Origin: an uncultured Mycoplasmatota bacterium
Lineage (GTDB): Bacteria > Bacillota_I > Bacilli_A > RF39 > UBA660
Reading direction: 5' to 3'
Assembly (NCBI GenBank): GCA_947166445.1
Contig: CAMVED010000001.1
Span: forward strand, 28,368-92,367
Length of the DNA: 64,000 nt
In this document: positions 1 through 64,000 of the stretch, one piece after another
Layout: each line of letters begins with the position of its first letter
How positions within the stretch are numbered: the stretch's first letter is position 1
Translations under genes and position numbers: made by a program
The notes under the pieces: model-generated
The model's input: only the letters and a program-made list of their open reading frames with translations
Told to the model about the DNA's origin: nothing
The model's database searches: none

Positions 1-318
1 TTAAATATTGCAAATGATAAAGATGACACCAAAAAAATCAAGCAAATTAGAAATAACAAAATCAAGAAAAATAACCATCTATCATCATCTTCCTCAACAG
101 TTAAAATCTCATCTGCAACTTCATCAGCAATCGCCTTTTCCTCAAAATTTAAATTTTTATTATTAAACTCATCCATAACTATCACCATTAAACCTAGTAT
201 ACCTATATTAATATATTACCACATATTTAATAAATTTAAAAGATAAAAATTAATCAAAAAAAAGTATTTACACATTTAAAGTAAAAAAAAAGACCATTGA
301 TTAACAATAGTCTAATTA

Positions 319-1020
319 TTAAGCTTGAGCAGCTACAACTTTAACTTTAAAACTATAAGTTTCAGATTTTGATGTTTTCTTATGTTGTGCACTTCCATCT
401 TGTTGAGGAATAGTTAAATTTCCTCCATTTTCAGTATCTGAATTAGCAGCATCAGTAGGTAAATCATAAGTATCTGCCAAATATGCTTTTACTGTAAATG
501 TATCAGTTAAATCACCATTAGTTAAAGTACCATTAGTTACATAATAACTATCAATAAGATTCTTTGGACCATGATCAGCGGCAAAACTTGAAATAAGAAC
601 ACCACCAGAAGCAGTTCCTTTTACATAAGTACTATTCTTTTGAATAGCTACTTTAACATAATTATCACTTATAGTAGCACCAGTAGCAGGTGTAGTAGTT
701 ATATCACTAAGACCAACTTCATAGTCAACTGACATTGTAGTATTTCCACCGAAATCACCTTGAACAGTAAATGTTGTTTGATTATTAGCATCAGCCATAC
801 CAGTAGCATCAGATTCAGGATATTGGTTAGTTATTTCAATTTTATTACCTGAAGTTGTATTATCAAAACTAACTGAAATTGTACCAGTTTTCAAGATGTT
901 TTCTTTAGTTCCAGTACCACTAAAAGTGAACATTGCAAATGATACACCAACAACTGCAATAACCAATACAAGTATTCCAATAATTGATAGAATTAAAGTT
1001 CTTTTATTATTGTTATCCAT
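319..1020 (-). CDS. TasA/camelysin-like secreted protein with SipW-cognate-type signal peptide
   Basis: N-terminal K-rich segment and one TM helix, then FAMF..NILKTGTISV, resembling the TasA/CalY motif GGGTWAAFND..NTFASGTLDL. It is a tandem paralog of 1087..1731. Confidence 0.5.
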   Translation of the reverse strand: MDNNNKRTLILSIIGILVLVIAVVGVSFAMFTFSGTGTKENILKTGTISVSFDNTTSGNKIEITNQYPESDATGMADANNQTTFTVQGDFGGNTTMSVDYEVGLSDITTTPATGATISDNYVKVAIQKNSTYVKGTASGGVLISSFAADHGPKNLIDSYYVTNGTLTNGDLTDTFTVKAYLADTYDLPTDAANSDTENGGNLTIPQQDGSAQHKKTSKSETYSFKVKVVAAQA

Positions 1021-1086
1021 ATATATCTCCTTTCTTTATATTTAATATAATATTAATTATTAATAAAATTTTAGATTTGCTATTAA

Positions 1087-1731
1087 CTAGCTAATTGGGT
1101 TTACATGTGAATCAACGTTAACTTTAGCATGATATTCTTTACCAGTTACATCACTATAATTAACTGTTTTTGCAATCCATAGTCTTAATGCATAAGTAGT
1201 TGTTTTAGCATTTTCTCCAGTAGTAGTAAATACATCTGAATCGCTATGAAGAACTTTAGCACCATTACGAGTAGTAGAAGCAGTTAGAGCACTAACTAAA
1301 GTACCATCAGTACCTGTTTCAGAAACCGCTGTACCAGCTTTAGTTAAATAAGCTTTAACTTGATTATCAGCCATAGAAGCATAGTATCCAGTTTGACCTT
1401 CAGCAACTGAAGATTCTACTTTAGTTAAGTTAATTTCGTAAGGTACAGTTAATGCATTATCAGCTTTAGTTGATACAGTAAATTCAAACACTCCAGTACC
1501 AGTTTGAGCCTTACCATCAGAATCATCCATAGGCATAGCATTAGTAACATTAATTGCACTAGTTGGTTCAGTATAACTAACCATAACTGTACCAGTTGTA
1601 ACAGTATTAGCGCTTGATTCAAATACCGTATTATAAGCCGCAAATGAAATACCGATTACTGCAACTACTAAAATAGCAACACCTAAAACTGAAAGTAACA
1701 TCTTCTTTTGATTATTATCCTTCATTTCCAT
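1087..1731 (-). CDS. TasA/camelysin-like secreted protein (paralog)
   Basis: Same architecture as 319..1020: signal/TM helix, then AAYNTVFESSANTVTTGTVMV. Confidence 0.5.
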   Translation of the reverse strand: MEMKDNNQKKMLLSVLGVAILVVAVIGISFAAYNTVFESSANTVTTGTVMVSYTEPTSAINVTNAMPMDDSDGKAQTGTGVFEFTVSTKADNALTVPYEINLTKVESSVAEGQTGYYASMADNQVKAYLTKAGTAVSETGTDGTLVSALTASTTRNGAKVLHSDSDVFTTTGENAKTTTYALRLWIAKTVNYSDVTGKEYHAKVNVDSHVNPIS

Positions 1732-1902
1732 AACTTATCCTCCTTTACTATACTAATCATACAATAACAGAGAATAAAAATCAATATTTTTTTTGCTATT
1801 TTTTTATAAATTTTACACAATTTAACCTAGAAAAAAATAAAGTATTTTTTCTAATAAAATACATAAAAAACATAACATTAAAAAAATAAAGTACAAAAAG
1901 TA

Positions 1903-2649
1903 CTAAATTCTTATATTAAAAAGTTTAATAGTATTATTAAAAGTAATATCAGCTACTTTATCCACACTCAAATCTAATAATTCAGAAACAAAGTTACAAA
2001 TTATTTTCACATTAGCAGGTTCATTTTTTTCACCCCTTATTGGAGACAAATAAGGAGAGTCTGTTTCAAAAATAACTCTATCTAATCCTATTTCTTTTAT
2101 AACATCTTTTAATTTACTATTTTTAAAAGTAATAACTCCTCCAATACCTAAATAATAACCTAAATCAAGATACTTTTTAGCAACTTCTAAACTACCAGAA
2201 AAGCAATGAATAACACCAAACAAATCATATTCCTTTAGTATGTTATAAGTATCTAAAAATGCATCTCTAGTATGGATAACTACAGGCAAATTATGCTTTT
2301 TAGCAATATCAAGTTGCCTGATAAACATTTTTTTTTGAGCATCAACATCATCCTTACCATAATGATAATCAAGACCAATTTCACCAATAGCAACTACTTT
2401 TTCATTTTTTATATATTCTTCTAAATCTATATAATCCTGGTCTGAAACATCCAAAGCCATACTTGGATGAAATCCCACACTAGCATATATATTTTTATAT
2501 TCACTAATAAGTTTCATATTTAACTTATTATCTTCCCTTTCAGAACCACCAACAATTAAATACTTTACACCAGAATTAATAGACCTATTAATAACAGCAT
2601 CTATATTATAATCTTCATTAACTAAATGACAATGAGAATCAATTAACAT
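1903..2649 (-). CDS. tatD: TatD family metal-dependent hydrolase (DNase)
   Basis: N-terminal MLIDSHCHL. Length 248 aa. TIM-barrel hydrolase motifs. Confidence 0.85.
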   Translation of the reverse strand: MLIDSHCHLVNEDYNIDAVINRSINSGVKYLIVGGSEREDNKLNMKLISEYKNIYASVGFHPSMALDVSDQDYIDLEEYIKNEKVVAIGEIGLDYHYGKDDVDAQKKMFIRQLDIAKKHNLPVVIHTRDAFLDTYNILKEYDLFGVIHCFSGSLEVAKKYLDLGYYLGIGGVITFKNSKLKDVIKEIGLDRVIFETDSPYLSPIRGEKNEPANVKIICNFVSELLDLSVDKVADITFNNTIKLFNIRI

Positions 2650-2969
2650 AATATCACCCAGAATAATTATAACACAAAAAAAGATACATAAGTATCTAAG
2701 GTTTTAATTTAAAAGCAAATGAAAGTAATACACAAAAATATGAAAAATCAATCATATTTGGATTTATAACAATCATAGTTAAAAACAATACTACTATTAA
2801 TGTACTAACTACTGTCTTAGTATCAGTAATCATTCTTCTTTTTCCTCCTCTTATCATTTTTAACTGCATTTTCAATTTAAAAACAAAAAAACACAATTTT
2901 CAATAAAAAAAAGCATAAACCAAACAAGTTTACACTGTTATTTACTATTTTTTTTGTAAAAAAACATGA

Positions 2970-3515
2970 TTATTCAATATATTTTCCTAAAAATTTTGAA
3001 GCTATAGTTCCTGTTTTAATAACAAAATCATCAACTTTATCTTCTGAAGACATAATAATAACAGCACCAACAGCATCACCATTAGTAATGATTGGAGCAA
3101 TAACGTAACTAGCATCCAAACTATCACCAAGAACAATAGATATTTTTACTATTTCTTTTGAATATACTACAATTCTATTTTGTATTATTAAATCAATAGT
3201 AGGAGAAATAGGCTTATCTAAATACTTTTTCTTAAAATCACCAGAAACAGCCACTATTCTATCGCGATCAACAACTAGTATATTATAACCAATTTCAGAA
3301 TATATAGATTCAGCGTACATTTTATAAAAACTTTGTAAACCTTCTAAAGGAGAATACTTTTTTAAAACAATATTGTCACTATTCAAAAAAATTTCCAAAG
3401 ATTCACCATCTTTTATTCTAAGTGTTTTTCGTATTTCCTTAGGAATGACTATTCTGCCTAAATCATCAATCCTTCGTACAACACCAGTATTTTTCATTTC
3501 AAGCCTCACTTTCAC
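2970..3515 (-). CDS. spoVT: Stage V sporulation protein T (AbrB-family regulator with GAF-like C-domain)
   Basis: MK.TGVVRRIDDLGRIVIPKEIRKTLRIKDGE is near-identical to the Bacillus SpoVT N-terminus. Length 181 aa. Located downstream of mfd, as in Bacillus. Confidence 0.85.
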   Translation of the reverse strand: MKVRLEMKNTGVVRRIDDLGRIVIPKEIRKTLRIKDGESLEIFLNSDNIVLKKYSPLEGLQSFYKMYAESIYSEIGYNILVVDRDRIVAVSGDFKKKYLDKPISPTIDLIIQNRIVVYSKEIVKISIVLGDSLDASYVIAPIITNGDAVGAVIIMSSEDKVDDFVIKTGTIASKFLGKYIE

Positions 3516-3644
3516 TATAATTATTTTTTACAAATTATAAAAAAATATTCCTTGTTTTAATAACAAACTATATATCTATTATAATATCTATACCCCAGTA
3601 TTCTTACTGGTAATTTTTACCAATTTTTTTACATAAAAAAAGAA

Positions 3645-6600
3645 CTATATTAGTTCTTTAAACAATTTATTAAACGAGTTAACTATATTATCAGAATCTT
3701 TATAAAAAAGCTTAATTCCAATTATATTATTCTTATATGAAAAACTAAAACTTTTATTAATATTAAGAGCCTTAATAAACAAATCCTCATAATCCAGTTT
3801 AGCAGAAATATCTCTTTCTAAGAATACCTCTCTATATATACTATTATCAAATATTCTTAAAACACCTAACTTTTTACAAAAATTTTCAAATAATTGTTCA
3901 TTCATATAAGAAATCAAATCATTATCACAAGGCCCAAATCTATCTTCAATAGAAATTTTTACATTTTTCAAAGTTTCAAAAGAATCAATGCTATTAATAA
4001 GTTTATGTATCTCTATTTTTACGTCCTGATCAGAAACATAACTATCTTTTATATGGGAAGAAACATTTAAATTAATAGAGTCATCTTCATCTTCTTTAAC
4101 CTCTACCCCTTTAATTCTATTAACTTCTTCATCAAGCATCTTTAAATACAAATCAATGCCGACACTATCTATAAAACCAGCTTGGTCACTACCCAAAATA
4201 TCTCCTGCACCACGAATAGATAAATCACGAGCTGCAATAGCAAAACCACTTCCCAAAGAAGTAAAATCCTTAATTACTTTTAAACGTTTTACAGCCTTTT
4301 CAGTAAGAACACGACCTTTTTCATACATAAGATAAGCATAAGCAAGAGCATCACTTCTACCAACACGACCACGTATTTGATAAAGCTGAGATAAACCAAA
4401 TCTATCAGCATCCATAATAATCAAACTATTAACATTAGGAATATCTATTCCTGTTTCAATAATAGTAGTACAAACTAGTACATCAAACTTATTATCAACA
4501 AAATCATTCATCACAGCTTCAAAAGAATCCTTATCCATCTTACCATGAGCAAAATTGATACTTACATCAGGCAAAAGTTCACGAAACATATTAACTTTAG
4601 TCTCAATATCATCCACACGATTATAAAGAATAAACACCTGTCCTCCACGAGAAACTTCCTTATAAACAATTTCACGAACAAGTTTTTTATCAAAAGGAGT
4701 AACATAAGTAACAACAGATTTTCTATTTTTCGGAGGAGTTTCGATTAAAGACAAGTTTTTAATACCTAAAACAGCCATTTGAAGAGTACGAGGTATCGGA
4801 GTTGCAGTAAGCGTCAAAACATCAATATTACTCTTCATTTCTTTAATTTTTTCTTTTTGAATAACCCCAAAACGTTGTTCCTCATCAACAACTAAAAGCC
4901 CTAAATCATGGAAAATAACATCATCACTAAGACCTCTATGAGTTGCAAATACAATATCAATTTCCCCTTTTTTAAGCTTTTCCAAAGTTTTATTAATTGA
5001 TAAACTGCTTTCAAATCTATTTAAAATACCAATGTTAATTGGATAATTCTTAAATCTATCAAGAGCAACATCATATTGTTGACGACATAAAAGAGTCGTA
5101 GGACACAAATATAAAACTTGCTTATTATCAAAAACTGCTTTAAACATCGCTCTAAAAGCAACTTCAGTCTTTCCATAACCAACATCACCACATAAAATAC
5201 GATCCATTGGTAAAATACTTTCCATGTCAGATTTTATTTCTACAGTAGCACGTTCTTGATCAGTAGTAAAATCATATTCAAACTCACTTTCAAACATTTC
5301 TTGTAAAGCAGAATCTTTACTAAATGCAAAACCTTTTTTAACCTTACGTTCAGCTTGAATTCGAATAAGTCTTTCAGCCTCTATTCTAATTTTTTCACGA
5401 ATACGTTGTTTAGCCTTTACCCAAGCTGTACTATTAAGAGAACTAATATTAGGAACATATCCATCTTTACCATTATATTTACTAATAAGTTCTATTTTAG
5501 AAGCAGGAATATAAAGTTTATCACCTTTTGCATACAAAACTTCTAAATAATCACCAAGAACTCCACCTTTTTTTAAAGTAGTAATACCATTATAAATACC
5601 AATACCATGTAAACTATGAACAACAAAGTCACCGATCTCTAATTTAGACAAATCACGAATTCTAGAAGTATTCTTAAAACGAGTCCTTTTATTCATAACA
5701 GTCTTACGACCAAACAATTCATAATCAGTTAAAAATACAAAATCATCTTTTTCAAAACCTTCAGCTAGTCTTTTTCTAACAACATTGACCTTGCCAGGTA
5801 ACACATTATCAAAGTCAGTAATGACATAAGAACAATCAAGTTCATCCAAAAACTTATTAATATTTGAAGTATTAACACATAGTACTATAGTTTTTCCATC
5901 AGAAATACAGTTTTTAACAAATTTGTTGATTTCATCAAAGTTTTCCCCAAACCTTGGAACACTTTTAACTCCAAAACTAATAGTATTATTAAGCTTTATA
6001 TCAGATATGTTACTATCAAAATCAAAATAATACATTTTTTTATTTACATTAATATCAAATAAACCAAAATAAAAATCATCAAAATTATAATCCAATTCTA
6101 CACTATCAGAAGCCATCTTTTCATAAGAAAATTTAATTTGTTCAAAATCTTTAAAAATAACAATAGGATCATTTAAATAATCATAAATAGAAGAATTTCC
6201 ATTAGACACTTCATTAAAAGGAAGTATAGTAAAATTAGAAACACTATTAATAGATTTCTGACTATCTAAATCAAAATATCTAATGGATTCAATATCATCT
6301 CCAAAAAACTCAATTCTAATAGGATTATCAGAATTAATAGGAAAAATATCAAGTACAAAACCACGTAAAGCAAAATCACCCATCTTATCAACCATTGAAA
6401 CTCTCTCATATCCAAAATCTGTTAAAACCGAAGCTATATCATTCTGAGAAAAACTAGAACCGATTTCAAAAGAAATGCTTCTCTTGGCAAAATCAGAAAC
6501 AGACAAAAGTCTTCTAGTAAAACCACGTACATCAGTTAAAACAATCCTTTTTTTATCAGAACCGAGTTCATTCAAAGTATTTATTCTTTCAACCCTTAAT

Positions 6601-6854
6601 TCAGGACTAACTACACTACCATCACTAAAGCTAACATCATCATCTTCAAATAATATAACACTTTCATCATAAAACTTATTATATAAAGATCTAGCTTCAA
6701 GCATATTTGAAGTAACAACTAAAATAGAATCATTTTCATCATTAAACATTTTTTTAAGAGCAAGCACGAAAAAACCACCGGACAAATTAACTAGCCCCGT
6801 GTCATTTTTATATTTAAATCCAGTAATCTTATCAAAAACATTCATAATTATCAC
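3645..6854 (-). CDS. mfd: Transcription-repair coupling factor Mfd
   Basis: Length 1069 aa. Helicase motifs GYGKTEVA and VDEEQRFG. pth-mfd synteny. Confidence 0.95.
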   Translation of the reverse strand: MIIMNVFDKITGFKYKNDTGLVNLSGGFFVLALKKMFNDENDSILVVTSNMLEARSLYNKFYDESVILFEDDDVSFSDGSVVSPELRVERINTLNELGSDKKRIVLTDVRGFTRRLLSVSDFAKRSISFEIGSSFSQNDIASVLTDFGYERVSMVDKMGDFALRGFVLDIFPINSDNPIRIEFFGDDIESIRYFDLDSQKSINSVSNFTILPFNEVSNGNSSIYDYLNDPIVIFKDFEQIKFSYEKMASDSVELDYNFDDFYFGLFDINVNKKMYYFDFDSNISDIKLNNTISFGVKSVPRFGENFDEINKFVKNCISDGKTIVLCVNTSNINKFLDELDCSYVITDFDNVLPGKVNVVRKRLAEGFEKDDFVFLTDYELFGRKTVMNKRTRFKNTSRIRDLSKLEIGDFVVHSLHGIGIYNGITTLKKGGVLGDYLEVLYAKGDKLYIPASKIELISKYNGKDGYVPNISSLNSTAWVKAKQRIREKIRIEAERLIRIQAERKVKKGFAFSKDSALQEMFESEFEYDFTTDQERATVEIKSDMESILPMDRILCGDVGYGKTEVAFRAMFKAVFDNKQVLYLCPTTLLCRQQYDVALDRFKNYPINIGILNRFESSLSINKTLEKLKKGEIDIVFATHRGLSDDVIFHDLGLLVVDEEQRFGVIQKEKIKEMKSNIDVLTLTATPIPRTLQMAVLGIKNLSLIETPPKNRKSVVTYVTPFDKKLVREIVYKEVSRGGQVFILYNRVDDIETKVNMFRELLPDVSINFAHGKMDKDSFEAVMNDFVDNKFDVLVCTTIIETGIDIPNVNSLIIMDADRFGLSQLYQIRGRVGRSDALAYAYLMYEKGRVLTEKAVKRLKVIKDFTSLGSGFAIAARDLSIRGAGDILGSDQAGFIDSVGIDLYLKMLDEEVNRIKGVEVKEDEDDSINLNVSSHIKDSYVSDQDVKIEIHKLINSIDSFETLKNVKISIEDRFGPCDNDLISYMNEQLFENFCKKLGVLRIFDNSIYREVFLERDISAKLDYEDLFIKALNINKSFSFSYKNNIIGIKLFYKDSDNIVNSFNKLFKELI

Positions 6855-6953
6855 CTAGATTCAATAATATGTTCTCAAAAAAGCAATTAAATTATACTAA
6901 AAAAAAATTAAAAAGGCAAATAAAAAAAAGTTATTAACAAAAATTGTTAATAA

Positions 6954-7508
6954 CTAATTGTACTTACTCATAAGTCTTTCAAAATCTATTACAATAAAAT
7001 CATTTAAAATATCGACTGTTTTAGGTAAAAATTCAGCAATAGCATCTCGCTCTTCATTACTAAATCTTCCTAAAACATAATCCTTAGTATTCATATCTCT
7101 ATTATTAGAAATACCAATTCTAAATCTTCTAAACCTATTTGTACCTAAAGATCTTTCAATATCCTTAAGACCATTATGACCACCACTTGAACCAAATAAC
7201 CTTAATCTATAGTCAAGAAAATCCAAATCAAGATCATCACTAATAACTAAAATATCAGAATAATCAATGTCATAATAATTAGCAAAACTTTGAACAACTT
7301 CACCAGATAAATTCATATAAGATTGAGGTTTGACAAATAAAATCTTTTCACCTTCTATAAATAAATCAGTATATAGAGCATTAAATTTCTTTTTATCAAT
7401 AGAAACACCTAAACTCTTAGCATAATTATCTAGTATGATAAAGCCCATATTATGACGGGTATTTTCATATTCTTTTCCAGGATTACCAAGTCCAACAATC
7501 ATCTTCAT
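6954..7508 (-). CDS. pth: Peptidyl-tRNA hydrolase
   Basis: MKMIVGLGNPGKEYENTRHNMGF. Length 184 aa. Confidence 0.95.
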   Translation of the reverse strand: MKMIVGLGNPGKEYENTRHNMGFIILDNYAKSLGVSIDKKKFNALYTDLFIEGEKILFVKPQSYMNLSGEVVQSFANYYDIDYSDILVISDDLDLDFLDYRLRLFGSSGGHNGLKDIERSLGTNRFRRFRIGISNNRDMNTKDYVLGRFSNEERDAIAEFLPKTVDILNDFIVIDFERLMSKYN

Positions 7509-7516
7509 AACATCAC

Positions 7517-8311
7517 CTATTTTCCAATATCAACAGTAACTACCTTAGAATCATCCATTTCAAGCTTACAAGATCTTTCAAAAATATCAACAGAAATAAC
7601 CTTACCTTCTTCTCCATTGTAAACATACTTTGATCCAACCTTAGGAAGACCCTTCTTATAAAAATTATAATCATCATTTTCATAAGCTAAACAACACATA
7701 AGTCTACCACAAACACCATTAATCTTCTGAGGATTTAAAGCCAAATTTTGATTCTTAGCCATATTTATAGAAACACTATTAAGATCTCTCAAAAATACAG
7801 AACAACATAATTCCCTACCGCATTGACCATATCCACCAACAATTTTAGATTTATCTCTAACACCAATTTGCCTTAATTCAATTCTAGTTTTATATATAGC
7901 AGCAAGTCTCTTAACAAGTTCCCTAAAATCAACACGTGAATCAGCCAAAAAAGTAAACATAAGTTGCTTTCTATCAAAAGTAAAACAAGCATCCAATATT
8001 TGCATATCGAGTCCAAGATCACCCGCTATAGAAATTGCTTCTTTTAAAGCATTATCAGCATCTTTTATGTTTTTTTCGTGATTAGAAATATCATTTTTTG
8101 AAGCAATTCTAACAATATCTTTAAGATCAGAATTAAGTTTTTTCTCATCAACATCAATAACATCAGTCATAACAGTACCAAATTGTTCACCCTTTTCAGT
8201 ATTTGTTATAACAAAATCGCCTTTAGCAAGTTTAAAATCACCAACTAAAAAATAATATATCTTTTTAGAGCCACTAAAACTAACACCTATAACCTTTTTC
8301 ATATCAAACAC
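7517..8311 (-). CDS. ricT: PSP1-domain protein RicT/YaaT (stage 0 sporulation)
   Basis: PSP1 Cys-rich C-terminus (CGRELCCSVF, CGRLMCCLAYE). Adjacent to holB, as in Bacillus. Confidence 0.8.
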   Translation of the reverse strand: MFDMKKVIGVSFSGSKKIYYFLVGDFKLAKGDFVITNTEKGEQFGTVMTDVIDVDEKKLNSDLKDIVRIASKNDISNHEKNIKDADNALKEAISIAGDLGLDMQILDACFTFDRKQLMFTFLADSRVDFRELVKRLAAIYKTRIELRQIGVRDKSKIVGGYGQCGRELCCSVFLRDLNSVSINMAKNQNLALNPQKINGVCGRLMCCLAYENDDYNFYKKGLPKVGSKYVYNGEEGKVISVDIFERSCKLEMDDSKVVTVDIGK

Positions 8312-9194
8312 TTCCCATACTTATAAAAAGATTATCTATAAATAAATTAATATTAACATTAAATCTTAAATCATAAATAAACTTATCAATAATTTCCATT
8401 TTCCTTATTATATCATGATAATCATTATTTTTTGCAATTTTTTCAATATCGATATCAAAAAAAGAACACTTGATATTTCTTCCAATTAAAAAATTAAGCG
8501 TGTCATAATATAAATAATATCCAAAACACAAAAATTCCCTCAAGCATTCTTTTAAATCATAAAGAGGAGAATCAGCTAAAATAGAAACACCTTTAGATTC
8601 AAACTCAAAATAAATATCATAAAACTTTTTAACATATGAATTAACAAAATCATCATATCTAATACCAAAATCGTTATCATATAAAGAAACAAAAATGCTT
8701 TCATAAACATTATCATCATTAATTAAGCTAACAAGTTGACAACGAGAAACAATAGTAGGCAAAACATTAATAGAACTGTTGCAAAGTAAAATAGCAATAA
8801 CATCACCTTCAGGTTCCTCAAGAAACTTAAGTAAACTATTTGCAGCACTCTTATTCATATTTTGAACATCACAAATAATATATACTTGTCTTTTATTATC
8901 GATAGATTTCATTGAAAAATCATTTTTTAAAGAAACAATATCACCTTTATTAACATAAGCATTCTCACCAATAATTTTTAAATTAGGATAATTAGAATTA
9001 TCAATTAAATTACATATTTTTTCATCATAAACACCATTACACAAGAAAAATTTAGCCAAATCAAGAGCTAAATTAAACGCATATGAAACACCATTGCTTT
9101 CAATCATATAAGCATGAGAAATATGACCTACACTATTACTATGCATAAAATAATTATAAAAAACTTTTTGTGAATCCTTATATTTATCCAACAT
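8304..9194 (-). CDS. holB: DNA polymerase III delta' subunit
   Basis: AAA+-like clamp-loader subunit. Size and synteny with ricT fit holB. The sequence itself is divergent. Confidence 0.6.
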   Translation of the reverse strand: MLDKYKDSQKVFYNYFMHSNSVGHISHAYMIESNGVSYAFNLALDLAKFFLCNGVYDEKICNLIDNSNYPNLKIIGENAYVNKGDIVSLKNDFSMKSIDNKRQVYIICDVQNMNKSAANSLLKFLEEPEGDVIAILLCNSSINVLPTIVSRCQLVSLINDDNVYESIFVSLYDNDFGIRYDDFVNSYVKKFYDIYFEFESKGVSILADSPLYDLKECLREFLCFGYYLYYDTLNFLIGRNIKCSFFDIDIEKIAKNNDYHDIIRKMEIIDKFIYDLRFNVNINLFIDNLFISMGSV

Positions 9195-9205
9195 ATAACC
9201 ACCTA

Positions 9206-9400
9206 CTAAAAAAACAAAAAATAAATAACAACAAGCATAATAAGACCAACAATACCAAATAATCCAACAACTACTATAGTAATAGCATTCAAAGGAATAA
9301 AAATATCCAAAACTACAGCCATTTTATCAAAAAGATATATAATAAACGGTGCCAATAAAAAACGTCTAAAAAAATTAATATATTTTTTCAAAGTAAACAC
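9206..9400 (-). CDS. bofA: BofA-like small membrane protein (pro-sigma-K processing inhibitor family)
   Basis: IPLNAITIVVVGLFGIVGLIMLVVI resembles BofA VPINLVTTAISGILGIPGIAALVVI. Position after recR matches the Bacillus recR-yaaL-bofA order. Confidence 0.45.
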   Translation of the reverse strand: MFTLKKYINFFRRFLLAPFIIYLFDKMAVVLDIFIPLNAITIVVVGLFGIVGLIMLVVIYFLFF

Positions 9401-9425
9401 CTCAAAAAAATATATGAACTAAAAC

Positions 9426-10028
9426 TTAATCTAAAACTTCTTTTCTATTATTAAGAGCAGATTCTAAAGTAAGAGAATCAATATAATCCATGTCAGCGCC
9501 TATTGGTATACCATTAGCAATTCTAGATATAACAACATTAGAATCATCTAAACACCTTTTAATATACATAACAGTAGTGTCAGCCTCAATACCAGATCTA
9601 GTAACAAAAATTATTTCATTAATATTAGTATTTCTTACCCTATCAAACAAACCTTTCAAATCAATATCTTCAGGCCCAATATCATCAAAAGGAGAAATAA
9701 GTCCCCCCAAAACATGATAATAACCAGAAAAGTTACCAACTTTTTCTAGAAGAAAAACATCTTTTGAATTTTCGACAACAATTAATACTGAATTATCGCG
9801 TCCTTTATCACTACAGACAAAGCACAAATCCTGATCAGTAATACAATTACAAACATCACATTTTTTGATTTTACTTTTTATATTAGAAACACTATTACTA
9901 AAATTATCAATTTCATCTTCATCAAAATCATTAAGTAAAGAAAAAGCCATTCTTTCAGCAGATTTTTGTCCAACACCAGGAAATTTTTTAAAACACTCAA
10001 TTAATTCATTAACGCATTCTGGAAACAC
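9426..10028 (-). CDS. recR: Recombination protein RecR
   Basis: HhH FPGVGQKSAERMAF, C4 zinc finger CDVCNC..CFVC, Toprim domain. Length 200 aa. Confidence 0.95.
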   Translation of the reverse strand: MFPECVNELIECFKKFPGVGQKSAERMAFSLLNDFDEDEIDNFSNSVSNIKSKIKKCDVCNCITDQDLCFVCSDKGRDNSVLIVVENSKDVFLLEKVGNFSGYYHVLGGLISPFDDIGPEDIDLKGLFDRVRNTNINEIIFVTRSGIEADTTVMYIKRCLDDSNVVISRIANGIPIGADMDYIDSLTLESALNNRKEVLD

Positions 10029-10029
10029 A

Positions 10030-10332
10030 CTACATCAATCCATTCATCATACTAGAATATTTACCCATTTTTTGTTCAGTAGTCTTATCAACCTTAGAAA
10101 AAGCATCATTTAAGGCCAAAACAACCATATCTTCAAGCATAGAAATATCATCATTAGCTAAATCCTTAGCACCATCTAAAAATTTAACTTCAACAATTTC
10201 CTTGGTACCCTTAACTTTTACAGAAACTAAAGAACTAGCACCATCAAAAATAGAATTATCTATTTCATTCTTAATACCAGTAATTTCCTTTTGCATAGCT
10301 TGAGCTTGCTTCATTAAAGCTTGCATATTCAT
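10030..10332 (-). CDS. ybaB: Nucleoid-associated protein YbaB/EbfC
   Basis: Length 100 aa. LMKQAQAMQKE N-terminus. Sits between dnaX and recR. Confidence 0.9.
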   Translation of the reverse strand: MNMQALMKQAQAMQKEITGIKNEIDNSIFDGASSLVSVKVKGTKEIVEVKFLDGAKDLANDDISMLEDMVVLALNDAFSKVDKTTEQKMGKYSSMMNGLM

Positions 10333-10344
10333 ATATACATCCTC

Positions 10345-11985
10345 CTATCTTATTTCAACAATATCATCACCAAAAACATTTTGAGCAACCTTTAAAACAT
10401 CAGAAACATTTTCGGTAGATTCATTGTCTATTATAACATCATTTTTAATATCATGTTCCATATATTCATATTTTTTACCAGCCTTTACATCAGTTACATA
10501 CTTATTTTTAAGTTTATTCCACTCATCAGTATGAACAAAAGCAATATTATAAGATTTACCCATGACTAAATTAAATAAAAGTTCAAGTTTAGTAATATTA
10601 TTATTACCATTATCAACAATAGAATCATAATCAGCAGAAATAATAACATCCTCCTTACCAACCACCTGAACAGTTGAATCTAAAAAATAAGAAACCAAAG
10701 CAGAAAATTCTTTATTATGAACATAATCATAAAATCCCTTCCACTTATTAACAATATCATTCTTTAATTCCTTATTAGCAAGAGCAAATGCATTATTCAC
10801 AACAATATCAAAGTCTTTTCGTTTTTTCACAAATGTTTGTTTGTTATCATTAACATCAGTATTAACATTTCTAAAAGACTTACTAACATTTAAATCATTA
10901 ATAGAGCTAGAAATTATTTCCCGGGAAATAATTTCATCACTGTCTTCATTTTTTTCATTAGTAGAAATAGAATTAACAATCTTTAAAATTTCAATTTCAA
11001 AAAATAACATTTGATTAAAAGAATTGCGTAAACCATTATATATATAACTAACACCATCAATAATCTTCATAAAATCATCATCTGATATAATAATTTTATC
11101 TTTATTAACAGCAAGATTACGCATATAATTCAATAATTGTTCAGTAATTATTTCGATACTCTTCCCCGAATTAACTAATTTTTCCACAAAATCGAAAACA
11201 TTATTGATATCTCCACTACAAATATTAACAAAAAGTTCAGATATAATATCAGCATCAACAAGACCAACAACATCATAAAACAATTCCTCAGTAATAACAT
11301 TAGAATAAGATAACAATTTATCTAAAAGACCAATAGAATCACGCATACCACCATTACAATAAGAAGCAATTAGAGACAAAACATTAATATCAGCATCAAT
11401 ACCCTCATTATTACAAATATTAGATAAACATTCTACAATATCTTGAACACCAATACGTTTAAAATCATAGCATTGACACCTAGAAATAATAGTCTCAGGC
11501 ACTTTATTAATTTCAGTAGTAGCCAAAATAAAAATAACATGTTCTGGAGGTTCTTCTAAAGTTTTTAACAAAGCATTAAAAGCACTTGTAGAAAGCATAT
11601 GAACTTCATCAATAATATAAACTTTATATTTTGAAACACTTGGCATTAAAACAACACTATCACGAATAGTTCTAATTTCATCAACACCATTATTCGAAGC
11701 AGCATCTATTTCAATAATATCAGGGTTACTCCTATTATTAATAAGCTTACAACTATCACATTCATCACATGGATCAAAGCCATTTAGTTTAGAGCAATTA
11801 ACAATTTTAGAGAGCAACTTAGCAATAGTAGTCTTACCTGTACCCCTAGGACCTGAAAATAAATAAGCATGCATAAATCTATTATTAGAAATAGAATTTT
11901 TAACAATTTGAACAATATATTTTTGTCCATAAATCTCATCCAATTTTTTAGGACGATATTTACGATATAAAGCAACATATTCCAT
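10345..11985 (-). CDS. dnaX: DNA polymerase III subunit tau/gamma
   Basis: Walker A GPRGTGKTT, clamp-loader motifs, C4 Zn module CDECDSC. Length 546 aa. Confidence 0.95.
   Translation of the reverse strand: MEYVALYRKYRPKKLDEIYGQKYIVQIVKNSISNNRFMHAYLFSGPRGTGKTTIAKLLSKIVNCSKLNGFDPCDECDSCKLINNRSNPDIIEIDAASNNGVDEIRTIRDSVVLMPSVSKYKVYIIDEVHMLSTSAFNALLKTLEEPPEHVIFILATTEINKVPETIISRCQCYDFKRIGVQDIVECLSNICNNEGIDADINVLSLIASYCNGGMRDSIGLLDKLLSYSNVITEELFYDVVGLVDADIISELFVNICSGDINNVFDFVEKLVNSGKSIEIITEQLLNYMRNLAVNKDKIIISDDDFMKIIDGVSYIYNGLRNSFNQMLFFEIEILKIVNSISTNEKNEDSDEIISREIISSSINDLNVSKSFRNVNTDVNDNKQTFVKKRKDFDIVVNNAFALANKELKNDIVNKWKGFYDYVHNKEFSALVSYFLDSTVQVVGKEDVIISADYDSIVDNGNNNITKLELLFNLVMGKSYNIAFVHTDEWNKLKNKYVTDVKAGKKYEYMEHDIKNDVIIDNESTENVSDVLKVAQNVFGDDIVEIR
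10914..10931. promoter_or_regulatory. Noc-binding-site (NBS)-like palindrome TTATTTCCCGGGAAATAA, extended to a 24-bp perfect palindrome, inside the dnaX CDS
   Basis: Contains TATTTCCCGGGAAATA, the B. subtilis NBS consensus. CCCGGG is rare in this AT-rich DNA. The sequence encodes EIISREII. Confidence 0.6.
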
Positions 11986-12080
11986 ACCATCACGCTCCCT
12001 ACAAAAGATATAAAATATTATAACACAGAGACATTATTAATCAAACACAAATCAATTCAAATCAAAATATTTTTTAAACA

Positions 12081-12098
12081 ATGTTTCACGTGAAACAT
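12081..12098. promoter_or_regulatory. parS site 1 (ATGTTTCACGTGAAACAT)
   Basis: Perfect match to the 16-bp palindromic parS consensus TGTTTCACGTGAAACA. Confidence 0.85.
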
Positions 12099-12110
12099 AA
12101 ACCAATAAAA

Positions 12111-12130
12111 ATTATTTCCCGGGAAATAAT
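12111..12130. promoter_or_regulatory. NBS-like palindrome ATTATTTCCCGGGAAATAAT
   Basis: 20-bp perfect palindrome containing TATTTCCCGGGAAATA. Sits 13 bp from parS site 1. Confidence 0.6.
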
Positions 12131-12196
12131 CAAAGTAAAAAAAATGTATTACTGATACATTTTCAACAACATACAATAATATTTCACAAAAAAACA

Positions 12197-12214
12197 ATGT
12201 TTCACGTGAAACAT
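12197..12214. promoter_or_regulatory. parS site 2
   Basis: Perfect ATGTTTCACGTGAAACAT. Confidence 0.85.
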
Positions 12215-12374
12215 AGTAAAATTAATTTTAACAAAACAAAAAAAGACATATATAATCCAACAAAAACAACAAGCACAAAACAACCATGAATTAAAATAAT
12301 TAAAACAAATTATTTTAATATTAAACACATAAAAAATACTTATTAACAAAAACAACATTAAATTATAAAAATCT

Positions 12375-12392
12375 ATGTTTCACGTGAAACAT
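12375..12392. promoter_or_regulatory. parS site 3
   Basis: Perfect ATGTTTCACGTGAAACAT. Confidence 0.85.
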
Positions 12393-12546
12393 ATTAAAAC
12401 AAAATAATAATATATAATAATAAATACTATAAAACTAATTATTGACTAATATTATACACAATTACAAAAAAAAATAGTTATCATCAAAATTTCAAACAAA
12501 GAGGAAACTTATTAACAATAAATAATATATTTAATTACCAAACTAT

Positions 12547-12564
12547 ATGTTTCACGTGAAACAT
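12547..12564. promoter_or_regulatory. parS site 4
   Basis: Perfect copy, immediately 3' of the tadA stop codon. Confidence 0.85.
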
Positions 12565-12565
12565 A

Positions 12566-13021
12566 TTAAAAACAATTATCATCCAATGTTTCACGTGAAA
12601 CATTAAAAGATCTAACATTTCTAAAAAAATCAGACAATAATTCATTATATTGATAAAAATCATTAAGTTTTTCATAATTAATACTAGAAATATTAACATT
12701 CAAATTATCAGAATAATTTGAATCTAATAAATATATAACTTTTTTAATTCTAGATTCACCAATAGCAGCTTCACACATCCTACATGGTTTTAAAGTAACA
12801 TACATAACACAATCATCTAAATACCAAGAACCTACTATCTTACATGCATCTATAATACACAATAATTCAGCATGATAAATAGAAACATTATCAGAATTTT
12901 TTCTATTATGATTTGCAGATAAAATCTTATTATTTTTAACAATAACTGCACCGACAGGAACATTTCCTTCATTATAAGCAATTATCGCCTCTTTTACAGC
13001 AGCATCCATAAAACTATTCAT
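12566..13021 (-). CDS. tadA: tRNA-specific adenosine deaminase
   Basis: CDA fold motifs HAELLCI and PCRMCEAAI. Length 151 aa. tadA lies near dnaX, as in Bacillus. Confidence 0.85.
   Translation of the reverse strand: MNSFMDAAVKEAIIAYNEGNVPVGAVIVKNNKILSANHNRKNSDNVSIYHAELLCIIDACKIVGSWYLDDCVMYVTLKPCRMCEAAIGESRIKKVIYLLDSNYSDNLNVNISSINYEKLNDFYQYNELLSDFFRNVRSFNVSRETLDDNCF
12586..12603. promoter_or_regulatory. parS site 5 (inside the 3' end of the tadA ORF, encoding NVSRET)
   Basis: Perfect copy. Confidence 0.85.
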
Positions 13022-13032
13022 AAAATCACCCC

Positions 13033-13050
13033 ATGTTTCACGTGAAACAT
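13033..13050. promoter_or_regulatory. parS site 6
   Basis: Perfect copy, 12 bp upstream of the tadA start. Confidence 0.85.
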
Positions 13051-13074
13051 ATATAAAAGATATATTAACATTCT

Positions 13075-13092
13075 ATGTTTCACGTGAAACAT
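13075..13092. promoter_or_regulatory. parS site 7
   Basis: Perfect copy. Confidence 0.85.
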
Positions 13093-13120
13093 AGAATAAA
13101 TAAATACTAATAAATAAAAA

Positions 13121-13205
13121 GTGCACACACATAGAGGATTTTAAGGCTGCTATCTTCCGATCCTGACCTAGTTCAACCATATGTGTTGCACAAATAGATA
13201 ATACA
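13121..13205 (-). ncRNA. ffs: Signal recognition particle RNA, short 4.5S type
   Basis: The - strand reads ..GGUCAGGAUCGGAAGAUAGCAGCC.., the conserved SRP domain IV motif. A terminal stem GUGCAACACAUA/UAUGUGUGUGCAC is followed by a U-run. A TTGACT-N17-TATTAT promoter on the - strand sits at 13236..13208, with the -35 hexamer at 13231..13236 and the -10 hexamer at 13208..13213. Confidence 0.75.
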
Positions 13206-13252
13206 ACAATACAAAAATAAAGTCAATACAAATATATAATTAATGTTTCACG

Positions 13253-13270
13253 TGAAACATATAGTATAAG
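13253..13270. promoter_or_regulatory. parS site 8
   Basis: Perfect copy, upstream of the SRP RNA promoter. Confidence 0.85.
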
Positions 13271-13310
13271 TTTAAAAAAGTGTGATTTAAATACATTTTT
13301 AAGAATTACA

Positions 13311-13328
13311 TTATTTCCCGGGAAATAT
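13311..13328. promoter_or_regulatory. NBS-like palindrome TTATTTCCCGGGAAATAT, about 50 bp downstream of the gyrA stop
   Basis: Contains TATTTCCCGGGAAATA. It could also act as a weak gyrA terminator hairpin. Confidence 0.5.
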
Positions 13329-13375
13329 TTTTTGAATAATAAAACTTATTAACAAAAAAGAGCAATGCATAAACA

Positions 13376-15844
13376 TTACTCATTTACAATTTCATCATTG
13401 TTAACAGAAGTTACTTCAGAATCATCTTCATTCTTTTCAGTTATAGTAACAGAAGTAACAAATTGATTATCTCTTAAATTCATAAGTCTCACACCTTGAG
13501 TATTTCTTCTCAAAGTAGAAATTTTGCTAACATCAAGTCTAATAATAGTACCCTCATCAGTAGTAATAATAATATCTTCATAACCAATAACAGATTTAAA
13601 TGCTACAATTAAACCATTTTTATCAGTAATATTAAGAGCTTTAACACCTTTTCCACCACGATGAGTTAATCGATATTCTTCAATATCTGTCTTCTTACCA
13701 TAACCCTTTTCAGTTACAACAAGTATTAATTCAGACTTATTAACAACTTCAGCACCGATCAATTTGGCATCAGCCATGTCAATGCCTCTTACACCAGAAG
13801 CACTTCTACCCATAATTCTAACTTCATTTTCATTAAATCTAACCATTCTACCAATATTTGAAGCCATAATAACCTCATTTTCACCAGTAGTCTTTTTAAC
13901 ACTAGTAAGCATATCACCTTCTTTTAAAGTAATAGCAATTTTACCAGACTTACGGATAGAATCAAATTCAGAAATATCTGTTCTCTTAACTAAACCATTT
14001 CTAGTAAAGAACATCAAATATTTAGCATCATCATCCTTAGCTACAGGAATAATAGTATTAACAATCTCATCTTTTTCCAAAGGTAAGATATTAACAATAG
14101 GAACCCCTTTAGATTGCCTACTAAACTCAGGAATCTCATATCCCTTAACACGATATACTTTACCTAAATTACTAAAGAACAATAAATTATCGTGAGTATC
14201 ACAAGTTATTAACATTTCAACATAATCTTCATCATTAGTAGACATCCCTTTAACACCTACACCACCACGATTTTGACTACGATATGTATCAGCGATCAAA
14301 CGTTTGATATATCCCCTTTTAGTCATTGATATTACTACATTATCATTAGGAATCAAAGACTCATCATCAATATAATCAATAGCAGTCATATCAATATCAG
14401 TACGTCTTTCATCACCATATTTATTCTTAATTTCAAGAAGTTCGTCCTTAATAATACCTAGAACCTTTTCTTCTGAAGCAAGAATAGCTTTATATTCTGC
14501 AATCTTTTCAAGAAGTTCAGCAAGTTCATTCTCAATCTTTTCACGTTCCAAACCAGTAAGTCTTCTAAGTCTCATTTCTAGAATAGCATTAGCTTGAACT
14601 TCAGTAAGACCAAATTTATTCATTAAACCAGTACGAGCTACATCATCATCTTGTGCCGCCCTAATAAGTTTAATAACTTCATCAATATTATCAAGAGCAA
14701 TCTTTAAACCTTCTAAAATATGAACTCTCTTTTCAGCTTTATCAAGATCAAATCTAGTTCTTCGAATAATAATTTCCTTTTGAAAATCAATATATTTAGA
14801 AATAATATCCTTAAGTCCTAAACTCTTAGGAACACCTTGATCAAGCATTAAAAAGTTAATACCATAATTAGTTTGAAATTGTGTATGTTTATATAAATTA
14901 TTTAAAACAATTTGAGGATTAGCATCCCTTTTCAAAGTTATAGTAATCTTAATACCATTTTTCAAATCAGTATGATAATCAGAAATACCATCAATAACCT
15001 TGTTATGAACAAGTTCAGCAACCTTATTTTTAAGTTCAGAAGTATTAACACCATAAGGAACCTCATCTATAACAATATAATTCTTACCATTTTTTTCCTC
15101 AATAGTAGCCCTACTTCTAATAGTTATAGAACCTCTACCAGTTTCATATGCCTTACGAATACCACTATTACCAAGAATAATAGCACCAGTAGGAAAATCA
15201 GGTCCCTTAACATACTTCATTAATTCATCTAAAGTAACATCAGGATTATCAATATAAGCAACACATCCATCAATAACCTCACTCAAATTATGTGGAGGTA
15301 TATTAGTAGCCATTCCAACAGCAATACCCATAGTACCATTAACCAAAATATTAGGAAACCTACTAGGTAAAATACTAGGTTCTTGCTCAGATTCATCAAA
15401 ATTAGGCTCAAAATCAACTGTATTCTTATTAATATCACGTAAAAGTTCTAATGACATTCTAGAAAGACGAGATTCAGTGTAACGCATCGCAGCAGCACCA
15501 TAACCTTCGATATTACCAAAGTTACCGTGACCATCCACAAGCATATAACGATAATTGAAATCTTGTGCCATCCTAACCATTGCTTCATAAATTGAACTAT
15601 CACCATGAGGATGATATTTCCCCATAACATCCCCAACAATTCTAGCACTCTTCTTATGAGGTTTATCAGGAGTATAACCAGATTCATACATAGAATACAA
15701 AATTCTACGGTGAACAGGTTTAAGTCCATCCCTTAAATCAGGAAGAGCACGAGAAACTATAACACTCATTGAATATTCTAGGAAAGATGTTTCAATTTCA
15801 TTTACTATATTGTTTTCTTCTAATCTATCTCTACTATGATCCAT
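13376..15844 (-). CDS. gyrA: DNA gyrase subunit A
   Basis: Length 822 aa. N-terminal [17 protein letters not shown]. Confidence 0.97.
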
Positions 15845-15855
15845 AATCTAACCTC

Positions 15856-18872
<3,017 letters not shown>

Positions 18873-18945
18873 ATTTAAAATTTAGATTTAAAAGCCTCAA
18901 ATTCGCACCAACTCCCAAAACTAGTACTCCAGTACTTACTATTAC

Positions 18946-18982
18946 ATTATATCACAAAAAAGGCATAAAAAAAACGATTTTT
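18946..18982. repeat. 37-bp direct repeat copy A (ATTATATCACAAAAAAGGCATAAAAAAAACGATTTTT) with terminator-like hairpin
   Basis: Identical copy at 19810..19846. Each copy is followed by an AAACGAT..ATCGTTT hairpin with flanking A and T runs. Confidence 0.7.
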
Positions 18983-19010
18983 ACACATTTAATCGCTTTT
19001 TTTACTATTT

Positions 19011-19784
19011 TTATCTCACTATTCTATTAGAATCATAATTCTCCAAATCTCTTGTCTTAACTAGATCACATAAAACACAATCACCATCTCTTGCAGAATT
19101 TTCTAAAGCTGAAAGATTTAAATTTTCATAAACACGAGATTGTTTATTATTTTTAATATACTCTTGCACTTGTCCTTCAACACCATAACCTTTTAAACGC
19201 ATAGAATAACCTAGATTATCTAAAGATTGCATAAAATCAGAAAACTTAACATAACCAGAAACTTTAGAATTAAGAAGATTTATAACATTTTCATTAGGTG
19301 AAAGCAGTGTTTCTGTAGGACGTGGGCTAAAAGATACTTTAACTATTGTATCTTTTAAAAGTCTCGAAGTATCATCGTTAATAACATTATATTGATTATC
19401 AACAATATGAATAAATTTTATAGAACCAGTTAAATTTATAGCACCAACAACTCCATTATTAATCAATGCATTAGATAGATATTCCATTTTATTAACAAAA
19501 TTAACATTAGAATTAGCTTCTGATATAATATCATCCACATCTCTTTTATCATAAAATGCAACACTTTTTCCGTCTCCTAGCACAACATACCTTTTAATTT
19601 CTTGACTTTTTACTTCTTCATCATTAATTTTTTCTATTTTTTTCACATTATTATCTTCTATTCTAACAGAATTACCATTCATAGTCTTTATACTATCTGC
19701 TAAATCTTGTTTACTTATTAAACCATCATTATACATTTCAAATAGTATATCCATTTTTTCTTTACTTAACATATAACACCTCAC
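19011..19784 (-). CDS. Hypothetical protein (257 aa) between recF and comK-like
   Basis: Intact ORF. No family recognised. Bracketed by the 37-bp direct repeats. Confidence 0.4.
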   Translation of the reverse strand: MRCYMLSKEKMDILFEMYNDGLISKQDLADSIKTMNGNSVRIEDNNVKKIEKINDEEVKSQEIKRYVVLGDGKSVAFYDKRDVDDIISEANSNVNFVNKMEYLSNALINNGVVGAINLTGSIKFIHIVDNQYNVINDDTSRLLKDTIVKVSFSPRPTETLLSPNENVINLLNSKVSGYVKFSDFMQSLDNLGYSMRLKGYGVEGQVQEYIKNNKQSRVYENLNLSALENSARDGDCVLCDLVKTRDLENYDSNRIVR

Positions 19785-19809
19785 ATAAAATGAATTATTT
19801 TCAAAACAA

Positions 19810-19846
19810 ATTATATCACAAAAAAGGCATAAAAAAAACGATTTTT
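19810..19846. repeat. 37-bp direct repeat copy B
   Basis: Identical to 18946..18982. Confidence 0.7.
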
Positions 19847-20307
19847 TAAAGTTTATCGTTTTTTTTATTACTTTTCCTGTTATTAGAAATAGATTCCAAC
19901 ATATTACACCTAAAAATCTGATTTTTTACTGAAAAATAAGGACAATCTACAATAACAGAATCACCATTATTAAAAACAATTTTAGATTTTTTATTATGTT
20001 TTTCTACATTTCTAATATTCTTATACGAAATCCAACCAACATTTTCAGATGCAAGAGCTTCTGTAGGAAAAAAAATAAGCTTTTGAGTTTCCTCAACAAT
20101 AACAGGAATCTTATAAACACTACCTAAAATGCTTTTTGAGCCTACTACTCTACCATCAAAACTACTTCCAAAATAATTACAACTATGTTCCATTACCTCA
20201 TATGGAGTATCATTAATAATATATTCATCATTTTTTTCGATAACTCTAGTCTTATTTTTATCAAATGGAAGAATAGCTAATGTTTCATCATTAATCTCAT
20301 ATTTCAT
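19846..20307 (-). CDS. comK: ComK-family competence transcription factor
   Basis: Aligns to B. subtilis ComK: YE.N..T.A.LP, R.IEK, SC.FFGSS, IFFPT, GWIS, FNNG. Likely start ATG at 20307 with RBS AGGGGGTGA. The listed ORF extends upstream to 20430. Confidence 0.75.
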   Translation of the reverse strand: MKYEINDETLAILPFDKNKTRVIEKNDEYIINDTPYEVMEHSCNYFGSSFDGRVVGSKSILGSVYKIPVIVEETQKLIFFPTEALASENVGWISYKNIRNVEKHNKKSKIVFNNGDSVIVDCPYFSVKNQIFRCNMLESISNNRKSNKKNDKL

Positions 20308-20454
20308 AATATCACCCCCTAAAAACAATTTTTGCAATTGCAAAAACCTTATACCACTATATAATGTCGAAAAAGATAGAAATTTGTAGAATTTATAGAA
20401 AAAATTGCAAAAAAAAAGAAATATTAACAATTATTGGTTAATATTTCTAATTTA

Positions 20455-21570
20455 TTAATAAGTTCTAATTGGTAAAATTAGAGAAACAAGATCATCATTA
20501 TCATCATTTTTTAACAAAATAGGTTTTATTTCACCAACAAATGTTAATATTACATCACTAGATTTTATAGTTTTAAGAGCATCCATCATATATTTAGCAC
20601 TAAAACTAATCTTTATTTCATCTGAACAATCAACATTCATCTTTTCTTCTACTTTACCTATTTCAAGTGACATAGATGTTACTTTCATAAGTTTATTCTT
20701 AATTTCAAGAGTAACAATATTATTATCATTATCATCATTTAATATGCTTGCCCTATCAACAACATTATAAAATTCATTAACATTAAGTTTTAATTCAAAT
20801 AAAGATTCAGTAGGAATTAAATTCTTAGTATTAGGATAAGTACCATTAATTAACCTAGATTGAAAAATAATATTATTAAATTTAAATATAATCTTATTAG
20901 AAAAGAAATGTAATTCAATTTCATCTTCAGAAAAAGATAAAAGTTTCATAAGTTCATTTAAATTCTTGCTTGGAATAATAATATCTATATCATTAGATAC
21001 CTTTTTAGAAAGTTTATATTTTCTAAGAGATAACCTATAAGAATCAGTAGCACTACATTCTAATAAATCATTATTTATCTTAATATTAACACCTGTAAGA
21101 ACAATTCTAGCTTCATCCATAGAACAAGCATAATTAGTTTGACTTATCATAGTTTTAAAATCAGAAATCTTCATATCAACAAAATCTGTTGATAAGTCTA
21201 AATTAATATCAGGATACTCTTTAGCATCAATTCCATTTAAACTAAATTCACTATTTTCTGTATAAATCATTATCTTATGATCATCAACAGTATCAATATT
21301 AATAAACTCAGAATCTAACTTTCTAATAATATCAAGAATATATTTACCTTTAATTACAATACTTCCTGTATTATCAATAATTAAATTATCACTTTTTTCA
21401 ATAAATGTTTGAATAGTAATATCATTATCAGATGCAGTAATTACTAACTTATCCTTTAATAAATCAAATTTTATTCCAGAAAGTATTGGTATAATATTTT
21501 TTGTAGAGATAGCTTTAGAAACATTATTTAAAGCTTCTAATAATAAAGTTCTTTTAATTTTTAATTTCAT
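20455..21570 (-). CDS. dnaN: DNA polymerase III beta sliding clamp
   Basis: Length 371 aa. Sits next to dnaA. Confidence 0.95.
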   Translation of the reverse strand: MKLKIKRTLLLEALNNVSKAISTKNIIPILSGIKFDLLKDKLVITASDNDITIQTFIEKSDNLIIDNTGSIVIKGKYILDIIRKLDSEFINIDTVDDHKIMIYTENSEFSLNGIDAKEYPDINLDLSTDFVDMKISDFKTMISQTNYACSMDEARIVLTGVNIKINNDLLECSATDSYRLSLRKYKLSKKVSNDIDIIIPSKNLNELMKLLSFSEDEIELHFFSNKIIFKFNNIIFQSRLINGTYPNTKNLIPTESLFELKLNVNEFYNVVDRASILNDDNDNNIVTLEIKNKLMKVTSMSLEIGKVEEKMNVDCSDEIKISFSAKYMMDALKTIKSSDVILTFVGEIKPILLKNDDNDDLVSLILPIRTY

Positions 21571-21587
21571 TTTAATTCCTTCTTTCT

Positions 21588-21716
21588 TATTTTTATTTTT
21601 ATTTTTATAGTATTTATAATAATACTGTTAACAGTGTTAATAACTATTAAAAATCATATATACCAAGGAAAAAATCAGTTTTTAAATGTTAATAATTGTT
21701 AACAGTTTTAACAAAG
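21588..21716. other. oriC part 1 in the dnaA-dnaN spacer: AT-rich unwinding element (TTATTTTTA)x3 plus DnaA-box variants TGTTAATAA at 21635 and 21687
   Basis: Tandem TTATTTTTA at 21588..21610. GTTAAC and TGTTAATAA motifs sit between dnaA and dnaN, as in Bacillus oriC. Confidence 0.6.
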
Positions 21717-23099
21717 TTATGTTAATTGTTTTTCAATATTGTTGATTGCATCATTTAAATCCTTATTAATCTTCATTTCTCTTTCAATTTTATTACAAGC
21801 ATGTATTACAGTAGCATGATTTTTACCAGAAAATTCAATACCAATTCTTTCAAAAGACTCATCTGTAAGTTTTCTACACAAATACATAGCAACTTGTCTG
21901 GGAATAGCTAAATTTGGAGTTCTTTTCTTGGATTTCATATCCTCAAATGATATCTTATAAAAGTTAGCTACACTTTTTTGTATTCTACGAATATTATTCT
22001 GATCTGTAACAGTTTCTTTTTTAGTAAAATCTCTTAAAGCTTCCATGGCAAATTCTAAAGTAATATCAGTAACTCCCATAACTGCTGAATAAGCAATAAG
22101 TCTAGTAATGGAGCCTTCAAGCTGTCTTACATCATTGCCAACATTCGAAGCTATAAATGAAATAACATCATCGTTAATAAACAAAGCTTCTCGTTTTAGT
22201 TTTTTCTTAATAATGGCAACCTTTAAATCATAGTCAGGTGGACTAATATCGACTTGTAATCCCCAAGCAAATCTTGTTCTAAGTCTATCTTCAAGGACTT
22301 TTAAATCTTCTGGAGATCTATCAGAAGAAACAATAATTTGCTTACTATCATTATATAAATTATTAAATGTGTGAAAAAACTCTTGTTGCGTCTTCTCTGC
22401 CCCTCCTAAAAACTGAATATCATCAATTAACAATACATCAACATTACGATATTTACTCTTAAAAAAAGTTGCATAATCCAAGTTATTAAAATTATTTCCT
22501 TTTCTAGCAAGACCAGTAAAGTCATTCATAAAGTCATCACTAGTAACATATAATACCCGTTTTTTAAATTTATCTTCAATATAATTACCAATAGCATGCA
22601 TTAAATGAGTCTTACCAAGACCACTATTACCATATATAAATAAAGGATTATATAAAGTACCTGGGTTTTCAGCAACAGCAAGAGCGGCAGCTTGAGCAAA
22701 TTTATTTGATTCCCCTACTACAAAACTTTCAAATGTATAATTCTTATTTAAATTTGAAACATGATCCTTAATATAAGAAGAATTATTAACACTATCATTA
22801 GTAACAGGCTGATTTATATTATCCTTCTCTTTTTTTAAAAAATCATCAACATTATCTTGTAATATATATTTAATATTATCAACATTAGTTGTTAATAAGT
22901 TATTAAAACTATCAAGAATAATATCTTTATAATTTCTATCAATATGATTCTTATACCACATAATTGGAATAACTAATCTTACATTAGTATCTTCTATACC
23001 TATAAAATCAATATTTTTAAACCATGTATCATAAGATAAAGGATCGACGATATTACTAATATTATTTAAAACTTTAGACCATAATAATTTATCATCCAT
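21717..23099 (-). CDS. dnaA: Chromosomal replication initiator DnaA
   Basis: AAA+ GNSGLGKTHL. C-terminal DNA-binding domain. Length 460 aa. Confidence 0.97.
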   Translation of the reverse strand: MDDKLLWSKVLNNISNIVDPLSYDTWFKNIDFIGIEDTNVRLVIPIMWYKNHIDRNYKDIILDSFNNLLTTNVDNIKYILQDNVDDFLKKEKDNINQPVTNDSVNNSSYIKDHVSNLNKNYTFESFVVGESNKFAQAAALAVAENPGTLYNPLFIYGNSGLGKTHLMHAIGNYIEDKFKKRVLYVTSDDFMNDFTGLARKGNNFNNLDYATFFKSKYRNVDVLLIDDIQFLGGAEKTQQEFFHTFNNLYNDSKQIIVSSDRSPEDLKVLEDRLRTRFAWGLQVDISPPDYDLKVAIIKKKLKREALFINDDVISFIASNVGNDVRQLEGSITRLIAYSAVMGVTDITLEFAMEALRDFTKKETVTDQNNIRRIQKSVANFYKISFEDMKSKKRTPNLAIPRQVAMYLCRKLTDESFERIGIEFSGKNHATVIHACNKIEREMKINKDLNDAINNIEKQLT

Positions 23100-23419
23100 A
23101 ATACCATCTCCCCACCTAAAATAAAGTATTTACCACTTAATTCAATTCTAATACATTTAATAAAAAATTAAAAGTTAAAAAAGAAATTAACATACTTATT
23201 AACATAATTGTTAACATGATTTTTCCTTTAAATACATACTATAAAATAGTTTTTAACAAATTTCAAGTGAAAATGATATTAACATGTTAACAATTAACAA
23301 ACGTTGTTAATAATAAAAAATGTTAATTAACGTTAAAATGGTTAATAACTTAAAAAATATTGACAAATCCCCTATTTTTCATATACAATAAAACCGATTA
23401 AGTTTGGAGGTGTATTAAC
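23100..23419. other. oriC part 2: DnaA-box-variant cluster (TTATTAACA 23196, TGTTAATAA 23305, TGTTAATTA 23321, GGTTAATAA 23340), plus the rpmH promoter TTGACA(23360)-N18-TACAAT
   Basis: Repeated 9-mers and their reverse complements in the dnaA/rpmH divergent region. Confidence 0.6.
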
Positions 23420-23545
23420 TTGAAAAAAGGAACTTTTCAACCAAATAGCAGAAAAATGAAGAAAAAACATGGTTTCTTCGCTCATAATGAAGCTGGTATT
23501 GTTAAAAGAAGAAGAAACAAAGGAAGAAAAAAATTATCAAAATAA
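23420..23545 (+). CDS. rpmH: 50S ribosomal protein L34
   Basis: TTG start after GGAGG. Encodes (M)KKGTFQPNSRKMKKKHGFFAHNEAGIVKRRRNKGRKKLSK. Confidence 0.85.
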   Translation: MKKGTFQPNSRKMKKKHGFFAHNEAGIVKRRRNKGRKKLSK

Positions 23546-23586
23546 CAGTCCACTAAAAGTGGATTTTTGATTATGGAGGAATTAAT

Positions 23587-23931
23587 ATGAAAAAACAAAA
23601 CATTGTTAAAAAATCCAAAGACTTTACCAGAATAATAAAAAAAAGAAATGGTAAAAGTAATAATTACTTCATAATAAACAAAGAAGAAAATCAAGAAAAT
23701 ATAGCAAAATTTGGAATTACATTTACCAAAAACATAGGTAATGCAGTTACTAGAAATAAATTAAAAAGAAGAATAAAAAGCATAATTGATAATAATGATA
23801 CAATATATGAAAAAGGAAATACTTATATAATAATAACTAAAAAAGATGTGTTAAGGCTTTCATATGGGCAAATTGAAGAAGAATTAATAAATATTTTCCA
23901 AAAGATAAAAGGAGAAAAGAATGAAAAATAA
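23587..23931 (+). CDS. rnpA: RNase P protein component
   Basis: RNR motif NKLKRRIKS. Length 114 aa. Follows rpmH. Confidence 0.9.
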   Translation: MKKQNIVKKSKDFTRIIKKRNGKSNNYFIINKEENQENIAKFGITFTKNIGNAVTRNKLKRRIKSIIDNNDTIYEKGNTYIIITKKDVLRLSYGQIEEELINIFQKIKGEKNEK

Positions 23932-24889
23932 AAAAATAGTAAAAATATTAGTTTTAGTAGTGTTAATAGTAACATTAACAGGTTGTACTCATGTACTAAA
24001 AGATAAAGACAACAAGCCTGTAAGAAATGAACAAACAGGCGGTACATTAACAGAAAATATTATTTGTAAACCAACAGATAAAGAAACAATAAAAATATAT
24101 AAAGAAAACAAAGTAAATATAGATAAATTACCAAATTGTGATAATTTAAAAATATCTGGTAAATATGAAAATCTATGGAATACATTTTTTGTAAGACCTT
24201 TAGCATATATAATAATTAAGGTAGGAGAATTTGTAAAATCAAACGCTGTATCAATAGTAATCATAACACTAATTATACGTTTAGCACTTTATTCAAATAC
24301 TAAAAAAACATTATTACAATCTGAAAACATGAAAAAAGCACAACCAGAAATTCAAAAAATAGAAAAGAAATATGAAGGAAAAACAGATAATGAATCAATG
24401 CAAAAAAAAGGTCAAGAAATGATGATGATTTATAAAAAATATGATATAAAACCATTATCAGGCTGCTTATTTGCATTTATTCAACTACCAATCTTATTTG
24501 CATTTTATGAAGCAATACAAAGAGTACCAGCAATTTTTGAAGAAAACTTTTTAGGAATAAATATGGGGACAACTCCAGGAACAGCAATGTCAAATGGTTC
24601 ATGGTATTACATAATAATATGTATAATACTAATAGTAATAACATATTTATCATTTAAAACAAATCCATCAATGAAAAATGATAAAAAACAAGATAAGACA
24701 AATAAAAAAGATAAGGCAGACATAAACGATACTATGGCAGCACAACAAAAAATGATGGGACCAATGATGACAGTGTTTATAGGTTTTATGTCATTTACCT
24801 TACCAACAGCAATAGCATTTTATTGGATAACATCATCACTATTTACAATATTCCAAAATTTAACCATGAAAAGAGGTAAAAACGCATGA
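23921..24889 (+). CDS. yidC: Membrane protein insertase YidC/SpoIIIJ (lipoprotein)
   Basis: Lipobox LTGC. YidC 60 kDa_IMP region. Confidence 0.9.
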   Translation: MKNKKIVKILVLVVLIVTLTGCTHVLKDKDNKPVRNEQTGGTLTENIICKPTDKETIKIYKENKVNIDKLPNCDNLKISGKYENLWNTFFVRPLAYIIIKVGEFVKSNAVSIVIITLIIRLALYSNTKKTLLQSENMKKAQPEIQKIEKKYEGKTDNESMQKKGQEMMMIYKKYDIKPLSGCLFAFIQLPILFAFYEAIQRVPAIFEENFLGINMGTTPGTAMSNGSWYYIIICIILIVITYLSFKTNPSMKNDKKQDKTNKKDKADINDTMAAQQKMMGPMMTVFIGFMSFTLPTAIAFYWITSSLFTIFQNLTMKRGKNA

Positions 24890-25497
24890 ATATACAAACA
24901 TTTACAGGAAAGACTAAAGAAGAAGCTGTAATAAAAGCAATGGAAGCATTAAATGCTAAAGAAGATGAATTAGTAATAACAGAAAAAGAAATAAAAAAAA
25001 CATTATTTAATAAAAAAGCTGAAATAGTAGCAATAACAAGAACAGAATTAAATAAAGAAATAAAAGATTATATTTTAAAAATAGTAAAAGATATGGGAAT
25101 AAATGCCAAAATTGAAGCAAAATCAAAAGAAGATACAATGGTATTTAATTTAATAGCACCAGAAACACCAATATTAATTGGTAAGAATGGTAGAACTATT
25201 GAGGCATTACAACACATAACAAATCAAATGGTGAATACAAATTTAGGATCATATTACAGATTTATTATAGATGTTAATGATTATAAAGCAAAAAGGAGAA
25301 TAAGACTTGAAAAAACAGCAAAATATACTGCAAAAGAAGTAGCAAAAACTAAAGTTGAAGCTCATCTTGAACCAATGAATTCATATGAAAGAAGAATAAT
25401 TCATAATATATTAACAAATTCAAAAGATGTAATTACAGAATCTGAAGGAGAAGAACCTAATAGACATGTTGTCGTTAAACCAAAAGAAATAAAATAA
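24886..25497 (+). CDS. khpB: Jag/KhpB RNA-binding protein (KH + R3H)
   Basis: R3H ERRIIHNIL. Follows yidC. Confidence 0.9.
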   Translation: MNIQTFTGKTKEEAVIKAMEALNAKEDELVITEKEIKKTLFNKKAEIVAITRTELNKEIKDYILKIVKDMGINAKIEAKSKEDTMVFNLIAPETPILIGKNGRTIEALQHITNQMVNTNLGSYYRFIIDVNDYKAKRRIRLEKTAKYTAKEVAKTKVEAHLEPMNSYERRIIHNILTNSKDVITESEGEEPNRHVVVKPKEIK

Positions 25498-25543
25498 AGA
25501 TTACTCCGAAAAGTAATCTTTTTATAAACTAAGGAGAATAAAT

Positions 25544-26416
25544 ATGGTAACACAAGAACAATTAATAAAAGAAGCACATGAAATAGCAATTAGCTCTTTA
25601 AAGAATTTTTTAACAAATTTAGGATTTAATGAAGAAGCATTTGAACATATTTATAACATAGAACTATTCATAGAACCTATTGCACTACCTAATGTGGATG
25701 CAGAGTATAGACATAAAGAAACCCTACAAGAAGATCCAAAAGATAACATAATAGTAGTAAATAGTAAAACATTGGATAAATATGTTAATATGATTAATAC
25801 AAATAAAGTAAATAAAAACCAAATAACACTTAATTTAGCTACCACTTTAGTACATGAAATGATTCATGCTAATAGAATAGTATTATTAGACTATGTTATA
25901 AAAAAAACAAACTATGAAAAAGATAATTTGCCAAATATCAATGAAAAACCAAAAGAAACTTGGGAGGCAAAATCAAACTTATTATCTGAGTTTTATCATA
26001 AAACAGACATATTAGGAGATGAAGCAGAAAGTGATAGAATATACTATCAAGGCGATTTCGAGGAAGTTATAACTGATACTATAGCAGTAATGATCATAAA
26101 AACTAGAAATAATAAAGAATTTGATTTAGATGAAGTAAATAATGATCTTCAAAATAGCAAAGCTGATGAAGAAATAAAAATAGGTTCAAAAATATTAACT
26201 AGTATGGGAATAGATACGATAAGATGGTTTATGACAGCAGCATACGAAAATAACTATTATGATAAATTTGAACATACATTTAAAGAAAGATATGATGATT
26301 TATTATATGATATAAGTGATATTCATACATCGGTATATTGCGGCGACACAATAAATAATTTCAGTAAAAAAGAAGCGAATCAAATAATAGAAGAAAAAAC
26401 AAGTAAGAAAAGATAA
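25544..26416 (+). CDS. Hypothetical protein with HExxH motif (LVHEMIHAN); possible zinc metallopeptidase-like
   Basis: Intact 290-aa ORF inserted between jag and mnmE. Only the HEMIH motif was recognised. Confidence 0.35.
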   Translation: MVTQEQLIKEAHEIAISSLKNFLTNLGFNEEAFEHIYNIELFIEPIALPNVDAEYRHKETLQEDPKDNIIVVNSKTLDKYVNMINTNKVNKNQITLNLATTLVHEMIHANRIVLLDYVIKKTNYEKDNLPNINEKPKETWEAKSNLLSEFYHKTDILGDEAESDRIYYQGDFEEVITDTIAVMIIKTRNNKEFDLDEVNNDLQNSKADEEIKIGSKILTSMGIDTIRWFMTAAYENNYYDKFEHTFKERYDDLLYDISDIHTSVYCGDTINNFSKKEANQIIEEKTSKKR

Positions 26417-26481
26417 AGCCACACAAGGCTTTTTTTATTAGTTATAACGTGATATAATACAGAAAAAAAGGAGGAATACCT

Positions 26482-27825
26482 ATGAATGATACAATTGCAG
26501 CAATATCAACAACCTTAGGAATTGGAGCAATATCAATAATAAGAGTAAGTGGAAAAGAAGCTATTGAAAAAGTAAATAATATAACTAATATTGATTTAAC
26601 AAAAAGAAAAAGTCATACTATAAACTATGCTTATATAAAGGACAATAATGAAATAATAGATGAAGTATTAATATCAATAATGAAAGCTCCAAAAACATTT
26701 ACAACAGAAGATACAGTAGAAATAAACTGTCATGGCGGAATAGCAACAACAGAAAAAGTCTTAGAACTACTATTAAATCAAGATATTCGTTTAGCAGAAC
26801 CTGGAGAGTTTACAAAAAGAGCATTTTTAAATGGTAGAATAGATTTAACAGAATCTGAAGCTGTAAATGATTTAATAAATACAAAAACAGATAAAGCTAG
26901 AAAAATAGTAATAAATAATTTAAAAGGAACTACAAGTAATAAAATAAGGGATTTAAGAGAAAAATTAGTAAAAATAATAACAAATATTGAAGTTAATATA
27001 GATTATCCAGAATATCAAGATATAGAAGAAATGACAATAGATAAAATAAAACAAGAAATAGAAATTATTGAACAAGATTTAGAAAATATAATAAAAAACT
27101 CTGAAAACAGTAAAATAATAACAAATGGTATAAACGTAGCAATAATAGGTAGACCAAATGTAGGAAAAAGCAGCATATTAAACAAACTTATAGAAGAAGA
27201 CAAAGCAATAGTTACCAATATTCCAGGTACTACAAGAGATATAGTAGAAGCTTCACTAAACTTAAATGGGATAACATTAAATTTAATAGATACCGCAGGA
27301 ATAAGAGAAACAGAAGATATAGTAGAGCAAATCGGAGTTAAAAAATCAAAAGAAGCCTTAGAAAAAGCAGATCTAGTACTATTAATTCTAAATAATAATG
27401 AAGAATTAACAAATGAAGATAAAGAATTACTAGAAATATCAAAAAATAAAACAAGGATAATAGTAATAAACAAAGCAGATTTAGATAAAAAATTAGAAAT
27501 AAAAGAAGAAAATATAATATATACAAATACTATAGAAGAAAAAGGAATAGCTCCGCTTTTAAACAAAATAAATGAAATATATAAATTAGAACAAATAGAA
27601 ACAAATGATTTCTACTATGTATCAACAATAGAACAATTAAATAAAATAAAACAAACTAGAAATAATATAAAAGACATAAAAAAAGGATTAAAAGAAAACA
27701 TATCAATAGATATGTTAGAAATAGATCTAAGAGAGATTTGGCAAACACTTGGTGAAGTGATTGGTGAAACATATACAGAAGAATTATTAGATAATCTATT
27801 TAAAAACTTCTGTGTAGGTAAATAA
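26482..27825 (+). CDS. mnmE: tRNA modification GTPase MnmE
   Basis: G1 GRPNVGKSS. C-terminal CxGK. Length 447 aa. Confidence 0.95.
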   Translation: MNDTIAAISTTLGIGAISIIRVSGKEAIEKVNNITNIDLTKRKSHTINYAYIKDNNEIIDEVLISIMKAPKTFTTEDTVEINCHGGIATTEKVLELLLNQDIRLAEPGEFTKRAFLNGRIDLTESEAVNDLINTKTDKARKIVINNLKGTTSNKIRDLREKLVKIITNIEVNIDYPEYQDIEEMTIDKIKQEIEIIEQDLENIIKNSENSKIITNGINVAIIGRPNVGKSSILNKLIEEDKAIVTNIPGTTRDIVEASLNLNGITLNLIDTAGIRETEDIVEQIGVKKSKEALEKADLVLLILNNNEELTNEDKELLEISKNKTRIIVINKADLDKKLEIKEENIIYTNTIEEKGIAPLLNKINEIYKLEQIETNDFYYVSTIEQLNKIKQTRNNIKDIKKGLKENISIDMLEIDLREIWQTLGEVIGETYTEELLDNLFKNFCVGK

Positions 27826-27840
27826 AAGGAATTATCTAAA

Positions 27841-28539
27841 ATGACTAGAAACGAAAATAGTAATATAAAACTAAATAATCATAAAACCGAAACAAATGAA
27901 TTAATACAACTAATAAATCAAATAATTGAACATATAAGCAAAGTAAATCCTAGATATTCTAGTATAAATAATGTAGTAATTACATATAGAGATAAGATTT
28001 TTGATATATATAGTAGTTTAGAAAAACAATCTATAGATTTTTGGAGTAATGAGTTTTTACTAAGTGATGCAATACTAAAACACTTAGAATTCAAAGTTTA
28101 TGATAATATAAATTTGTTATTATCATTAGCTACTGATATAAGTAAAAATAGAGTACTACACAAAAAAGTAATAGAACAAAAGAGAATTAAAGAAATAGAA
28201 AGTATTAATGCTTACATAAAAAACTATGATATCAAAAACAATTTATATGAAACCTTAGTAGAGTATTACAGTGACATTGTAGTAAATCAATTAAAGCCAA
28301 AAGATACCATATTTTCATATATAATTATACAATCGTGTTTAAAAGATCTAAAAATGGACAATATATTAAACAAAGAACAAAAAAGAAAGATTATACAAAT
28401 AATAGAACAACGAGAATTAGAATGCATAAAATACAGAAAGAATTTTCAACAAATAGAATTACAAGAAGAAAAAGAGAATCCACAACCAAATAAAATTCAA
28501 ATCAAAAATAAAAATAAAACTAGTAAAAAGGACATATAG
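27841..28539 (+). CDS. Hypothetical protein (232 aa)
   Basis: Intact ORF between mnmE and mnmG. No recognisable family. Confidence 0.35.
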   Translation: MTRNENSNIKLNNHKTETNELIQLINQIIEHISKVNPRYSSINNVVITYRDKIFDIYSSLEKQSIDFWSNEFLLSDAILKHLEFKVYDNINLLLSLATDISKNRVLHKKVIEQKRIKEIESINAYIKNYDIKNNLYETLVEYYSDIVVNQLKPKDTIFSYIIIQSCLKDLKMDNILNKEQKRKIIQIIEQRELECIKYRKNFQQIELQEEKENPQPNKIQIKNKNKTSKKDI

Positions 28540-28601
28540 TTCTTTTTTTTCTTGTTAAAATATAAAAAATGTGCTATGATACAAGCGCATAAAAAGAGGA
28601 A

Positions 28602-30464
28602 GTGATATATATGAAATACGATATAATCGTTGTAGGTGGTGGACATGCAGGATGTGAGGCAGCACTAGCTAGTAGCAGACTAAACAATAAAACTCTGCTT
28701 ATAACAGGAAATATAAATAACATAGCAGATTGCCCATGTAATCCGTCAATCGGAGGATCAGCTAAAGGAATAGTAGTACGTGAAATAGATGCTCTTGGAG
28801 GAGAAATGGGTATTAATGCTGATAAATCACTTCTTCAAATCAAAAAACTAAATACTAGAAAAGGACCAGCAGTTTGGTCACTAAGATCACAAATAGATAA
28901 AGTAGATTATACACAAAATATGATAGAAACAATAAAAAAACAAACCAATCTAGATATAAAAGAAACCTTTGCAGAGCATTTAATAATAGAAAATAATACT
29001 GTAAAAGGAATAATAACAAAAGAAAAAGAAGAAATCAAAGCTAAAGCAGTTATTTTAACAACAGGTACATATTTAAACTCAAACATTCTAATAGGAAGTA
29101 CTAAAAAACAAGAAGGACCTCATGGAGAAAAAACAGAATTACATTTAAGTAAAAATTTAAAAGAACTAGGTTTCACTATTCAAAGATTAAAAACAGGTAC
29201 TCCTCCAAGAATAAAAAGAGATACAATAGATTTTTCAAAAACAAAAGTTGAAAAGGGTAGTGATGTACCATTACAATTCTCATTTTATGAAAAATCACCA
29301 TTTGATATATCAAAACAAGAGGATTGTTATCTAATTTATACAACACCAAAAACACATAAAATAATAAACGAAAATTTAGAAAAATCTGCAATGTATGGAG
29401 GATATGTTGAAGGAATAGGACCTCGTTATTGTCCTTCAATTGAAGATAAATTAGTAAAATTCAAAGACAAAGAACGTCATCAACTATTTTTAGAACCAGA
29501 GAGTAAACACTATGATGACATCTATATTCAAGGCTTTTCATCAAGTATGCCAATTGAAGTTCAAGATAAAATGGTGCATAGCTTACCAGGACTAGAAAAC
29601 TGTGAAATACTAAAATATGCTTACGCAATTGAATACGATGCAATAGATCCAACACAATTAAAAAGATCGCTTGAAACAAAAATAATTGAAAATCTTTTCA
29701 CAGCAGGTCAAATAAATGGAACAAGTGGTTATGAAGAAGCAGCTTGTCAAGGATTAATAGCAGCAATAAATGCAAATCAAAAAATAAAAAACAAAGAACC
29801 ATTAATATTAAGAAGAGATGAAGCTTATATTGGAGTTTTAATTGATGATTTAGTGACCAAAGGAACAAATGAACCTTATAGATTACTAACATCAAGGGCA
29901 GAATATAGATTACTGTTAAGAGATGACAACGCTGATTTAAGGCTTACGGAATACGGAAGAAAAGTAGGATTAGTAAAAGATAAACAATATAAAATTTTTA
30001 AAAAGAAAAAAGAACAAATAGAAAAACTTTTAAAAGAACTAAATCAAACAATAACACCAACAAAACAAATAAATGAAGTTTTAAAAGAAAGTAATATAAA
30101 ACCAATACAAGATAAAATATCACTACATGATTTATTAAAAAAACCAGATGTATCTGTAGATAAACTAAACAATTTTATAAAAGAAAGCTATTCAAAAGAA
30201 GTAGCAGAAGAAGTAGAAATAATAATTAAATACGAAGGATATATAAAAAAACAAATAGAAGATGCTGAAAAACAAAAAGAATATGAAAACATAAAACTAA
30301 ATGAAGAAATAGATTATGCAAAAATACCAAATTTAGCACTTGAAGCAAGAGAAAAATTAAATAAAATAAAACCAACTTCCATAGGCCAAGCAATGAGAAT
30401 AAGTGGAGTAAACCCAAGTGATATAAGTGTTCTAACTATTTATTTAAGGAGTAAAAATGAATAA
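28602..30464 (+). CDS. mnmG: tRNA uridine 5-carboxymethylaminomethyl modification enzyme MnmG (GidA)
   Basis: FAD motif IIVVGGGHAGCEAA. Length 620 aa. The true start is probably MKYDII at 28611. Confidence 0.95.
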   Translation: MIYMKYDIIVVGGGHAGCEAALASSRLNNKTLLITGNINNIADCPCNPSIGGSAKGIVVREIDALGGEMGINADKSLLQIKKLNTRKGPAVWSLRSQIDKVDYTQNMIETIKKQTNLDIKETFAEHLIIENNTVKGIITKEKEEIKAKAVILTTGTYLNSNILIGSTKKQEGPHGEKTELHLSKNLKELGFTIQRLKTGTPPRIKRDTIDFSKTKVEKGSDVPLQFSFYEKSPFDISKQEDCYLIYTTPKTHKIINENLEKSAMYGGYVEGIGPRYCPSIEDKLVKFKDKERHQLFLEPESKHYDDIYIQGFSSSMPIEVQDKMVHSLPGLENCEILKYAYAIEYDAIDPTQLKRSLETKIIENLFTAGQINGTSGYEEAACQGLIAAINANQKIKNKEPLILRRDEAYIGVLIDDLVTKGTNEPYRLLTSRAEYRLLLRDDNADLRLTEYGRKVGLVKDKQYKIFKKKKEQIEKLLKELNQTITPTKQINEVLKESNIKPIQDKISLHDLLKKPDVSVDKLNNFIKESYSKEVAEEVEIIIKYEGYIKKQIEDAEKQKEYENIKLNEEIDYAKIPNLALEAREKLNKIKPTSIGQAMRISGVNPSDISVLTIYLRSKNE

Positions 30465-31152
30465 CGAAACTTTTAAAAAAGAATTAAAAAAACTAAATAT
30501 AGAGTTAACAAAAGAACAAGAACAACAATTAGAAAAGTATTATGAAATGTTAATAGAAACAAATAAATATATTAATTTAACAAGAATAACCAATAAAGAA
30601 GAAGTATATTTAAAACACTTTTATGATTCATTAACAATAATAAAAACAATAGATCTAACAGATAGTTTATCACTGATAGATATAGGAACAGGAGCTGGTT
30701 TTCCAGGACTAGTATTAAAAATAGTCTTTCCAAATCTAAAAGTAACACTCCTTGATTCATTAAATAAAAGAATAGAATTTTTAAACACTGTAATAAATGA
30801 ACTAAATTTAAAAGGAATCAAAACAATTCATTCAAGAATTGAAGATTATAAAGAAGAACAATTTGACATAGTAACATCTAGAGCCGTAGCAAAAACTAAT
30901 ATTCTTTTAGAACTATCATACAATTTAGTAAAACCAAATGGCTACTATATTTTTCTAAAAAGTGATATAGAACAAGAATTAAAAGAATCAGAAAATGCTA
31001 TAAAAATACTAAATTTAGAACTAATAAAAGTAGAAAAATTCATTTTACCGATAGAAAACAGTAAAAGAACAATAATAAAATTAAAAAAGACTTCAAAAAC
31101 AAATAGTAAATACCCAAGAAATTTTACACAAATCAAGAAAAATCCATTGTAA
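30457..31152 (+). CDS. rsmG: 16S rRNA m7G527 methyltransferase RsmG (GidB)
   Basis: SAM motif IGTGAGFPG. Length 231 aa. Confidence 0.93.
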   Translation: MNNETFKKELKKLNIELTKEQEQQLEKYYEMLIETNKYINLTRITNKEEVYLKHFYDSLTIIKTIDLTDSLSLIDIGTGAGFPGLVLKIVFPNLKVTLLDSLNKRIEFLNTVINELNLKGIKTIHSRIEDYKEEQFDIVTSRAVAKTNILLELSYNLVKPNGYYIFLKSDIEQELKESENAIKILNLELIKVEKFILPIENSKRTIIKLKKTSKTNSKYPRNFTQIKKNPL

Positions 31153-31217
31153 AATTTCTTTTTTTGTTGTAAAATGCTAATATAGGGAAAGTATGTAAAA
31201 AGAATAGAGGGATTTAT

Positions 31218-32573
31218 ATGAATTTAGAAAAAGAGATTTTTGATATATCATTACAAGATATAATTCCAAATAGATTTCAACCACGCGAAATATTTAACGA
31301 TAACGAACTGGCAGAATTATCAGAATCAATAAAACAACACGGAGTAATTCAACCAATAATAGTTAGAAAAGTAGGAGACAAATACGAAATAATTGCAGGA
31401 GAACGTCGTTTTAGGGCTTCACAAATGGCAGGAAAAGAAACAATACCAGCCTTAGTAAGAGATATAGATGATAAAGAAGCTGCCAAAATAGCACTTTTAG
31501 AAAATCTTCAAAGAAGCAATTTAACTCCAATAGAAGAAGCAAAAACATATCAAACAATACTAAAAATAGATAATATAACTCAAGATGAATTAGCAAATAA
31601 TTTAGGAAGATCACAATCAACAATTGCAAATAAACTAAGATTGTTAACTTTAACAGAAGAAGTTCAAACAGCACTTTTAAATTCCCAAATATCTGAACGC
31701 CATGCAAGAAGTTTATTAGGTTTAACAAATGAACAACAAATACAACTATTACACAAAACATTACAGGAAAAGCTAACAGTTAGACAATTAGATGAAGAAG
31801 TAATGAAAATGACTGGTAAAATACCAGACACTAACATAAATAATGATGTAACAACTAATAGTTTTGAAGGAGATCCGATAATGAATAATCAATTTTCAAG
31901 TTTAGGAAGTCAAAACATTAGCGTTCCAGAAGTACCAGAACCAAATGTCAACATTTTAAACACAACAATACCGTTACCAAATCAAAGCAACGAAAATGAA
32001 GATCCTGTAATAAATATACCAACAGTGGATATGCCATCGCCAGTAGGAGCAGTTCAAAATAATCAATCATTTATAAATAGCAGTTCATTCCCAAATACTG
32101 AAATGCCAATAATAAATGAAAATCAAACACCAGAAACAATAAATACTCAAGATAATAATAATTCAGTTCAAATAGAAATGCCACAAATACCTAGTGAAAC
32201 ACCAATTGAAGCAAGTATTACAGATAACAATCAACCAGAACCAATCACTAATGATGTTGTGCAAGACCAAGCAGTAATTTCAGAAGAACAACCAAAAGTT
32301 GAAAATATATTTGATAAATTAAGAGTAAATAGAGAAGAAAATCAAGAAAATAAATTCAATTTAAAAACACCTGATTTATCAAGTGTAATAGGACCACAGC
32401 CAACAAATGAACACCAAGAAGACAATTATAATGATATATATGATTTAAGATTTGCTATTAATAATTTTAGGCAAGCAGTTCAAAATACAGAAAAATTTGG
32501 TTTCAAAGTTAATGTAGACGAAAAAGATAATGGAGATAAATATCAAATAATTATAGAAATAGATAAAAAATAA
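31218..32573 (+). CDS. noc: Noc-like ParB-family protein with a long low-complexity insertion
   Basis: ParB box GERRFRAS. HTH RSQSTIANKLRLL..ISERHARSL resembles B. subtilis Noc. The rsmG-noc-soj-spo0J order holds. About 200 aa of N/Q/P/T/E-rich sequence separates it from the C-terminal dimerisation-like segment. Confidence 0.75.
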   Translation: MNLEKEIFDISLQDIIPNRFQPREIFNDNELAELSESIKQHGVIQPIIVRKVGDKYEIIAGERRFRASQMAGKETIPALVRDIDDKEAAKIALLENLQRSNLTPIEEAKTYQTILKIDNITQDELANNLGRSQSTIANKLRLLTLTEEVQTALLNSQISERHARSLLGLTNEQQIQLLHKTLQEKLTVRQLDEEVMKMTGKIPDTNINNDVTTNSFEGDPIMNNQFSSLGSQNISVPEVPEPNVNILNTTIPLPNQSNENEDPVINIPTVDMPSPVGAVQNNQSFINSSSFPNTEMPIINENQTPETINTQDNNNSVQIEMPQIPSETPIEASITDNNQPEPITNDVVQDQAVISEEQPKVENIFDKLRVNREENQENKFNLKTPDLSSVIGPQPTNEHQEDNYNDIYDLRFAINNFRQAVQNTEKFGFKVNVDEKDNGDKYQIIIEIDKK

Positions 32574-32598
32574 AGATGTATTTAATTATACATCTTTT

Positions 32599-33933
32599 TT
32601 AATACCACATATCTGTATATAAACCATCATCTTTATATAAATCATCTAAAAGTACAGCTTGAACAAATTCATCAGAAGCCTCTTCAAAAGTATAAGTATT
32701 TATAACAGGTCCACCAAAAGTCCAAAGAGATTCTGCAACATATACATGTTCATCATCAATACCAGCAATTATAGCGATATGTCCCCAAACTCCTAGAAGA
32801 TCACCAGCTTTAACCTTTCCGGACTTAAATAACTCCACGGAAGTATCCGTTTTAACACCACCTATATCATTTATTTCATTAGTATCTTCAAGATTGTCAC
32901 CAGCACCTTTATCTCCAACATCAAATCCGCCATTTAAAATGCTCCATGAAACAAAGCCACTACAATCAAGGCCATTAGGTTTATATTGACCTTTTTTAAA
33001 TACGGTTCCCCAATCTTCATAATTTTTAAGAGGACATCCCCATATAGCAGGACCTGCAAAGGAATATTTTAAACTCTTAAACTTATCTTCATGTAAATAT
33101 AAACCTTTATGATAGTATCTTCCTTCACCATCAGCATTGTGCATACCGCCATCAATTCTTCCATTCTCAAAGAAATATTCTATTTGATAAGGAAAATCAA
33201 GCATCAAAAATCTTATAGATTCAACAACAGCAGCACGAGTACCATAACCACCAACAGATTCAATTTTATCCTTCAAGATTTCATCTAATTTATTTACTTC
33301 CTTTTTAGAATAACGATTACAAGGTAAATTTGGTTTGTTATGATTGAAATTTTTAGAACGCTTTGAAATCAAGTTAGTAACCTCAACTTCAACTTCTTTC
33401 GAATAATTATCATTAACTGTCATAATTACCTTAGTAGTTCCAACTTTTTTACCAATGACCTTATTTTTTTTAATAGAAACAATTCTATTATTCAAAGATT
33501 CATAAACAATATTTTGATTCTTACCAATTAACTTCAATTTTGGATTTAATTCTTTTTTTTCACCAAGAGCTAAATAAACCTTTTTAGGCAAATTATCGCC
33601 AATAACTAAATCATTAATTTCAAAATTTCTAACAAATACATATTTTTTTATATAAATTTTAGAAAGATTTTTATCAACCTTTAAATTACACTCATTATTA
33701 GAAACACTAAGCCATTTAATGCTACGATTATTTGTACTAAAACCACATTTTATATCACTATTTAGTTTACTAACTTTTAAAGTAAAAATATCGTCATCAG
33801 ATTCAACAACACTTAAATTGTTCAAAACATCAATATCATAAAAAGGTTTTAAGTAAAAATAGCTAACAAAAGAACTTATACTAACAGTAAAGAATAACAT
33901 AGCAAAAAAAATTAACCACCTTTTTTTCTTCAT
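32599..33933 (-). CDS. Secreted NlpC/P60 (C40) family cell-wall peptidase with N-terminal signal/TM and beta-rich domain
   Basis: Catalytic Cys motif DCSGFVSW and downstream GHIAII His motif. Length 444 aa. Confidence 0.65.
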   Translation of the reverse strand: MKKKRWLIFFAMLFFTVSISSFVSYFYLKPFYDIDVLNNLSVVESDDDIFTLKVSKLNSDIKCGFSTNNRSIKWLSVSNNECNLKVDKNLSKIYIKKYVFVRNFEINDLVIGDNLPKKVYLALGEKKELNPKLKLIGKNQNIVYESLNNRIVSIKKNKVIGKKVGTTKVIMTVNDNYSKEVEVEVTNLISKRSKNFNHNKPNLPCNRYSKKEVNKLDEILKDKIESVGGYGTRAAVVESIRFLMLDFPYQIEYFFENGRIDGGMHNADGEGRYYHKGLYLHEDKFKSLKYSFAGPAIWGCPLKNYEDWGTVFKKGQYKPNGLDCSGFVSWSILNGGFDVGDKGAGDNLEDTNEINDIGGVKTDTSVELFKSGKVKAGDLLGVWGHIAIIAGIDDEHVYVAESLWTFGGPVINTYTFEEASDEFVQAVLLDDLYKDDGLYTDMWY

Positions 33934-34148
33934 ATAACACCTACATATAAATATTTTAATAATAATATAATCCTACTATCTAATAAATATTATAACACGT
34001 TTTTTAATAGTTGTTATATTTATTTTACCTAATTTAAATAATTAAAAAAAATCTAAAATTTTTCTCAATATAAAATATCAAAAACACTTTAAAAAAATAC
34101 GTTTTTTTGATAAAATAAAAATAGCGAGAAAAAGGAGTAGTGACATAA

Positions 34149-34928
34149 ATGGGAAAAGTGATTTCATTAATAAATCAAAAAGGCGGAGTAGGCAAGACAA
34201 CAACAAGTATAAATTTGGCAGCATCCCTAGCATTATTAGGTAAAAAAATACTATTAATAGATTTAGATCCACAATGTAATGCAACAACAGGAATAGGATT
34301 AAATAAAGGTGACATAGAAAAAAGTATTTATAATGTTTTTAATGGTACATCAACTATAGAAGATGCTACCTTAAAAACAAGATATAAAAACTTGTATGTG
34401 CTTCCGGCTAATATAAATCTTGCTGGTATTGATATAGAACTAGAGCAATCTAATCAAAACATAGGAGTATCTAAAGCAGAGAGATTAAAATATCACATAG
34501 ATAAAGTCAAAAAAGATTATGATTATATATTGATAGATTGTCCCCCAGCACTAGGAATAATAACAACAAATGCATTAACAGCATCTGATTCAGTAATAAT
34601 ACCGGTACAATGTGAATTCTTTGCACTTGAAGGAATAACACAACTTCTAAAAGCAATAATGTATACACAAGCAAATCTAAATCCAAATTTATCGATTGAA
34701 GGAGTACTACTTACAATGCTTGATGCAAGAACAAACCTAGGTTTAGAAGTAGTTGAAGAAATAAGAAGTTATTTTAAAGATAAAGTATATAATACAATAA
34801 TTCCAAGATTAATTAGATTGACAGAAGCCCCATCACATGGGAAACCAATAGTAGCTTATGATCCAAAATCACGTGGATCTGAAGCATATTTAAATTTAGC
34901 GAAAGAGGTGATTAAAGCAAATGAATGA
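34149..34928 (+). CDS. soj: Chromosome partitioning ATPase Soj/ParA
   Basis: Deviant Walker A KGGVGKTTT. Length 259 aa. Confidence 0.95.
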   Translation: MGKVISLINQKGGVGKTTTSINLAASLALLGKKILLIDLDPQCNATTGIGLNKGDIEKSIYNVFNGTSTIEDATLKTRYKNLYVLPANINLAGIDIELEQSNQNIGVSKAERLKYHIDKVKKDYDYILIDCPPALGIITTNALTASDSVIIPVQCEFFALEGITQLLKAIMYTQANLNPNLSIEGVLLTMLDARTNLGLEVVEEIRSYFKDKVYNTIIPRLIRLTEAPSHGKPIVAYDPKSRGSEAYLNLAKEVIKANE

Positions 34929-35796
34929 TCAACCAAAAAGAAGAGCATTAGGACGTGGACTTGAAGAATTGTTTAATATCGAAGATATAAATTATAACAA
35001 AATTGAAGAAAAAATAATGGAAACTACAGACGAAAGCGAAATAAAAGAAATACCAATTGAAAAGTTAAGAGTTAATCCATATCAACCAAGAAAAACATTT
35101 AACGAAGAATCACTTAACGAACTTGCAGAATCTATAAAAGAACATGGAGTGATTCAACCAATAATAGTTAAAAAAAGTATAAAAGATTATGAAATAGTAG
35201 CAGGAGAACGTCGTTTTAGAGCATCAAAACTTGCAGGGAAAGAAACTATTCCTTGTATAGTTAAAGATTTCACTGATGAACAAATGATGGAAATTGCAGT
35301 ACTTGAAAATTTACAAAGAGAAGATTTAAATTCTATAGAAGAAGCATTAGGATTTGAAACACTAATGACAAACTTAAATTTAACACAAGAACAATTAGCA
35401 AAAAGAGTAGGCAAAAGTAGAAGTTATATAACAAACATGTTGGGGCTTTTAAATCTGCCTCCAGAAGTAAAAGAATTAGTAAAGCAAGGAAAAATATCAA
35501 CAAGTCACGCTAGGACTCTTTCAAAAATAGAAGATTCAGAAAAAATAAAAGAATTAGCAAATAAGATAATAAATGAAAACTTAAATGTAAGACAAATAGA
35601 AGAAGTATCAAAAGAAACTCCAAAAAAAGTAAAACAAAGACATACAGAAAAAAACAAAGAATTTGAAGAATTAGAACAAGAATTAGTAGATTATTTAGGA
35701 ACAAAAGTAAAAGTTAAAAACAAAAAAATAGAAATAAGTTATGAAAATGAAAATGATTTAAATAAAATATTAGAAATAATTAATTTTAATAAGTAG
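34921..35796 (+). CDS. spo0J: Chromosome partitioning protein Spo0J/ParB
   Basis: GERRFRASKLAG. HTH KSRSYITNMLGLL. Length 291 aa. Confidence 0.93.
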   Translation: MNDQPKRRALGRGLEELFNIEDINYNKIEEKIMETTDESEIKEIPIEKLRVNPYQPRKTFNEESLNELAESIKEHGVIQPIIVKKSIKDYEIVAGERRFRASKLAGKETIPCIVKDFTDEQMMEIAVLENLQREDLNSIEEALGFETLMTNLNLTQEQLAKRVGKSRSYITNMLGLLNLPPEVKELVKQGKISTSHARTLSKIEDSEKIKELANKIINENLNVRQIEEVSKETPKKVKQRHTEKNKEFEELEQELVDYLGTKVKVKNKKIEISYENENDLNKILEIINFNK

Positions 35797-35804
35797 GTGA
35801 TACA

Positions 35805-36605
35805 ATGCTATCAGATTATCTAAAATATATAATAGATAAAGACATTCACTTAATAATAATATACATAGTTTTAGGATTTATATTTTATAACATAATTAAA
35901 TCAGTAATGAATAAACAAACTAATAAATTAAAAAACAATCATCAAAAAACAATGCACAAATTAATTCAAAATACAATAAAATACATAATATTAATACTGG
36001 TTATGGTATCAGTACTAAACATTTTAGGAGTTAATGTAACATCAATAATTGCTGGAGTAGGAATAGCTTCAATTGTAGTAGGACTAGCACTTCAAGATGT
36101 AATGACCGATATATTATCAGGAATATCAATAGTTTTAGAAGATCAATTTGATGTTGGAGACTATGTAGAAATAAATGGTTTCGAAGGTACAGTGTTAGAG
36201 CTAGGATTAAAAAGTACTAAAATAAAAAATTTTCAAAACACAGTAAAAATAATAGCTAACAGAACAATAACTTCTGTTACAAACTATTCAAAAGATAATC
36301 CGAAAATTGTAATAGATGTACCTATTCCATATGATATTGATAATAAAGAAGCAGATAAAGTACTAAACAAAGTATTAAAAAGAATAGAAAAAGAAGTACC
36401 AAATCAAAAAGATAGTGCACAATTACTTGGACTTCAAAGTTTTAATTCATCAAATATATCATATAGAATCCTAGTATCAGTAAAAGTAAATGAACAATTT
36501 ATAGCAAAAAGACAAATAAATAGAATAGTAAAAGAAGAGTTTGACAAAGGAAGTATTTCTATTCCATTTGATATAGTAGAGGTAAGAAATGGAAAAAACA
36601 TATAA
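35805..36605 (+). CDS. MscS-family small-conductance mechanosensitive channel
   Basis: TM helices plus the conserved LQDVMTDILSGISI..FDVGDYVEINGFEGTV core. Confidence 0.85.
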   Translation: MLSDYLKYIIDKDIHLIIIYIVLGFIFYNIIKSVMNKQTNKLKNNHQKTMHKLIQNTIKYIILILVMVSVLNILGVNVTSIIAGVGIASIVVGLALQDVMTDILSGISIVLEDQFDVGDYVEINGFEGTVLELGLKSTKIKNFQNTVKIIANRTITSVTNYSKDNPKIVIDVPIPYDIDNKEADKVLNKVLKRIEKEVPNQKDSAQLLGLQSFNSSNISYRILVSVKVNEQFIAKRQINRIVKEEFDKGSISIPFDIVEVRNGKNI

Positions 36606-36774
36606 TTTAGGTACTAAAGTAATTATGAAAAAAGCCCATCCATGTGGGACAAACTTATGGGAAATAACACGCCTTGGAGCTGATATAAAACTAAAATGTA
36701 TTAACTGTGGAAGAATAGTAATGCTACCAAGAGTTGAATTTAATAAGAAATTAAAAAAAATAGTAGAGGAGTAA
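36589..36774 (+). CDS. DUF951 (YyzM-like) small protein
   Basis: Length 61 aa. CxxC..CxxC-type. Conserved position before ychF. Confidence 0.6.
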   Translation: MEKTYNLGTKVIMKKAHPCGTNLWEITRLGADIKLKCINCGRIVMLPRVEFNKKLKKIVEE

Positions 36775-36777
36775 ACT

Positions 36778-38373
36778 ATGGCTAAGAAAAAGAAATTAAA
36801 AGATCTCAAATTACATCCAATAACTAGTTTTATTATATTGATAATAGTAACAATTGTTTTAAGTGCTATTTTATCTTTGTTTAATATAACAGTTTCATAT
36901 GACAGTATTAATTTAAATACCAATGAGTTAGAGCAAACAATGAAAGTTATAAAAAATATGCTATCATATGATGGAATAAAATCAATAATAAGTAATGCTT
37001 CATTAAACTTTGTAAGTTTAACTACAGTAAGTACTTTAATAATAACATTAATGGGAATAAGTGTAGCAGAAGAAACAGGATTAATTCAAACATTTATGAA
37101 AAAGAGATTAACAAAAATAAATCCTAAAATAATAACATTCATATTAATACTTTTAGCAGTATTTTCAAGTATAGTAAATGAAGTAGGATATGCAGTACTA
37201 ATACCTTTAGGAGCTCTTCTATTCTTATTTAACGGAAGAAATCCGCTTGCAGGTATTGCAGCAGCATTCGCTGGAGTAGCATTTGGTTATAGTATAAGTT
37301 TCTTTGTAGGAGCTACAGATATGTCATTAATTCCATATACCCAAAACGCTGCTAAATTAATTGATGAATCATTCTATGTAAAGATGACATCGAATTTATA
37401 CATAATGATTTTTTCGAGTATTATAATATCAATCGTAGGAACTATTATAACTGAAAAATATATAGTAAAAAAGATGGGAAGATATGTATCAAAAACAAAA
37501 GATGATTTAGATAAGACAAAAGAAATAGAATATCTTGATCTTCAATATGAAGAACAAAAGAAATTAAAAGAAGAAGAAAGTGAAAAAAAAGGAATAAAAT
37601 ATGCAACAATCGCAGCAGCAATAGTAGGGTTAATATTTATTTATATGATCATCCCTGGTTTACCACTTTCTGGAGCACTTTTAGATAATACCCAAAATGC
37701 TTATGCTTATCAGTTATTTGGTGCAAATTCTTACTTAGAATCAGGATTTACATATATGTTCTCATTATTTATGATAATAACAGGAATAGCATATGCAATA
37801 GGCGCTAAATCAATAAAAAATGATAAAGAATTAGTTCAAAAATTAAGAACAAGACTAAGTGATTTAGGAATTATATTAGTTATGATATTCTTTGCATCAC
37901 AATTTATAGCAATATTCAAGGAAACAAACATAGGGACTATAATACTAGCAGTATCTGCTAATATGCTAAAATCATTACCAGTATCAGGAATAGTACTTGT
38001 AATAGTTGCAATGTTATTAATTGCCATAGCAAACTTGTTTGTGCCAAGTACTTTAGCCAAATGGGAAGTTTTATCTCCTGTTTTAGTACCAATAATGATG
38101 CAACTAAACATGTCACCACAATTTGCGCAATTCGTCTTTAGAGCAGCAGAATCAATGACAAATGGAATAACACCATTACTTGCATACTTTGTTGTATATA
38201 TAGGATATTTAAACATATATAACAAAGAAGAAAAGAAAGTATATGGAATAAGAAATGGTATAAAAATAATGATGCCATATTGTATAGCACTATCAATAAC
38301 ATGGATTGCAATAGTAGTATTATGGTATCTAATAGGTCTACCTTTAGGGCCTTCAGTATTTCCAACACTATAA
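36778..38373 (+). CDS. AbgT-family transporter
   Basis: Polytopic protein of 531 aa with an AbgT-like N-terminus. Confidence 0.5.
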   Translation: MAKKKKLKDLKLHPITSFIILIIVTIVLSAILSLFNITVSYDSINLNTNELEQTMKVIKNMLSYDGIKSIISNASLNFVSLTTVSTLIITLMGISVAEETGLIQTFMKKRLTKINPKIITFILILLAVFSSIVNEVGYAVLIPLGALLFLFNGRNPLAGIAAAFAGVAFGYSISFFVGATDMSLIPYTQNAAKLIDESFYVKMTSNLYIMIFSSIIISIVGTIITEKYIVKKMGRYVSKTKDDLDKTKEIEYLDLQYEEQKKLKEEESEKKGIKYATIAAAIVGLIFIYMIIPGLPLSGALLDNTQNAYAYQLFGANSYLESGFTYMFSLFMIITGIAYAIGAKSIKNDKELVQKLRTRLSDLGIILVMIFFASQFIAIFKETNIGTIILAVSANMLKSLPVSGIVLVIVAMLLIAIANLFVPSTLAKWEVLSPVLVPIMMQLNMSPQFAQFVFRAAESMTNGITPLLAYFVVYIGYLNIYNKEEKKVYGIRNGIKIMMPYCIALSITWIAIVVLWYLIGLPLGPSVFPTL

Positions 38374-38391
38374 TAACAAGGAGGTATAGAC

Positions 38392-39489
38392 ATGAGTTTA
38401 AAAGCAGGTATAGTAGGTCTCCCCAATGTCGGGAAGTCTACTCTCTTTAATGCAATAACAAAAAAAGACATACTAATAGCAAATTATCCATTTGCAACAA
38501 TAGATCCAAATGTTGGAATAGTAAATGTTCCAGATGAAAGATTGCAAAAACTTGCAGAGCTTTATAATCCAAAAGAAATTAAACCTGCAGCATTTGAATT
38601 TGTAGACATTGCAGGAATAGTAAAAGGGGCAAGTGAAGGTGAAGGCTTAGGCAATAAGTTTTTATCACATATTAGAGAAGTAGATGCTATCTGCGAAGTA
38701 GTAAGATGTTTTGAAAATAAAGAAATAACTCACGTTGAAGGTTCGGTTGATCCAATAAGAGATGTTGAAATAATAAATCTAGAACTCGCTTTAGCAGACT
38801 TAGAAATAGTATCAAATAGATTAGATAAAATAAGAAAAAAGGCACAAACAACAAAAGAAAAAGAAGCACTCATAGAATTAAGTGCACTAGAAAAATCAAA
38901 AGAAGCATTAGAAAAAAATATACCATTAAGATTAATAAAATACGATGATGATGAACTATTCTCGCTAAAGTCGTTTAATCTGTTAACACTAAAACCACAT
39001 ATATATTTAGCAAATGTAAGCGAAGAAGACATAAATCAAGACAATGAACATGTAGAAAAACTTATAGAATATGCTTTAAAGGAAAATTCAAAAGTCATAA
39101 AAGTATCAGCAAAAATAGAATCAGAACTTGCAGAACTAGACGATGAAGATAAAAATGAAATGTTAAAAGATTTAGGTATAGAAAAAAGTGGTTTAGACAA
39201 GTTGGTAGAAACAACATATGCACTATTAGGATTAAAAACATACTTTACTGCAGGAGAACCCGAAGTAAGAGCTTGGACTTATAAAGATGGTATGAATGCC
39301 AAAGAGTGTGCAGGAATAATTCATACAGACTTTGAAAAAGGCTTTATTAAAGCCGAAGTTATTTCATATAAAGACTTAATAGAATTAGGAAGTGAACAAA
39401 AAGTAAAAGATAATGGTAAATTAAGACTCGAAGGCAAAGATTATTTAATGCAAGATGGAGATATTTGTCACTTTAGATTTAATAAATAG
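38392..39489 (+). CDS. ychF: Ribosome-binding ATPase YchF
   Basis: [16 protein letters not shown]. Length 365 aa. Confidence 0.95.
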
Positions 39490-39562
39490 ACACAATCAAT
39501 AACAAAGATTGTGTTTTTCTTTTAAAATATGGTATTATAATAATATAGAAAAGAGGTAAAAA

Positions 39563-40588
39563 ATGAGTACAGTAAAAATATTTATGAATAAAATAAAAGA
39601 AATAGATACCAAAAGATTAAATATGCTAGCAGAAAAAATAGCAAAAAAAAATAACAAAAGTATAGGATATGTAAAAAGAGATATGATTAAAAACTTTTTA
39701 AAATATAAAATAGGTTATACTGATTATTTTAAAAGTGACTACATTAATTTAACAAAAGAACAAAAAAAAGATTTTTTAACATCTAAAAATTTTATAAATG
39801 TAATGGGGTATTTAAATCCAAGACAATATCGTATCTTAACACTTGATAAGATAGTGTTTAATAATATAATGAAAGATTATTTAAAAAGAGACTATTTAGA
39901 TTTAAGAGTAGCATCAGATAAAGAAATAGAAAAATTTTTAAAAGGAAAAGAAACAGTTTTTGCTAAACCGACTACAGATTTCGGAGGACACAACATTGAA
40001 AAAATAAAAGTAAAAGATATAAAAAATATAAAAGAATTACACAAAAAATTGTTAAAAAACAATCAATTTCTTCTTGAAGATGGAATAAAGCAACATAAAT
40101 TAGTACAAAAAATTAATCCATATGCTGTTAATGCATTAAGACTAATTACCTTAGTAAAAGATGGAGAAGCACATATAATTGGTAACACTTTCAGAATAGG
40201 ACTAGATGAAAATCATGCTATACAATGCAGGGATACATATATGCGATTAGAAAATGATGGGACACCAGCATGTAAATTTGTAGATGATGATGGAATAACT
40301 TATGACAAACATCCTTTAACAGGCTTTGACTTTAATAATATAGAAAAAATACCATATGTCCCTGAAGCAATAGAAATGGTAAAAAAAGCAGCAATGTTGA
40401 TTCCAGATTTAAGATACATAGGATGGGATGTGGCAATAACTGATAATGGGCCACTTATTATCGAAGGAAATGAGTTTCCAAGTTATGGTTTAATACAAAA
40501 TCATATGTTAAATCCTAAAAATCCAGGACATTTAAAACAAATAAGAGATGTAATTGGAGAAGAAGAATTCAAAAATATAAAGCTGTAA
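39563..40588 (+). CDS. ATP-grasp-like protein (sugar-transfer-associated TupA-like family), paralog 1
   Basis: Motifs FAKPTTDFGGH and YIGWDVAITDNGPLIIEGNEFPS. About 60% identical to the next ORF. Confidence 0.45.
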   Translation: MSTVKIFMNKIKEIDTKRLNMLAEKIAKKNNKSIGYVKRDMIKNFLKYKIGYTDYFKSDYINLTKEQKKDFLTSKNFINVMGYLNPRQYRILTLDKIVFNNIMKDYLKRDYLDLRVASDKEIEKFLKGKETVFAKPTTDFGGHNIEKIKVKDIKNIKELHKKLLKNNQFLLEDGIKQHKLVQKINPYAVNALRLITLVKDGEAHIIGNTFRIGLDENHAIQCRDTYMRLENDGTPACKFVDDDGITYDKHPLTGFDFNNIEKIPYVPEAIEMVKKAAMLIPDLRYIGWDVAITDNGPLIIEGNEFPSYGLIQNHMLNPKNPGHLKQIRDVIGEEEFKNIKL

Positions 40589-40637
40589 AAGGCTTTTTTT
40601 TATTCAAAAATATAGTATACTATATATAGGTGATAAT

Positions 40638-41669
40638 ATGAGTACGACGAAAATAATGTTTGAAAAAATAAAATCAATAAACCATAAAAGATTAAATCTT
40701 TTAGCAGAACGTATAGCAATAAAAAATAATAAAACAGTTTCATTTGTTAAAAGAGATATGATTAAAAACTTTTTAAAATACGGAATTGGTTATACAGATT
40801 ATTTCAAAGGAAATTATATAAACTTAACAGAAGAAGAAAAAAAGAATTACGTGACATCAAAAAACTATATAAATGTATTAAGATATTTAAATCCAAAAGA
40901 GTATAGAGTATTAACATTTAATAAATTAGTATTTAATAAAATATTTAAAGATTATTTAAAAAGAGATTTTATAGATATAAGAACAGCAAAAGAAGAAGAT
41001 ATTGAAAGATTTATAAAAAACAAAAAATATATTTTTGCAAAACCAATAACAGATTTTGGAGGACACGGTATAACAAAAATAGAAACAAATAAAATAAAAA
41101 GCATCAAAAGTTTAAAAAAACAATTACTTAGTAAAAAACAATATTTAATAGAAAACGAACTCAAACAACACAAAGTACTAAATGAAATAAATCCAGATTG
41201 TGTATCATCGTTTAGAATAATAACTCTTTATAATAAAGGAAAAGTATATACATTTGATAATGTGTTAAGAATAGGATTAGATAGCGATCCAGCCCTAGCA
41301 TGTTTTGATGGCGATATAAGAATAAACGAAGATGGAACGCCTGCAAGTGGAATGTGGGATGATAATGGGACTTTATATAGTACTCATCCTTTAACAGGAT
41401 ATGAAATGAAAGATTTTACTAAGTTGCCATATGCAAAAGAAGCTGTAGAAATGGTAAAAGAAGCTGCTATGCTAGTACCAGAACTAAGATATATAGGATG
41501 GGATGTAGCGATAACTGATAAAGGACCAGCAATAATTGAAGGTAACGAAACACCAAGTTATGGACCAACACAAAATTATATGCTTAATCCAAACAAAAAA
41601 GGACATCTAAAAGAAATAAGGGACATCATAGGAGAAGAAGAGTTCAAGAATATAAAGTTGAATAAATAA
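40638..41669 (+). CDS. ATP-grasp-like protein, paralog 2
   Basis: Tandem duplicate of 39563..40588. Confidence 0.45.
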   Translation: MSTTKIMFEKIKSINHKRLNLLAERIAIKNNKTVSFVKRDMIKNFLKYGIGYTDYFKGNYINLTEEEKKNYVTSKNYINVLRYLNPKEYRVLTFNKLVFNKIFKDYLKRDFIDIRTAKEEDIERFIKNKKYIFAKPITDFGGHGITKIETNKIKSIKSLKKQLLSKKQYLIENELKQHKVLNEINPDCVSSFRIITLYNKGKVYTFDNVLRIGLDSDPALACFDGDIRINEDGTPASGMWDDNGTLYSTHPLTGYEMKDFTKLPYAKEAVEMVKEAAMLVPELRYIGWDVAITDKGPAIIEGNETPSYGPTQNYMLNPNKKGHLKEIRDIIGEEEFKNIKLNK

Positions 41670-41834
41670 TATAAAAAAAGAAAACAAACAAATGTCTAAA
41701 TAGGCATTTGTTTTGTAATACAAATACAAAAAAACTCTAGACAAACATATAATTTATTGTTATAATACAAAACGAGTAAAAGAGATTTACTCCTTACTTC
41801 GAAAGAAGTCATAAGTCCAAAAGGAGGTGTAACG

Positions 41835-42122
41835 ATGAAAAAGTACGAAATTATGTTTATAGTTAAACCAACACTTGAAGAAGCTTCTATTAAAAAAGCA
41901 TTTGAAGACATGAAAAAAGTTTTAACTGATAACAAAGCTAAAATCGTTGATGAAAAAGAAATGGGACAACGTGATTTAGCATACGAAATCAAAAAACATA
42001 AAACAGGATACTATTTTCTATTAGTTACTGAAGCACCTGTAGAAGCTATTAATGAATTTGAAAGAATTTCAAATATTAGCGATACAGTAATTCGTACACT
42101 AATAACAAAATTAGAAGATTAA
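41835..42122 (+). CDS. rpsF: 30S ribosomal protein S6
   Basis: Length 95 aa. rpsF-ssb-rpsR operon. Confidence 0.95.
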   Translation: MKKYEIMFIVKPTLEEASIKKAFEDMKKVLTDNKAKIVDEKEMGQRDLAYEIKKHKTGYYFLLVTEAPVEAINEFERISNISDTVIRTLITKLED

Positions 42123-42138
42123 TTAAAGAGGTAAAAAT

Positions 42139-42609
42139 ATGAACAAAGTAGTTTTAATTGGAAGATTAACAAGAGATCCAGAATTAAGATACACATCTTC
42201 AAACATACCAGTAGCAACATTCTCAATTGCAGTAAATAGAACTTTTGCTAACCAAAATGGAGAAAGAGAAGCTGATTTTATAAATATAGTTGTTTGGAGA
42301 AAACAAGCAGAAAATTGTAAAAATTATTTAAATCAAGGCAGTCAAGTAGCTATCGATGGACGTATTCAAACTAGAACATATGATGATCAAAATGGTCAAA
42401 AGAGATACGTAACTGAAGTAGTAGCAGACAATGTTCAATTTTTAGATACTAAAGCTCAAAGAGAACAAAGAGCAAATAGTAGTAATGAAATAAATCCATA
42501 TAATCTAAGTGAAGCAGAAGCTCCACAAACAACAAATGATATACCAGAAGATCCATTTAAAGATTTTGGAGAAGAAATAAAAATTGAAGAAAATGACTTG
42601 CCATTCTAA
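42139..42609 (+). CDS. ssb: Single-stranded DNA-binding protein
   Basis: OB fold. Acidic C-terminal tip DLPF. Confidence 0.95.
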
Positions 42610-42623
42610 TAAGGAGGATAAAC

Positions 42624-42839
42624 ATGGCAGAATTTTATAAGAAAAGAAAAAAAATATGCTATATGTGTGCTGGAAAAGAAATAGATTATAAAGATGTAGA
42701 TACATTAAAAAAATACACTAATGAAAGAGGAAAGATTCTTCCTAGACGTGTAACTGGTGCATGTGCAAAACATCAAAGACATATAGCAGGAGAAATAAAA
42801 AAAGCTCGTATAATTGGTTTATTACCATTTGTAAAATAA
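42624..42839 (+). CDS. rpsR: 30S ribosomal protein S18
   Basis: Length 71 aa. Confidence 0.93.
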
Positions 42840-42947
42840 TTATGATACTCAGGAAAAGAGTATCTTTTTTTATATAAAATATAATATAAATAAAATGACA
42901 TATTTCTATTTTTTTGATATAATATTTAGAGACAAGGAGGCCACATA

Positions 42948-43907
42948 ATGAATAAAGATTTAAAAAAACTAATAACAAAGGAAATGATTCTTTCAAAAGA
43001 AGTATTTTTAGTGGCACATAATAATATAGATTTAGATGCTTTTGCATCCATGGCAGGATTTTCTTTAATAGCAAAAAAGTATAGAAAAAAAGTATACATA
43101 ATAATAGATGATAAAGAAATTGAACCTGCTACTAAATTAGCAATAGATAAGATGGTATCAAAGGTAAATATAATAAAATTAAAGGACATAAATAAGTTAA
43201 TAACTAATAAGTCTATTCTATTTATACTAGACACAAACAGAACAAGTAGAGTATGTGTAAAAGATATATTAAATGAATTTAAAACAGTTATAGTAATAGA
43301 TCATCATACTAAAACATCAGATACAATAAAAGATGCTAAAGTATTTATTGATGAAAAAGCAACATCAGCATGTGAAATAGTAGCATCACTTCTTCATTCA
43401 TATAGAATAAAGGTTCCAAAAAGTTATGCGACAGTAATGCTTGGTGGAATAGTGTTAGATACTAATAACTTCACATATAAAATGACCAGAAAATCATTCT
43501 ATTATTGCTATTATTTATCAACCAAAGGTGCAGATATTAATGAAGCACAGCTTTATTTTAAACAAGATCTAGAAGAATACGTAAATAGATCAAAAATGAT
43601 AGCAAGTACTGAAATAGATGGTGAAATAGCTATAGCAACAGGTAAACAAGGAAAAATATATAAATCCCAAGATCTTGCCAAAACAGCAGACATTCTTTTA
43701 GAATTTAAAGGCATAAAAACATCTTTTGCTATAGGATACTTAGACAAAAACAAAGTTGGAATAAGTACTAGATCAATCAAAAAAATAAATGCTGGCAAAT
43801 TGATGGAAGAATTTGGAGGCGGAGGAAATAAAACCGAAGCAGCAGCAGTAATAGAAAACAAAAGTATAAAAAAAGTACATGAAGAATTAATAAGCAAAAT
43901 CAGATAG
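42948..43907 (+). CDS. DHH/DHHA1 phosphoesterase (NrnA-like nanoRNase/pAp phosphatase)
   Basis: DHH motif IVIDHHT. Length 319 aa. C-terminal GGGN. Confidence 0.75.
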   Translation: MNKDLKKLITKEMILSKEVFLVAHNNIDLDAFASMAGFSLIAKKYRKKVYIIIDDKEIEPATKLAIDKMVSKVNIIKLKDINKLITNKSILFILDTNRTSRVCVKDILNEFKTVIVIDHHTKTSDTIKDAKVFIDEKATSACEIVASLLHSYRIKVPKSYATVMLGGIVLDTNNFTYKMTRKSFYYCYYLSTKGADINEAQLYFKQDLEEYVNRSKMIASTEIDGEIAIATGKQGKIYKSQDLAKTADILLEFKGIKTSFAIGYLDKNKVGISTRSIKKINAGKLMEEFGGGGNKTEAAAVIENKSIKKVHEELISKIR

Positions 43908-43918
43908 AAGGTGAAAAA

Positions 43919-44350
43919 ATGAAAGTTATTTTCATAAAAGACTTAAAAAAACAAGGAAAAAAAGGTGAAATAAAAGAAATAAAGGATGGATATGCAAAAT
44001 TTCTAATAAAAGAAGGATATGTAGTTCAAGAAACAAAAGGATCTTTAAAGCATTTAGAAACAGAAAATGAAAAGAAAAAAGAAGAAACAAAACGCCTAAC
44101 AGAAGAAGCAAAACAATTAAAAGGAAAACTAGAAAAAGAAAAAATATCATTCATAGTAAAAACTGGAGAACATGATAAAGTGTTTGGAAGCATATCAGTT
44201 AAGCAAATAAAAGAAAAATTAGAAAAGTATAATATAGATAAAAAACAAATCATAATTAAAAATCCAATTTCATCTTTGGGATTTCATGAAGTAGAAATAA
44301 ATCTATATCAAGATATAAAGGCGAACTTAAAAATCGAAGTAAAAAAGTAA
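43919..44350 (+). CDS. rplI: 50S ribosomal protein L9
   Basis: MKVIFIKDLK N-terminus. Located before the replicative helicase. Confidence 0.93.
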   Translation: MKVIFIKDLKKQGKKGEIKEIKDGYAKFLIKEGYVVQETKGSLKHLETENEKKKEETKRLTEEAKQLKGKLEKEKISFIVKTGEHDKVFGSISVKQIKEKLEKYNIDKKQIIIKNPISSLGFHEVEINLYQDIKANLKIEVKK

Positions 44351-44363
44351 GTGGGGGATTTTT

Positions 44364-45725
44364 ATGAATCGAGAAATACCAAATAATATAGAAGCAGAAC
44401 AATCCGTTCTAGGATCAATGCTTTTGTCAAAATATGCTCTTCAAACCGCGATAGAAACACTTACTAATGAAAGTTTTTATTTAGATAAACATGCAAAAGT
44501 TTTTGATGCATTAAAAAGTTTAACAGCCAAAAATATTCCGGTAGATATAACAACTTTAACAACAGAATTAAAAGACAAGAATACTTTAAACGAAGTTGGA
44601 GGAGTAGAATATTTAAGTGAAATATTAGAAAGCACCCCAACATCTGCTAATGTAGAACACTATATAAAGATTGTTGAAGATAAAAGTATTTTAAGAAACC
44701 TGATATCTGAAGCAACCAACATTGTAACGATGGCTTATAATAATGAATTATCAGTTAATGAAACATTAGATAAGGCAGAAAGTAGAATATTAAATGTAGT
44801 TAAAAACAGAAAATCATCAGATATAAAGCAAATACCTGAAGTAATAACTGAATTTCAAGAAAATCTAGAAAAACTAGCTAGTAACAAAGGAAAAATAAGT
44901 GGCTTACCATCAGGGTATTATGACTTAGATAGCTTAACAGATGGATTTCATAAAAACGAACTTATTATTCTGGCAGCTCGTCCGGCTATGGGAAAAACAG
45001 CACTAGCTTTAAACATTACATCAAATGTTGCTTTAAAATCAAAAAAATCCGTAATAATATTCACTCTAGAAATGAGAGCAGAACAACTTTTATCACGTAT
45101 GGTATCCTCTTTAGGACAAGTAGATGCTAGAAAGCTTCAAAATGGTTCGCTAGATACTAAAGATTGGCAAAGAATAAATGAAGCATTAAGTCAGCTTGGA
45201 GACACTAATATATATATTGACGATTCTCCAGGAGTAACCATCGGAGATATAAAAGCAAAATCAAGAAGAATAGCTAGTACTGATGATAATTTAGGTTTAA
45301 TAGTAATTGACTATCTAGGATTAATAAATAGTACTGGAAAATACTCTGGAAATAGACAACAAGAAGTATCAGAAATATCAAGAGCTTTAAAAACTCTAGC
45401 CCTTGAACTTGAAATTCCTGTTATTTGTATTGCCCAATTATCAAGAACACCAGAAACAAGAGAAGATAAAAGACCGGTATTAAGTGATCTAAGAGAATCT
45501 GGATCAATAGAGCAAGATGCTGATATTGTAGCATTTATTTATCGTGATGATTATTATAACGAAAGTTCAAAAATAGATGATAATATGAGTATTTCAGAAA
45601 TAATAGTTAGAAAGAATAGAAGTGGTAGAATTGGAACTGCAAAAACACTATTTAAGAAAAACACCTTATCGTTTATGAATTACAAAAATGAAGAAGTAAA
45701 AAAGGAAGTGGTTGCTAGTGAGTAA
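44364..45725 (+). CDS. dnaB: Replicative DNA helicase (DnaB family; DnaC in Bacillus)
   Basis: Walker A ARPAMGKTAL. Length 453 aa. Confidence 0.95.
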   Translation: MNREIPNNIEAEQSVLGSMLLSKYALQTAIETLTNESFYLDKHAKVFDALKSLTAKNIPVDITTLTTELKDKNTLNEVGGVEYLSEILESTPTSANVEHYIKIVEDKSILRNLISEATNIVTMAYNNELSVNETLDKAESRILNVVKNRKSSDIKQIPEVITEFQENLEKLASNKGKISGLPSGYYDLDSLTDGFHKNELIILAARPAMGKTALALNITSNVALKSKKSVIIFTLEMRAEQLLSRMVSSLGQVDARKLQNGSLDTKDWQRINEALSQLGDTNIYIDDSPGVTIGDIKAKSRRIASTDDNLGLIVIDYLGLINSTGKYSGNRQQEVSEISRALKTLALELEIPVICIAQLSRTPETREDKRPVLSDLRESGSIEQDADIVAFIYRDDYYNESSKIDDNMSISEIIVRKNRSGRIGTAKTLFKKNTLSFMNYKNEEVKKEVVASE

Positions 45726-47235
45726 AGGAACATCAATTTTTTTAGGAATATGTGCTTTTGCTATAAGTATAATAATGGTAATCTTAGACAGTGCTTCATA
45801 TGTATATTATGATGCTAGAAATGTGTTTAGAGTTTATTTAAATGGTGAATCACTAGGTTTAATAGAAAGTAAAAAAGATTTAGAAGATTACATAAATAAA
45901 AACCAAGAGGCAATAAAACAAAAGTATCACGTAAAAAATGTATATATTCCAAATGGTTTAAAGATAGAAGAAGAGACAACATATAGTGAAAAAACAGAAA
46001 CAATAGAAAATATATATCAAAAAATAGCAAATCAAGAAGATTTCACAATCAATGGTTTTACAGTTACAATTTCAGATATTAAAACTACTAAAAACAAAGA
46101 TAATGATAAGAAAAAAACTGAAAAAATAAAAGAATATATTTATTTGTTAGATAAAGATATTCTACAAACAGCCATAAATGATGTAGTAAGATCATTTGTT
46201 AATGAAAAACAATATCAAGATTATTTAAATGAAGTAAAAAAAGACCAAACCGCAATAGGTACAATTATTGAAAATGTTTATTTAAAAGAACAAATATCAA
46301 TAAAGAAAGGTAAAATACCTGCCAATAGTAAAATATATAGTGATAGCAATGAATTAGCAAAATATTTATTATTTGGTACAAATGAAAAAAATAAAACATA
46401 TAAAGTAAAATCTGGAGACAATGTAAAAAATATTGCCTATGATAATAAAATGTCCACAACAGAACTATTAATAGCAAACCATGATATAAAAGACGAAGAT
46501 TCACTTTTATACCCTGGACAAGAAATAATAATTAGCTATATTAACCCTGTAATAACAGTAGTTGAAGAAACACATACAGTTAAAAAAGAGTCAACAAGGT
46601 ATAAAACTATTGAAAGAGAAGATAGCAGTTTATTTGAAGGTACAACAAAGGTTGTTCAAAAAGGAAAAAAAGGTACCAGCAAAGTAACTAGAAAAATAGA
46701 AAAAAGAAATGGTGCAATTACGCAAGCTTTAATAGTCTCAACAGAAGTGTTAAAAGAACCAGTTAACAAAATAATTAAAGTTGGTACAAAACAAGCAACC
46801 AATTATGGAGGATACTATGGAGGCCCAGTAAATTTAAGTGGTGTTTGGGGCTGGCCAACTACAAGTAATTATACAATAACTACATACTTTGGATATCAAC
46901 TCCGTGCAGATATTGGAGAATCGTCTCCTAGATGGCATGATGGTATGGATTTATCTGTAGGATGTGGAGCACCAATATATGCTGCTAACGGAGGAACAGT
47001 AACGTTTGCAGGCTGGGGTGGAGGCTACGGGAATGAAGTAGAAATCAGCCATGGTGGTGGTATAGTAACTTTCTATGGCCATTTAAATAGCATTCTAGTA
47101 TCACAAGGACAAACAGTATCTAAAGGTCAATTAATAGGTACAATGGGTAACACAGGTTATTCATTTGGATGCCACTTACATTTTGGATTAAGCGTAAATG
47201 GCTCTATGGGAGATCCGTTATCCTTATATAACTAA
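45712..47235 (+). CDS. Membrane-anchored LysM + M23 metallopeptidase
   Basis: N-terminal TM helix. LysM YKVKSGDNVKNIA. M23 HxH motif HLHFG. Gly-rich segment. Confidence 0.7.
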   Translation: MLVSKGTSIFLGICAFAISIIMVILDSASYVYYDARNVFRVYLNGESLGLIESKKDLEDYINKNQEAIKQKYHVKNVYIPNGLKIEEETTYSEKTETIENIYQKIANQEDFTINGFTVTISDIKTTKNKDNDKKKTEKIKEYIYLLDKDILQTAINDVVRSFVNEKQYQDYLNEVKKDQTAIGTIIENVYLKEQISIKKGKIPANSKIYSDSNELAKYLLFGTNEKNKTYKVKSGDNVKNIAYDNKMSTTELLIANHDIKDEDSLLYPGQEIIISYINPVITVVEETHTVKKESTRYKTIEREDSSLFEGTTKVVQKGKKGTSKVTRKIEKRNGAITQALIVSTEVLKEPVNKIIKVGTKQATNYGGYYGGPVNLSGVWGWPTTSNYTITTYFGYQLRADIGESSPRWHDGMDLSVGCGAPIYAANGGTVTFAGWGGGYGNEVEISHGGGIVTFYGHLNSILVSQGQTVSKGQLIGTMGNTGYSFGCHLHFGLSVNGSMGDPLSLYN

Positions 47236-47969
47236 TGAAAATAACAAATATAGCAAGTGGTTCAAAAGGAAATTCTACCTTAATTGAACTAGATAATAAA
47301 AATATTTTAATAGATATTGGTCTTCCTATTTCAAACTTAGAAAAAAGATTGGGAAGACCTTTTCCTAAAATAGATATTTTAATAATAACTCATACCCATG
47401 TTGACCATATAAAAGGAATAAAATCAATAATAAGAGAACAAAACCCTACAATATACACATTAGAAAACGGTTTAACTGAAAAAGTTTCATCCAAAAAAAT
47501 AAACTATCAAAAAAGTATTGAAGAAGAGAACTTAATAATAGAACTTTTTGAAGTATCTCATGATGTACCATGTGCTGGAGTATATATAAAATATAAAAAT
47601 AAAGAGTTAGTTTATATAACAGACACAGGATAGATTAAAGATAAATTATTAAAAAAGTATCAAAACAAAGATGTGTATATTTTAGAAAGTAATTATGAAG
47701 AAGAAATGCTAAGAAATGGAAAGTACCCATATCATTTAAAACAAAGAATAAGAAGTGACCGCGGGCATATATCAAATGAAGATAGTTGCAAGTATTTGTC
47801 AAAACTAATTGGAGATAAAACAAAATATATAATGTTAGCGCATCTAAGTGAAGAAAATAATAATCCAGAAATAGTAGAAAAAAGAATAAAAGATTTAATA
47901 GAAAAACTAAGCTATAAACCAGAAAAAGTAATATTAAATCAAGAAAAAACAAATATAATTGAGGTATAA
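47235..47969 (+). pseudogene. walJ: WalJ/YycJ-like MBL-fold hydrolase interrupted by an in-frame TAG at 47631..47633
   Basis: ORFs 47235..47633 and 47673..47969 are in the same frame. A single TAG between them is the only stop. N-terminal ASGSKGNS..HTHVDH and C-terminal AHLSEEN resemble YycJ. Confidence 0.6.
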
Positions 47970-48420
47970 AATGATAAAAATAATTTGCTTAGGAAGTATC
48001 AAAGAAAAATATATAAAAGAAGCAATAGAAGACTATAAAAAAAGATTATCTAAATATACAAAACTTGAAATAGTGGAGTTAAAAGATGAGAGTGATGATT
48101 CAAACCCATTGAAAAAAGAAAAGGACAACATTTTAAAACATATTAATCAAAAAGACAATATAGTAATCTTAGATATAAATGGGAATCAATTTACAAGTGA
48201 AGATTTTGCAAGTTTTATAAATAAGGAAATAACTCTATATAGTAATATAACCTTTATAATTGGATCATCGACTGGATTGGATGAAGAAATAAAAAAACTA
48301 ACGAATAAAAGAATATCTTTTTCCAAATTTACATTTCCCCATCAATTGTTTAGGGTTATTCTTTTAGAACAAATATATCGAGGTTTTAAAATAATAAATA
48401 ATGAATCATATCACAAATAA
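47959..48420 (+). CDS. rlmH: 23S rRNA (pseudouridine1915-N3)-methyltransferase RlmH
   Basis: SPOUT fold. Length 153 aa. Follows walJ, as in Bacillus. Confidence 0.85.
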   Translation: MRYKMIKIICLGSIKEKYIKEAIEDYKKRLSKYTKLEIVELKDESDDSNPLKKEKDNILKHINQKDNIVILDINGNQFTSEDFASFINKEITLYSNITFIIGSSTGLDEEIKKLTNKRISFSKFTFPHQLFRVILLEQIYRGFKIINNESYHK

Positions 48421-48421
48421 G

Positions 48422-48450
48422 AATACCAATAAGTTATTGGTATTTTTTTT
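48422..48450 (+). terminator. Rho-independent terminator after rlmH
   Basis: Stem AATACCAAT/ATTGGTATT, loop AAGTT, followed by T6. Confidence 0.5.
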
Positions 48451-48537
48451 ATATAAAAAAAATACAACTATGCTACTAATATTGACATTAATAAAAAAAT
48501 ATAATAAACTACCTTTTAAAAAAGGAAATGAAAAGCA

Positions 48538-49419
48538 ATGAAACAAGAAATATATAATAAAGTAAGCAAAAATATAGAACAGTACATTTTGCAATATTTA
48601 GATGAAAGAGATGATTGTTATCTTTGTGAAAATGAAGATAGAATAATAGAAAAATATATAAATGAAATATGTAATGAAGAGAAGCAAAAAATGAAAAGTT
48701 GTACTGAAAAAGAAACAGAAGCATACAGAAAACTAATGGGTATTGATAACAATGGAGAAAAGCAAACTTATAAACAGGTATGCCAAGAATTAAATAAACA
48801 CAATGTAAAACAATTAGTATTTAATGCCAATAGAAAACTAATGTCAACTATATATAAAGAAATACTTTTAGAAGATAAAGTAAAGCTTATACAACTTAAT
48901 TATCAGTATATAGAAAACAAGGGAATGATACTACCTGAAAACATAAAAATAGATGATTTATCAAGTATCATTTATTATGAATATAAATTCTTAGAAAATA
49001 GTGGTATAAAAACAATTAAAGATCTGATTGAATATCCAAAAAAAGAAATCTACAACATAATACTAAATATAAAGACCAAACGAAAAAGCAATAAAGGTAC
49101 AATTGCAATTGAATTAATAAATGCCATACATATACTAGGTTTTGTGTTTAAAGATGAAGAAGGTTATGAAGAACAACAAAAATATTTTGAAAAATTAAGA
49201 GCAATGATAGAAAATCCTTCAAAGATTTACTATAATGATGAAGATATAAGTTTAAAAAAGGAAATATACTCAAGAAAATACTTAATTGAGCATCTTGACA
49301 AACTATTAAAACAACAAAAATACTTAACTATAAAACCACAAGAAATAGAACTAGAAATAGGAATAACAAAAGAAAAAATAATAAAAACAGAAACTAAAAT
49401 TAGAACAAGAAACAAATAA
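48538..49419 (+). CDS. Hypothetical protein (293 aa) with a sigma-70 region-4-like HTH segment
   Basis: TYKQVCQELNKHNVKQLVFNANRKL. No family assigned. Confidence 0.3.
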   Translation: MKQEIYNKVSKNIEQYILQYLDERDDCYLCENEDRIIEKYINEICNEEKQKMKSCTEKETEAYRKLMGIDNNGEKQTYKQVCQELNKHNVKQLVFNANRKLMSTIYKEILLEDKVKLIQLNYQYIENKGMILPENIKIDDLSSIIYYEYKFLENSGIKTIKDLIEYPKKEIYNIILNIKTKRKSNKGTIAIELINAIHILGFVFKDEEGYEEQQKYFEKLRAMIENPSKIYYNDEDISLKKEIYSRKYLIEHLDKLLKQQKYLTIKPQEIELEIGITKEKIIKTETKIRTRNK

Positions 49420-49435
49420 ACATAGATAATTTTCT

Positions 49436-50731
49436 ATGTTTTTTTACATAGAATTAAATGGTGATATATTGGAAATATTAAACAAAATACTTTGGGCAAC
49501 AGCTATAAACTTAATATTAGTAAATAGTATTTATTTCTCCTTTAAACTTAAATTCCTCCAATTAAAAATAAAAAAAGCAATGAAAAGTATAAAAATCAAT
49601 GAAAAAAAACAAGGAATATCTCCTAAAGATACATTGGTTATGGCATTGTCATCTAAAATTGGTGTAGGGTCCTTATCGGGAACAGCACTTTGTATTTATT
49701 ATGGAGGAATAGGAACACTTTTTTGGATATTTATATCAACATTTATTCTATCGATAATAAATTATATAGAAAATGCATTAGCAATTATTTATAAAGAAAA
49801 GGATAATAAAAGTGGCCCTCATTATTATATAAAAAAAGGTTTTAACAACAAAACTTTAAGCACAATTTATGCCATAATAGTGCTTGTTTTATATGTTTTT
49901 CTCTTTACATCAATTCAAAACAACACAATAATAACTTTAACAACAAGTATGTATAATACAAATAAAATGATAATATCATTAATAATAACAATAACTGCAG
50001 GAGTAATAATTATGAAAGGCATAAAAGGAATATCCAATGTATGCAATCAAATATTTCCAATAATGATGACGATTTTTATAATAATAGGTTTAATTGTTGT
50101 CTTTAAAAATATTGAAATATTACCAAGTATATTAAAACAAATTATAAAAGAAGCTTTTAATAATAAATCTATAAATGGTAGTATTATTTATACTATAATA
50201 ATATCTTTTCAAAAAACAGTATTTGCCAATGAATCTGGTGTAGGTACAAGTGCTATAATTTCAGGTTCAACTGATAACACCGATTATCACTTACAAGCAA
50301 AAATAGGATTGCTACAAACATATTTTATTAATTTTATAGTACTAGGTATAACTTCATTAATCATAATAACTGCACATACTTATAATATAGATATCACAAA
50401 TGGTATAGAATTAACGAAAGCTGCATTCTCTTATCACTTAGGAACAATTGGAGAAGTTCTTCTACTCATAATACTAATACTATTTTCATTTTCTACAATA
50501 ATAACTATTTATTATTATGGAGAAAGTAGCCTAACATTTTTAACAAATAGCAAAAAAGCAACAAAAGTACTCAAATTAATAACAATAGTATCAATATTTA
50601 TTGGAGGAATAACAAATGCATCAATCATTTGGTCTTTAATTGACATATTCCTAGCAGTATTAACAATAATAAATATGTATGCAATTTATAAATTAAAAGA
50701 AACAATAATATCAAAACTATCAAAAAAATGA
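49436..50731 (+). CDS. Alanine/glycine:cation symporter (AGCS family)
   Basis: AGCS N-terminal pattern (ALSSKIGVGSLSGTALCIYYGGIGTLFW, GPHYY). Length 431 aa. Confidence 0.7.
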   Translation: MFFYIELNGDILEILNKILWATAINLILVNSIYFSFKLKFLQLKIKKAMKSIKINEKKQGISPKDTLVMALSSKIGVGSLSGTALCIYYGGIGTLFWIFISTFILSIINYIENALAIIYKEKDNKSGPHYYIKKGFNNKTLSTIYAIIVLVLYVFLFTSIQNNTIITLTTSMYNTNKMIISLIITITAGVIIMKGIKGISNVCNQIFPIMMTIFIIIGLIVVFKNIEILPSILKQIIKEAFNNKSINGSIIYTIIISFQKTVFANESGVGTSAIISGSTDNTDYHLQAKIGLLQTYFINFIVLGITSLIIITAHTYNIDITNGIELTKAAFSYHLGTIGEVLLLIILILFSFSTIITIYYYGESSLTFLTNSKKATKVLKLITIVSIFIGGITNASIIWSLIDIFLAVLTIINMYAIYKLKETIISKLSKK

Positions 50732-50755
50732 TATAATTACTCTTAGAGGTGTACT

Positions 50756-51418
50756 ATGATAACAGAAAAATGGGATAAAATATTAAAAGATGAGTATCAA
50801 AAAGACTATTTTTATGACATGTTAAAGAAACTTCAAATAGAGTACCGAGATAAAACAATATTTCCACCAAAAAAAGAAGTGTTTAAAGCGATGCGATTAA
50901 CAGACTATGACAATGTGAAAGTAGTCATATTAGGACAAGACCCTTATCATGGAGAAGGTGAGGCAGAAGGTTTATCATTTTCAGTAAAAGATGGAATAAG
51001 AAAGCCACCATCATTAAGAAACATTTTTAAAGAATTACATGATGATTTAGGATATGATGAACCAGAAAGTGGATCGCTAGTAAAGTGGGCTAAAGAAGGA
51101 GTTCTATTATTAAATTCAATTTTAACAGTAGAAAAAGATAAACCATTATCTCACAAAAATTTCAATTGGGAACAATTTACAGATGAAGTAATAAAAAAAA
51201 TAAATGATAAAGATACTCCAGTAGTTTTTATACTCTGGGGAGCTTATGCCAGAAGCAAAAAAGTTTTAATAACCAATCCAATTCATTGCGTAATTGAATC
51301 ACCTCACCCATCACCATTTTCAGCGAGGAACGGATTCTTCGGTAGCAAGCCATTTTCTAAAGCAAATAAATTTTTAATATCAAAAAAAATTAGTCCAGTT
51401 AATTTTAAACTAGACTAA
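50756..51418 (+). CDS. ung: Uracil-DNA glycosylase
   Basis: GQDPYHG and HPSPFS motifs. Confidence 0.93.
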   Translation: MITEKWDKILKDEYQKDYFYDMLKKLQIEYRDKTIFPPKKEVFKAMRLTDYDNVKVVILGQDPYHGEGEAEGLSFSVKDGIRKPPSLRNIFKELHDDLGYDEPESGSLVKWAKEGVLLLNSILTVEKDKPLSHKNFNWEQFTDEVIKKINDKDTPVVFILWGAYARSKKVLITNPIHCVIESPHPSPFSARNGFFGSKPFSKANKFLISKKISPVNFKLD

Positions 51419-51915
51419 TTTTTAAATATTTCATATTCCTCAAGTTTTCTTATTTTAAAAGATTTATAGTTTTCAAATTTAAGTAATCTAAAAACCTTAT
51501 TAAAAACTTTTTTTAAAAAAATTTCATTATAATTTAATACATTAGTATTATAAAAATCTTTCAAACCATCAAGATTTTCTTCTAAATTATTCAAATCTTT
51601 GATTTCTTCTTTTAATTTTTTATTTTTAGCCTCTTTTATATACTTATTAATCTCAAAGCTGACATTAAATAGGGCATCTTCACGTTCATATAAAGAAGCA
51701 TCATTATCATATACAAAATCCTTTTTTATTTTATCATTATCAATCTTTTTAAGTAAACCTTCAACTAGTTCAAGTTTAGTATTTAAAACTTCATCTATAC
51801 TATTACTACAAGTATCAATAGAAATTTTAATATCATTTAATTTATAATAATTTAATACAATTATAAAACAACATATTACTAAAAAAAGAAAAATAAATCC
51901 AAATAAATAAATCAT
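51415..51915 (-). CDS. Hypothetical membrane-anchored coiled-coil protein (LemA-like?)
   Basis: N-terminal TM helix. K/E-rich helical remainder. Confidence 0.3.
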   Translation of the reverse strand: MIYLFGFIFLFLVICCFIIVLNYYKLNDIKISIDTCSNSIDEVLNTKLELVEGLLKKIDNDKIKKDFVYDNDASLYEREDALFNVSFEINKYIKEAKNKKLKEEIKDLNNLEENLDGLKDFYNTNVLNYNEIFLKKVFNKVFRLLKFENYKSFKIRKLEEYEIFKN

Positions 51916-51975
51916 AAAATCACCTATCTTCTTTAAAAAATTATATCATAAAAAAAAGAACTTTAAAATATATTT

Positions 51976-52533
51976 CTATAAGTTCTTTTTGTTTCTAGAT
52001 AAAATTTTATGACAAGCAACTTCTTGACCTTCAAAGAGTGCATCATTAATAAATTGATCACGTAGTTCATATTTAAGATATTTTATTGGCACATTACTAT
52101 CTAATATCAAAACTCTATAACTATTCTCAAAGTTTTCTCTGTCTTCCACAGGAATATCTACATCCTCAAATGATTCAATATTTATATATTTGTCAAACTC
52201 TGCTAAAGAACTATCTCTTTCAACTTCTCTTTCATAGCCATATTCGTTTACATAACTGCCGGCATATAAATATATATTGTTAGTCTCATCAGTTAAACCC
52301 TTATTACTAAAATCATATAAAGTATCAGCAAAAACTTCATCGGTTGTGAGAACTCTATTCGTAGTTTCTTCTATTTGCTTAATTAATTCAATATAGTCTC
52401 TTACCAGAGGACTATTCTCTAATATTTTTTTTCTATTATTTAAAACATTTAAACTCTTATTATTAGTTTCATTTTCTTCTAATCTCTTAATATACTCTTG
52501 TCTAAAATCTTTCAATACTTCTTCTTTCATCAA
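51976..52533 (-). CDS. Hypothetical protein (185 aa)
   Basis: Intact ORF. No family recognised. Confidence 0.3.
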   Translation of the reverse strand: MMKEEVLKDFRQEYIKRLEENETNNKSLNVLNNRKKILENSPLVRDYIELIKQIEETTNRVLTTDEVFADTLYDFSNKGLTDETNNIYLYAGSYVNEYGYEREVERDSSLAEFDKYINIESFEDVDIPVEDRENFENSYRVLILDSNVPIKYLKYELRDQFINDALFEGQEVACHKILSRNKKNL

Positions 52534-52606
52534 ATCATTCCCTCCAAAAAGATAATACTTATTCTAACACAAAAAAAAGAACTTTTCAATAAAATTCTTT
52601 ATATAT

Positions 52607-52972
52607 CTAAATAACTTTATAGTTGATTTCTTCATCGAAAACAATAAAATCTAAATAAATTGATAAAAGTAAGTACCATTTTCCTGTTTTTGGATCGCTA
52701 ATTACAAAATGATCCCTAGCAGCTTGCTCTACAACTCCAGTAAAAATTCTATCTTTCCATTCGCCAGCATCAGGAAAAGTCATATAAAAACTTGCAATTT
52801 TACCTTTGTTCATTCTAAGAATATTTTCAACATATGATTGCTCCATAGGAAGTTCTGTACCAGAAGAAACACTACTACCTGGAGCCCCAGTACTACCAGT
52901 CATATTATTATATCCTAAATTAGGATTACCATTAGGATTAAAATAACTATTATTCATTAAAATCATCTCCAA
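52607..52972 (-). CDS. gerQ: Spore coat protein GerQ-like
   Basis: C-terminal QSYVENILRMNKGKIASFYMTF..RIFTGVVEQAARDHFVISDPKTGKWYLL..YLDFIVFDEEI closely matches the GerQ/YwdL core. Confidence 0.7.
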   Translation of the reverse strand: MEMILMNNSYFNPNGNPNLGYNNMTGSTGAPGSSVSSGTELPMEQSYVENILRMNKGKIASFYMTFPDAGEWKDRIFTGVVEQAARDHFVISDPKTGKWYLLLSIYLDFIVFDEEINYKVI

Positions 52973-53036
52973 TAAAATATATGAAATGAAACAATAAATA
53001 GACTAGAAACATATATAAAAATGAGTTATAATAAAA

Positions 53037-53600
53037 TTGGTGATAAAAATGAAAATAAGTGTTGGAATATCAATGAGACATGTTCATCTAACAGAAGAAG
53101 ATTATAAACTTTTATTTGATGAACCATTAACAGAAAAAAGTCCTTTAAATCAATATGGTCAGTTTGCTGCTAATCAACAAGTAACTATAAAAAGTGATGA
53201 TAGAGAAATAAAAAACGTTAGAATTATAGGACCTTTTAGGAGTTATACTCAAGTAGAAATATCAAGAACAGATGCGTACTATTTAAAACTAAATCCACCT
53301 GTTCGTAGTGCAGGAAATCTAATTGGTGCAGAAAAAATAACCATAATTGGCCCAAAAGGAGAAATTACAAGAGAATCTGCAATAGTTTCCGACAGACATA
53401 TTCATATAACAAAAGAAGACAGAGAAAAATATAATCTTTTAAAAGATGAATATGAAATAAAAGTAACAGGAGAAAAGTCAGGAATACTAGGTAACATAAA
53501 AATAAAAGAAGCACCAAGTTCTTATTTTGAATTGCATTTAGATTCAGATGATGCTAATGCCTTTGGTATAAAACAAGATGATGAAGTAGAAATTATTTAG
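53037..53600 (+). CDS. pduL: PduL-family phosphate propanoyl/acetyltransferase
   Basis: Two PduL repeats, GISMRHVHL and SDRHIHI. Confidence 0.7.
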   Translation: MVIKMKISVGISMRHVHLTEEDYKLLFDEPLTEKSPLNQYGQFAANQQVTIKSDDREIKNVRIIGPFRSYTQVEISRTDAYYLKLNPPVRSAGNLIGAEKITIIGPKGEITRESAIVSDRHIHITKEDREKYNLLKDEYEIKVTGEKSGILGNIKIKEAPSSYFELHLDSDDANAFGIKQDDEVEII

Positions 53601-53762
53601 TTTCTACTTTTTTTATTGCGATAATTCTCAATTTTATTTAGAACTTCCTCAGTTGGATTATCATATTCGTCAAAAGAAATACCAATTTCATTAAGCTCGT
53701 AATCGTTTAATAATCCAATATCATTCATAAGATAATATAAATATTCACGATTGATAGAGTTC

Positions 53763-55718
53763 TCAGTTTTTCTTAACATTTTTATCCTCCTTTACTATAT
53801 TAGGCTCAGTACCTTTTAAATAGTACAATATTTTTTTGTTTTCATTATTACTAACAACAGGATTACCAGTAATAGGGTTAACTAACATGCCAACTATATT
53901 TTTTGGAGTTTTATACCAAGTAGCATCTTTTTCCTTAAAATAAGCTTCCATACTAGTAATCCAAGAATTTTTATTTCCTGCTATTACTTCAGTCGGAATA
54001 TCAGAGCTGTCATCGTAACCAGCCCAAGAAGCAAAAACAATTTCTGGAGTATATCCAACTACCCAAGAATCAGTATCAGTACTACCAGTTTTAATAGCGT
54101 ATTTATGAGTAATGCTGCTTGCCATACTAAAACATGTTGGATAAGTATAATCGACTAAATTGACATCATAAGTACTAGTTAATAATTCGCTTATAAGAAA
54201 GGTTATATCGCTATCTAAAACAATTTCTTCCCTAGGTTCAACATATTCATATAAAATATTTCCCATCTTATCAACAACTTTAGTAATTAAATGAGGTTTA
54301 ACTTTCTTGCCACCATTTGCAAGTGATGAATAAGCAGCAGCAAGTTCATATATGCTGAGTTCGTAAGTTCCTAAAGCAAGCGAAGGAGATTTCTCCATTT
54401 TCGAAGTAACTCCGACCTTTCTTAAAGTATCATATAGTTCATCCTCTCCTAAAAACAAATGAGTTTTAACAGCAAAAATATTGTCAGAGTAAGCAATAGC
54501 AGATGCTAGAGAAATCTCTTTATTTGCATATATTCCTCCATAATTTTTAGGAGAATAAGTTTGTTTGTTATCAAAATAAAAGGTAGTAGGTTTACTAAAA
54601 AAAGTAGTACTAGGAGTAAAACCGTTTTCTAAAGCCCTATAATATAAAAAAGGCTTAACAGTAGAACCAGGCTGTCTATAAGAGTTGATGGCTCTATTAA
54701 ATTGACTATTACCATAATTTATACCTCCGATTAACCCAATAATACTACCATCTTTAGGATTCATCATTACCTTAGAAGTTTCCACTTTTTTGTTAACAGC
54801 ATTCTTTTCAAGCCCTTGCTCTAAAGCCTTTTGAGCATTTATATCAAGTGTAGTATATATCCTAATATTACCAGTATCCAAATAACTTTTTGGGATAGAA
54901 TTAATAGAATTAAGTTCAGCCATAACAGCATCGTTATAATAAATTAAAGACGACAATCCATTGCCAAAATCATCATTTTTAAAAACTAATTCTTGATTAT
55001 AAGCATCATTCATCTCTTTTTCATTAATATAACCATTATTATACATCCTGCTAAGCACTACTTTTTGTCGCTCTTTAGAAAGATTATAATTATCAACTGG
55101 AGAATAGTCAGAAGGACTATTAGGAATGCCTGCTAGAATAGAAGCTTCCGCTAAAGTTAGATCCTTAACCTCTTTATCAAAATAATATTTTGATGCATTG
55201 CTAATACCATACATACCATGACCATAATTTATCGTATTAAGATATCCTTCTAAAATTTCATCTTTAGTATAATGAACCTCTAGTTCATAAGTAAGCCACA
55301 TTTCTTTCCATTTTCTTTTCCATGACTGTTCAAAATCTAAAAACAAATTTTTAGCATATTGCTGAGTAATAGAAGAAGCACCTTGTCTAATGCTTTTAGA
55401 AGAAAGATTAACCATCATAGCCTTAGCGATTCTCGGAAAATCAAAACCAAAATGTCTATAAAAATTTTTATCTTCAACACTTATTGTAGCGTTTATAATA
55501 TTATCATTACAATTATCTAAACTAACCCAAGAATCATTACCATTGCCTTGAAATATCAAGTTTCCTTTATTATCAAAAACAGAAAAAGCGTTTGCAGTCT
55601 TAATATCGAGTTTCGGAGTTATAAAAGCATATAAAAAGCCTATCAAATTAAAAATTATAAAGCATCCAAACATTCCTAAAAAACCAAAAGACATAAATTT
55701 TATAATCTTTTTTTTCAT
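53763..55718 (-). CDS. Class A penicillin-binding protein (transglycosylase/transpeptidase)
   Basis: GT51 motifs EDKNFYRHFG and RQGASSITQQ. TPase motifs STVKP and KTGST. Probable start MKKKII with RBS AAAGGAG. The listed ORF extends to 55775. Confidence 0.9.
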   Translation of the reverse strand: MKKKIIKFMSFGFLGMFGCFIIFNLIGFLYAFITPKLDIKTANAFSVFDNKGNLIFQGNGNDSWVSLDNCNDNIINATISVEDKNFYRHFGFDFPRIAKAMMVNLSSKSIRQGASSITQQYAKNLFLDFEQSWKRKWKEMWLTYELEVHYTKDEILEGYLNTINYGHGMYGISNASKYYFDKEVKDLTLAEASILAGIPNSPSDYSPVDNYNLSKERQKVVLSRMYNNGYINEKEMNDAYNQELVFKNDDFGNGLSSLIYYNDAVMAELNSINSIPKSYLDTGNIRIYTTLDINAQKALEQGLEKNAVNKKVETSKVMMNPKDGSIIGLIGGINYGNSQFNRAINSYRQPGSTVKPFLYYRALENGFTPSTTFFSKPTTFYFDNKQTYSPKNYGGIYANKEISLASAIAYSDNIFAVKTHLFLGEDELYDTLRKVGVTSKMEKSPSLALGTYELSIYELAAAYSSLANGGKKVKPHLITKVVDKMGNILYEYVEPREEIVLDSDITFLISELLTSTYDVNLVDYTYPTCFSMASSITHKYAIKTGSTDTDSWVVGYTPEIVFASWAGYDDSSDIPTEVIAGNKNSWITSMEAYFKEKDATWYKTPKNIVGMLVNPITGNPVVSNNENKKILYYLKGTEPNIVKEDKNVKKN

Positions 55719-55816
55719 ATAAAGACTCCTTTTCAAAATTAGTATGAAAAAAATATAAAAAATTATGTGCAACACAGAAAAAATATGCTATAATCTGAAA
55801 TTGAAATGGTGATGCT

Positions 55817-56146
55817 ATGCAAAAGTTAAGAATAAAAATAGAAATAAATGAGCACATTATCGAAGGAATAGGAAAAATAGACAATGATGTCATTATACTA
55901 AAGACAAAAGAAGAACTTATAAAATATGATACAAAAAAAACTATATTATATAAAAAAAACAAAGACTTAATCATAACATTAGATTTTTTGAACAATAAAG
56001 TTTTTTATGAATTACCCAATGAAAGTAAAAAATTTAGCAATAATTTAGTAATATTTTCATTGACTAATAATCATAAACAAGTTATTATTAATTATCAGAT
56101 AGAGCAAGCAGAATTTTTACTTAAAATAAACTATGAAACAATATAA
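55817..56146 (+). CDS. Hypothetical protein (109 aa), possibly DUF1934-like
   Basis: Small ORF upstream of rpoE. Confidence 0.3.
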   Translation: MQKLRIKIEINEHIIEGIGKIDNDVIILKTKEELIKYDTKKTILYKKNKDLIITLDFLNNKVFYELPNESKKFSNNLVIFSLTNNHKQVIINYQIEQAEFLLKINYETI

Positions 56147-56191
56147 TAAATACTACATATAATGATTTAAAGAAAGGATGTAAAAATAAAT

Positions 56192-56626
56192 ATGGCAAAA
56201 AAATTAAAAAAAGAAGAATTAGAATTAATGTCTTATAACGATATTGCTCATATGCTATTAAAAGAAAAGCCAAAACAAATGACCCTTGACCTATTCAATA
56301 CTATAGTAGAAATGTTAGAATTACCAAAAAAGACAGTAGAAAATAAAATTGGAGAGTTTTATACAGCTTTAACCAACGATAAAAGGTTTATTCTTTTAGA
56401 AGATGGTCATTGGGATTTACAACAAAATCATAAAGTTAAGAACTTATCTGCAGAAGAAGATCTTGAAGATTTCGAGGAAGATCAAGAAGATTACGATGAT
56501 GAAGAAGCAGTAGAAAAAGAAGACGAAATGTTTGATAATGAAGAAAATGATGATGACATATCAGACATAACTGAAGAATATAAAAACTTAGTAATAGTAG
56601 ATGAAGAAGAATTAAACCAAGATTAA
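56192..56626 (+). CDS. rpoE: RNA polymerase delta subunit
   Basis: HARE-HTH N-domain (AHMLLKE..GEFYTALTNDKRF) plus a polyacidic D/E tail. Confidence 0.9.
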   Translation: MAKKLKKEELELMSYNDIAHMLLKEKPKQMTLDLFNTIVEMLELPKKTVENKIGEFYTALTNDKRFILLEDGHWDLQQNHKVKNLSAEEDLEDFEEDQEDYDDEEAVEKEDEMFDNEENDDDISDITEEYKNLVIVDEEELNQD

Positions 56627-56635
56627 GGTGATAAC

Positions 56636-57697
56636 ATGTTAGAGCGTTTAAAGGAAATAGAAAATAAATATGAAGAATTAGGAAATGAATTAACCAAACC
56701 TGAAACATTACAAAATGTAGAAATGCTTACTAAACTTTCTAAAGAACAAAGCAAACTAGAAGAAACAGTTACAACATATAGAAAATACAAAAATGTGTTA
56801 AGCAGTATAGAAGAAGATCAAGAACTTCTTAAAGATAGTGAATTGAAAGACATAGCAAAAGAAGAACTTCAATCCTTAGAATTAGAGAAAGAAAACTTAG
56901 AACAAAAACTAGAAGCACTTCTTCTTCCGAAAGATGAGAATGATGACAAGAACATTATAATGGAACTAAGAGGAGCAGCAGGAGGAGACGAAGCAAATAT
57001 TTTTGCTGGCGATCTTTTTAGAATGTATCAAAAATATGCAGAAAAACAAGGTTGGAAAGTAGAAATAGTGAACGCTGAAGAATCAGCCTCTGGGGGATTT
57101 TCCCAATTAGAATGCATTATAAAAGGTGATAATGTTTATTCAAAATTAAAATATGAAAGTGGTGCTCATAGAGTGCAAAGAATACCTACTACAGAATCAG
57201 GAGGTAGAATTCACACCTCAACTGCTACAGTGATAGTAATGCCAGAAGCTGAAGATATTGAAATAGAAGTAAAGCCAGAAGATATAAAGGTAGATGTTTA
57301 TAGAAGTGGGGGAGCAGGAGGACAATCTGTCAATACAACAGATTCAGCAGTAAGAATGACCCATATCCCAACAGGAATAGTAGTAACATGTCAAAATGAA
57401 AGAAGTCAGTTGCAAAACAAAGAAAAAGCTCTTCAAATATTAAAAGCAAAAATATATGAAGAAGAACAAAGAAAAAAAGAAGAAGCAGAAGGTACTGAAA
57501 GAAGAAGTAAAATAGGTACTGGTGATAGGTCAGAAAAAATAAGAACCTATAACTATCCTCAAAACAGAGTTACAGACCATAGAATAGGACTAACTCTTAA
57601 TAAGCTTGATAGAATAATTGAAGGAGAACTTGAAGAAGTAATTGAAGCCCTTATAGCAGAAGATCAAAAGAGGAAATTACAAGAAAATGAAAATTAA
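56636..57697 (+). CDS. prfA: Peptide chain release factor 1
   Basis: GGQ motif. RF1-type PxT (PTT). Length 353 aa. Followed by prmC. Confidence 0.93.
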
Positions 57698-58502
57698 AGA
57701 CATATTAAAAGAAGATATAAATAATGAACAAAAACTTGCCATAGAGCAAGTTTTAAATCTATCTAGACCTGAATTAATAGTAAACAAAGATAGAGAACTA
57801 ACAAAAAAAGAATATAAAAAATATCAAAATATCAATAAAAAACTAAAAAAAGGGCTTCCAATACAATATATATTAAAAAAAGAAAATTTCTATGGCCAAG
57901 ATTATTATGTAAATAAAAATGTACTAATACCTAGGCCAGAAACAGAATATTTGATAGAAAAAACTAATAAACTAATAAAAGAAAATTTAAAAAAAGAAGA
58001 CATTAACATTTTAGATATAGGAACAGGTTCTGGGGTAATAGCAATAACTTTAAAAAGATTAAATCCAAACTCAAATATAACAGCGACAGATATATCAAAA
58101 AAAGCATTAAAAGTTGCAAAAAAGAATGCAAAAACACATAACACAAAAATAAAACTAATAAAAACTAATCTATATCAAGGAATAAATCAAAAATATGATA
58201 TAGTTATAAGTAATCCACCATATATAGACAAAAACTCAAATAATATAGAATCAAAAGTGAAAAATAATGAGCCATATATATCCCTTTTTGCAGAAAATCA
58301 TGGTTTATATTATTATGAACAAATACTGAAAAACATTAATCAAATAATAAAAAAAGAACATGTAATAGCTTTTGAGATTGGAGAAAATCAAGGAAAAAAG
58401 ATCAAAAAAATAGCAATGAAGTACTTACCAAATGATGAAATAATAATAGAAAAAGATTACAATAAATTTGACAGATATATATTTATAATAGGAAACAAAT
58501 GA
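57687..58502 (+). CDS. prmC: Release factor glutamine N5-methyltransferase PrmC/HemK
   Basis: NPPY motif. DIGTGSG SAM-binding. Confidence 0.9.
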
Positions 58503-58537
58503 ATAAACAAAAGGAATAAGTATCATTACCTATATAG

Positions 58538-59080
58538 GTGATAAAAATGAAAAAACTTATTCCTTTTATTTTAGGAATCTTAATGCTTATAACAATATCA
58601 AACAGTTACAAAGAAAATTACTATATAATACCCGAGGAATCAATAAGAATAAGAATAATACCAAATAGTAATAGTGTTAAAGATCAATATTTAAAAAGAC
58701 AAGTAAAAACCAATTTAGAACTAGAATTAACAGAAGATTTAAAAGAATCAAAAACTATAGAAGCATCTAGAATTGTTATTAACAAGAATATAAATAAATA
58801 CAATAATGTTATAAAAACAGTATTAAAAAATGAAAATTCAAATCAAAAATACAGTATAGATTATGGTTATCATTATTTTCCAGAAAAACTATACAAAGGA
58901 GTAAAATATAAAGAAGGAGAGTATGAATCATTACTAGTAACACTAGGCAAAGGGGAAGGAGATAATTGGTGGTGTGTGCTATTCCCACCAATATGCTCTA
59001 TAGAAGAAGATAGTCAAAATAGTCAAAGAATTGAATATAGTTTTTATGTAAAGGAAATGTTTAAAAAATACTTAAAATAA
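58538..59080 (+). CDS. spoIIR: Stage II sporulation protein R
   Basis: C-terminal GEGDNWWCVLFPP is the SpoIIR signature. prmC-spoIIR synteny as in Bacillus. Confidence 0.85.
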   Translation: MIKMKKLIPFILGILMLITISNSYKENYYIIPEESIRIRIIPNSNSVKDQYLKRQVKTNLELELTEDLKESKTIEASRIVINKNINKYNNVIKTVLKNENSNQKYSIDYGYHYFPEKLYKGVKYKEGEYESLLVTLGKGEGDNWWCVLFPPICSIEEDSQNSQRIEYSFYVKEMFKKYLK

Positions 59081-59169
59081 CATTTCTTTTTTTATATTAA
59101 TAAAAAGATTGACATAAAAGGAAAAAAGTGCTATAATAATAGCCATCCAAAAAGAAGGGGGAATTTTTT

Positions 59170-61257
59170 ATGGATAAAAAATATTATATTAATAAAAACC
59201 TAGATGGAAAAATCAATTGGGTAGGTATTGATGAAGGAAGCAAATTTGATGTAGTAAAAATAACAAATGTAGATGACAAACCATTTTACGACTATCAATT
59301 GCATACAATTAATGTTAAAACCAATGGAGAATTTCTAGAAGCATTAGAAAAGAATGATGTAATAGAAGTTGGAAATTCACTTTTTGAAAGTGAAACAGTT
59401 TACAAAGTCAAAGAAGTTAAGACAGCAGACGAGCCAGTTAAAAAGAGTGTAATTAGCAAGAAGCTTGTAGCAATTGGAGTAGCAGCAGGATTTTTACTAG
59501 CTACTACGACTGTACTTGCACTTAATGAAAAAGCACAAGCACAAGCACAAGCTTGGTTTGATAAAAAATCAAATACCCAAACTGAATCAGCAGAAGAAGC
59601 AGATGAATCATTAGATTTAGAAAACAAAACAGTAAGTGAGCTAATCGAAATGTTAAACGATGAAGAACAAGAAGAAGCATTTCATAAAATAGTAAATACT
59701 CAAGATTATTTTAATGAACAAGCAGCTCCAACAGTAAAACAAGGAGATAAACAATTATACTTAAATTTTGATGAAACAACTGCTGCATATCTTTATGCAA
59801 ATGCCAAAGTATTAAGTTCTGATAAATTAGCAAGTTTCTTTGGAAAAAGTAAAATTATGGTTCTAAATGAAGAAACTGGAGAATATGAACAAATGGATAA
59901 AGATATAGTTTCTGCAAAATATTTATCATTCTGTTTAAACTTAAGCTATTATTATCAACTTGGTGCTACAGAAAAATCTGGAGTAGATGGATTGTTTGAA
60001 AATGAAAAAGAAGCAGAATTCTTTAGAGATTTCGAAGCAAAAATTCTTGAATATAATAGAACAAAAAGTCCAGAAAAAGCAGCAGAAATAAGAAAAGAGT
60101 TAGAAAACATTTTTATGAGTGGTAATGTAGATACATTAATGGATAAATATTCCGGAGCAGCTTCTATAATAGGAACTGCTATAGTACCACACTTATATTT
60201 AAATGGAGTTATAGATAAAGATATGTATAATTCATTAGTAGAAATTAATGAAACAATTACTTGTCAAAGTATCTATAGTCAAATAGAAAAAATAGTTAAT
60301 TGTAAAACAAAACTAAATGGAAAAGAAGAAATAATAGAAAAAATAGCAGAATTACAAAATTTAAAAACAAAAGATTTAGATAGAAATATATCTTTAGAAG
60401 AAGCTCTTGAAGGATACAGATATAGTGATCTAGACTTAAATGGTGCAGTTTTAACATCAACACCAGGGTTTACAAAGAAAAAAACAGTTACCAAACATTA
60501 TAGAAAAATTACAAAAGATAGAAATGAAGCAATTAGAAAAACTTCAAAAAAAGATGTTGAAGAAGCAGAAAAAGAAGCAAGAAAAAAAGCGGGAATAGAC
60601 GAAAAAAATCAAAATGAAAATGATTATTGGGATGGATATACAGCTGGTTATAACAAAGCATACGATAACGTATGGGGCGGAGGTTCTGGTAATGTATCAG
60701 TACCATCTGGATCTGCTAAATATGTTGAAGGATATAAGGCAGGAATTGCTGCAGGAAAACAAGCTGCAAAAGAAGACTTAAAAAAGGCAGAAGAAGCTAA
60801 GAAAAAACATAAACCTGAAAAAAAAGAAGAAGTTATTGAAGAAAACTATGTAGAAGAAAACAATAACAACAATAGTAATAGTAATAGTAATACAAATACA
60901 AATACTAACACTAACACTGATACAAATACAAATACTAACACTAACACTGATACAAATACAAATACAAATACTAATAGTAATAGTAATAATGATAATAATA
61001 ACAGCAACAGTAGTAATACAAATACTGATACAAATACAAATACAAATAATAGTAGCAGTTCTTCAAGTACACCATCATCTACACCACATGAAGAAATAGT
61101 TGAAGAAACATTTGTATATGAAGACAATTCAGTAAGTATGATTGGTGATTCATTAATAAAGAAAATAAAAAGTATTGTATCACATGAATCAAGAGATATA
61201 GAATTAATAGATTTAACTTTAGCAGAAAAAAATGCTAAAAAAAGAGTTAGAATTTAA
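59170..61257 (+). CDS. Hypothetical membrane protein (695 aa) with N/S/T-rich low-complexity tract
   Basis: N-domain, one TM helix at about residue 100, helical region, and (NT)n/(NS)n tract encoded by 30-bp direct repeats at 60900..61060. Confidence 0.4.
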   Translation: MDKKYYINKNLDGKINWVGIDEGSKFDVVKITNVDDKPFYDYQLHTINVKTNGEFLEALEKNDVIEVGNSLFESETVYKVKEVKTADEPVKKSVISKKLVAIGVAAGFLLATTTVLALNEKAQAQAQAWFDKKSNTQTESAEEADESLDLENKTVSELIEMLNDEEQEEAFHKIVNTQDYFNEQAAPTVKQGDKQLYLNFDETTAAYLYANAKVLSSDKLASFFGKSKIMVLNEETGEYEQMDKDIVSAKYLSFCLNLSYYYQLGATEKSGVDGLFENEKEAEFFRDFEAKILEYNRTKSPEKAAEIRKELENIFMSGNVDTLMDKYSGAASIIGTAIVPHLYLNGVIDKDMYNSLVEINETITCQSIYSQIEKIVNCKTKLNGKEEIIEKIAELQNLKTKDLDRNISLEEALEGYRYSDLDLNGAVLTSTPGFTKKKTVTKHYRKITKDRNEAIRKTSKKDVEEAEKEARKKAGIDEKNQNENDYWDGYTAGYNKAYDNVWGGGSGNVSVPSGSAKYVEGYKAGIAAGKQAAKEDLKKAEEAKKKHKPEKKEEVIEENYVEENNNNNSNSNSNTNTNTNTNTDTNTNTNTNTDTNTNTNTNSNSNNDNNNSNSSNTNTDTNTNTNNSSSSSSTPSSTPHEEIVEETFVYEDNSVSMIGDSLIKKIKSIVSHESRDIELIDLTLAEKNAKKRVRI

Positions 61258-61277
61258 CAAGTAAGGGGGTTTTTAAG

Positions 61278-63149
61278 ATGAATAATGAACAAAATTATCC
61301 TAATAATGTTGAATATCATTATAATTATGCTAATCCTAATGGATATTATGTATCAAATCAAATGCCATTAAGTTATCACATAAAAAGATTCTTAATTGGA
61401 CTTTTATTAGCATTTTTATTAATATTCTTACTAGTATGGTTATTTCCAACAAAAGCAGGATTAAAATCTACCATTAATGATAGTGTGTCTGATGCATTTG
61501 ATAAAACATTTGCAGAAAAACTAGAACCACTATATGACAGAATCTTTTCAGATAATATTAATACAATGAAGGAAGTAGCTACAGCATACTTCACAACTGA
61601 AAGATTACCAAAGGCAGAAGGACAAACAAAAAAACTAACATTAGGACAAATGTTAGATATGAAACTTCTTTTAAACATAAAAGATAAAAATGGTAAAATG
61701 TGTGACGAAGACAAATCTTATGTTGAAATCACAAAAATGGATAAAGAATACAAAATGAAAGTAAATTTATCTTGTGGTGATGAAGAAGATTATATAATCA
61801 CATATTTAGGATGTTATAACTATTGTTTAAATGATGTGTGTGAAAAGAAAACAACAACAGCAACAAAAACAACAATTGTTACAACTAAACCAACAACACC
61901 AATAAAAAGAGTAATTAAGAAAATAATAGTACCAACACCATCACCACAACCAAAGAAACACTACTGTGTAAAATATGATGGAAAATACTATGGTAAATAT
62001 GGAAAAGTAGTAACAAAATCTACATATCAAAAACAATGTGGTACACCACAACCAGAAAAACATTATTGTGTAAAATATAATGGAAAATACTATGGTAAAT
62101 ATGGAACAGTAGTAAGTAAAACCATATTTAAAAAACAATGTGGTACACCACAACCAGAAAAACATTATTGTGTAAAATATAATGGAAAATACTATGGTAA
62201 ATATGGAACAGTAGTAAGTAAAACAGTATTTAAAAAACAATGTAGCACACCACAACCAGAAAAACATTATTGTGAAATATATAATGGAAAATACTATGGT
62301 AAAGATGGTAATGTAGTTAATGAACAAACATATAAATCTGAATGTATTAATCCAGAAGTTGTATATAAATATTTATATGAAAAAATTGTAACTACAACAA
62401 CCCATCATGAAAAAGAGTATAGTGAATGGACAGATTGGTCAGCTAACATTGAATATAACCCAAATAATAATAATATTAATTGGGGAAAACATGAATATGA
62501 TTGGTATGAAAAAGTAGGTTATAAATTAACTAAGTATTATTCTTATGAAGAAGATACTAGTCAACCAATTTACAATACTTATTATGATAGATTACTTGGT
62601 TATAAAACTCAATATGCATGTGATGGTTACACATATTATATAGATACTACAACCAATACAACATATATTTCTACTAGTAATCCAGGATCAGGATGGTCAA
62701 AAAACAGTAGAGTAACATTATCATATTTACCTTCACAAAGTAGTACAAAAAGATATGTATATGTTGGTATGAACTATGATTATTGTGCAGAGACATGTAA
62801 TCTAAAACCATATTATATATTTGATGTGTATACAAGAAATCCTGGAACAGCAACAACAACACAAGTATCATCAAGCAAATCAACAGTATCTGCAGTATGT
62901 AGTAATGTTGTAACTAAACAAATTCCAATGTATGGAAAAAGAATGGAATTCGCAGGATATGTAACTAATAAAGTATTAAAAGAAAGAAGAACATATTATT
63001 ATCACAAAAAGACTCGTACTTTAATAAGAGATGAATATACAGATACAAAAACACAAAAATATGATGCATGGTCATTTAGTAAACATGATGAAGTATTACT
63101 TAATCAAGGTTATGAATATACAGGTATTTATAAAATAATAAATTACTAA
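61278..63149 (+). CDS. Hypothetical membrane protein (623 aa) with four tandem 35-aa Cys-pair repeats
   Basis: N-terminal TM helix. Repeats KHYCVKYNGKYYGKYGTVVSKTIFKKQCGTPQPE. Confidence 0.4.
   Translation: MNNEQNYPNNVEYHYNYANPNGYYVSNQMPLSYHIKRFLIGLLLAFLLIFLLVWLFPTKAGLKSTINDSVSDAFDKTFAEKLEPLYDRIFSDNINTMKEVATAYFTTERLPKAEGQTKKLTLGQMLDMKLLLNIKDKNGKMCDEDKSYVEITKMDKEYKMKVNLSCGDEEDYIITYLGCYNYCLNDVCEKKTTTATKTTIVTTKPTTPIKRVIKKIIVPTPSPQPKKHYCVKYDGKYYGKYGKVVTKSTYQKQCGTPQPEKHYCVKYNGKYYGKYGTVVSKTIFKKQCGTPQPEKHYCVKYNGKYYGKYGTVVSKTVFKKQCSTPQPEKHYCEIYNGKYYGKDGNVVNEQTYKSECINPEVVYKYLYEKIVTTTTHHEKEYSEWTDWSANIEYNPNNNNINWGKHEYDWYEKVGYKLTKYYSYEEDTSQPIYNTYYDRLLGYKTQYACDGYTYYIDTTTNTTYISTSNPGSGWSKNSRVTLSYLPSQSSTKRYVYVGMNYDYCAETCNLKPYYIFDVYTRNPGTATTTQVSSSKSTVSAVCSNVVTKQIPMYGKRMEFAGYVTNKVLKERRTYYYHKKTRTLIRDEYTDTKTQKYDAWSFSKHDEVLLNQGYEYTGIYKIINY
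61957..62376 (+). repeat. 4 x 105-bp tandem coding repeat
   Basis: The unit AAACATTATTGTGTAAAATATAATGGAAAATACTATGGTAAATATGG.. repeats head-to-tail. The middle copies are about 97% identical. Confidence 0.8.
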
Positions 63150-63216
63150 AAGCAAGGCTTCTGCCTTGCTTTTCTGTATGATAATATAATAAAATAAGTA
63201 TAAGGAGGAGATTGTT

Positions 63217-63708
63217 GTGGAAAAAATAAATTTATATATTGATTTTGATGGAGTAATATTAGACACAATAAGTCCATTATATGAAGATTATGAAAAACAA
63301 AAAATTACTAAAGACAAAAGAGATGAGTTTTATGCCAATTATCCATGGGAAACAATAATAGATGATAAATACATCATTAATGACGCAATTAATGATATAA
63401 AAGCAATAATCGATAGTAACAAATTTAACTTAGCTATTTTAACTCATGTTAACTCACTAAATGAAGCAATACTAAAAATAAAATATTTAAGAAAATACTA
63501 CAAAGACATTACAATAATACCTGTCCCAAAAGCCATATCAAAAACAAAAATGATACATACAAAAGATGCTATTTTAATAGATGATTATGCAGGTAACTTA
63601 AGAGAGTGGAGAGAAGAAGGCGGCATAGGAATCAGATTCAATCAAAAAGGCCATGATAAAGGTTTTAAAGTAATCAAAAACTTAAAAGAAGTAATTGACA
63701 TGTTTTAA
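63217..63708 (+). CDS. HAD-family 5'(3')-deoxyribonucleotidase-like protein
   Basis: HAD motif I DFDGVILDT. Length 163 aa. Confidence 0.55.
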   Translation: MEKINLYIDFDGVILDTISPLYEDYEKQKITKDKRDEFYANYPWETIIDDKYIINDAINDIKAIIDSNKFNLAILTHVNSLNEAILKIKYLRKYYKDITIIPVPKAISKTKMIHTKDAILIDDYAGNLREWREEGGIGIRFNQKGHDKGFKVIKNLKEVIDMF

Positions 63709-63829
63709 GTGAAATATACTTTGATTAATTGAAAAACACAATAAATAATGATACTATATAAGTACAAATATTAGTAACTAATAAATGCAATAGGCATATA
63801 TTACTATAGAAAAAATGTGAGGTTGAAGT

Positions 63830-64000
63830 ATGAAAAAAATAATAATTAATGGAAATAATAAACTAAGTGGAACAATAAGAATAAGCGGAGCTAAAAATGC
63901 TGCTGTGGCCATTATCCCTGCTGCTATTTTAGCAGAGTCAGAAGCTACTATATGTAACGTTCCAGAGATATCAGATATTGAATCACTTGAAGAAATTCTA
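63830..64000 (+). CDS. murA: UDP-N-acetylglucosamine 1-carboxyvinyltransferase (5' partial)
   Basis: N-terminal [23 protein letters not shown]. Runs off the window end. Confidence 0.85.

Follow-up and report, generated by a model that had tools for sequence, protein, structure and literature searches.

Exact Noc-binding sites accompany the origin-proximal parS array of an uncultured Mycoplasmatota bacterium

A 64-kb stretch of DNA from an uncultured Mycoplasmatota bacterium (hereafter, the window) carries three exact copies of the Noc-binding site (NBS) and eight perfect parS sites near the likely origin of replication. We consider it probable that the NBS are loading sites for a Noc-like ParB paralogue encoded in the same window and that, together with the parS sites, they constitute one composite, centromere-like locus for two orthogonal ParB-family proteins. 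The predicted pairing of the NBS with the Noc-like protein is well supported by comparative sequence evidence; the binding, clamp behavior, and cellular role of this protein are inferred.

Three exact NBS palindromes lie beside a parS array

In Bacillus subtilis and Staphylococcus aureus, the NBS is a 16-bp palindrome, TATTTCCCGGGAAATA, with the core consensus ATTTCCCGGGAAAT (PMC8429893, PMC5540599). Exactly this 16-mer occurs three times in the window, at positions 10915-10930 (NBS1), 12113-12128 (NBS2), and 13312-13327 (NBS3), and all three copies fall within 2.4 kb. The perfect symmetry covers 26 bp at NBS1 (10910-10935), 20 bp at NBS2 (12111-12130), and 16 bp at NBS3. These are indeed the three Noc-binding-consensus palindromes of the original prediction, but the starts given there (10914, 12111, and 13311) are 1 to 2 nucleotides off the 16-mer because the palindromes reach past it. 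The copy inside dnaX is likewise a perfect palindrome as described, but of 26 bp rather than 24 bp.

No other match to the 16-mer, with up to three mismatches allowed, was found anywhere in the window, of which 61 kb lie outside the cluster. Shuffled sequence contains a mean of 0.36 such matches, and none of 100 shuffles reached three. The hexamer CCCGGG is found in the 64 kb exactly at the three NBS cores (0.19 expected), so the earlier statement that it is otherwise very rare is accurate, and the GC content of 26% predicts such rarity. Conservation extends beyond this 6-bp core to all 16 bp, along with a preference for flanking AAAT/ATTT. Also as first noted, the NBS and parS differ at two positions per half-site.

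The parS array (12082-13259) consists of eight perfect copies of TGTTTCACGTGAAACA, at 12082, 12198, 12376, 12548, 12587, 13034, 13076, and 13244, each forming a palindrome of at least 18 bp. Embedded in the array are a gene for a tadA-like tRNA adenosine deaminase (12566-13021, minus strand), whose 3′ end includes the parS at 12587, and a small SRP RNA gene (13105-13199, minus strand). NBS2 is intergenic, with its center 31 bp from that of the parS at 12082 and a putative dnaX promoter approximately 70 bp downstream. NBS3 is also intergenic and is located approximately 49 nt beyond the stop codon of gyrA (13376-15844, minus strand), whose 3′ end bounds the group of sites on the side facing the origin. 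This NBS is separate from the gyrA terminator (13381-13360). The proposed interleaving of the two site classes holds for NBS2 and NBS3, which bracket seven parS sites, and one parS lies between NBS1 and NBS2; NBS1 itself is in dnaX, 1.2 kb outside the array. The gene for dnaA (21717-23099, minus strand) is near the GC-skew minimum at approximately 22-24 kb, so that oriC would lie some 9-12 kb away from the NBS/parS cluster.

Two apparent regularities of the cluster were considered and set aside. The nearly equal spacings of the three NBS (1198 and 1199 bp) are a coincidence rather than a design, given that the spacings in relatives range from 187 to 1283 bp. A tandem-repeat origin was also rejected for the sites in the window, where no tandem or dispersed repeat surrounds them, though relatives do have tandem arrays.

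Selection acts on the NBS inside dnaX

The dnaX gene (10345-11985, minus strand) encodes the gamma/tau subunit of DNA polymerase III (546 aa; NCBIfam PRK05563, 487 bits). NBS1 coincides with codons 352-357 (…EIISREII…) in the hypervariable linker of DnaX. The same 16-mer is present at the equivalent place of this non-conserved, indel-rich linker in seven genomes, and across these genomes it is read in two different reading phases. The recurrence of the 16-mer in two frames shows selection on the DNA, and the earlier suggestion to this effect is strongly supported. If confirmed, this site would be a clean example of a protein-binding site kept by selection in a coding region, here in the single tolerant segment of dnaX.

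The NBS/parS layout is conserved in relatives

Seven syntenic relatives (DnaX 53-79% identical) carry two to five exact NBS each, all in the gyrA-tadA-dnaX segment, with six to eight parS sites among them (four in L085, whose contig is truncated). In these relatives, CCCGGG is found almost nowhere outside the gyrA-to-dnaX segment. In each of the eight close genomes, namely the window and its seven relatives, dnaX is preceded at 100-220 bp by an NBS/parS pair. The NBS3 slot is also filled in three of them, at the gyrA end in L082 and L083 and approximately 200 bp past it in L081. More distant metagenome-assembled genomes, with DnaX approximately 40% identical, have the same pattern, and none was found at 11 classical Bacillales dnaX loci. 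This conservation of position across relatives excludes the scenario, raised with the original prediction, of a restriction or transposon sequence scattered at random.

We used a pattern scan of metagenomes as a proxy for a whole-genome NBS map. In this unbiased scan for the 16-mer, which gave at least 120 matches, 50 of the 56 low-GC loci among the matches listed are origin-proximal, lying in the dnaA-to-mfd segment or in its jag/mnmE and spo0J flanks; the other 6 low-GC loci among the matches listed have no placement. In relatives, the surroundings of noc/spo0J (2 x 21 kb) contained no NBS. Neither the window, nor the relatives, nor the metagenome scan has the many sites, scattered everywhere except the terminus region, that are characteristic of classical NBS. 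Confinement of the NBS to the origin is thus strongly but indirectly supported, by 64 kb of this genome, the metagenome sample, and approximately 190 kb from relatives.

The two site classes are also physically coupled. Among 100 NBS counted, 54 have a parS within 100 bp, and perfect NBS (137) and perfect parS (110) greatly outnumber hybrid sites (approximately 5). The number and placement of NBS vary between genomes, from two to seven and up to tandem arrays in which each unit holds one parS and one NBS, as in L005 (126 bp x 5.6) and also in L001, L110, L113, L155, and L197. These arrays and the clade-wide layout had been missed when the window was first described. In the literature searched, which included few papers from subscription journals, neither paired parS/NBS arrays nor a Noc protein without a membrane helix was found.

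A Noc-like ParB paralogue is the predicted reader of the NBS

Two genes in the window encode ParB-family proteins, as had been proposed. One (31218-32573, plus strand) specifies a 451-aa Noc-like paralogue composed of a ParB_N domain, a helix-turn-helix, a variable linker of approximately 195 aa, and a Noc-type C-terminal domain. Its gene lies directly downstream of rsmG (gidB; 30457-31152, plus strand), and the order rsmG, Noc-like gene, one inserted open reading frame, soj, spo0J matches the rsmG-noc-soj-spo0J arrangement of B. subtilis. In the relative L209, the Noc-like gene directly adjoins soj.

The N-terminal domain (Pfam ParB_N, 5e-36) contains the CTP-binding motifs: it carries ENLQR and GERRFRA, and GERRFRA and ENLQRSNLTPIEEA align to Noc structures and are conserved among homologues. 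Residues Q133, K139, T144, and R161 correspond to specificity positions 173, 179, 184, and 201, giving QKTR, compared with QKKR in Noc and RTAG in ParB. Three of the four residues (Q, K, and R) therefore match the Noc set, and position 184 is T in this protein and N or S in some homologues, such that all 120 homologues examined have QK[T/N/S]R. Q173 is reported to read A1 and R201 to read C6, with a single K at either 179 or 184 being sufficient (PMC7383237); neither QKTR nor QKAR is individually reported in the text or supplements of that study that were searched. The genome that carries the NBS also encodes, as originally suggested, a Noc-like protein; with its NBS-type specificity residues, this ParB paralogue could serve as their cognate reader.

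The best PDB matches of the Noc-like protein are Noc structures (7ng0, 197.9 bits). Its C-terminal 57 aa match positions 199-255 of the NCBIfam Noc model TIGR04285 (E 1.2e-7), as expected for a Noc-type C-terminal domain; the last 74 aa, used as a query against PDB sequences, had no significant match. The full protein scores 297.9 bits on TIGR04285, below the curated cut-off of 315, and the Spo0J of the window scores 249.9 bits on the same model. Overall similarity is about equal to B. subtilis Spo0J (185.6 bits) and B. subtilis Noc (184.4 bits); likely orthology with Noc is argued from synteny together with the specificity residues and the C-terminal domain. The long linker is predicted to be disordered and bears a conserved ENIFDKLRV motif (aa 361-370).

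The second ParB-family protein is Spo0J (ParB; 34921-35796, plus strand; 291 aa), which follows the gene for the ParA ATPase Soj (34149-34928, plus strand). It has a ParB_C domain and an N-terminal peptide of the ParA-interaction type (RALGRGLEELF), and it is the predicted parS binder. Its recognition helix (GKSRSYITNM…) has the specificity residues R-M-N-S. With R173 in Spo0J, a soj gene, and eight exact parS sites 9-11 kb from dnaA, the window has the elements of a chromosomal parS/ParB centromere.

The Noc-like protein lacks the membrane-targeting helix

An N-terminal amphipathic helix is required for the occlusion activity of Noc (PMC8429893, PMC4331003). The Noc-like protein begins MNLEKEIFDISLQDIIPNRFQPR, and its residue 5 aligns to residue 26 of the Noc from G. 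thermoleovorans. The start codon is fixed by an in-frame stop and a ribosome-binding site, and this protein and all 120 homologues examined have 16 residues before PNRFQPR and no more. The membrane-targeting segment of approximately 26 residues is accordingly absent from the Noc-like protein and from every one of these homologues (0 of 120). A membrane-binding element may be present elsewhere in the protein, for example, in the ENIFDKLRV motif. With the helix missing and the sites at one origin-proximal locus, the nucleoid-occlusion framing of the original prediction is not supported. Rather, these two features make a role as an origin-complex or centromere accessory most likely for the Noc-like protein, and a role as a chromosome-wide nucleoid-occlusion factor unlikely.

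A possible mechanism for the accessory role can be outlined. A dimer of the Noc-like protein would read the NBS through its recognition helix, with Q173 reading the A and R201 the C that set the NBS apart from parS, and with K179 as the permissive residue. The bound dimer would then bind CTP, close as a clamp, and slide onto flanking DNA, where it would overlap the ParB domain loaded from parS. Its output would probably pass through the conserved ENIFDKLRV motif in the linker.

We tentatively extend this proposal to a clade of uncultured, small-genome Bacilli. Here, Noc might join ParB as an additional centromere clamp, the two assembling together at a single origin-proximal locus where NBS and parS are paired or alternate, and might signal through the new ENIFDKLRV motif instead of acting as an occlusion factor. 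Such a protein could be a surviving intermediate in the origin of Noc from ParB or a secondary re-purposing of Noc. If it is an intermediate, specificity had already switched while the membrane anchor and genome-wide dispersal had not yet been gained; under either evolutionary option, the locus would be a natural two-clamp centromere.

Alternative explanations for the sites

If classical nucleoid occlusion operated in this organism, the three NBS would be the origin-nearest members of a chromosome-wide set, and the Noc-like protein, like its counterparts in B. subtilis or S. aureus, would tether DNA to the membrane and keep the cell from dividing across the nucleoid. The identical 16-bp site, the NBS-type residues, the conserved CTP motifs, and the position of the gene between rsmG and soj-spo0J all agree with this explanation. 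However, we judge it unlikely given the absence of the amphipathic helix from the entire set of homologues, the lack of NBS outside the cluster (61 kb of the window, three mismatches allowed; in relatives, the side of oriC that carries noc), and the concentration of 50 of the 56 low-GC matches among those listed in approximately 1-2% of a genome of approximately 1.5 Mb. Moreover, the tight pairing with parS and the tandem co-amplification of both sites have no counterpart in the classical system. Rather improbable, too, is that the NBS are a second class of sites for a dual-specificity Spo0J/ParB, which would make the Noc-like protein unnecessary. This idea derives from position 201, where an otherwise conserved G is replaced by S in the Spo0J proteins of the window and of L208; dual-specificity variants recovered by deep mutational scanning mostly have T or S at this position (PMC7383237). 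Yet the Spo0J of the window retains R173 and lacks K or R at 179 and 184, a combination typical of parS-specific variants, and the relative L209 has G201. Every homologue examined is a dedicated QK[T/N/S]R paralogue, higher-GC lineages pair exact NBS with QK[K/R]R paralogues, and the sharp separation of the site classes with almost no hybrids favors two readers.

The NBS could instead be mainly operators. The Noc-like protein, with or without ParB, would then control transcription of dnaX-ybaB-recR, tadA, scr, or gyrA, much as KorB, VirB, and similar ParB-family regulators do, and origin organization would not be primary. The recurring NBS/parS pair upstream of dnaX fits such a function, as does its position in the window just upstream of a good promoter match (12044-12017, minus strand), and parS sites are also found directly next to the promoter of the SRP RNA and the ribosome-binding site of tadA. 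However, promoter matches are not in excess (30 versus 25.5 ± 5.5 in shuffled sequence), and the sites vary freely in number and position, including inside dnaX and 3′ of gyrA, which is better explained by a loading platform; we regard a primarily regulatory function as highly improbable. Finally, we give almost no credence to the NBS being leftovers of a SmaI/XmaI-type restriction-modification system, hairpin terminators, or remnants of repeats or mobile elements. CCCGGG is recognized by known restriction enzymes, a perfect palindrome may fold into a hairpin, and a T-run follows NBS3 on the plus strand. Against these points, 16 bp plus the AAAT/ATTT flanks are conserved rather than the hexamer, whose scarcity is as base composition predicts, and the sequence is kept at orthologous slots where DnaX is only 40-79% identical. 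The palindromes are loop-less, and no repeat surrounds the sites in the window. A terminator or hairpin role was rejected specifically because a separate terminator serves gyrA and conservation of the 16-mer extends beyond its structure to its sequence.

Comparison with known systems and significance

The preferred interpretation, a composite locus for two clamps, shares much with the Noc/NBS systems of B. subtilis and S. aureus: the same 16-bp site, a predicted ParB-family reader with CTP motifs, Q173/K179/R201, and a Noc-type C-terminal domain, and a gene directly after rsmG and before soj-spo0J. It differs in that the protein is a natural “NΔ26” without the N-terminal helix, has T, N, or S rather than K at position 184, includes the disordered linker of approximately 195 aa with ENIFDKLRV, and scores under the NCBIfam Noc cut-off. 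Furthermore, the sites occupy a segment of a few kilobases and are paired with parS, whereas classical NBS are dispersed across a half to two-thirds of the chromosome on the origin-proximal side (41 loci in S. aureus).

The Noc/ParB pair is the textbook example of how duplication of a DNA-binding protein can be followed by a change in both specificity and function. Only one end state has been characterized so far, namely Noc in Bacillus and Staphylococcus, which tethers DNA to the membrane and acts chromosome-wide. In the organisms described here, the specificity switch appears complete (perfect NBS and parS with few hybrids), yet the Noc-like protein has neither a membrane anchor nor dispersed sites, and its sites are physically coupled to parS. 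Confirmation of these features would yield a natural system for studying the role of a ParB paralogue before, or without, nucleoid occlusion and for testing how a few kilobases of DNA are shared or partitioned between two CTP-dependent sliding clamps. It would also supply a compact, orthogonal, and naturally co-amplified pair of loading sites for DNA-labeling tools, which already use ParB-parS and Noc-NBS.

Relative to chromosomal ParABS, the locus has the canonical parS array with soj and spo0J, and its origin-proximal cluster of perfect 16-bp palindromes would likewise load a CTP-dependent ParB-family clamp. What sets it apart is a further class of orthogonal sites in the same locus, which would load a paralogous clamp and sometimes alternates one-for-one with parS in tandem repeats, and a Noc-like protein without the N-terminal ParA-interaction peptide that Spo0J has. 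Plasmid centromeres, such as sopC of F, are built from tandem iterated binding sites. The head-to-tail repeats of 62-126 bp in L005, L001, L113, L155, L197, and L110 resemble this type of centromere, but they lie on a chromosome, and every unit combines a pair of distinct palindromes, one for each of two different paralogous proteins; in the window itself, the sites lie outside any tandem repeat.

NBS and parS sites share a locus beside the origin

The window has a GC content of ~26%, and its GC-skew minimum (~22-24 kb) adjoins dnaA (21717-23099, minus strand). Minus-strand genes run away from dnaA in the order dnaN, recF, gyrB, gyrA (13376-15844), the small SRP RNA gene (13105-13199), a tadA-like deaminase gene (12566-13021), dnaX (10345-11985), ybaB and recR, and eventually reach mfd. 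On the opposite side of oriC lie mnmE, mnmG, rsmG (30457-31152), a ParB-family gene for a Noc-like protein of 451 aa (31218-32573), an unknown ORF on the other strand, soj (34149-34928), and spo0J (34921-35796). This ORF (444 aa; 32599-33933, minus strand), which is inserted between the Noc-like gene and soj, gave no Pfam or NCBIfam match. It is kept in L208 (11423-12763), the corresponding region of a relative, and is missing from L209, a second such region, where noc adjoins soj.

Exact copies of the 16-bp Noc-binding site (NBS) TATTTCCCGGGAAATA start at 10915, 12113, and 13312 (NBS1 to NBS3), with no others in the 64-kb window. No other match with up to 3 mismatches was found in this stretch, and CCCGGG occurs solely inside the three sites. 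Thus, three perfect NBS do lie near a parS array, as originally proposed. The surrounding perfect palindromes reach 26, 20, and 16 bp, respectively, so the copy inside dnaX (NBS1) is indeed a perfect palindrome, but one of 26 bp rather than the 24 bp first assigned to it. The parS sequence TGTTTCACGTGAAACA is present as eight perfect copies between 12082 and 13259. Seven are bracketed by NBS2 and NBS3, one lies on the dnaX side of NBS2 (31 bp centre to centre), and NBS1 is located 1.2 kb beyond this NBS2/parS pair. The two site classes therefore share a locus, although in the window the NBS for the most part flank the parS array and do not alternate with parS, which makes “interleaved” only partly accurate. 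Neither class is found in the 41 kb of the window on the noc/soj/spo0J side of oriC.

The NBS are spaced by 1,198 and 1,199 bp. This near-equality is probably a coincidence because spacings in relatives run from 187 to 1,283 bp. Individual parS copies fall within the final codons of tadA (12587-12602), directly upstream of the tadA ribosome-binding site (13034-13049), and immediately 5' to the -35 element of a sequence that matches a promoter for the SRP RNA gene (13244-13259). These small essential genes are therefore closely crowded by centromere sites.

Conservation of the arrangement among relatives

A scan of a genome collection with DnaX as query returned only distant relatives (~40% identity), each carrying the label of an uncultured Bacilli MAG of gut or rumen origin. 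Several of them carry an exact NBS adjoining dnaX, including three loci (L002, L011, and L033) with one NBS each within the gene, whereas no NBS was present at 11 classical Bacillales dnaX loci in the same scan. Seven syntenic loci from close relatives (L081-L087; ~21 kb each) were then fetched via a protein database, with DnaX proteins 53-79% identical to that of the window. Each has 2-5 exact NBS, all located between the gyrA 3' end and nucleotide ~1065 of dnaX, and 6-8 parS lie among them (4 in L085, where the contig edge lies a short distance upstream of tadA). Elsewhere in these ~21-kb loci, CCCGGG is almost absent.

Three positions for NBS recur. One is 3' of gyrA, and three genomes (those of the window, L082, and L083) have the site next to the stop codon. 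Another is 100-220 bp upstream of dnaX and always has a parS nearby, at 31-42 bp in five genomes, 80 bp in a sixth, and 115 bp in a seventh. The third is within dnaX. Neither site class occurs on the noc/soj/spo0J side of oriC in the 21 kb each of L208, which is on the same contig as L082, and L209.

By codon alignment, the NBS in dnaX falls within a DnaX segment that has no amino acid conservation and many indels. The identical 16-mer is read in the phase …IISREII… in the window, L081, L084, L085, and L033, and in a second phase, …FPGN…, in L002 and L011; the same alignment revealed no internal copy in L082, L083, L086, or L087. Because one 16-mer appears in two reading phases of a non-conserved segment, it is the nucleotide sequence that is maintained and not the peptide. 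This directly supports the prediction that selection acts on the DNA motif here. The site has found room in the part of the gene that tolerates the 16-mer.

Distribution of NBS in metagenomes

Scanning a metagenome collection for the bare 16-mer yielded at least 120 loci. Among the matches listed, 50 of the 56 loci with a GC content below 0.31 carry homologues of the window's origin-proximal genes, and the remaining six, mostly 1-2 kb contigs, are unplaced. Most of the placed loci fall in the dnaA-to-mfd stretch, with one on the jag/mnmE side and one downstream of spo0J. This stretch is ~20 kb in the window, or ~1-2% of the genome size of the one complete relative (OZ006970.1, 1.52 Mb), from which the locus L005 comes. 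Given this concentration, the NBS of this lineage is, judging from sequence matches, essentially a feature of one locus.

The two site classes also occur together in tandem arrays. In L005, a distant MAG relative, six NBS alternate with six parS in an array (8616-9321) made of 5.6 copies of a 126-bp unit (87-90% identity), each unit holding one site of either class, and L001, another such relative, has an array (19-434) of seven NBS with a period of ~62 bp (62-63 bp). Further arrays with alternating parS and NBS are found in the metagenome loci L113 (150-2105), L155 (209-1767), L197 (2468-3007), and L110 (2838-3329). Among all low-GC loci listed, a parS lies within 100 bp of 54 of 100 NBS and the distances peak at 26-36 and 58-62 bp, counts that are inflated by the arrays. 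All low-GC loci listed (L001-L209) and the window together contain 137 perfect NBS and 110 perfect parS, compared to ~5 hybrids. This near absence of hybrids in nature recalls the switch-like landscape of specificity reported from deep mutational scanning. A flanking preference, AAAT…ATTT, extends the NBS to a 24-bp consensus.

Some metagenome contigs of much higher GC content (39-62%) carry a single exact NBS within a gene that codes for a ParB paralogue and its residues QK[K/R]R, mirroring the well-known parS inside spo0J. These contigs, with the genes all on the minus strand, are L133 (site 2833, gene 2653-3681), L117 (1502, 1064-2119), and L190 (1728, 1371-2267). Homology matches suggest that rsmG or soj is near these genes.

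Predicted readers of the two site classes

The Noc-like protein has ParB_N and HTH_ParB domains, and of the solved structures it matches those of Noc proteins best (7ng0, 197.9 bits). Alignment to Noc structures shows intact CTP-binding motifs (GERRFRA and ENLQRSNLTPIEEA). Four positions set specificity, which are R173/T179/A184/G201 in ParB and Q173/K179/K184/R201 in Noc (Jalal et al. 2020, PMC7383237). NBS is distinguished from parS through an A read by Q173 and a C read by R201, and either K179 or K184 alone suffices as the permissive residue (PMC7383237). The corresponding residues are Q-K-T-R in the window protein and Q-K-[T/N/S]-R in 120 of 120 database homologues examined. The pairing of NBS with the Noc-like protein is well supported. 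The C-terminal 57 residues align with positions 199-255 of NCBIfam's model for Noc (E = 1.2e-7), and therefore the whole Noc profile is covered, broken by an insert of ~195 residues. The full-length model score is 297.9, just under the curated cut-off of 315. From this profile coverage and the gene's place right after rsmG, we infer that the protein is a Noc orthologue.

The window Spo0J carries a ParB_C domain and, at its N terminus, the ParB peptide RALGRGLEELF. Its specificity residues are R-M-N-S, parS-type at position 173. Glycine at 201 has been reported as absolutely conserved in ParB orthologues, and S or T is enriched there among dual-specificity variants (PMC7383237). Serine (…ISTSHAR…) occupies this position in Spo0J of the window and of L208 (13704-14579), and the usual glycine is found in L209 (12226-13101).

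According to PMC8429893, which cites Adams 2015, recruitment of DNA to the membrane by B. subtilis Noc depends on an amphipathic helix at its N terminus, and occlusion activity is impaired without it. By comparison, the Noc-like protein lacks this helix. It begins MNLEKEIFDISLQDIIPNRFQPR, with residue 5 aligning to residue 26 of G. thermoleovorans Noc, and the start codon is fixed by a ribosome-binding site (AGAGGG) located 8 nt upstream of the ATG together with a preceding in-frame stop at 31170. The same start is seen in 120 of 120 homologues, which makes the protein a natural equivalent of the NΔ26 crystallography construct. The linker between the DNA-binding and C-terminal domains is N/Q/P-rich and hypervariable in length and sequence. 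Its sole sharply conserved motif, (E)NIFD(K/R)LR(V/I) (residues 361-370; window 32298-32327), is almost invariant in 120 homologues and could form a two-turn amphipathic helix, making it a candidate partner-binding or membrane-binding motif.

A proposed composite centromere

The best-supported interpretation is a composite origin-proximal centromere with two ParB-family readers in the same few kb, wherein Spo0J/ParB would load at parS and the Noc-like paralogue at NBS. On the model of ParB and Noc, CTP-dependent clamps that slide away from their loading sites (PMC8429893), the two predicted nucleoprotein domains must overlap. Classical nucleoid occlusion, the framing of the original prediction, is less likely and calls for dispersed sites, whereas the NBS are local in the window, the relatives, and the metagenome matches listed, and we do not think that the Noc-like protein is a membrane-tethering occlusion factor. 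Spo0J might instead read both site classes; S201 of the window protein is notable in this regard, but we consider this less likely than separate readers, as we do an operator role for the sites at the dnaX promoter and explanations of the sites that involve no protein.

In our view, the origin region is probably where the Noc-like protein acts. Its cellular role is speculative, and candidates include origin organisation, cohesion, segregation, control of ParB spreading, and replication initiation, an effect on which has been reported for S. aureus Noc (PMC5540599). Its output would probably be exerted via the conserved linker motif. NBS, parS, ParB, and Noc are already known components. Three features appear undescribed in the searchable literature, which is mostly without subscription-journal papers: NBS are confined to the centromere locus, they are paired and co-amplified with parS, and a conserved Noc orthologue has no membrane anchor but has a long linker that contains a new motif.

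Of the seven close relatives, six (L081-L084, L086, and L087) also have a ComK-family gene between dnaN and recF (~2.0-3.2 kb); L085 begins downstream of this region and is hence outside the count. SpoVT/AbrB-type and BofA genes lie near it in those relatives, and all of these genes are unexpected for small (~1.5 Mb), AT-rich genomes.

Follow-up and report, generated by a model that had tools for sequence, protein, structure and literature searches.

The window analyzed here is a 64-kb stretch of DNA that carries, on one side of dnaA, the genes dnaX and tadA, a small SRP RNA gene and gyrA and, on the other side, a gene for a Noc-type ParB paralogue together with parA and parB (Table 1). Distributed over the first of these gene groups are eight copies of the palindrome ATGTTTCACGTGAAACAT, all found with zero mismatches in a scan of the 64-kb window. 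They span 12081-13260, i. e. 1180 bp, and are separated from start to start by 116, 178, 172, 39, 447, 42 and 168 bp. Each copy matches the canonical 16-bp parS palindrome TGTTNCACGTGAAACA exactly, in agreement with an earlier note on this DNA that had reported eight parS sites at this place. In addition, three sites for the ParB-related protein Noc (Noc-binding sites, NBS) lie within or beside the array. Apart from the SRP RNA, neither Rfam families nor tRNA genes were found in the window, and mobility genes were not found near the array.

Table 1. Features of the parS/NBS locus and of the associated partition genes (positions in the window; L numbers denote related loci).
Feature	Position	Strand	Context	Remarks
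NBS-c	10913..10932		inside dnaX	perfect 20-mer; encodes IISREII, ~residues 352-358
dnaX	10345-11985	-
parS1	12081..12098		between dnaX promoter region and NBS-a	exact 18-mer; orthologues in L122, L124, L125
NBS-a	12111..12130			perfect extended Noc-binding site ATTATTTCCCGGGAAATAAT, contains 16-bp TATTTCCCGGGAAATA; invariant in relatives
parS2	12197..12214		specific to the window species	exact 18-mer; alignment shows no counterpart in L122, L124, L125
parS3	12375..12392			exact 18-mer; kept in L124 and L125
parS4	12547..12564		1 nt 3' of tadA stop codon	half of 39-bp tight pair; orthologous in 4/4 aligned species
tadA	12566-13021	-	within array, tight parS pair on each side	Pfam dCMP_cyt_deam_1
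parS5	12586..12603		within final 12 tadA codons	encodes NVSRET; orthologous in 4/4 species
parS6	13033..13050		abuts tadA ribosome-binding site	half of 42-bp tight pair; invariant in 4/4 species
parS7	13075..13092		SRP RNA gene-tadA spacer	exact 18-mer; relatives' orthologues with 1-2 changes
SRP RNA gene, small	13105-13199	-	within array	Rfam RF00169, 58.9 bits, E=2.2e-10
parS8	13243..13260		17 nt upstream of SRP RNA promoter-like -35 hexamer	relatives' orthologues with 0-1 change
NBS-b	13310..13329		gyrA side of array	19/20 of extended site; 14-bp core exact
gyrA	13376-15844	-
dnaA	21717-23099	-
Noc-type ParB paralogue	31218..32573	+		451 aa; predicted NBS binder
ParA/Soj partition ATPase	34149..34928	+		ParA-family matches
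ParB, Spo0J type	34921..35796	+		TIGR00180 E=5.8e-62; predicted parS binder

The placement of the array in the dnaX-tadA-SRP RNA-gyrA interval, as claimed previously, was upheld when the annotation of the surrounding genes was checked. The same holds for the two tight pairs with distances of 39 bp (12547/12586) and 42 bp (13033/13075) and for the copy in the 3' coding end of tadA, whose reading as NVSRET was confirmed by hand. Seven of the previously listed starts, from 12081 to 13075, proved correct, whereas the eighth is located at 13243 instead of 13253. At ≤3 mismatches, only 0.11 sites are expected by chance per window, and nine matches were reached in none of 100 shuffled sequences. No further parS-like site (≤2 mismatches, relaxed consensus TGTTNCACGTGAAACA) was found in the whole 64-kb window. 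Within these 64 kb, the motif is thus confined to the array. The repeated unit comprises solely the 18-20 bp palindrome, as the AT-rich sequences bordering the copies show no relationship to one another (~62-76% identity); beyond some copies, a weak similarity runs 30-50 nt further. Moreover, a second metagenome contig that is 99.84% identical to the window contains all eight sites at equal spacing, which rules out that the array arose by mis-assembly. Its distance to the dnaA start codon amounts to 9.8-11.0 kb, which places it close to the origin, and the sign of the GC skew flips at ~23-24 kb. TTATTAACA boxes, i. e. candidate DnaA boxes, are also present inside the cluster.

The complete ParA-ParB pair that had been proposed as the cognate system was indeed found ~21 kb from the array. 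The two genes overlap by 8 nt, which points to a single operon. The closest solved relative of ParB is B. subtilis Spo0J (6sdk, E=1.7e-64), and the protein combines the ParA-stimulating LGRGL motif at its N-terminus with the CTP-binding boxes GERRFRA and ENLQRE, the helix-turn-helix (HTH) sequence GKSRSYITN and a C-terminal dimerization domain (ParB_C). Its HTH carries Arg at the parS-specifying position, while a second parS-contacting position is occupied by Ser instead of the Gly of most ParB proteins. Judged by these features, a parS-reading, CTP-binding ParB and its ParA are the predicted cognate pair for the array.

The earlier inventory had missed the three perfect NBS as well as the Noc-type paralogue, and it is these two elements together that constitute the unusual part of the locus. 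All three NBS, counted by their 14-mer core, fall within 10.9-13.3 kb, compared with an expectation of 0.16 for the window, and CCCGGG was not found outside of them in the window. NBS-b is part of a 44-nt inverted repeat formed with NBS-a, which in turn forms a pair with parS1 (centers ~31 bp apart), and NBS-c recurs at the equal dnaX position in L126/L127 and L130.

TIGR04285 is the best-scoring family for the Noc-type protein, albeit with 297.9 bits and thus below the curated cut-off of 315, while ParB reaches 249.9 bits on the same model. The closest solved relatives are the Noc structures 7ng0 and 7nfu, and the gene adjoins rsmG. At the four specificity positions of Noc (Q173, K179, K184 and R201 in Caulobacter ParB numbering), the protein displays Q, K, T and R versus the Q, K, K and R of Noc. 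Three of these positions, which together switch specificity from parS to NBS, thus carry the Noc residues Q, K and R, while one permissive position has Thr instead of Lys. Since the switch requires no more than one lysine, at 179 or at 184, these residues mark the protein as a putative NBS reader. The ISERHAR motif is shared by all 120 closest homologues and SQSTIANK by most of them. In contrast to these Noc-like features, the N-terminus (MNLEKEIFDISLQDIIPNRFQPR) is by alignment ~23 residues shorter than in the Noc structures, and the membrane-targeting amphipathic helix is missing. All 120 closest homologues begin with MNLEKE... at 16 residues ahead of the PNRFQPR motif, and the helix is likewise missing in more distant loci. 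In B. subtilis Noc, the membrane determinant resides in the first 10 residues, whose loss abolishes liposome binding and impairs nucleoid occlusion. The Noc-type protein further comprises a disordered linker of ~160 aa, in which the peptide NIFD[KR]LRV is conserved, and a conserved C-terminal domain. As the NBS-reading residues are present, the protein very probably loads at the array locus. Given the missing membrane helix and the concentration of the sampled NBS at the origin, its function is most likely an origin- or centromere-specific one alongside ParB.

The distribution of NBS was surveyed with a metagenome scan that used the exact 20-mer from the window cluster as query. Among the matches listed, ~100 of 120 NBS loci carry orthologues of the origin-proximal genes of the window and likewise ~100 are at most about 20 kb away from oriC genes, while ~20 were not placeable near an origin. 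The extended Noc site is almost always located near the origin, although scattered NBS with other flanks may be under-sampled, because the query was the exact 20-mer of the cluster and the matches listed are a part of the whole. Also among the matches listed, parS accompanies the NBS at 51 of 120 loci, whereas none of the 120 unrelated loci listed with tight parS pairs contains an NBS. Pairs of parS and NBS with centers 28-29 bp apart recur in many relatives. In the sub-lineage of the window itself, however, these distances vary between 24 and 69 bp, so that a strict geometric coupling is not universal. NBS acting as boundaries that fence in ParB are not favored, as the NBS on the dnaX side leaves one parS outside and both types of sites are intermingled in distant relatives. 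The idea that the Noc-type protein binds exclusively at the centromere had to be softened as well, given that some NBS are located inside dnaX or close to jag-mnmE and noc-parAB, with a minority on unplaced contigs.

When the dnaX-gyrA interval was compared in relatives, as the earlier note had suggested, the array was present throughout those examined. Down to 52% TadA identity, all relatives carry 6-8 parS and 2-5 NBS between gyrA and dnaX, with the parS sites confined to ~1.2-1.5 kb, and no parS beyond this cluster was found in their 20-kb loci. The cluster of parS and NBS in the gyrA-tadA-dnaX interval is hence conserved across a broad uncultured lineage of low-GC Bacilli from gut and rumen. 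Despite diverged spacer DNA, 6-7 parS sites are conserved in position, and this conservation spans species with 52-78% TadA identity, always between the same housekeeping genes. In a four-species alignment, six parS are orthologous in all four species, and invariant columns make up 71% of parS and 97% of NBS, compared with 24% of the other spacer DNA. By this measure, selection maintains the parS sites in related species. Individual parS sites are nevertheless gained and lost between species; the absence of parS2 from L122, L124 and L125, for instance, points to site turnover. Furthermore, in relatives with a TadA of 139 aa, the tadA stop codon abuts parS5.

Taken together, the consensus match, the nearby ParA and ParB, the lack of any other parS in the 64 kb and the signs of selection make a single dense ParB loading zone the best reading of the array. 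We thus regard it as probable that the locus is a chromosome centromere with dense ParB loading that forms a composite with NBS. Eight ParB loading sites would lie ~10 kb left of oriC in the gyrA-SRP RNA-tadA-dnaX spacers. From the known behavior of ParB, we infer that a dimer would bind each 16-18 bp palindrome, undergo CTP-dependent clamp closure and slide onto the flanking DNA. With eight sites in 1.2 kb, this could generate one very dense partition complex, which would then be segregated by ParA/Soj. The large ParB loading zone postulated earlier is therefore retained as the best reading, while its condensin component has the status of an assumption: The partition complex would probably also load SMC, yet no SMC gene is located in the 64-kb window. 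Concurrently, the Noc-type protein very probably loads at the NBS beside and among the parS sites. In a more tentative extension, to which we give somewhat less than even chances, the centromere of this lineage would employ two clamp proteins, ParB and a helix-less Noc, that start from adjacent sites and build one mixed complex beside oriC. Noc would then be an origin or centromere factor here instead of a genome-wide nucleoid occlusion factor, and it may be an early product of the duplication that led from ParB to Noc, or an alternative one. Conceivably, the NIFD[KR]LRV peptide could in this case recruit a partner protein.

Alternatively, classical nucleoid occlusion and an ordinary centromere might be neighbors by mere chance, with NBS distributed over the chromosome as in Bacillus and their proximity to parS reflecting a general origin-proximal bias without functional link to ParB. 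Such a scenario gains some plausibility from the ~20 of 120 listed metagenome loci not placed near an origin, from a second NBS block without parS on some long contigs and from the visible part of the genome being 64 kb. Yet, we consider it unlikely, as parS is present at 51 of the 120 NBS loci listed, often at 22-40 bp from the NBS, pairs with fixed spacing recur, ~100 of the listed loci have oriC genes at a distance of no more than about 20 kb, NBS columns beside parS are 97% invariant and the membrane helix required for nucleoid occlusion is missing.

Considerably less probable still is that the palindromes mainly serve as operators, through which ParB or another regulator, bound at promoters and 5' ends, would control dnaX, tadA and the SRP RNA gene with segregation being secondary. 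Sites do lie near promoter-like hexamers and the tadA ribosome-binding site, and proteins of the ParB family can repress transcription, with KorB being among the solved relatives. However, eight perfect sites exceed the need of an operator, one of them resides within the coding end of tadA and a second immediately behind the stop codon, all follow the universal parS consensus, a complete ParA-ParB system is encoded and the parAB promoter itself lacks a parS. It would be most surprising if the copies turned out to belong to a repeat family, be it dispersed or mobile, to stem from the centromere of an integrated plasmid or to result from mis-assembly, and this explanation is already refuted for the visible 64 kb. 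Identical 18-mers could in principle reflect recent copying, as could the weak similarity over 30-50 nt next to some of them, but the rest of the 64 kb contains no copies, flanks are not conserved, mobility genes are absent nearby, an independent assembly agrees and the placement between the same housekeeping genes persists across species whose TadA proteins are 52-78% identical. A MITE or other dispersed repeat was also discarded, because the copies have the palindrome alone in common and orthologous sites exist in different species.

The proposed composite centromere bears on several current questions. Variation in parS number and parS clustering are listed as open questions in a recent ParABS review, and to both of them the lineage contributes an extreme example from nature, with 6-8 sites that are under clear selection. 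Furthermore, the binding sites of ParB and Noc, two paralogous CTP switches, adjoin at one locus. Noc is considered to derive from a duplicated ParB whose preferred site changed by two bases, and a helix-less Noc beside parS makes it possible to test what role Noc had before, or has instead of, nucleoid occlusion. It may likewise be tested whether a single loading zone can accommodate two sliding clamps, either jointly or in separate parts, and whether the link between Noc and replication initiation in S. aureus reflects an origin-centered role. A fragment of 1.4 kb and two proteins are of a suitable size for in vitro reconstitution. A non-exhaustive literature search retrieved no description of adjacent parS and NBS or of a helix-less origin Noc. 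The parS array adds one more example to a type already known, and its composite with a second protein represents a novel variation on that type.

Regarding the array, the contrast drawn earlier with most chromosomes does not hold, since parS clusters are well documented. The five strongest parS of Caulobacter crescentus share 5 kb of DNA located ~8 kb away from ori, and in Corynebacterium glutamicum a stretch of 35 kb contains ten parS. These clusters share with the window canonical 16-bp parS grouped on one side of oriC, redundant sites that act together as one ParB nucleation zone. The array in the window differs in its ~5-25-fold higher density, in the perfection of all eight 18-mers and in its interleaving with sites for a second ParB-family protein. 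Dense arrays are not unique to this genome either: A scan of genome assemblies gave at least 120 stretches from many phyla with two perfect parS 10-40 bp apart, and among the matches listed were several arrays of 4-8 parS upstream of parAB in other lineages. A Lachnospiraceae MAG (CAVBGA010000065), for example, carries 8 parS with a period of 46-47 bp in the rsmG-parA spacer. Such arrays have the same extended ATGTTTCACGTGAAACAT core at a density similar to or above that in the window, but they repeat in tandem with a regular period immediately upstream of parAB and lack NBS. The array in the window, by contrast, is irregular, encloses tadA as well as the SRP RNA gene and is separated from parAB by 21 kb that include oriC. 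Irregular spacing (39-447 bp), interruption by genes and distance from parAB also speak against the previously noted resemblance to a plasmid centromere. With plasmid iteron centromeres, the array has in common that many sites in ~1 kb form one partition complex; it is distinguished by the chromosomal parS consensus and by being embedded among housekeeping genes. The Noc proteins of B. subtilis and S. aureus recognize the same 16-bp NBS with the same Gln, Lys and Arg specificity residues, share the CTP-binding boxes and are likewise encoded after rsmG. In contrast to them, the Noc-type protein of the window lacks the membrane helix and possesses a long disordered linker. B. subtilis NBS are described as scattered around the chromosome, and S. 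aureus Noc binds 41 loci over about +/-700 kb, while the NBS of the window lineage lie, as far as sampled, beside parS and oriC.

The window covers the origin region of a genome with low GC content (23–33%) and the standard genetic code. Its minus strand reads recR, ybaB, dnaX, tadA, small SRP RNA, gyrA, gyrB, recF, a comK-like gene, dnaN and dnaA, its plus strand rpmH, rnpA, yidC, jag, mnmE, mnmG, rsmG, the gene of a Noc-type protein, an interposed opposite-strand gene, parA and parB, and the sign of the GC skew switches at ~23–24 kb. Eight ParB-binding (parS) sites are clustered in the gyrA–tadA–dnaX interval, with the dnaA start codon 9.8–11.0 kb and parAB 21 kb away. The comK-like gene (Pfam ComK, E=2e-36), which keeps its place in all relatives examined, lies together with a 257-aa ORF without family match between dnaN and recF. 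The opposite-strand gene (32599–33933, minus strand) encodes a 444-aa protein, for which no family match except a faint Big_2 was found, and splits the usual noc-soj-spo0J run.

Coordinates of genes in the window and of dense parS arrays at loci of other bacteria
Feature	Position	Strand	Setting
dnaX	10345–11985	minus	
tadA	12566–13021	minus	
small SRP RNA	13105–13199	minus	
gyrA	13376–15844	minus	
257-aa ORF	19011–19784		between dnaN and recF
comK-like gene	19846–20430		between dnaN and recF
dnaA	21717–23099	minus	
Noc-type gene	31218–32573	plus	
parA	34149–34928	plus	
parB	34921–35796	plus	
L085 array	1014–1353		directly upstream of parA-parB-DUF4446-serS
L017 array	3544–3695		between rsmG and parA
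L062 array	3246–3548		between rsmG and parA
L112 array	2374–2614		between rsmG and parA
L105 array	7246–7498		at the end of the L105 block, just 3' of rsmG

The eight perfect parS copies claimed in the earlier note were borne out by exact search: the 18-mer ATGTTTCACGTGAAACAT occurs with zero mismatches at 12081, 12197, 12375, 12547, 12586, 13033, 13075 and 13243, the last of which had been placed at 13253. Shuffled sequence gives 0.11 matches with up to three mismatches, and the looser consensus TGTTNCACGTGAAACA, searched with up to two mismatches, revealed no parS beyond these eight within the 64 kb window. As had also been stated, one copy lies in the 3' coding end of tadA, where the last codons read NVSRET; the next follows 1 nt beyond the stop codon. 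TadA comprises 151 aa in the window versus 139 aa in many relatives. In the latter, the stop codon directly adjoins the first parS of this pair, while the frame in the window and at two related loci (L124, L125) reads through the first parS and stops just short of the next (window 12566–12603).

An assembly artefact is ruled out, as all eight parS recur with unchanged spacing on another metagenome contig, which over 4.5 kb shares 99.84% identity with the window. The copies are not those of a repeat element, since their sharing stops at the palindrome and one or two flanking bases; further out, similarity amounts to 62–76% in AT-rich DNA. The comparison of the dnaX–gyrA interval among relatives, which the earlier note had proposed, recovered the parS cluster throughout: every relative examined, reached via TadA homologues (52–78% TadA identity, gene order as in the window), carries 6–8 parS there, nearly all with at most one mismatch. 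When the window was aligned with three relatives, 71% of parS columns were invariant versus 24% in the remaining spacer, and six sites were orthologous in all four species, one in three and one in the window only. Hence, the parS sites are under selection and each is maintained separately, with some turnover.

Upon reading the sequence, two copies of ATTTCCCGGGAAAT were spotted at the array edges, the motif known as the Noc-binding site (NBS) of Bacillus. The window holds three perfect copies, at 10916 (within dnaX), 12114 and 13313, against a chance expectation of 0.16, and CCCGGG is confined to them. Two of the three share the perfect 20-mer ATTATTTCCCGGGAAATAAT, which the third (13310–13329) matches at 19/20 bases; this 20-mer is 97% invariant in the alignment of the window and three relatives, and 2–5 copies are found among the parS sites of relatives. 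The array description in the earlier note holds for parS; the NBS within and beside it had been overlooked. The perfect 20-bp NBS inside the dnaX coding sequence (10913–10932) encodes IISREII and occupies the identical dnaX position in two relative lineages (L126/L127 and L130), so that a predicted binding site inside this gene appears to be maintained. The two array-flanking NBS lie in a 44-nt inverted repeat with 84% complementarity (12107–12150, 13290–13333), which carries a conserved AAATGTAT...ATACATTT element next to each NBS that may be a decayed parS or an additional site.

The assignment of ParB and Soj in the earlier note stands, and the Noc-type paralogue encoded between rsmG and parA had escaped it. 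Judged by its sequence, ParB is canonical: among solved structures, B. subtilis Spo0J is closest (E=1.7e-64), LGRGL at the N-terminus, the boxes GERRFRA and ENLQRE and the ParB_C dimerisation domain are present, and the residue contacting the first parS base is an Arg. The paralogue is closest to Noc, with the Noc structures 7ng0 and 7nfu as nearest solved relatives and 297.9 bits on TIGR04285, narrowly missing the curated cut-off (315). The gene lies immediately 3' of rsmG, like noc in Bacillus. Exchanges at four positions (R,T,A,G to Q,K,K,R) convert ParB from parS to NBS binding, and a single lysine at either permissive position is enough (Jalal et al. 2020). As the Noc-type protein has Q, K, T, R at these positions, NBS specificity is expected. 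In contrast to Noc, ~23 N-terminal residues are missing (the N-terminus reads MNLEKEIFDISLQDIIPNRFQPR), among them the amphipathic helix of 10 residues that determines membrane binding of B. subtilis Noc and is required for nucleoid occlusion. A further difference is a poorly conserved, N/Q/P/E-rich linker of ~160 residues, which holds one conserved short peptide, NIFD[KR]LRV (~residues 362–369), and is followed by a conserved C-terminal domain. The short N-terminus and the linker/peptide layout are common to 120/120 closest homologues listed (350–534 aa), and more distant Noc-type members have an equally short N-terminus.

Scanning metagenome contigs with the exact 20-mer NBS returned at least 120 loci, almost all of 22–30% GC. 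The organism of the window itself is an uncultured 'Bacilli bacterium' from gut or rumen-type samples; pieces of 10–20 kb were read for relatives and 64 kb for its own genome. About 100 of the 120 listed loci carry orthologues of the window's origin-proximal genes (mfd–parB; 30–80% amino-acid identity). Hence, across a broad lineage and among the exact matches listed, the extended NBS is found almost only near oriC. At 51 of these 120, parS is also present, with up to 8 NBS and 6 parS at the richest listed locus, L250. Many members arrange both in repeated fixed-spacing pairs with 28–29 bp between the centres (L187, L148, L141, L139, L171, L250). L187 has parS-29-NBS and L148 parS-30-NBS, five copies each, L141 has four of NBS-28-parS, and L139 shows, tandem-array-like, a strict alternation every 59–60 bp. 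Over all listed loci, the centre-to-centre distance from NBS to the nearest parS peaks at 28–29 bp and does not fall below 22 bp.

The cluster also contains candidate DnaA boxes. The 12-mer ACTTATTAACAA occurs perfectly at 10743, 12338, 12507, 13344, 13735 and 22889, and the three copies inside the parS/NBS cluster are kept in relatives. Its core TTATTAACA (either orientation) is found 19 times in the window, 18 of them left of oriC at 6.9–23.3 kb (6931–23313), including the dnaA–dnaN spacer (21635, 21687) and the dnaA upstream region (23196, 23305). The latter is full of TTAACA-type repeats and devoid of canonical TTATCCACA boxes. Judged by placement, ACTTATTAACAA/TTATTAACA is probably the DnaA-box variant of this lineage.

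Taken together, consensus parS, predicted cognate ParA/ParB and positional conservation lend good support to the reading of the array as a centromere. With both site types co-occurring, the locus is better described, on sequence grounds, as one in which parS and Noc-type sites form a conserved composite, putatively served by ParB and a helix-less Noc paralogue. By analogy with established ParB biochemistry, ParB would load as a CTP-gated clamp at each parS and slide outward, and eight loaders in 1.2 kb should yield a single very dense partition complex that would be moved by ParA and probably recruit SMC. The Noc-type protein would load likewise at NBS, by analogy with Noc biochemistry. It is not expected to anchor DNA at the membrane, as the membrane helix is missing. 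Conceivably, its clamp stabilises or shapes the ParB complex, recruits a partner through the NIFD[KR]LRV peptide or acts as a link to replication initiation, a role reported for Noc of S. aureus. No description of such a composite with a helix-less Noc was found in the literature searched, whose coverage was incomplete, and the locus merits experimental follow-up.

The exceptional density claimed for the array holds against published clusters, but not against all other bacteria. When one genome per species was scanned for two perfect parS 10–40 bp apart, at least 120 stretches emerged, those listed stemming from Streptomyces, Collinsella, Lachnospiraceae, other Clostridia, alphaproteobacteria and more. 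Most listed stretches hold 2–3 sites; at least four within 1.3 kb occur at eight listed loci (six with 4, L096 with 5, L105 with 6), and L085 from Lachnospiraceae has 8 with a 46–47 bp period. The five dense arrays whose surroundings were checked (L085, L017, L062, L112, L105) comprise 4–8 canonical parS in tandem, belong to Lachnospiraceae, other Clostridia, Acidimicrobiia and a contig labelled Nitrosopumilus, and all occupy the parAB end of the rsmG–parA region. NBS were found in 0/5 of these arrays and at 0/120 of the listed unrelated tight-pair loci. According to reviews, parS counts range from 1 to about 23, and the reason for site clustering is posed as a question. The clusters described in Caulobacter (five sites in 5 kb) and Corynebacterium (ten sites in 35 kb) are looser than the eight sites in 1.2 kb of the window.

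Follow-up and report, generated by a model that had tools for sequence, protein, structure and literature searches.

A gene for a ComK-family transcription factor lies between dnaN and recF in an uncultured RF39-like Bacilli genome, and is very probably a resident, ancestral member of the origin-proximal gene cluster, with the orphan gene beside it (ORF253) forming an 864 bp strain-specific accessory cassette. The stretch of DNA analysed (the window) is 64,000 nt long, and the genes of the dnaN-recF interval, referred to here as the slot, are all on the minus strand (Table 1). The literature searched has no description of comK between dnaN and recF, nor of ComK in RF39.

Table 1. Features of the dnaN-recF slot and its boundaries, in window coordinates.
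Feature	Position	Strand	Remarks
dnaN (DNA polymerase III beta clamp)	20455..21570	-	Upstream boundary of slot; Pfam DNA_pol3_beta N-terminal, central and C-terminal domains, E 1e-26 to 1e-38
Putative intrinsic terminator after dnaN	20408..20448	-	Hairpin followed by U9; 12-bp stem AGAAAUAUUAAC/GUUAAUAUUUCU, -12.0 kcal/mol, z -4.8; also an inverted repeat
Predicted comK promoter	20348..20392	-	TTCTACA, ~21 nt, TTCGACA (20365-20371), 11 nt, extended -10 TGgTATAAG (20348-20356)
Perfect 18-bp palindrome TTTTTGCAATTGCAAAAA	20329..20346	-	Between the -10 and the ribosome-binding site AGGGGGTG (20313-20320)
comK, ComK-family transcription factor, 153 aa	19846..20307	-	PF06338; same slot in relatives
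Repeat copy A, adjoins comK	19810..19866	-	Predicted hairpin terminator (19831-19866), then extended -10 TGTGATATAAT (19810-19820)
ORF253 leader	19773..19809	-	Ribosome-binding site GAGGTG; likeness to recF leader ends right after TATAAT
ORF253, orphan protein, 253 aa	19011..19772	-	Cargo of the 864-bp cassette; no signal peptide or transmembrane segment
Apparent degenerate copy of comK 3' end plus hairpin left arm and loop	18983..19031	-	Contains the last ORF253 codons and stop
Repeat copy B, adjoins recF	18946..19002	-	Predicted ORF253 terminator (~18967-19002), then extended -10 TGTGATATAAT (18946-18956)
864-bp insertion/deletion relative to L038	18946..19809	-	One repeat copy plus ORF253; equivalent to 18983-19846, the position being ambiguous within the repeat
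recF leader	18873..18945	-	Conserved motif GTACTGGAGTAC at 18924-18935
recF	17778..18872	-	Downstream boundary of slot; Pfam SMC_N and AAA_15

Gene order at the origin and its conservation

The order and strand of dnaA, dnaN, recF, gyrB and gyrA are those of the Firmicute cluster dnaA-dnaN-yaaA(rlbA)-recF-(remB)-gyrB-gyrA, and on the far flank rnpA, yidC and jag are transcribed divergently. The GC skew switches at about 23.2-23.4 kb, with comK lying ~3 kb away, and the classical DnaA box TTATCCACA is not enriched (21 seen against 21.6 expected). The window and its clade differ from the Firmicute arrangement in that comK replaces yaaA, remB is absent, and both comK and recF have their own predicted promoters and terminators, and so would not be read as one operon. 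No match to yaaA (S4_2, PF13275) was found in the window or in any comK-bearing locus, the gene occurring only in two outgroups (L030 and L035), and in the list of open reading frames the recF stop codon overlaps the gyrB start, which excludes a remB/yaaB gene between them. A search of Rfam across 17500-23700 gave no match at E values up to 1. The clade is made up of uncultured, AT-rich, genome-reduced Bacilli of gut and rumen that are relatives of 'Mycoplasma sp. CAG:611' and belong to the GTDB order RF39.

Among the related loci, 37 of 39 carry comK between dnaN and recF, as do all ten of the further contigs that were compared (10/10), at dnaN identities ranging from 99% to 46%. The two exceptions are the outgroups (dnaN identity 32-39%), in which the slot is occupied by a 72-aa S4_2/yaaA protein, and the arrangement is therefore ancestral for the clade. 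A preliminary description of this DNA had recognised that the regulator belongs to the ComK family, which was borne out when the profile search was run, and that yaaA is missing from the slot. Its proposal that comK had been inserted there is contradicted by the relatives. Comparison with related genomes, which that description had put forward as a check, separates the two genes: comK is ancestral and nearly ubiquitous at this position, and the relatives do not show this for the ORF next to it.

ComK and its promoter region

The regulator is solidly established as a genuine member of the ComK family. Its match to PF06338 has an E value of 1.2e-36 and a score of 126.2 bits (cut-off 22.3), with residues 2-144 aligned to positions 3-150 of the 152 in the profile, and all 117 homologues found are likewise PF06338 proteins. 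It shares the motifs SC.FFGSS, IFFPT and GWIS with the competence master regulator of B. subtilis, and BLASTP gave 29% identity over 146 aa (E 1e-26) in a comparison that is supportive only. The two proteins belong to the same family across the whole Pfam domain but differ in length (153 aa in the window and 192 aa in B. subtilis). The alignment stops at residue 157/192 of the B. subtilis sequence, the window protein ends nine residues past this point, and the ~35 C-terminal residues of B. subtilis ComK are missing; this tail lies outside the PF06338 domain. No solved structure was found by sequence search. In some relatives the comK start codon is weak (TTG or ATT). The positions of the genes also differ: the window comK sits inside the dnaA-gyrA cluster, whereas that of B. 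subtilis is at a locus unlinked to it.

By family membership, the window protein is presumably a ComK-type DNA-binding activator of DNA-uptake genes. In B. subtilis, ComK binds K-boxes (paired AAAA-N5-TTTT motifs) and activates late competence operons. K-box sites are not above chance in the window: allowing one mismatch, there is one type I site against 0.30 expected and no type II site against 0.41, counts that apply to the B. subtilis motif, from which that of the clade may differ, and to a window holding no late com genes. Four relatives (L015, L025, L028 and L031) have a prepilin-type gene (PF07963 N_methyl, E 1.5e-7) between dnaN and comK, and nothing convincing as a K-box was found upstream of the relatives' prepilin genes.

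The predicted comK promoter contains, on the reverse complement, an exact match to the core of the Spo0A box (TGTCGAA; PMC3485338). In a non-redundant set of 31 regions upstream of comK, the corresponding heptamer, TTCGACA, has 14 occurrences where 0.22 would be expected (~60-fold enriched). The comK promoter of B. subtilis, which also has a Spo0A-box signature, is bound directly by Spo0A~P. The spo0A gene itself is absent from the 64-kb window; RF39 bacteria are predicted to retain sporulation genes (PMC10868615).

The hairpin with its U9 tract after dnaN, a putative terminator, would make comK a separate transcription unit. Further downstream, the palindrome between the -10 and the ribosome-binding site could form an RNA hairpin or serve as an operator. 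A hairpin is predicted at the equivalent place in the comK leaders of 16/16 relatives tested (mean z about -1.95). RNAalifold predicted no pairs for nine anchored sequences and there was no alignable covariation, because the hairpins are not positionally alignable, and so no claim of covariation is made.

The repeated module, the cassette and ORF253

An exact 37-bp direct repeat occupies 18946-18982 and 19810-19846, two copies against 0.00 expected from 100 shuffles, and the window contains no third. Similarity reaches 57 bp at 84% (18946-19002 / 19810-19866) and continues more weakly into the comK 3' end, the 37/37 identity being followed by a sharp fall to about 55%. Each copy contains a hairpin with an A-tract/hairpin/U-tract fold. 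That of copy A, whose left arm lies within the last comK codons, has a folding energy of -17.8 kcal/mol (z -4.9 vs dinucleotide shuffles), and that of copy B -15.6 kcal/mol (z -4.8 vs dinucleotide shuffles); both are followed by U8. A generic terminator scan that requires >=3 G-C pairs listed neither, because their A-U rich stems hold only two. The loops differ, with AAATGTGTAAAA at the 3' flank of the cassette and AAACTTTAAAAA at the resident comK 3' end.

Read on the minus strand, each copy ends in 11 nt that form a perfect extended -10 (two in the window against 0.24 expected), and at the TATAAT of this motif the similarity of the two copies stops exactly. In 40/40 comK-bearing loci a TGnTATAAT sequence precedes the recF ATG by 78-92 nt, and no recognisable -35 match was found for the module promoter. 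The module is therefore a predicted terminator plus promoter and not a terminator alone. On the evidence of sequence, folding and conservation, the extended -10 of copy B is probably the native promoter of recF-gyrB-gyrA, and that of copy A would drive ORF253. The spacer ATGCCTTTTTTG differs between lineages. In the recF leader a GTA..GGAGTA block is conserved (35 unique relatives); the leader has no significant fold (z +0.27) and no consensus structure (alifold -0.08).

A sister strain, L038 (97.3% DNA identity), has comK, one module copy and recF, and corresponds to the window minus 864 bp. By blastn, its positions 1-2612 match 22428-19810 of the window at 97.3%, and its positions 2547-2759 match 19012-18799 at 96.3%; the 66-nt overlap of these blocks is the repeat. 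The cassette is also missing in L019, L039-L045 and L047. Between comK and recF most loci have 98-134 nt, and a few as many as 191; larger gaps are confined to L001 (2029 nt) and the window (973 nt, taken directly from its gene coordinates). The cassette contains one ORF, without a mobility gene, terminal inverted repeats or a phage or plasmid match, and its base composition and GC content match those of the neighbouring genes.

Several mobile-element classes were considered and set aside. A transposon, IS element or integron cassette does not fit, there being no transposase or integrase and no terminal inverted repeats, and the repeat consisting of 37-57 bp of native spacer; target-site duplications of transposons are far shorter than this repeat, which has 37 exact bp and a total extent of about 57-90 bp. 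A more general reading as foreign or mobile DNA was rejected on the GC content shared with the neighbours and the lack of a mobility gene and of terminal inverted repeats. The cassette is closest to a homology-mediated or Campbell-type insertion, which it resembles in its single-gene insert, direct repeats of target sequence, empty site in a sister strain and lack of mobility genes. It differs in that the duplicated segment appears to be a functional terminator-promoter module, so that the insert would arrive, or remain, with ready-made expression signals. In Listeria monocytogenes, comK is an insertion hotspot for prophages of the A118 family, which reside within the gene. Both comK loci host strain-variable DNA, but in the window comK is intact, and the variable element is an 864-bp single gene downstream of it that has no integrase and no phage similarity.

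The ORF had been described as encoding 257 aa at 19011..19784. The reading frame stands; the start and length do not, since GTG 19784 falls within the ribosome-binding site GAGGTG, and the start is therefore ATG 19772, giving the 253 aa of the database protein P0001. That the ORF lacks a known function was upheld by the HMM and family searches, in which it is an orphan: it has no family in Pfam, NCBIfam, PHROGs or PADLOC, and tblastn against 50,697 phage and 72,556 plasmid records gave no match. A search of 5.8 billion clusters found only ORF253 itself, an exhaustive HMMER search of 1.84 billion representatives only two distant relatives, and a family-profile search just three proteins (the query, P0120 and a new member, P0121). 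The AF2 model is of moderate confidence (pLDDT 70.8); compared with PDB and BFVD, it matched nothing at an E value below 0.1, and TM scores stayed under 0.2. About three distant homologues are known, of 277 and 289 aa, directly upstream of recF in L001 and in L048/L049; the 289-aa form is present on 24 contigs and ORF253 itself on one. Upstream of the ORF253-type gene lies comK in L001 and L037, but not in L048/L049. With its ribosome-binding site, distant homologues and moderate-confidence model, ORF253 is a real gene. Its homologues are 31-35% identical, against 85-90% for the flanking genes, a disparity that would fit either very fast evolution or the exchange of old alleles. A best guess, held with low confidence, is that ORF253 is a dispensable, fast-evolving cytoplasmic protein expressed with the recF-gyrase operon. 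At its 3' end, the sequence TCTAATAG...AAAAATAGTAAAAAAAGCGATTAAATGTG resembles the comK 3' ends of L019, L039 and L045, and this modest similarity suggests that 18983..19031 may be a degenerate copy of the comK 3' end.

The preliminary description had also seen that duplicated hairpin modules flank the ORF, and the exactness of the 37-bp repeat confirms this. It took the repeats for a terminator cassette; the terminator is retained, but the segment also carries the conserved recF promoter. Its association of the duplication with acquisition is consistent with the empty site for the ORF, and fails for comK. Its idea of a favourable gene dosage at the origin gained no support, nor did that of K-box sites.

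Competing explanations and biological meaning

The preferred reading combines these observations as follows. The cluster of the clade reads dnaA-dnaN-comK-recF-gyrB-gyrA, with comK in the place that yaaA has in the outgroups and in model Firmicutes. comK would form its own transcription unit, bounded by the dnaN terminator and its own, and its predicted promoter has Spo0A-box-like TTCGACA repeats and an extended -10. Between comK and recF there is normally a single module, in which the predicted comK terminator precedes the extended -10 promoter of recF-gyrB-gyrA. The window has two copies of it with the cassette between them, so that ORF253 would be read from a copy of the recF promoter and end at a copy of the comK terminator, leaving the recF promoter intact. 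The cassette may have been gained by homologous recombination with DNA of a relative carrying a cassette upstream of recF, the module and recF providing homology, and could be removed without trace if the two repeats recombined with each other.

A joint arrival of comK and the unknown ORF as foreign DNA between dnaN and recF, with duplication of a terminator cassette, is barely conceivable as a whole and is considered already refuted for comK. Both genes do occupy the position where model Firmicutes hold only yaaA, and the same repeat follows each, but comK is in the slot in 37/39 relatives and 10/10 further contigs, L038 holds it without ORF253, its region has its own promoter features that are conserved across the clade, and there is no anomaly of composition. 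A more serious contender, possible but doubtful, has the opposite polarity, with the cassette and duplicated module being old in the sub-clade, retained in the window and lost from the empty strains, L038 included. In its favour, at least three other lineages have a distant homologue directly upstream of recF, and after each of these genes come the same module and what appears to be a remnant of the comK 3' end. An identity of 31-35% hints at age, and if the two 37-bp repeats recombined to delete the DNA between them, the product would be precisely the sequence of L038. Weighing against it are the patchy distribution, with about 20 empty sites among close relatives, and the abrupt passage of the two copies from 37/37 identity to ~55%, where the spacer otherwise varies by lineage, which resembles a recent recombination junction or gene conversion more than a long separate divergence.

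The two remaining alternatives concern the assembly and the role of the regulator. The contig could be a chimera joined at the 37-bp repeat, so that ORF253 is not truly between comK and recF; the gene is on a single contig, no independent contig encoding it was found, and a short repeat bounds the cassette. This is nevertheless very improbable, given the same architecture with different alleles in L001, L037, L048 and L049 and the 24 contigs with the 289-aa form; even if strains had been mixed, the cassette would still belong to this slot, since the sequences on either side of it come from the slot itself. It is unlikely, though compatible with the layout described, that the short ComK is no longer a competence master regulator and is kept at the origin to control replication or repair genes or some other programme. 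Its strict linkage to dnaN and recF across the clade, the missing C-terminal ~35 aa, the absence of a B. subtilis-type K-box signal in the window and the weak start codons in some relatives (TTG, ATT) all agree with such a change, but are opposed by the full-length match to the ComK profile, the prepilin gene adjoining comK in four relatives, and a promoter with the Spo0A-box signature seen in that of B. subtilis comK.

The arrangement is tidy micro-evolution, not a surprising new system, and overturns nothing; its main value is as a correction, in that comK is the resident gene and mobility is confined to the orphan. The cassette provides a clean natural example of how a gene acquires expression signals through a duplicated terminator-promoter module, with the empty site kept in a sister strain. 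A much wider reading, quite unlikely as it stands, would extend to the whole RF39-like order: ComK would have replaced yaaA in the origin cluster under Spo0A-box control, tying DNA uptake to dnaN/recF and to origin dosage, and the promoter-bearing spacer downstream of comK would be a landing pad at which DNA taken up from relatives brings in orphan genes, each gaining a duplicate of the recF-gyrase promoter. What is documented is ComK in a lineage known only from metagenomes, fixed beside the origin in place of yaaA and bearing a Spo0A-box signature as in B. subtilis. Together, ComK and this promoter signature offer a testable handle on the natural transformability of RF39 bacteria, which are predicted to depend on scavenged nutrients.

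The dnaN-recF interval and its resident comK

The genes around the interval are transcribed from the minus strand in the order dnaA, dnaN, comK, ORF253 (an orphan gene), recF, gyrB and gyrA; the divergent plus-strand genes rnpA, yidC and jag start at ~23.6 kb. The sign of the GC skew switches at ~23.2–23.4 kb, which puts the interval about 3 kb away from the replication origin. The G+C content of the window is 26.8%. On either side of dnaA is a cluster of TGTTAACA/TGTTAATA boxes, ~100 bp long, and these boxes probably represent AT-rich variants of the DnaA box in a bipartite oriC. Their word also occurs in the stem of the predicted dnaN terminator (ATATTAAC/GTTAATAT). The window shows no enrichment of the classical DnaA box, TTATCCACA.

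The product of comK is a full-length member of its family (PF06338, E 1.2e-36, 126 bits against a cut-off of 22.3, profile positions 3–150 of 152), in agreement with the preliminary description. It shares 29% identity (E 1e-26) with B. subtilis ComK, the last ~35 residues of which are missing. The gene had been regarded as an insertion between dnaN and recF, and comparison of this interval among relatives contradicts that view. Thirty-six loci were retrieved via dnaN from one-genome-per-species assemblies, with the window proteins mapped onto them, and metagenomic contigs with close ComK homologues were added. comK was found between dnaN and recF in 37 of the 39 loci where both genes are visible, across dnaN identities of 99% to 46%, and the gap between comK and recF is nearly constant (typically 98–134 nt, up to 191 in a few loci). 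All ten further contigs encoding a ComK at least 90% identical show the order dnaA-dnaN-comK-recF-gyrB. The remaining two of the 39 loci, L030 (Izemoplasmatales) and L035, belong to outgroups whose dnaN identities are 32–39%; the slot there is filled by the usual yaaA, an S4_2 protein of 72 aa. yaaA was not found in the window or in any comK-bearing locus examined. comK is, therefore, a resident gene of the slot. Since 'Mycoplasma sp. CAG:611' is among the relatives, and the GTDB family CAG-611 is placed in order RF39 (PMC8035907), the clade consists of RF39-like, uncultured gut or rumen Bacilli. The searchable literature holds no report of comK in this position, or of ComK in RF39.

The start codon of comK varies: the window uses ATG, L001 and the L039–L044 group use TTG, and L019 uses ATT, with L050 also among the variable loci. 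All are preceded by a strong ribosome-binding site, GGGGGTG. In L009, the comK match is in two overlapping pieces in different frames, which suggests a frameshift, pseudogene or assembly error.

Features of the window and of homologous loci in relatives (L numbers)
Feature	Location	Strand	Remarks
dnaA	21717-23099	minus	
dnaN	20455-21570	minus	
comK	19846-20307	minus	153 aa
ORF253	19011-19772	minus	253 aa
recF	17778-18872	minus	overlaps gyrB start; gyrA next
37-bp repeat	18946-18982; 19810-19846		
recF leader block GTA..GGAGTA(C)	18924-18935	minus	
Candidate comK promoter	20348-20392	minus	TTCGACA element and extended -10; comK upstream regions, L001-L059
comK leader inverted repeat	20329-20346	minus	
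Box clusters beside dnaA	21626-21713; 23197-23312		8 and 9 hits
Orphan between mnmE and mnmG	27841-28539	plus	232 aa; no Pfam or PADLOC family match
33%-identical paralogue of this orphan	L001 7796-8572	minus	antisense, in comK-recF interval
~53%-identical counterpart of this orphan	about L001 21-698 (also given as 78-698)	minus	
Membrane protein	59170-61257	plus	695 aa
Tandem paralogues	39563-40588; 40638-41669	plus	341/343 aa; near-identical N-termini
Tandem paralogues	319-1020; 1087-1731	minus	233/214 aa; one N-terminal membrane helix each; no Pfam family above threshold
Metallo-beta-lactamase-fold gene (HxHxDH motif)	47235-47633; 47673-47969	plus	apparently split, 132 + 98 aa; may be a frameshift or pseudogene
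Variant comK start codons	L001 7241-7243; L019 7234-7236		
Split comK match	L009 10011-10446		
Prepilin-type gene, between dnaN and comK	L015 7263-7700; L025 7259-7696; L028 7359-7796; L031 4914-5399		
Bax1-I membrane protein, between dnaN and comK	L009 (7302-9947); L011 7153-7800		L009 insert also has a 407-aa glycosyltransferase-like and a 229-aa membrane protein
Gene 5' of comK	L044 123-1019	opposite	298 aa
ORF253 homologue	L001		289 aa; comK further upstream; antisense gene alongside, paralogue of window 27841-28539
ORF253 homologue	L037		277 aa; comK further upstream
ORF253 homologue	L048/L049		277 aa; upstream gene fragment not comK
Gene 5' of this homologue	L048 2-199; L049 2-199		ends ...NAFGKDYFNRKR

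Upstream region and neighbours of comK

The motif TTCGACA is enriched about 60-fold upstream of comK in 31 non-redundant relatives (14 seen against 0.22 expected). Often there are two or three repeats of the form TTnGACA, spaced by ~10 or 21 bp, the last of which stops 11 nt short of an extended -10 element, TGnTATAAG. Read on the opposite strand, TTCGACA is TGTCGAA, the core of the Spo0A box (PMC3485338). In B. subtilis, the comK promoter is a direct target of Spo0A~P binding (PMC3297582). RF39 bacteria are predicted to retain sporulation genes (PMC10868615), and control of comK by Spo0A in this clade is therefore a reasonable hypothesis. B. subtilis-type K-boxes found no support in the window. 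Just 5' of the comK ribosome-binding site is an inverted repeat, present in 16 of 16 loci (mean z ~ -1.95), which could act in RNA, as a hairpin, or in DNA, as an operator; its sequence varies from locus to locus, and RNAalifold detected no alignable covariation.

Variation in the cluster is confined to the two spacers beside comK. These are predicted boundaries of transcription units, where insertions would leave the operons unbroken. Both are small hotspots of variable genes. Four relatives carry a prepilin-type gene between dnaN and comK (145–161 aa, MKKKGFTLIELL..., PF07963 N_methyl motif, E 1.5e-7), the sole direct link seen between comK of this clade and DNA-uptake machinery; this link supports a putative role of ComK as a DNA-binding activator of DNA-uptake genes.

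A duplicated module with a predicted terminator and promoter

The 37-bp direct repeat noted in the preliminary description is exact, with two copies and no third in the window (0.00 expected from shuffles), and similarity extends to 57 bp at 84%. On the minus strand, each copy comprises an A-tract, a hairpin and a U8 tract (-17.8 and -15.6 kcal/mol; z -4.9 and -4.8), and a third such hairpin follows dnaN (-12.0 kcal/mol, z -4.8). None of the three was picked up by a generic terminator scan because their stems have just two G-C pairs each; in a genome of 27% G+C they are predicted to be intrinsic terminators.

The duplicated unit appears to hold more than the terminator originally described. 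In L019 (dnaN 88% identical), the interval is in single copy, and the last comK codons are followed by the hairpin and U tract, ATGGCTATTTTGTGATATAAT, a 75-nt leader and the recF ATG. A perfect TGnTATAAT lies 78–92 nt 5' of recF in 40 of 40 comK-bearing loci with a visible recF start, with a conserved block, GTA..GGAGTA, downstream and no recognisable -35. This layout indicates that the module consists of the comK terminator followed by a predicted extended -10 promoter of recF-gyrB-gyrA. The window copies are identical through TATAAT and diverge directly after it, one leading into the recF leader and the other into ORF253 via a 37-nt leader that contains a ribosome-binding site. comK, ORF253 and recF-gyrB-gyrA would form three transcription units. 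ORF253 is probably expressed from the copy of the recF promoter. Just 5' of the 37-bp core, the recF-adjacent copy resembles the 3' end of comK (TCTAATAG...AAAAATAGTAAAAAAAGCGATTAA), a modest similarity pointing to a comK remnant, in which the last codons and stop codon of ORF253 fall.

The recF leader block lies ~10–25 nt 3' of the -10 in 35 unique relatives and could be a 5' stabiliser or protein-binding site; it has no significant fold or Rfam match. No Shine-Dalgarno sequence occurs within 20 nt of the recF ATG in the window's subgroup.

The ORF253 cassette

The near-identical strain L038 (protein identities: DnaA 99.6%, DnaN 98.7%, ComK 96.7%) lacks ORF253. Its nucleotides 1–2612 match window 22428–19810 at 97.3%, and 2547–2759 match 19012–18799 at 96.3%. 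The 66-nt overlap of these matches is the repeat, so L038 corresponds to the window minus exactly 864 bp, with a single module between comK and recF. About twenty more close relatives also lack the cassette. The proposed association of the duplication with a change in gene content fits the orphan, as either a gain here or a loss in L038. ORF253 is dispensable, being absent from a 97%-identical strain.

An ORF of unknown function is indeed present, but the 257 aa first assigned to it included an incorrect start: GTG 19784 lies inside the ribosome-binding site GAGGTG, and a start at ATG 19772 yields a 253-aa product, the same as database protein P0001. Only itself was recovered from 5.8 billion clusters; two distant relatives emerged from an exhaustive search of 1.84 billion representatives, and with the result of a family-profile search the family amounts to about four proteins. 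No family was matched in Pfam, NCBIfam, PHROG or PADLOC, and no signal peptide or membrane segment was detected. An AlphaFold2 model from a three-sequence alignment (pLDDT 70.8, pTM 0.61) predicts two paired helices at the N-terminus, joined by a disordered linker to an alpha/beta domain, with no Foldseek match better than E 0.1 in PDB or BFVD.

Homologues are limited to three other lineages, always directly 5' of recF and each followed by the same module. They share 31–35% identity with ORF253, and flanking genes 85–90%; such divergent alleles at one position argue that the cassette family is old. Similarity between the window copies falls abruptly, from 37/37 to about 55%, and the spacer inside the repeat differs among lineages, both of which point to a junction formed by recent recombination or to gene conversion. 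A mobile element was also considered; the cassette has a single ORF, no inverted ends, the base composition of neighbouring genes and no phage or plasmid match, all of which speak against it. In the L048/L049 strain, comK and the cassette may be separated by another gene.

The 277- and 289-aa homologues have an extra N-terminal domain that ORF253 lacks. It is homologous to the N-terminal ~86 aa (MDKKYYINKNLDGKINWVGI...) of the 695-aa membrane protein (E 2e-7 in a small-database search), indicating that a duplicated part of a resident gene went into making the family.

comK in the place of yaaA characterises the origin cluster throughout this clade, a variant of the conserved arrangement that is as yet undescribed in the searchable literature, and the orphan beside it is an ordinary strain-level accessory cassette, which provides an instructive case of duplicated expression signals.
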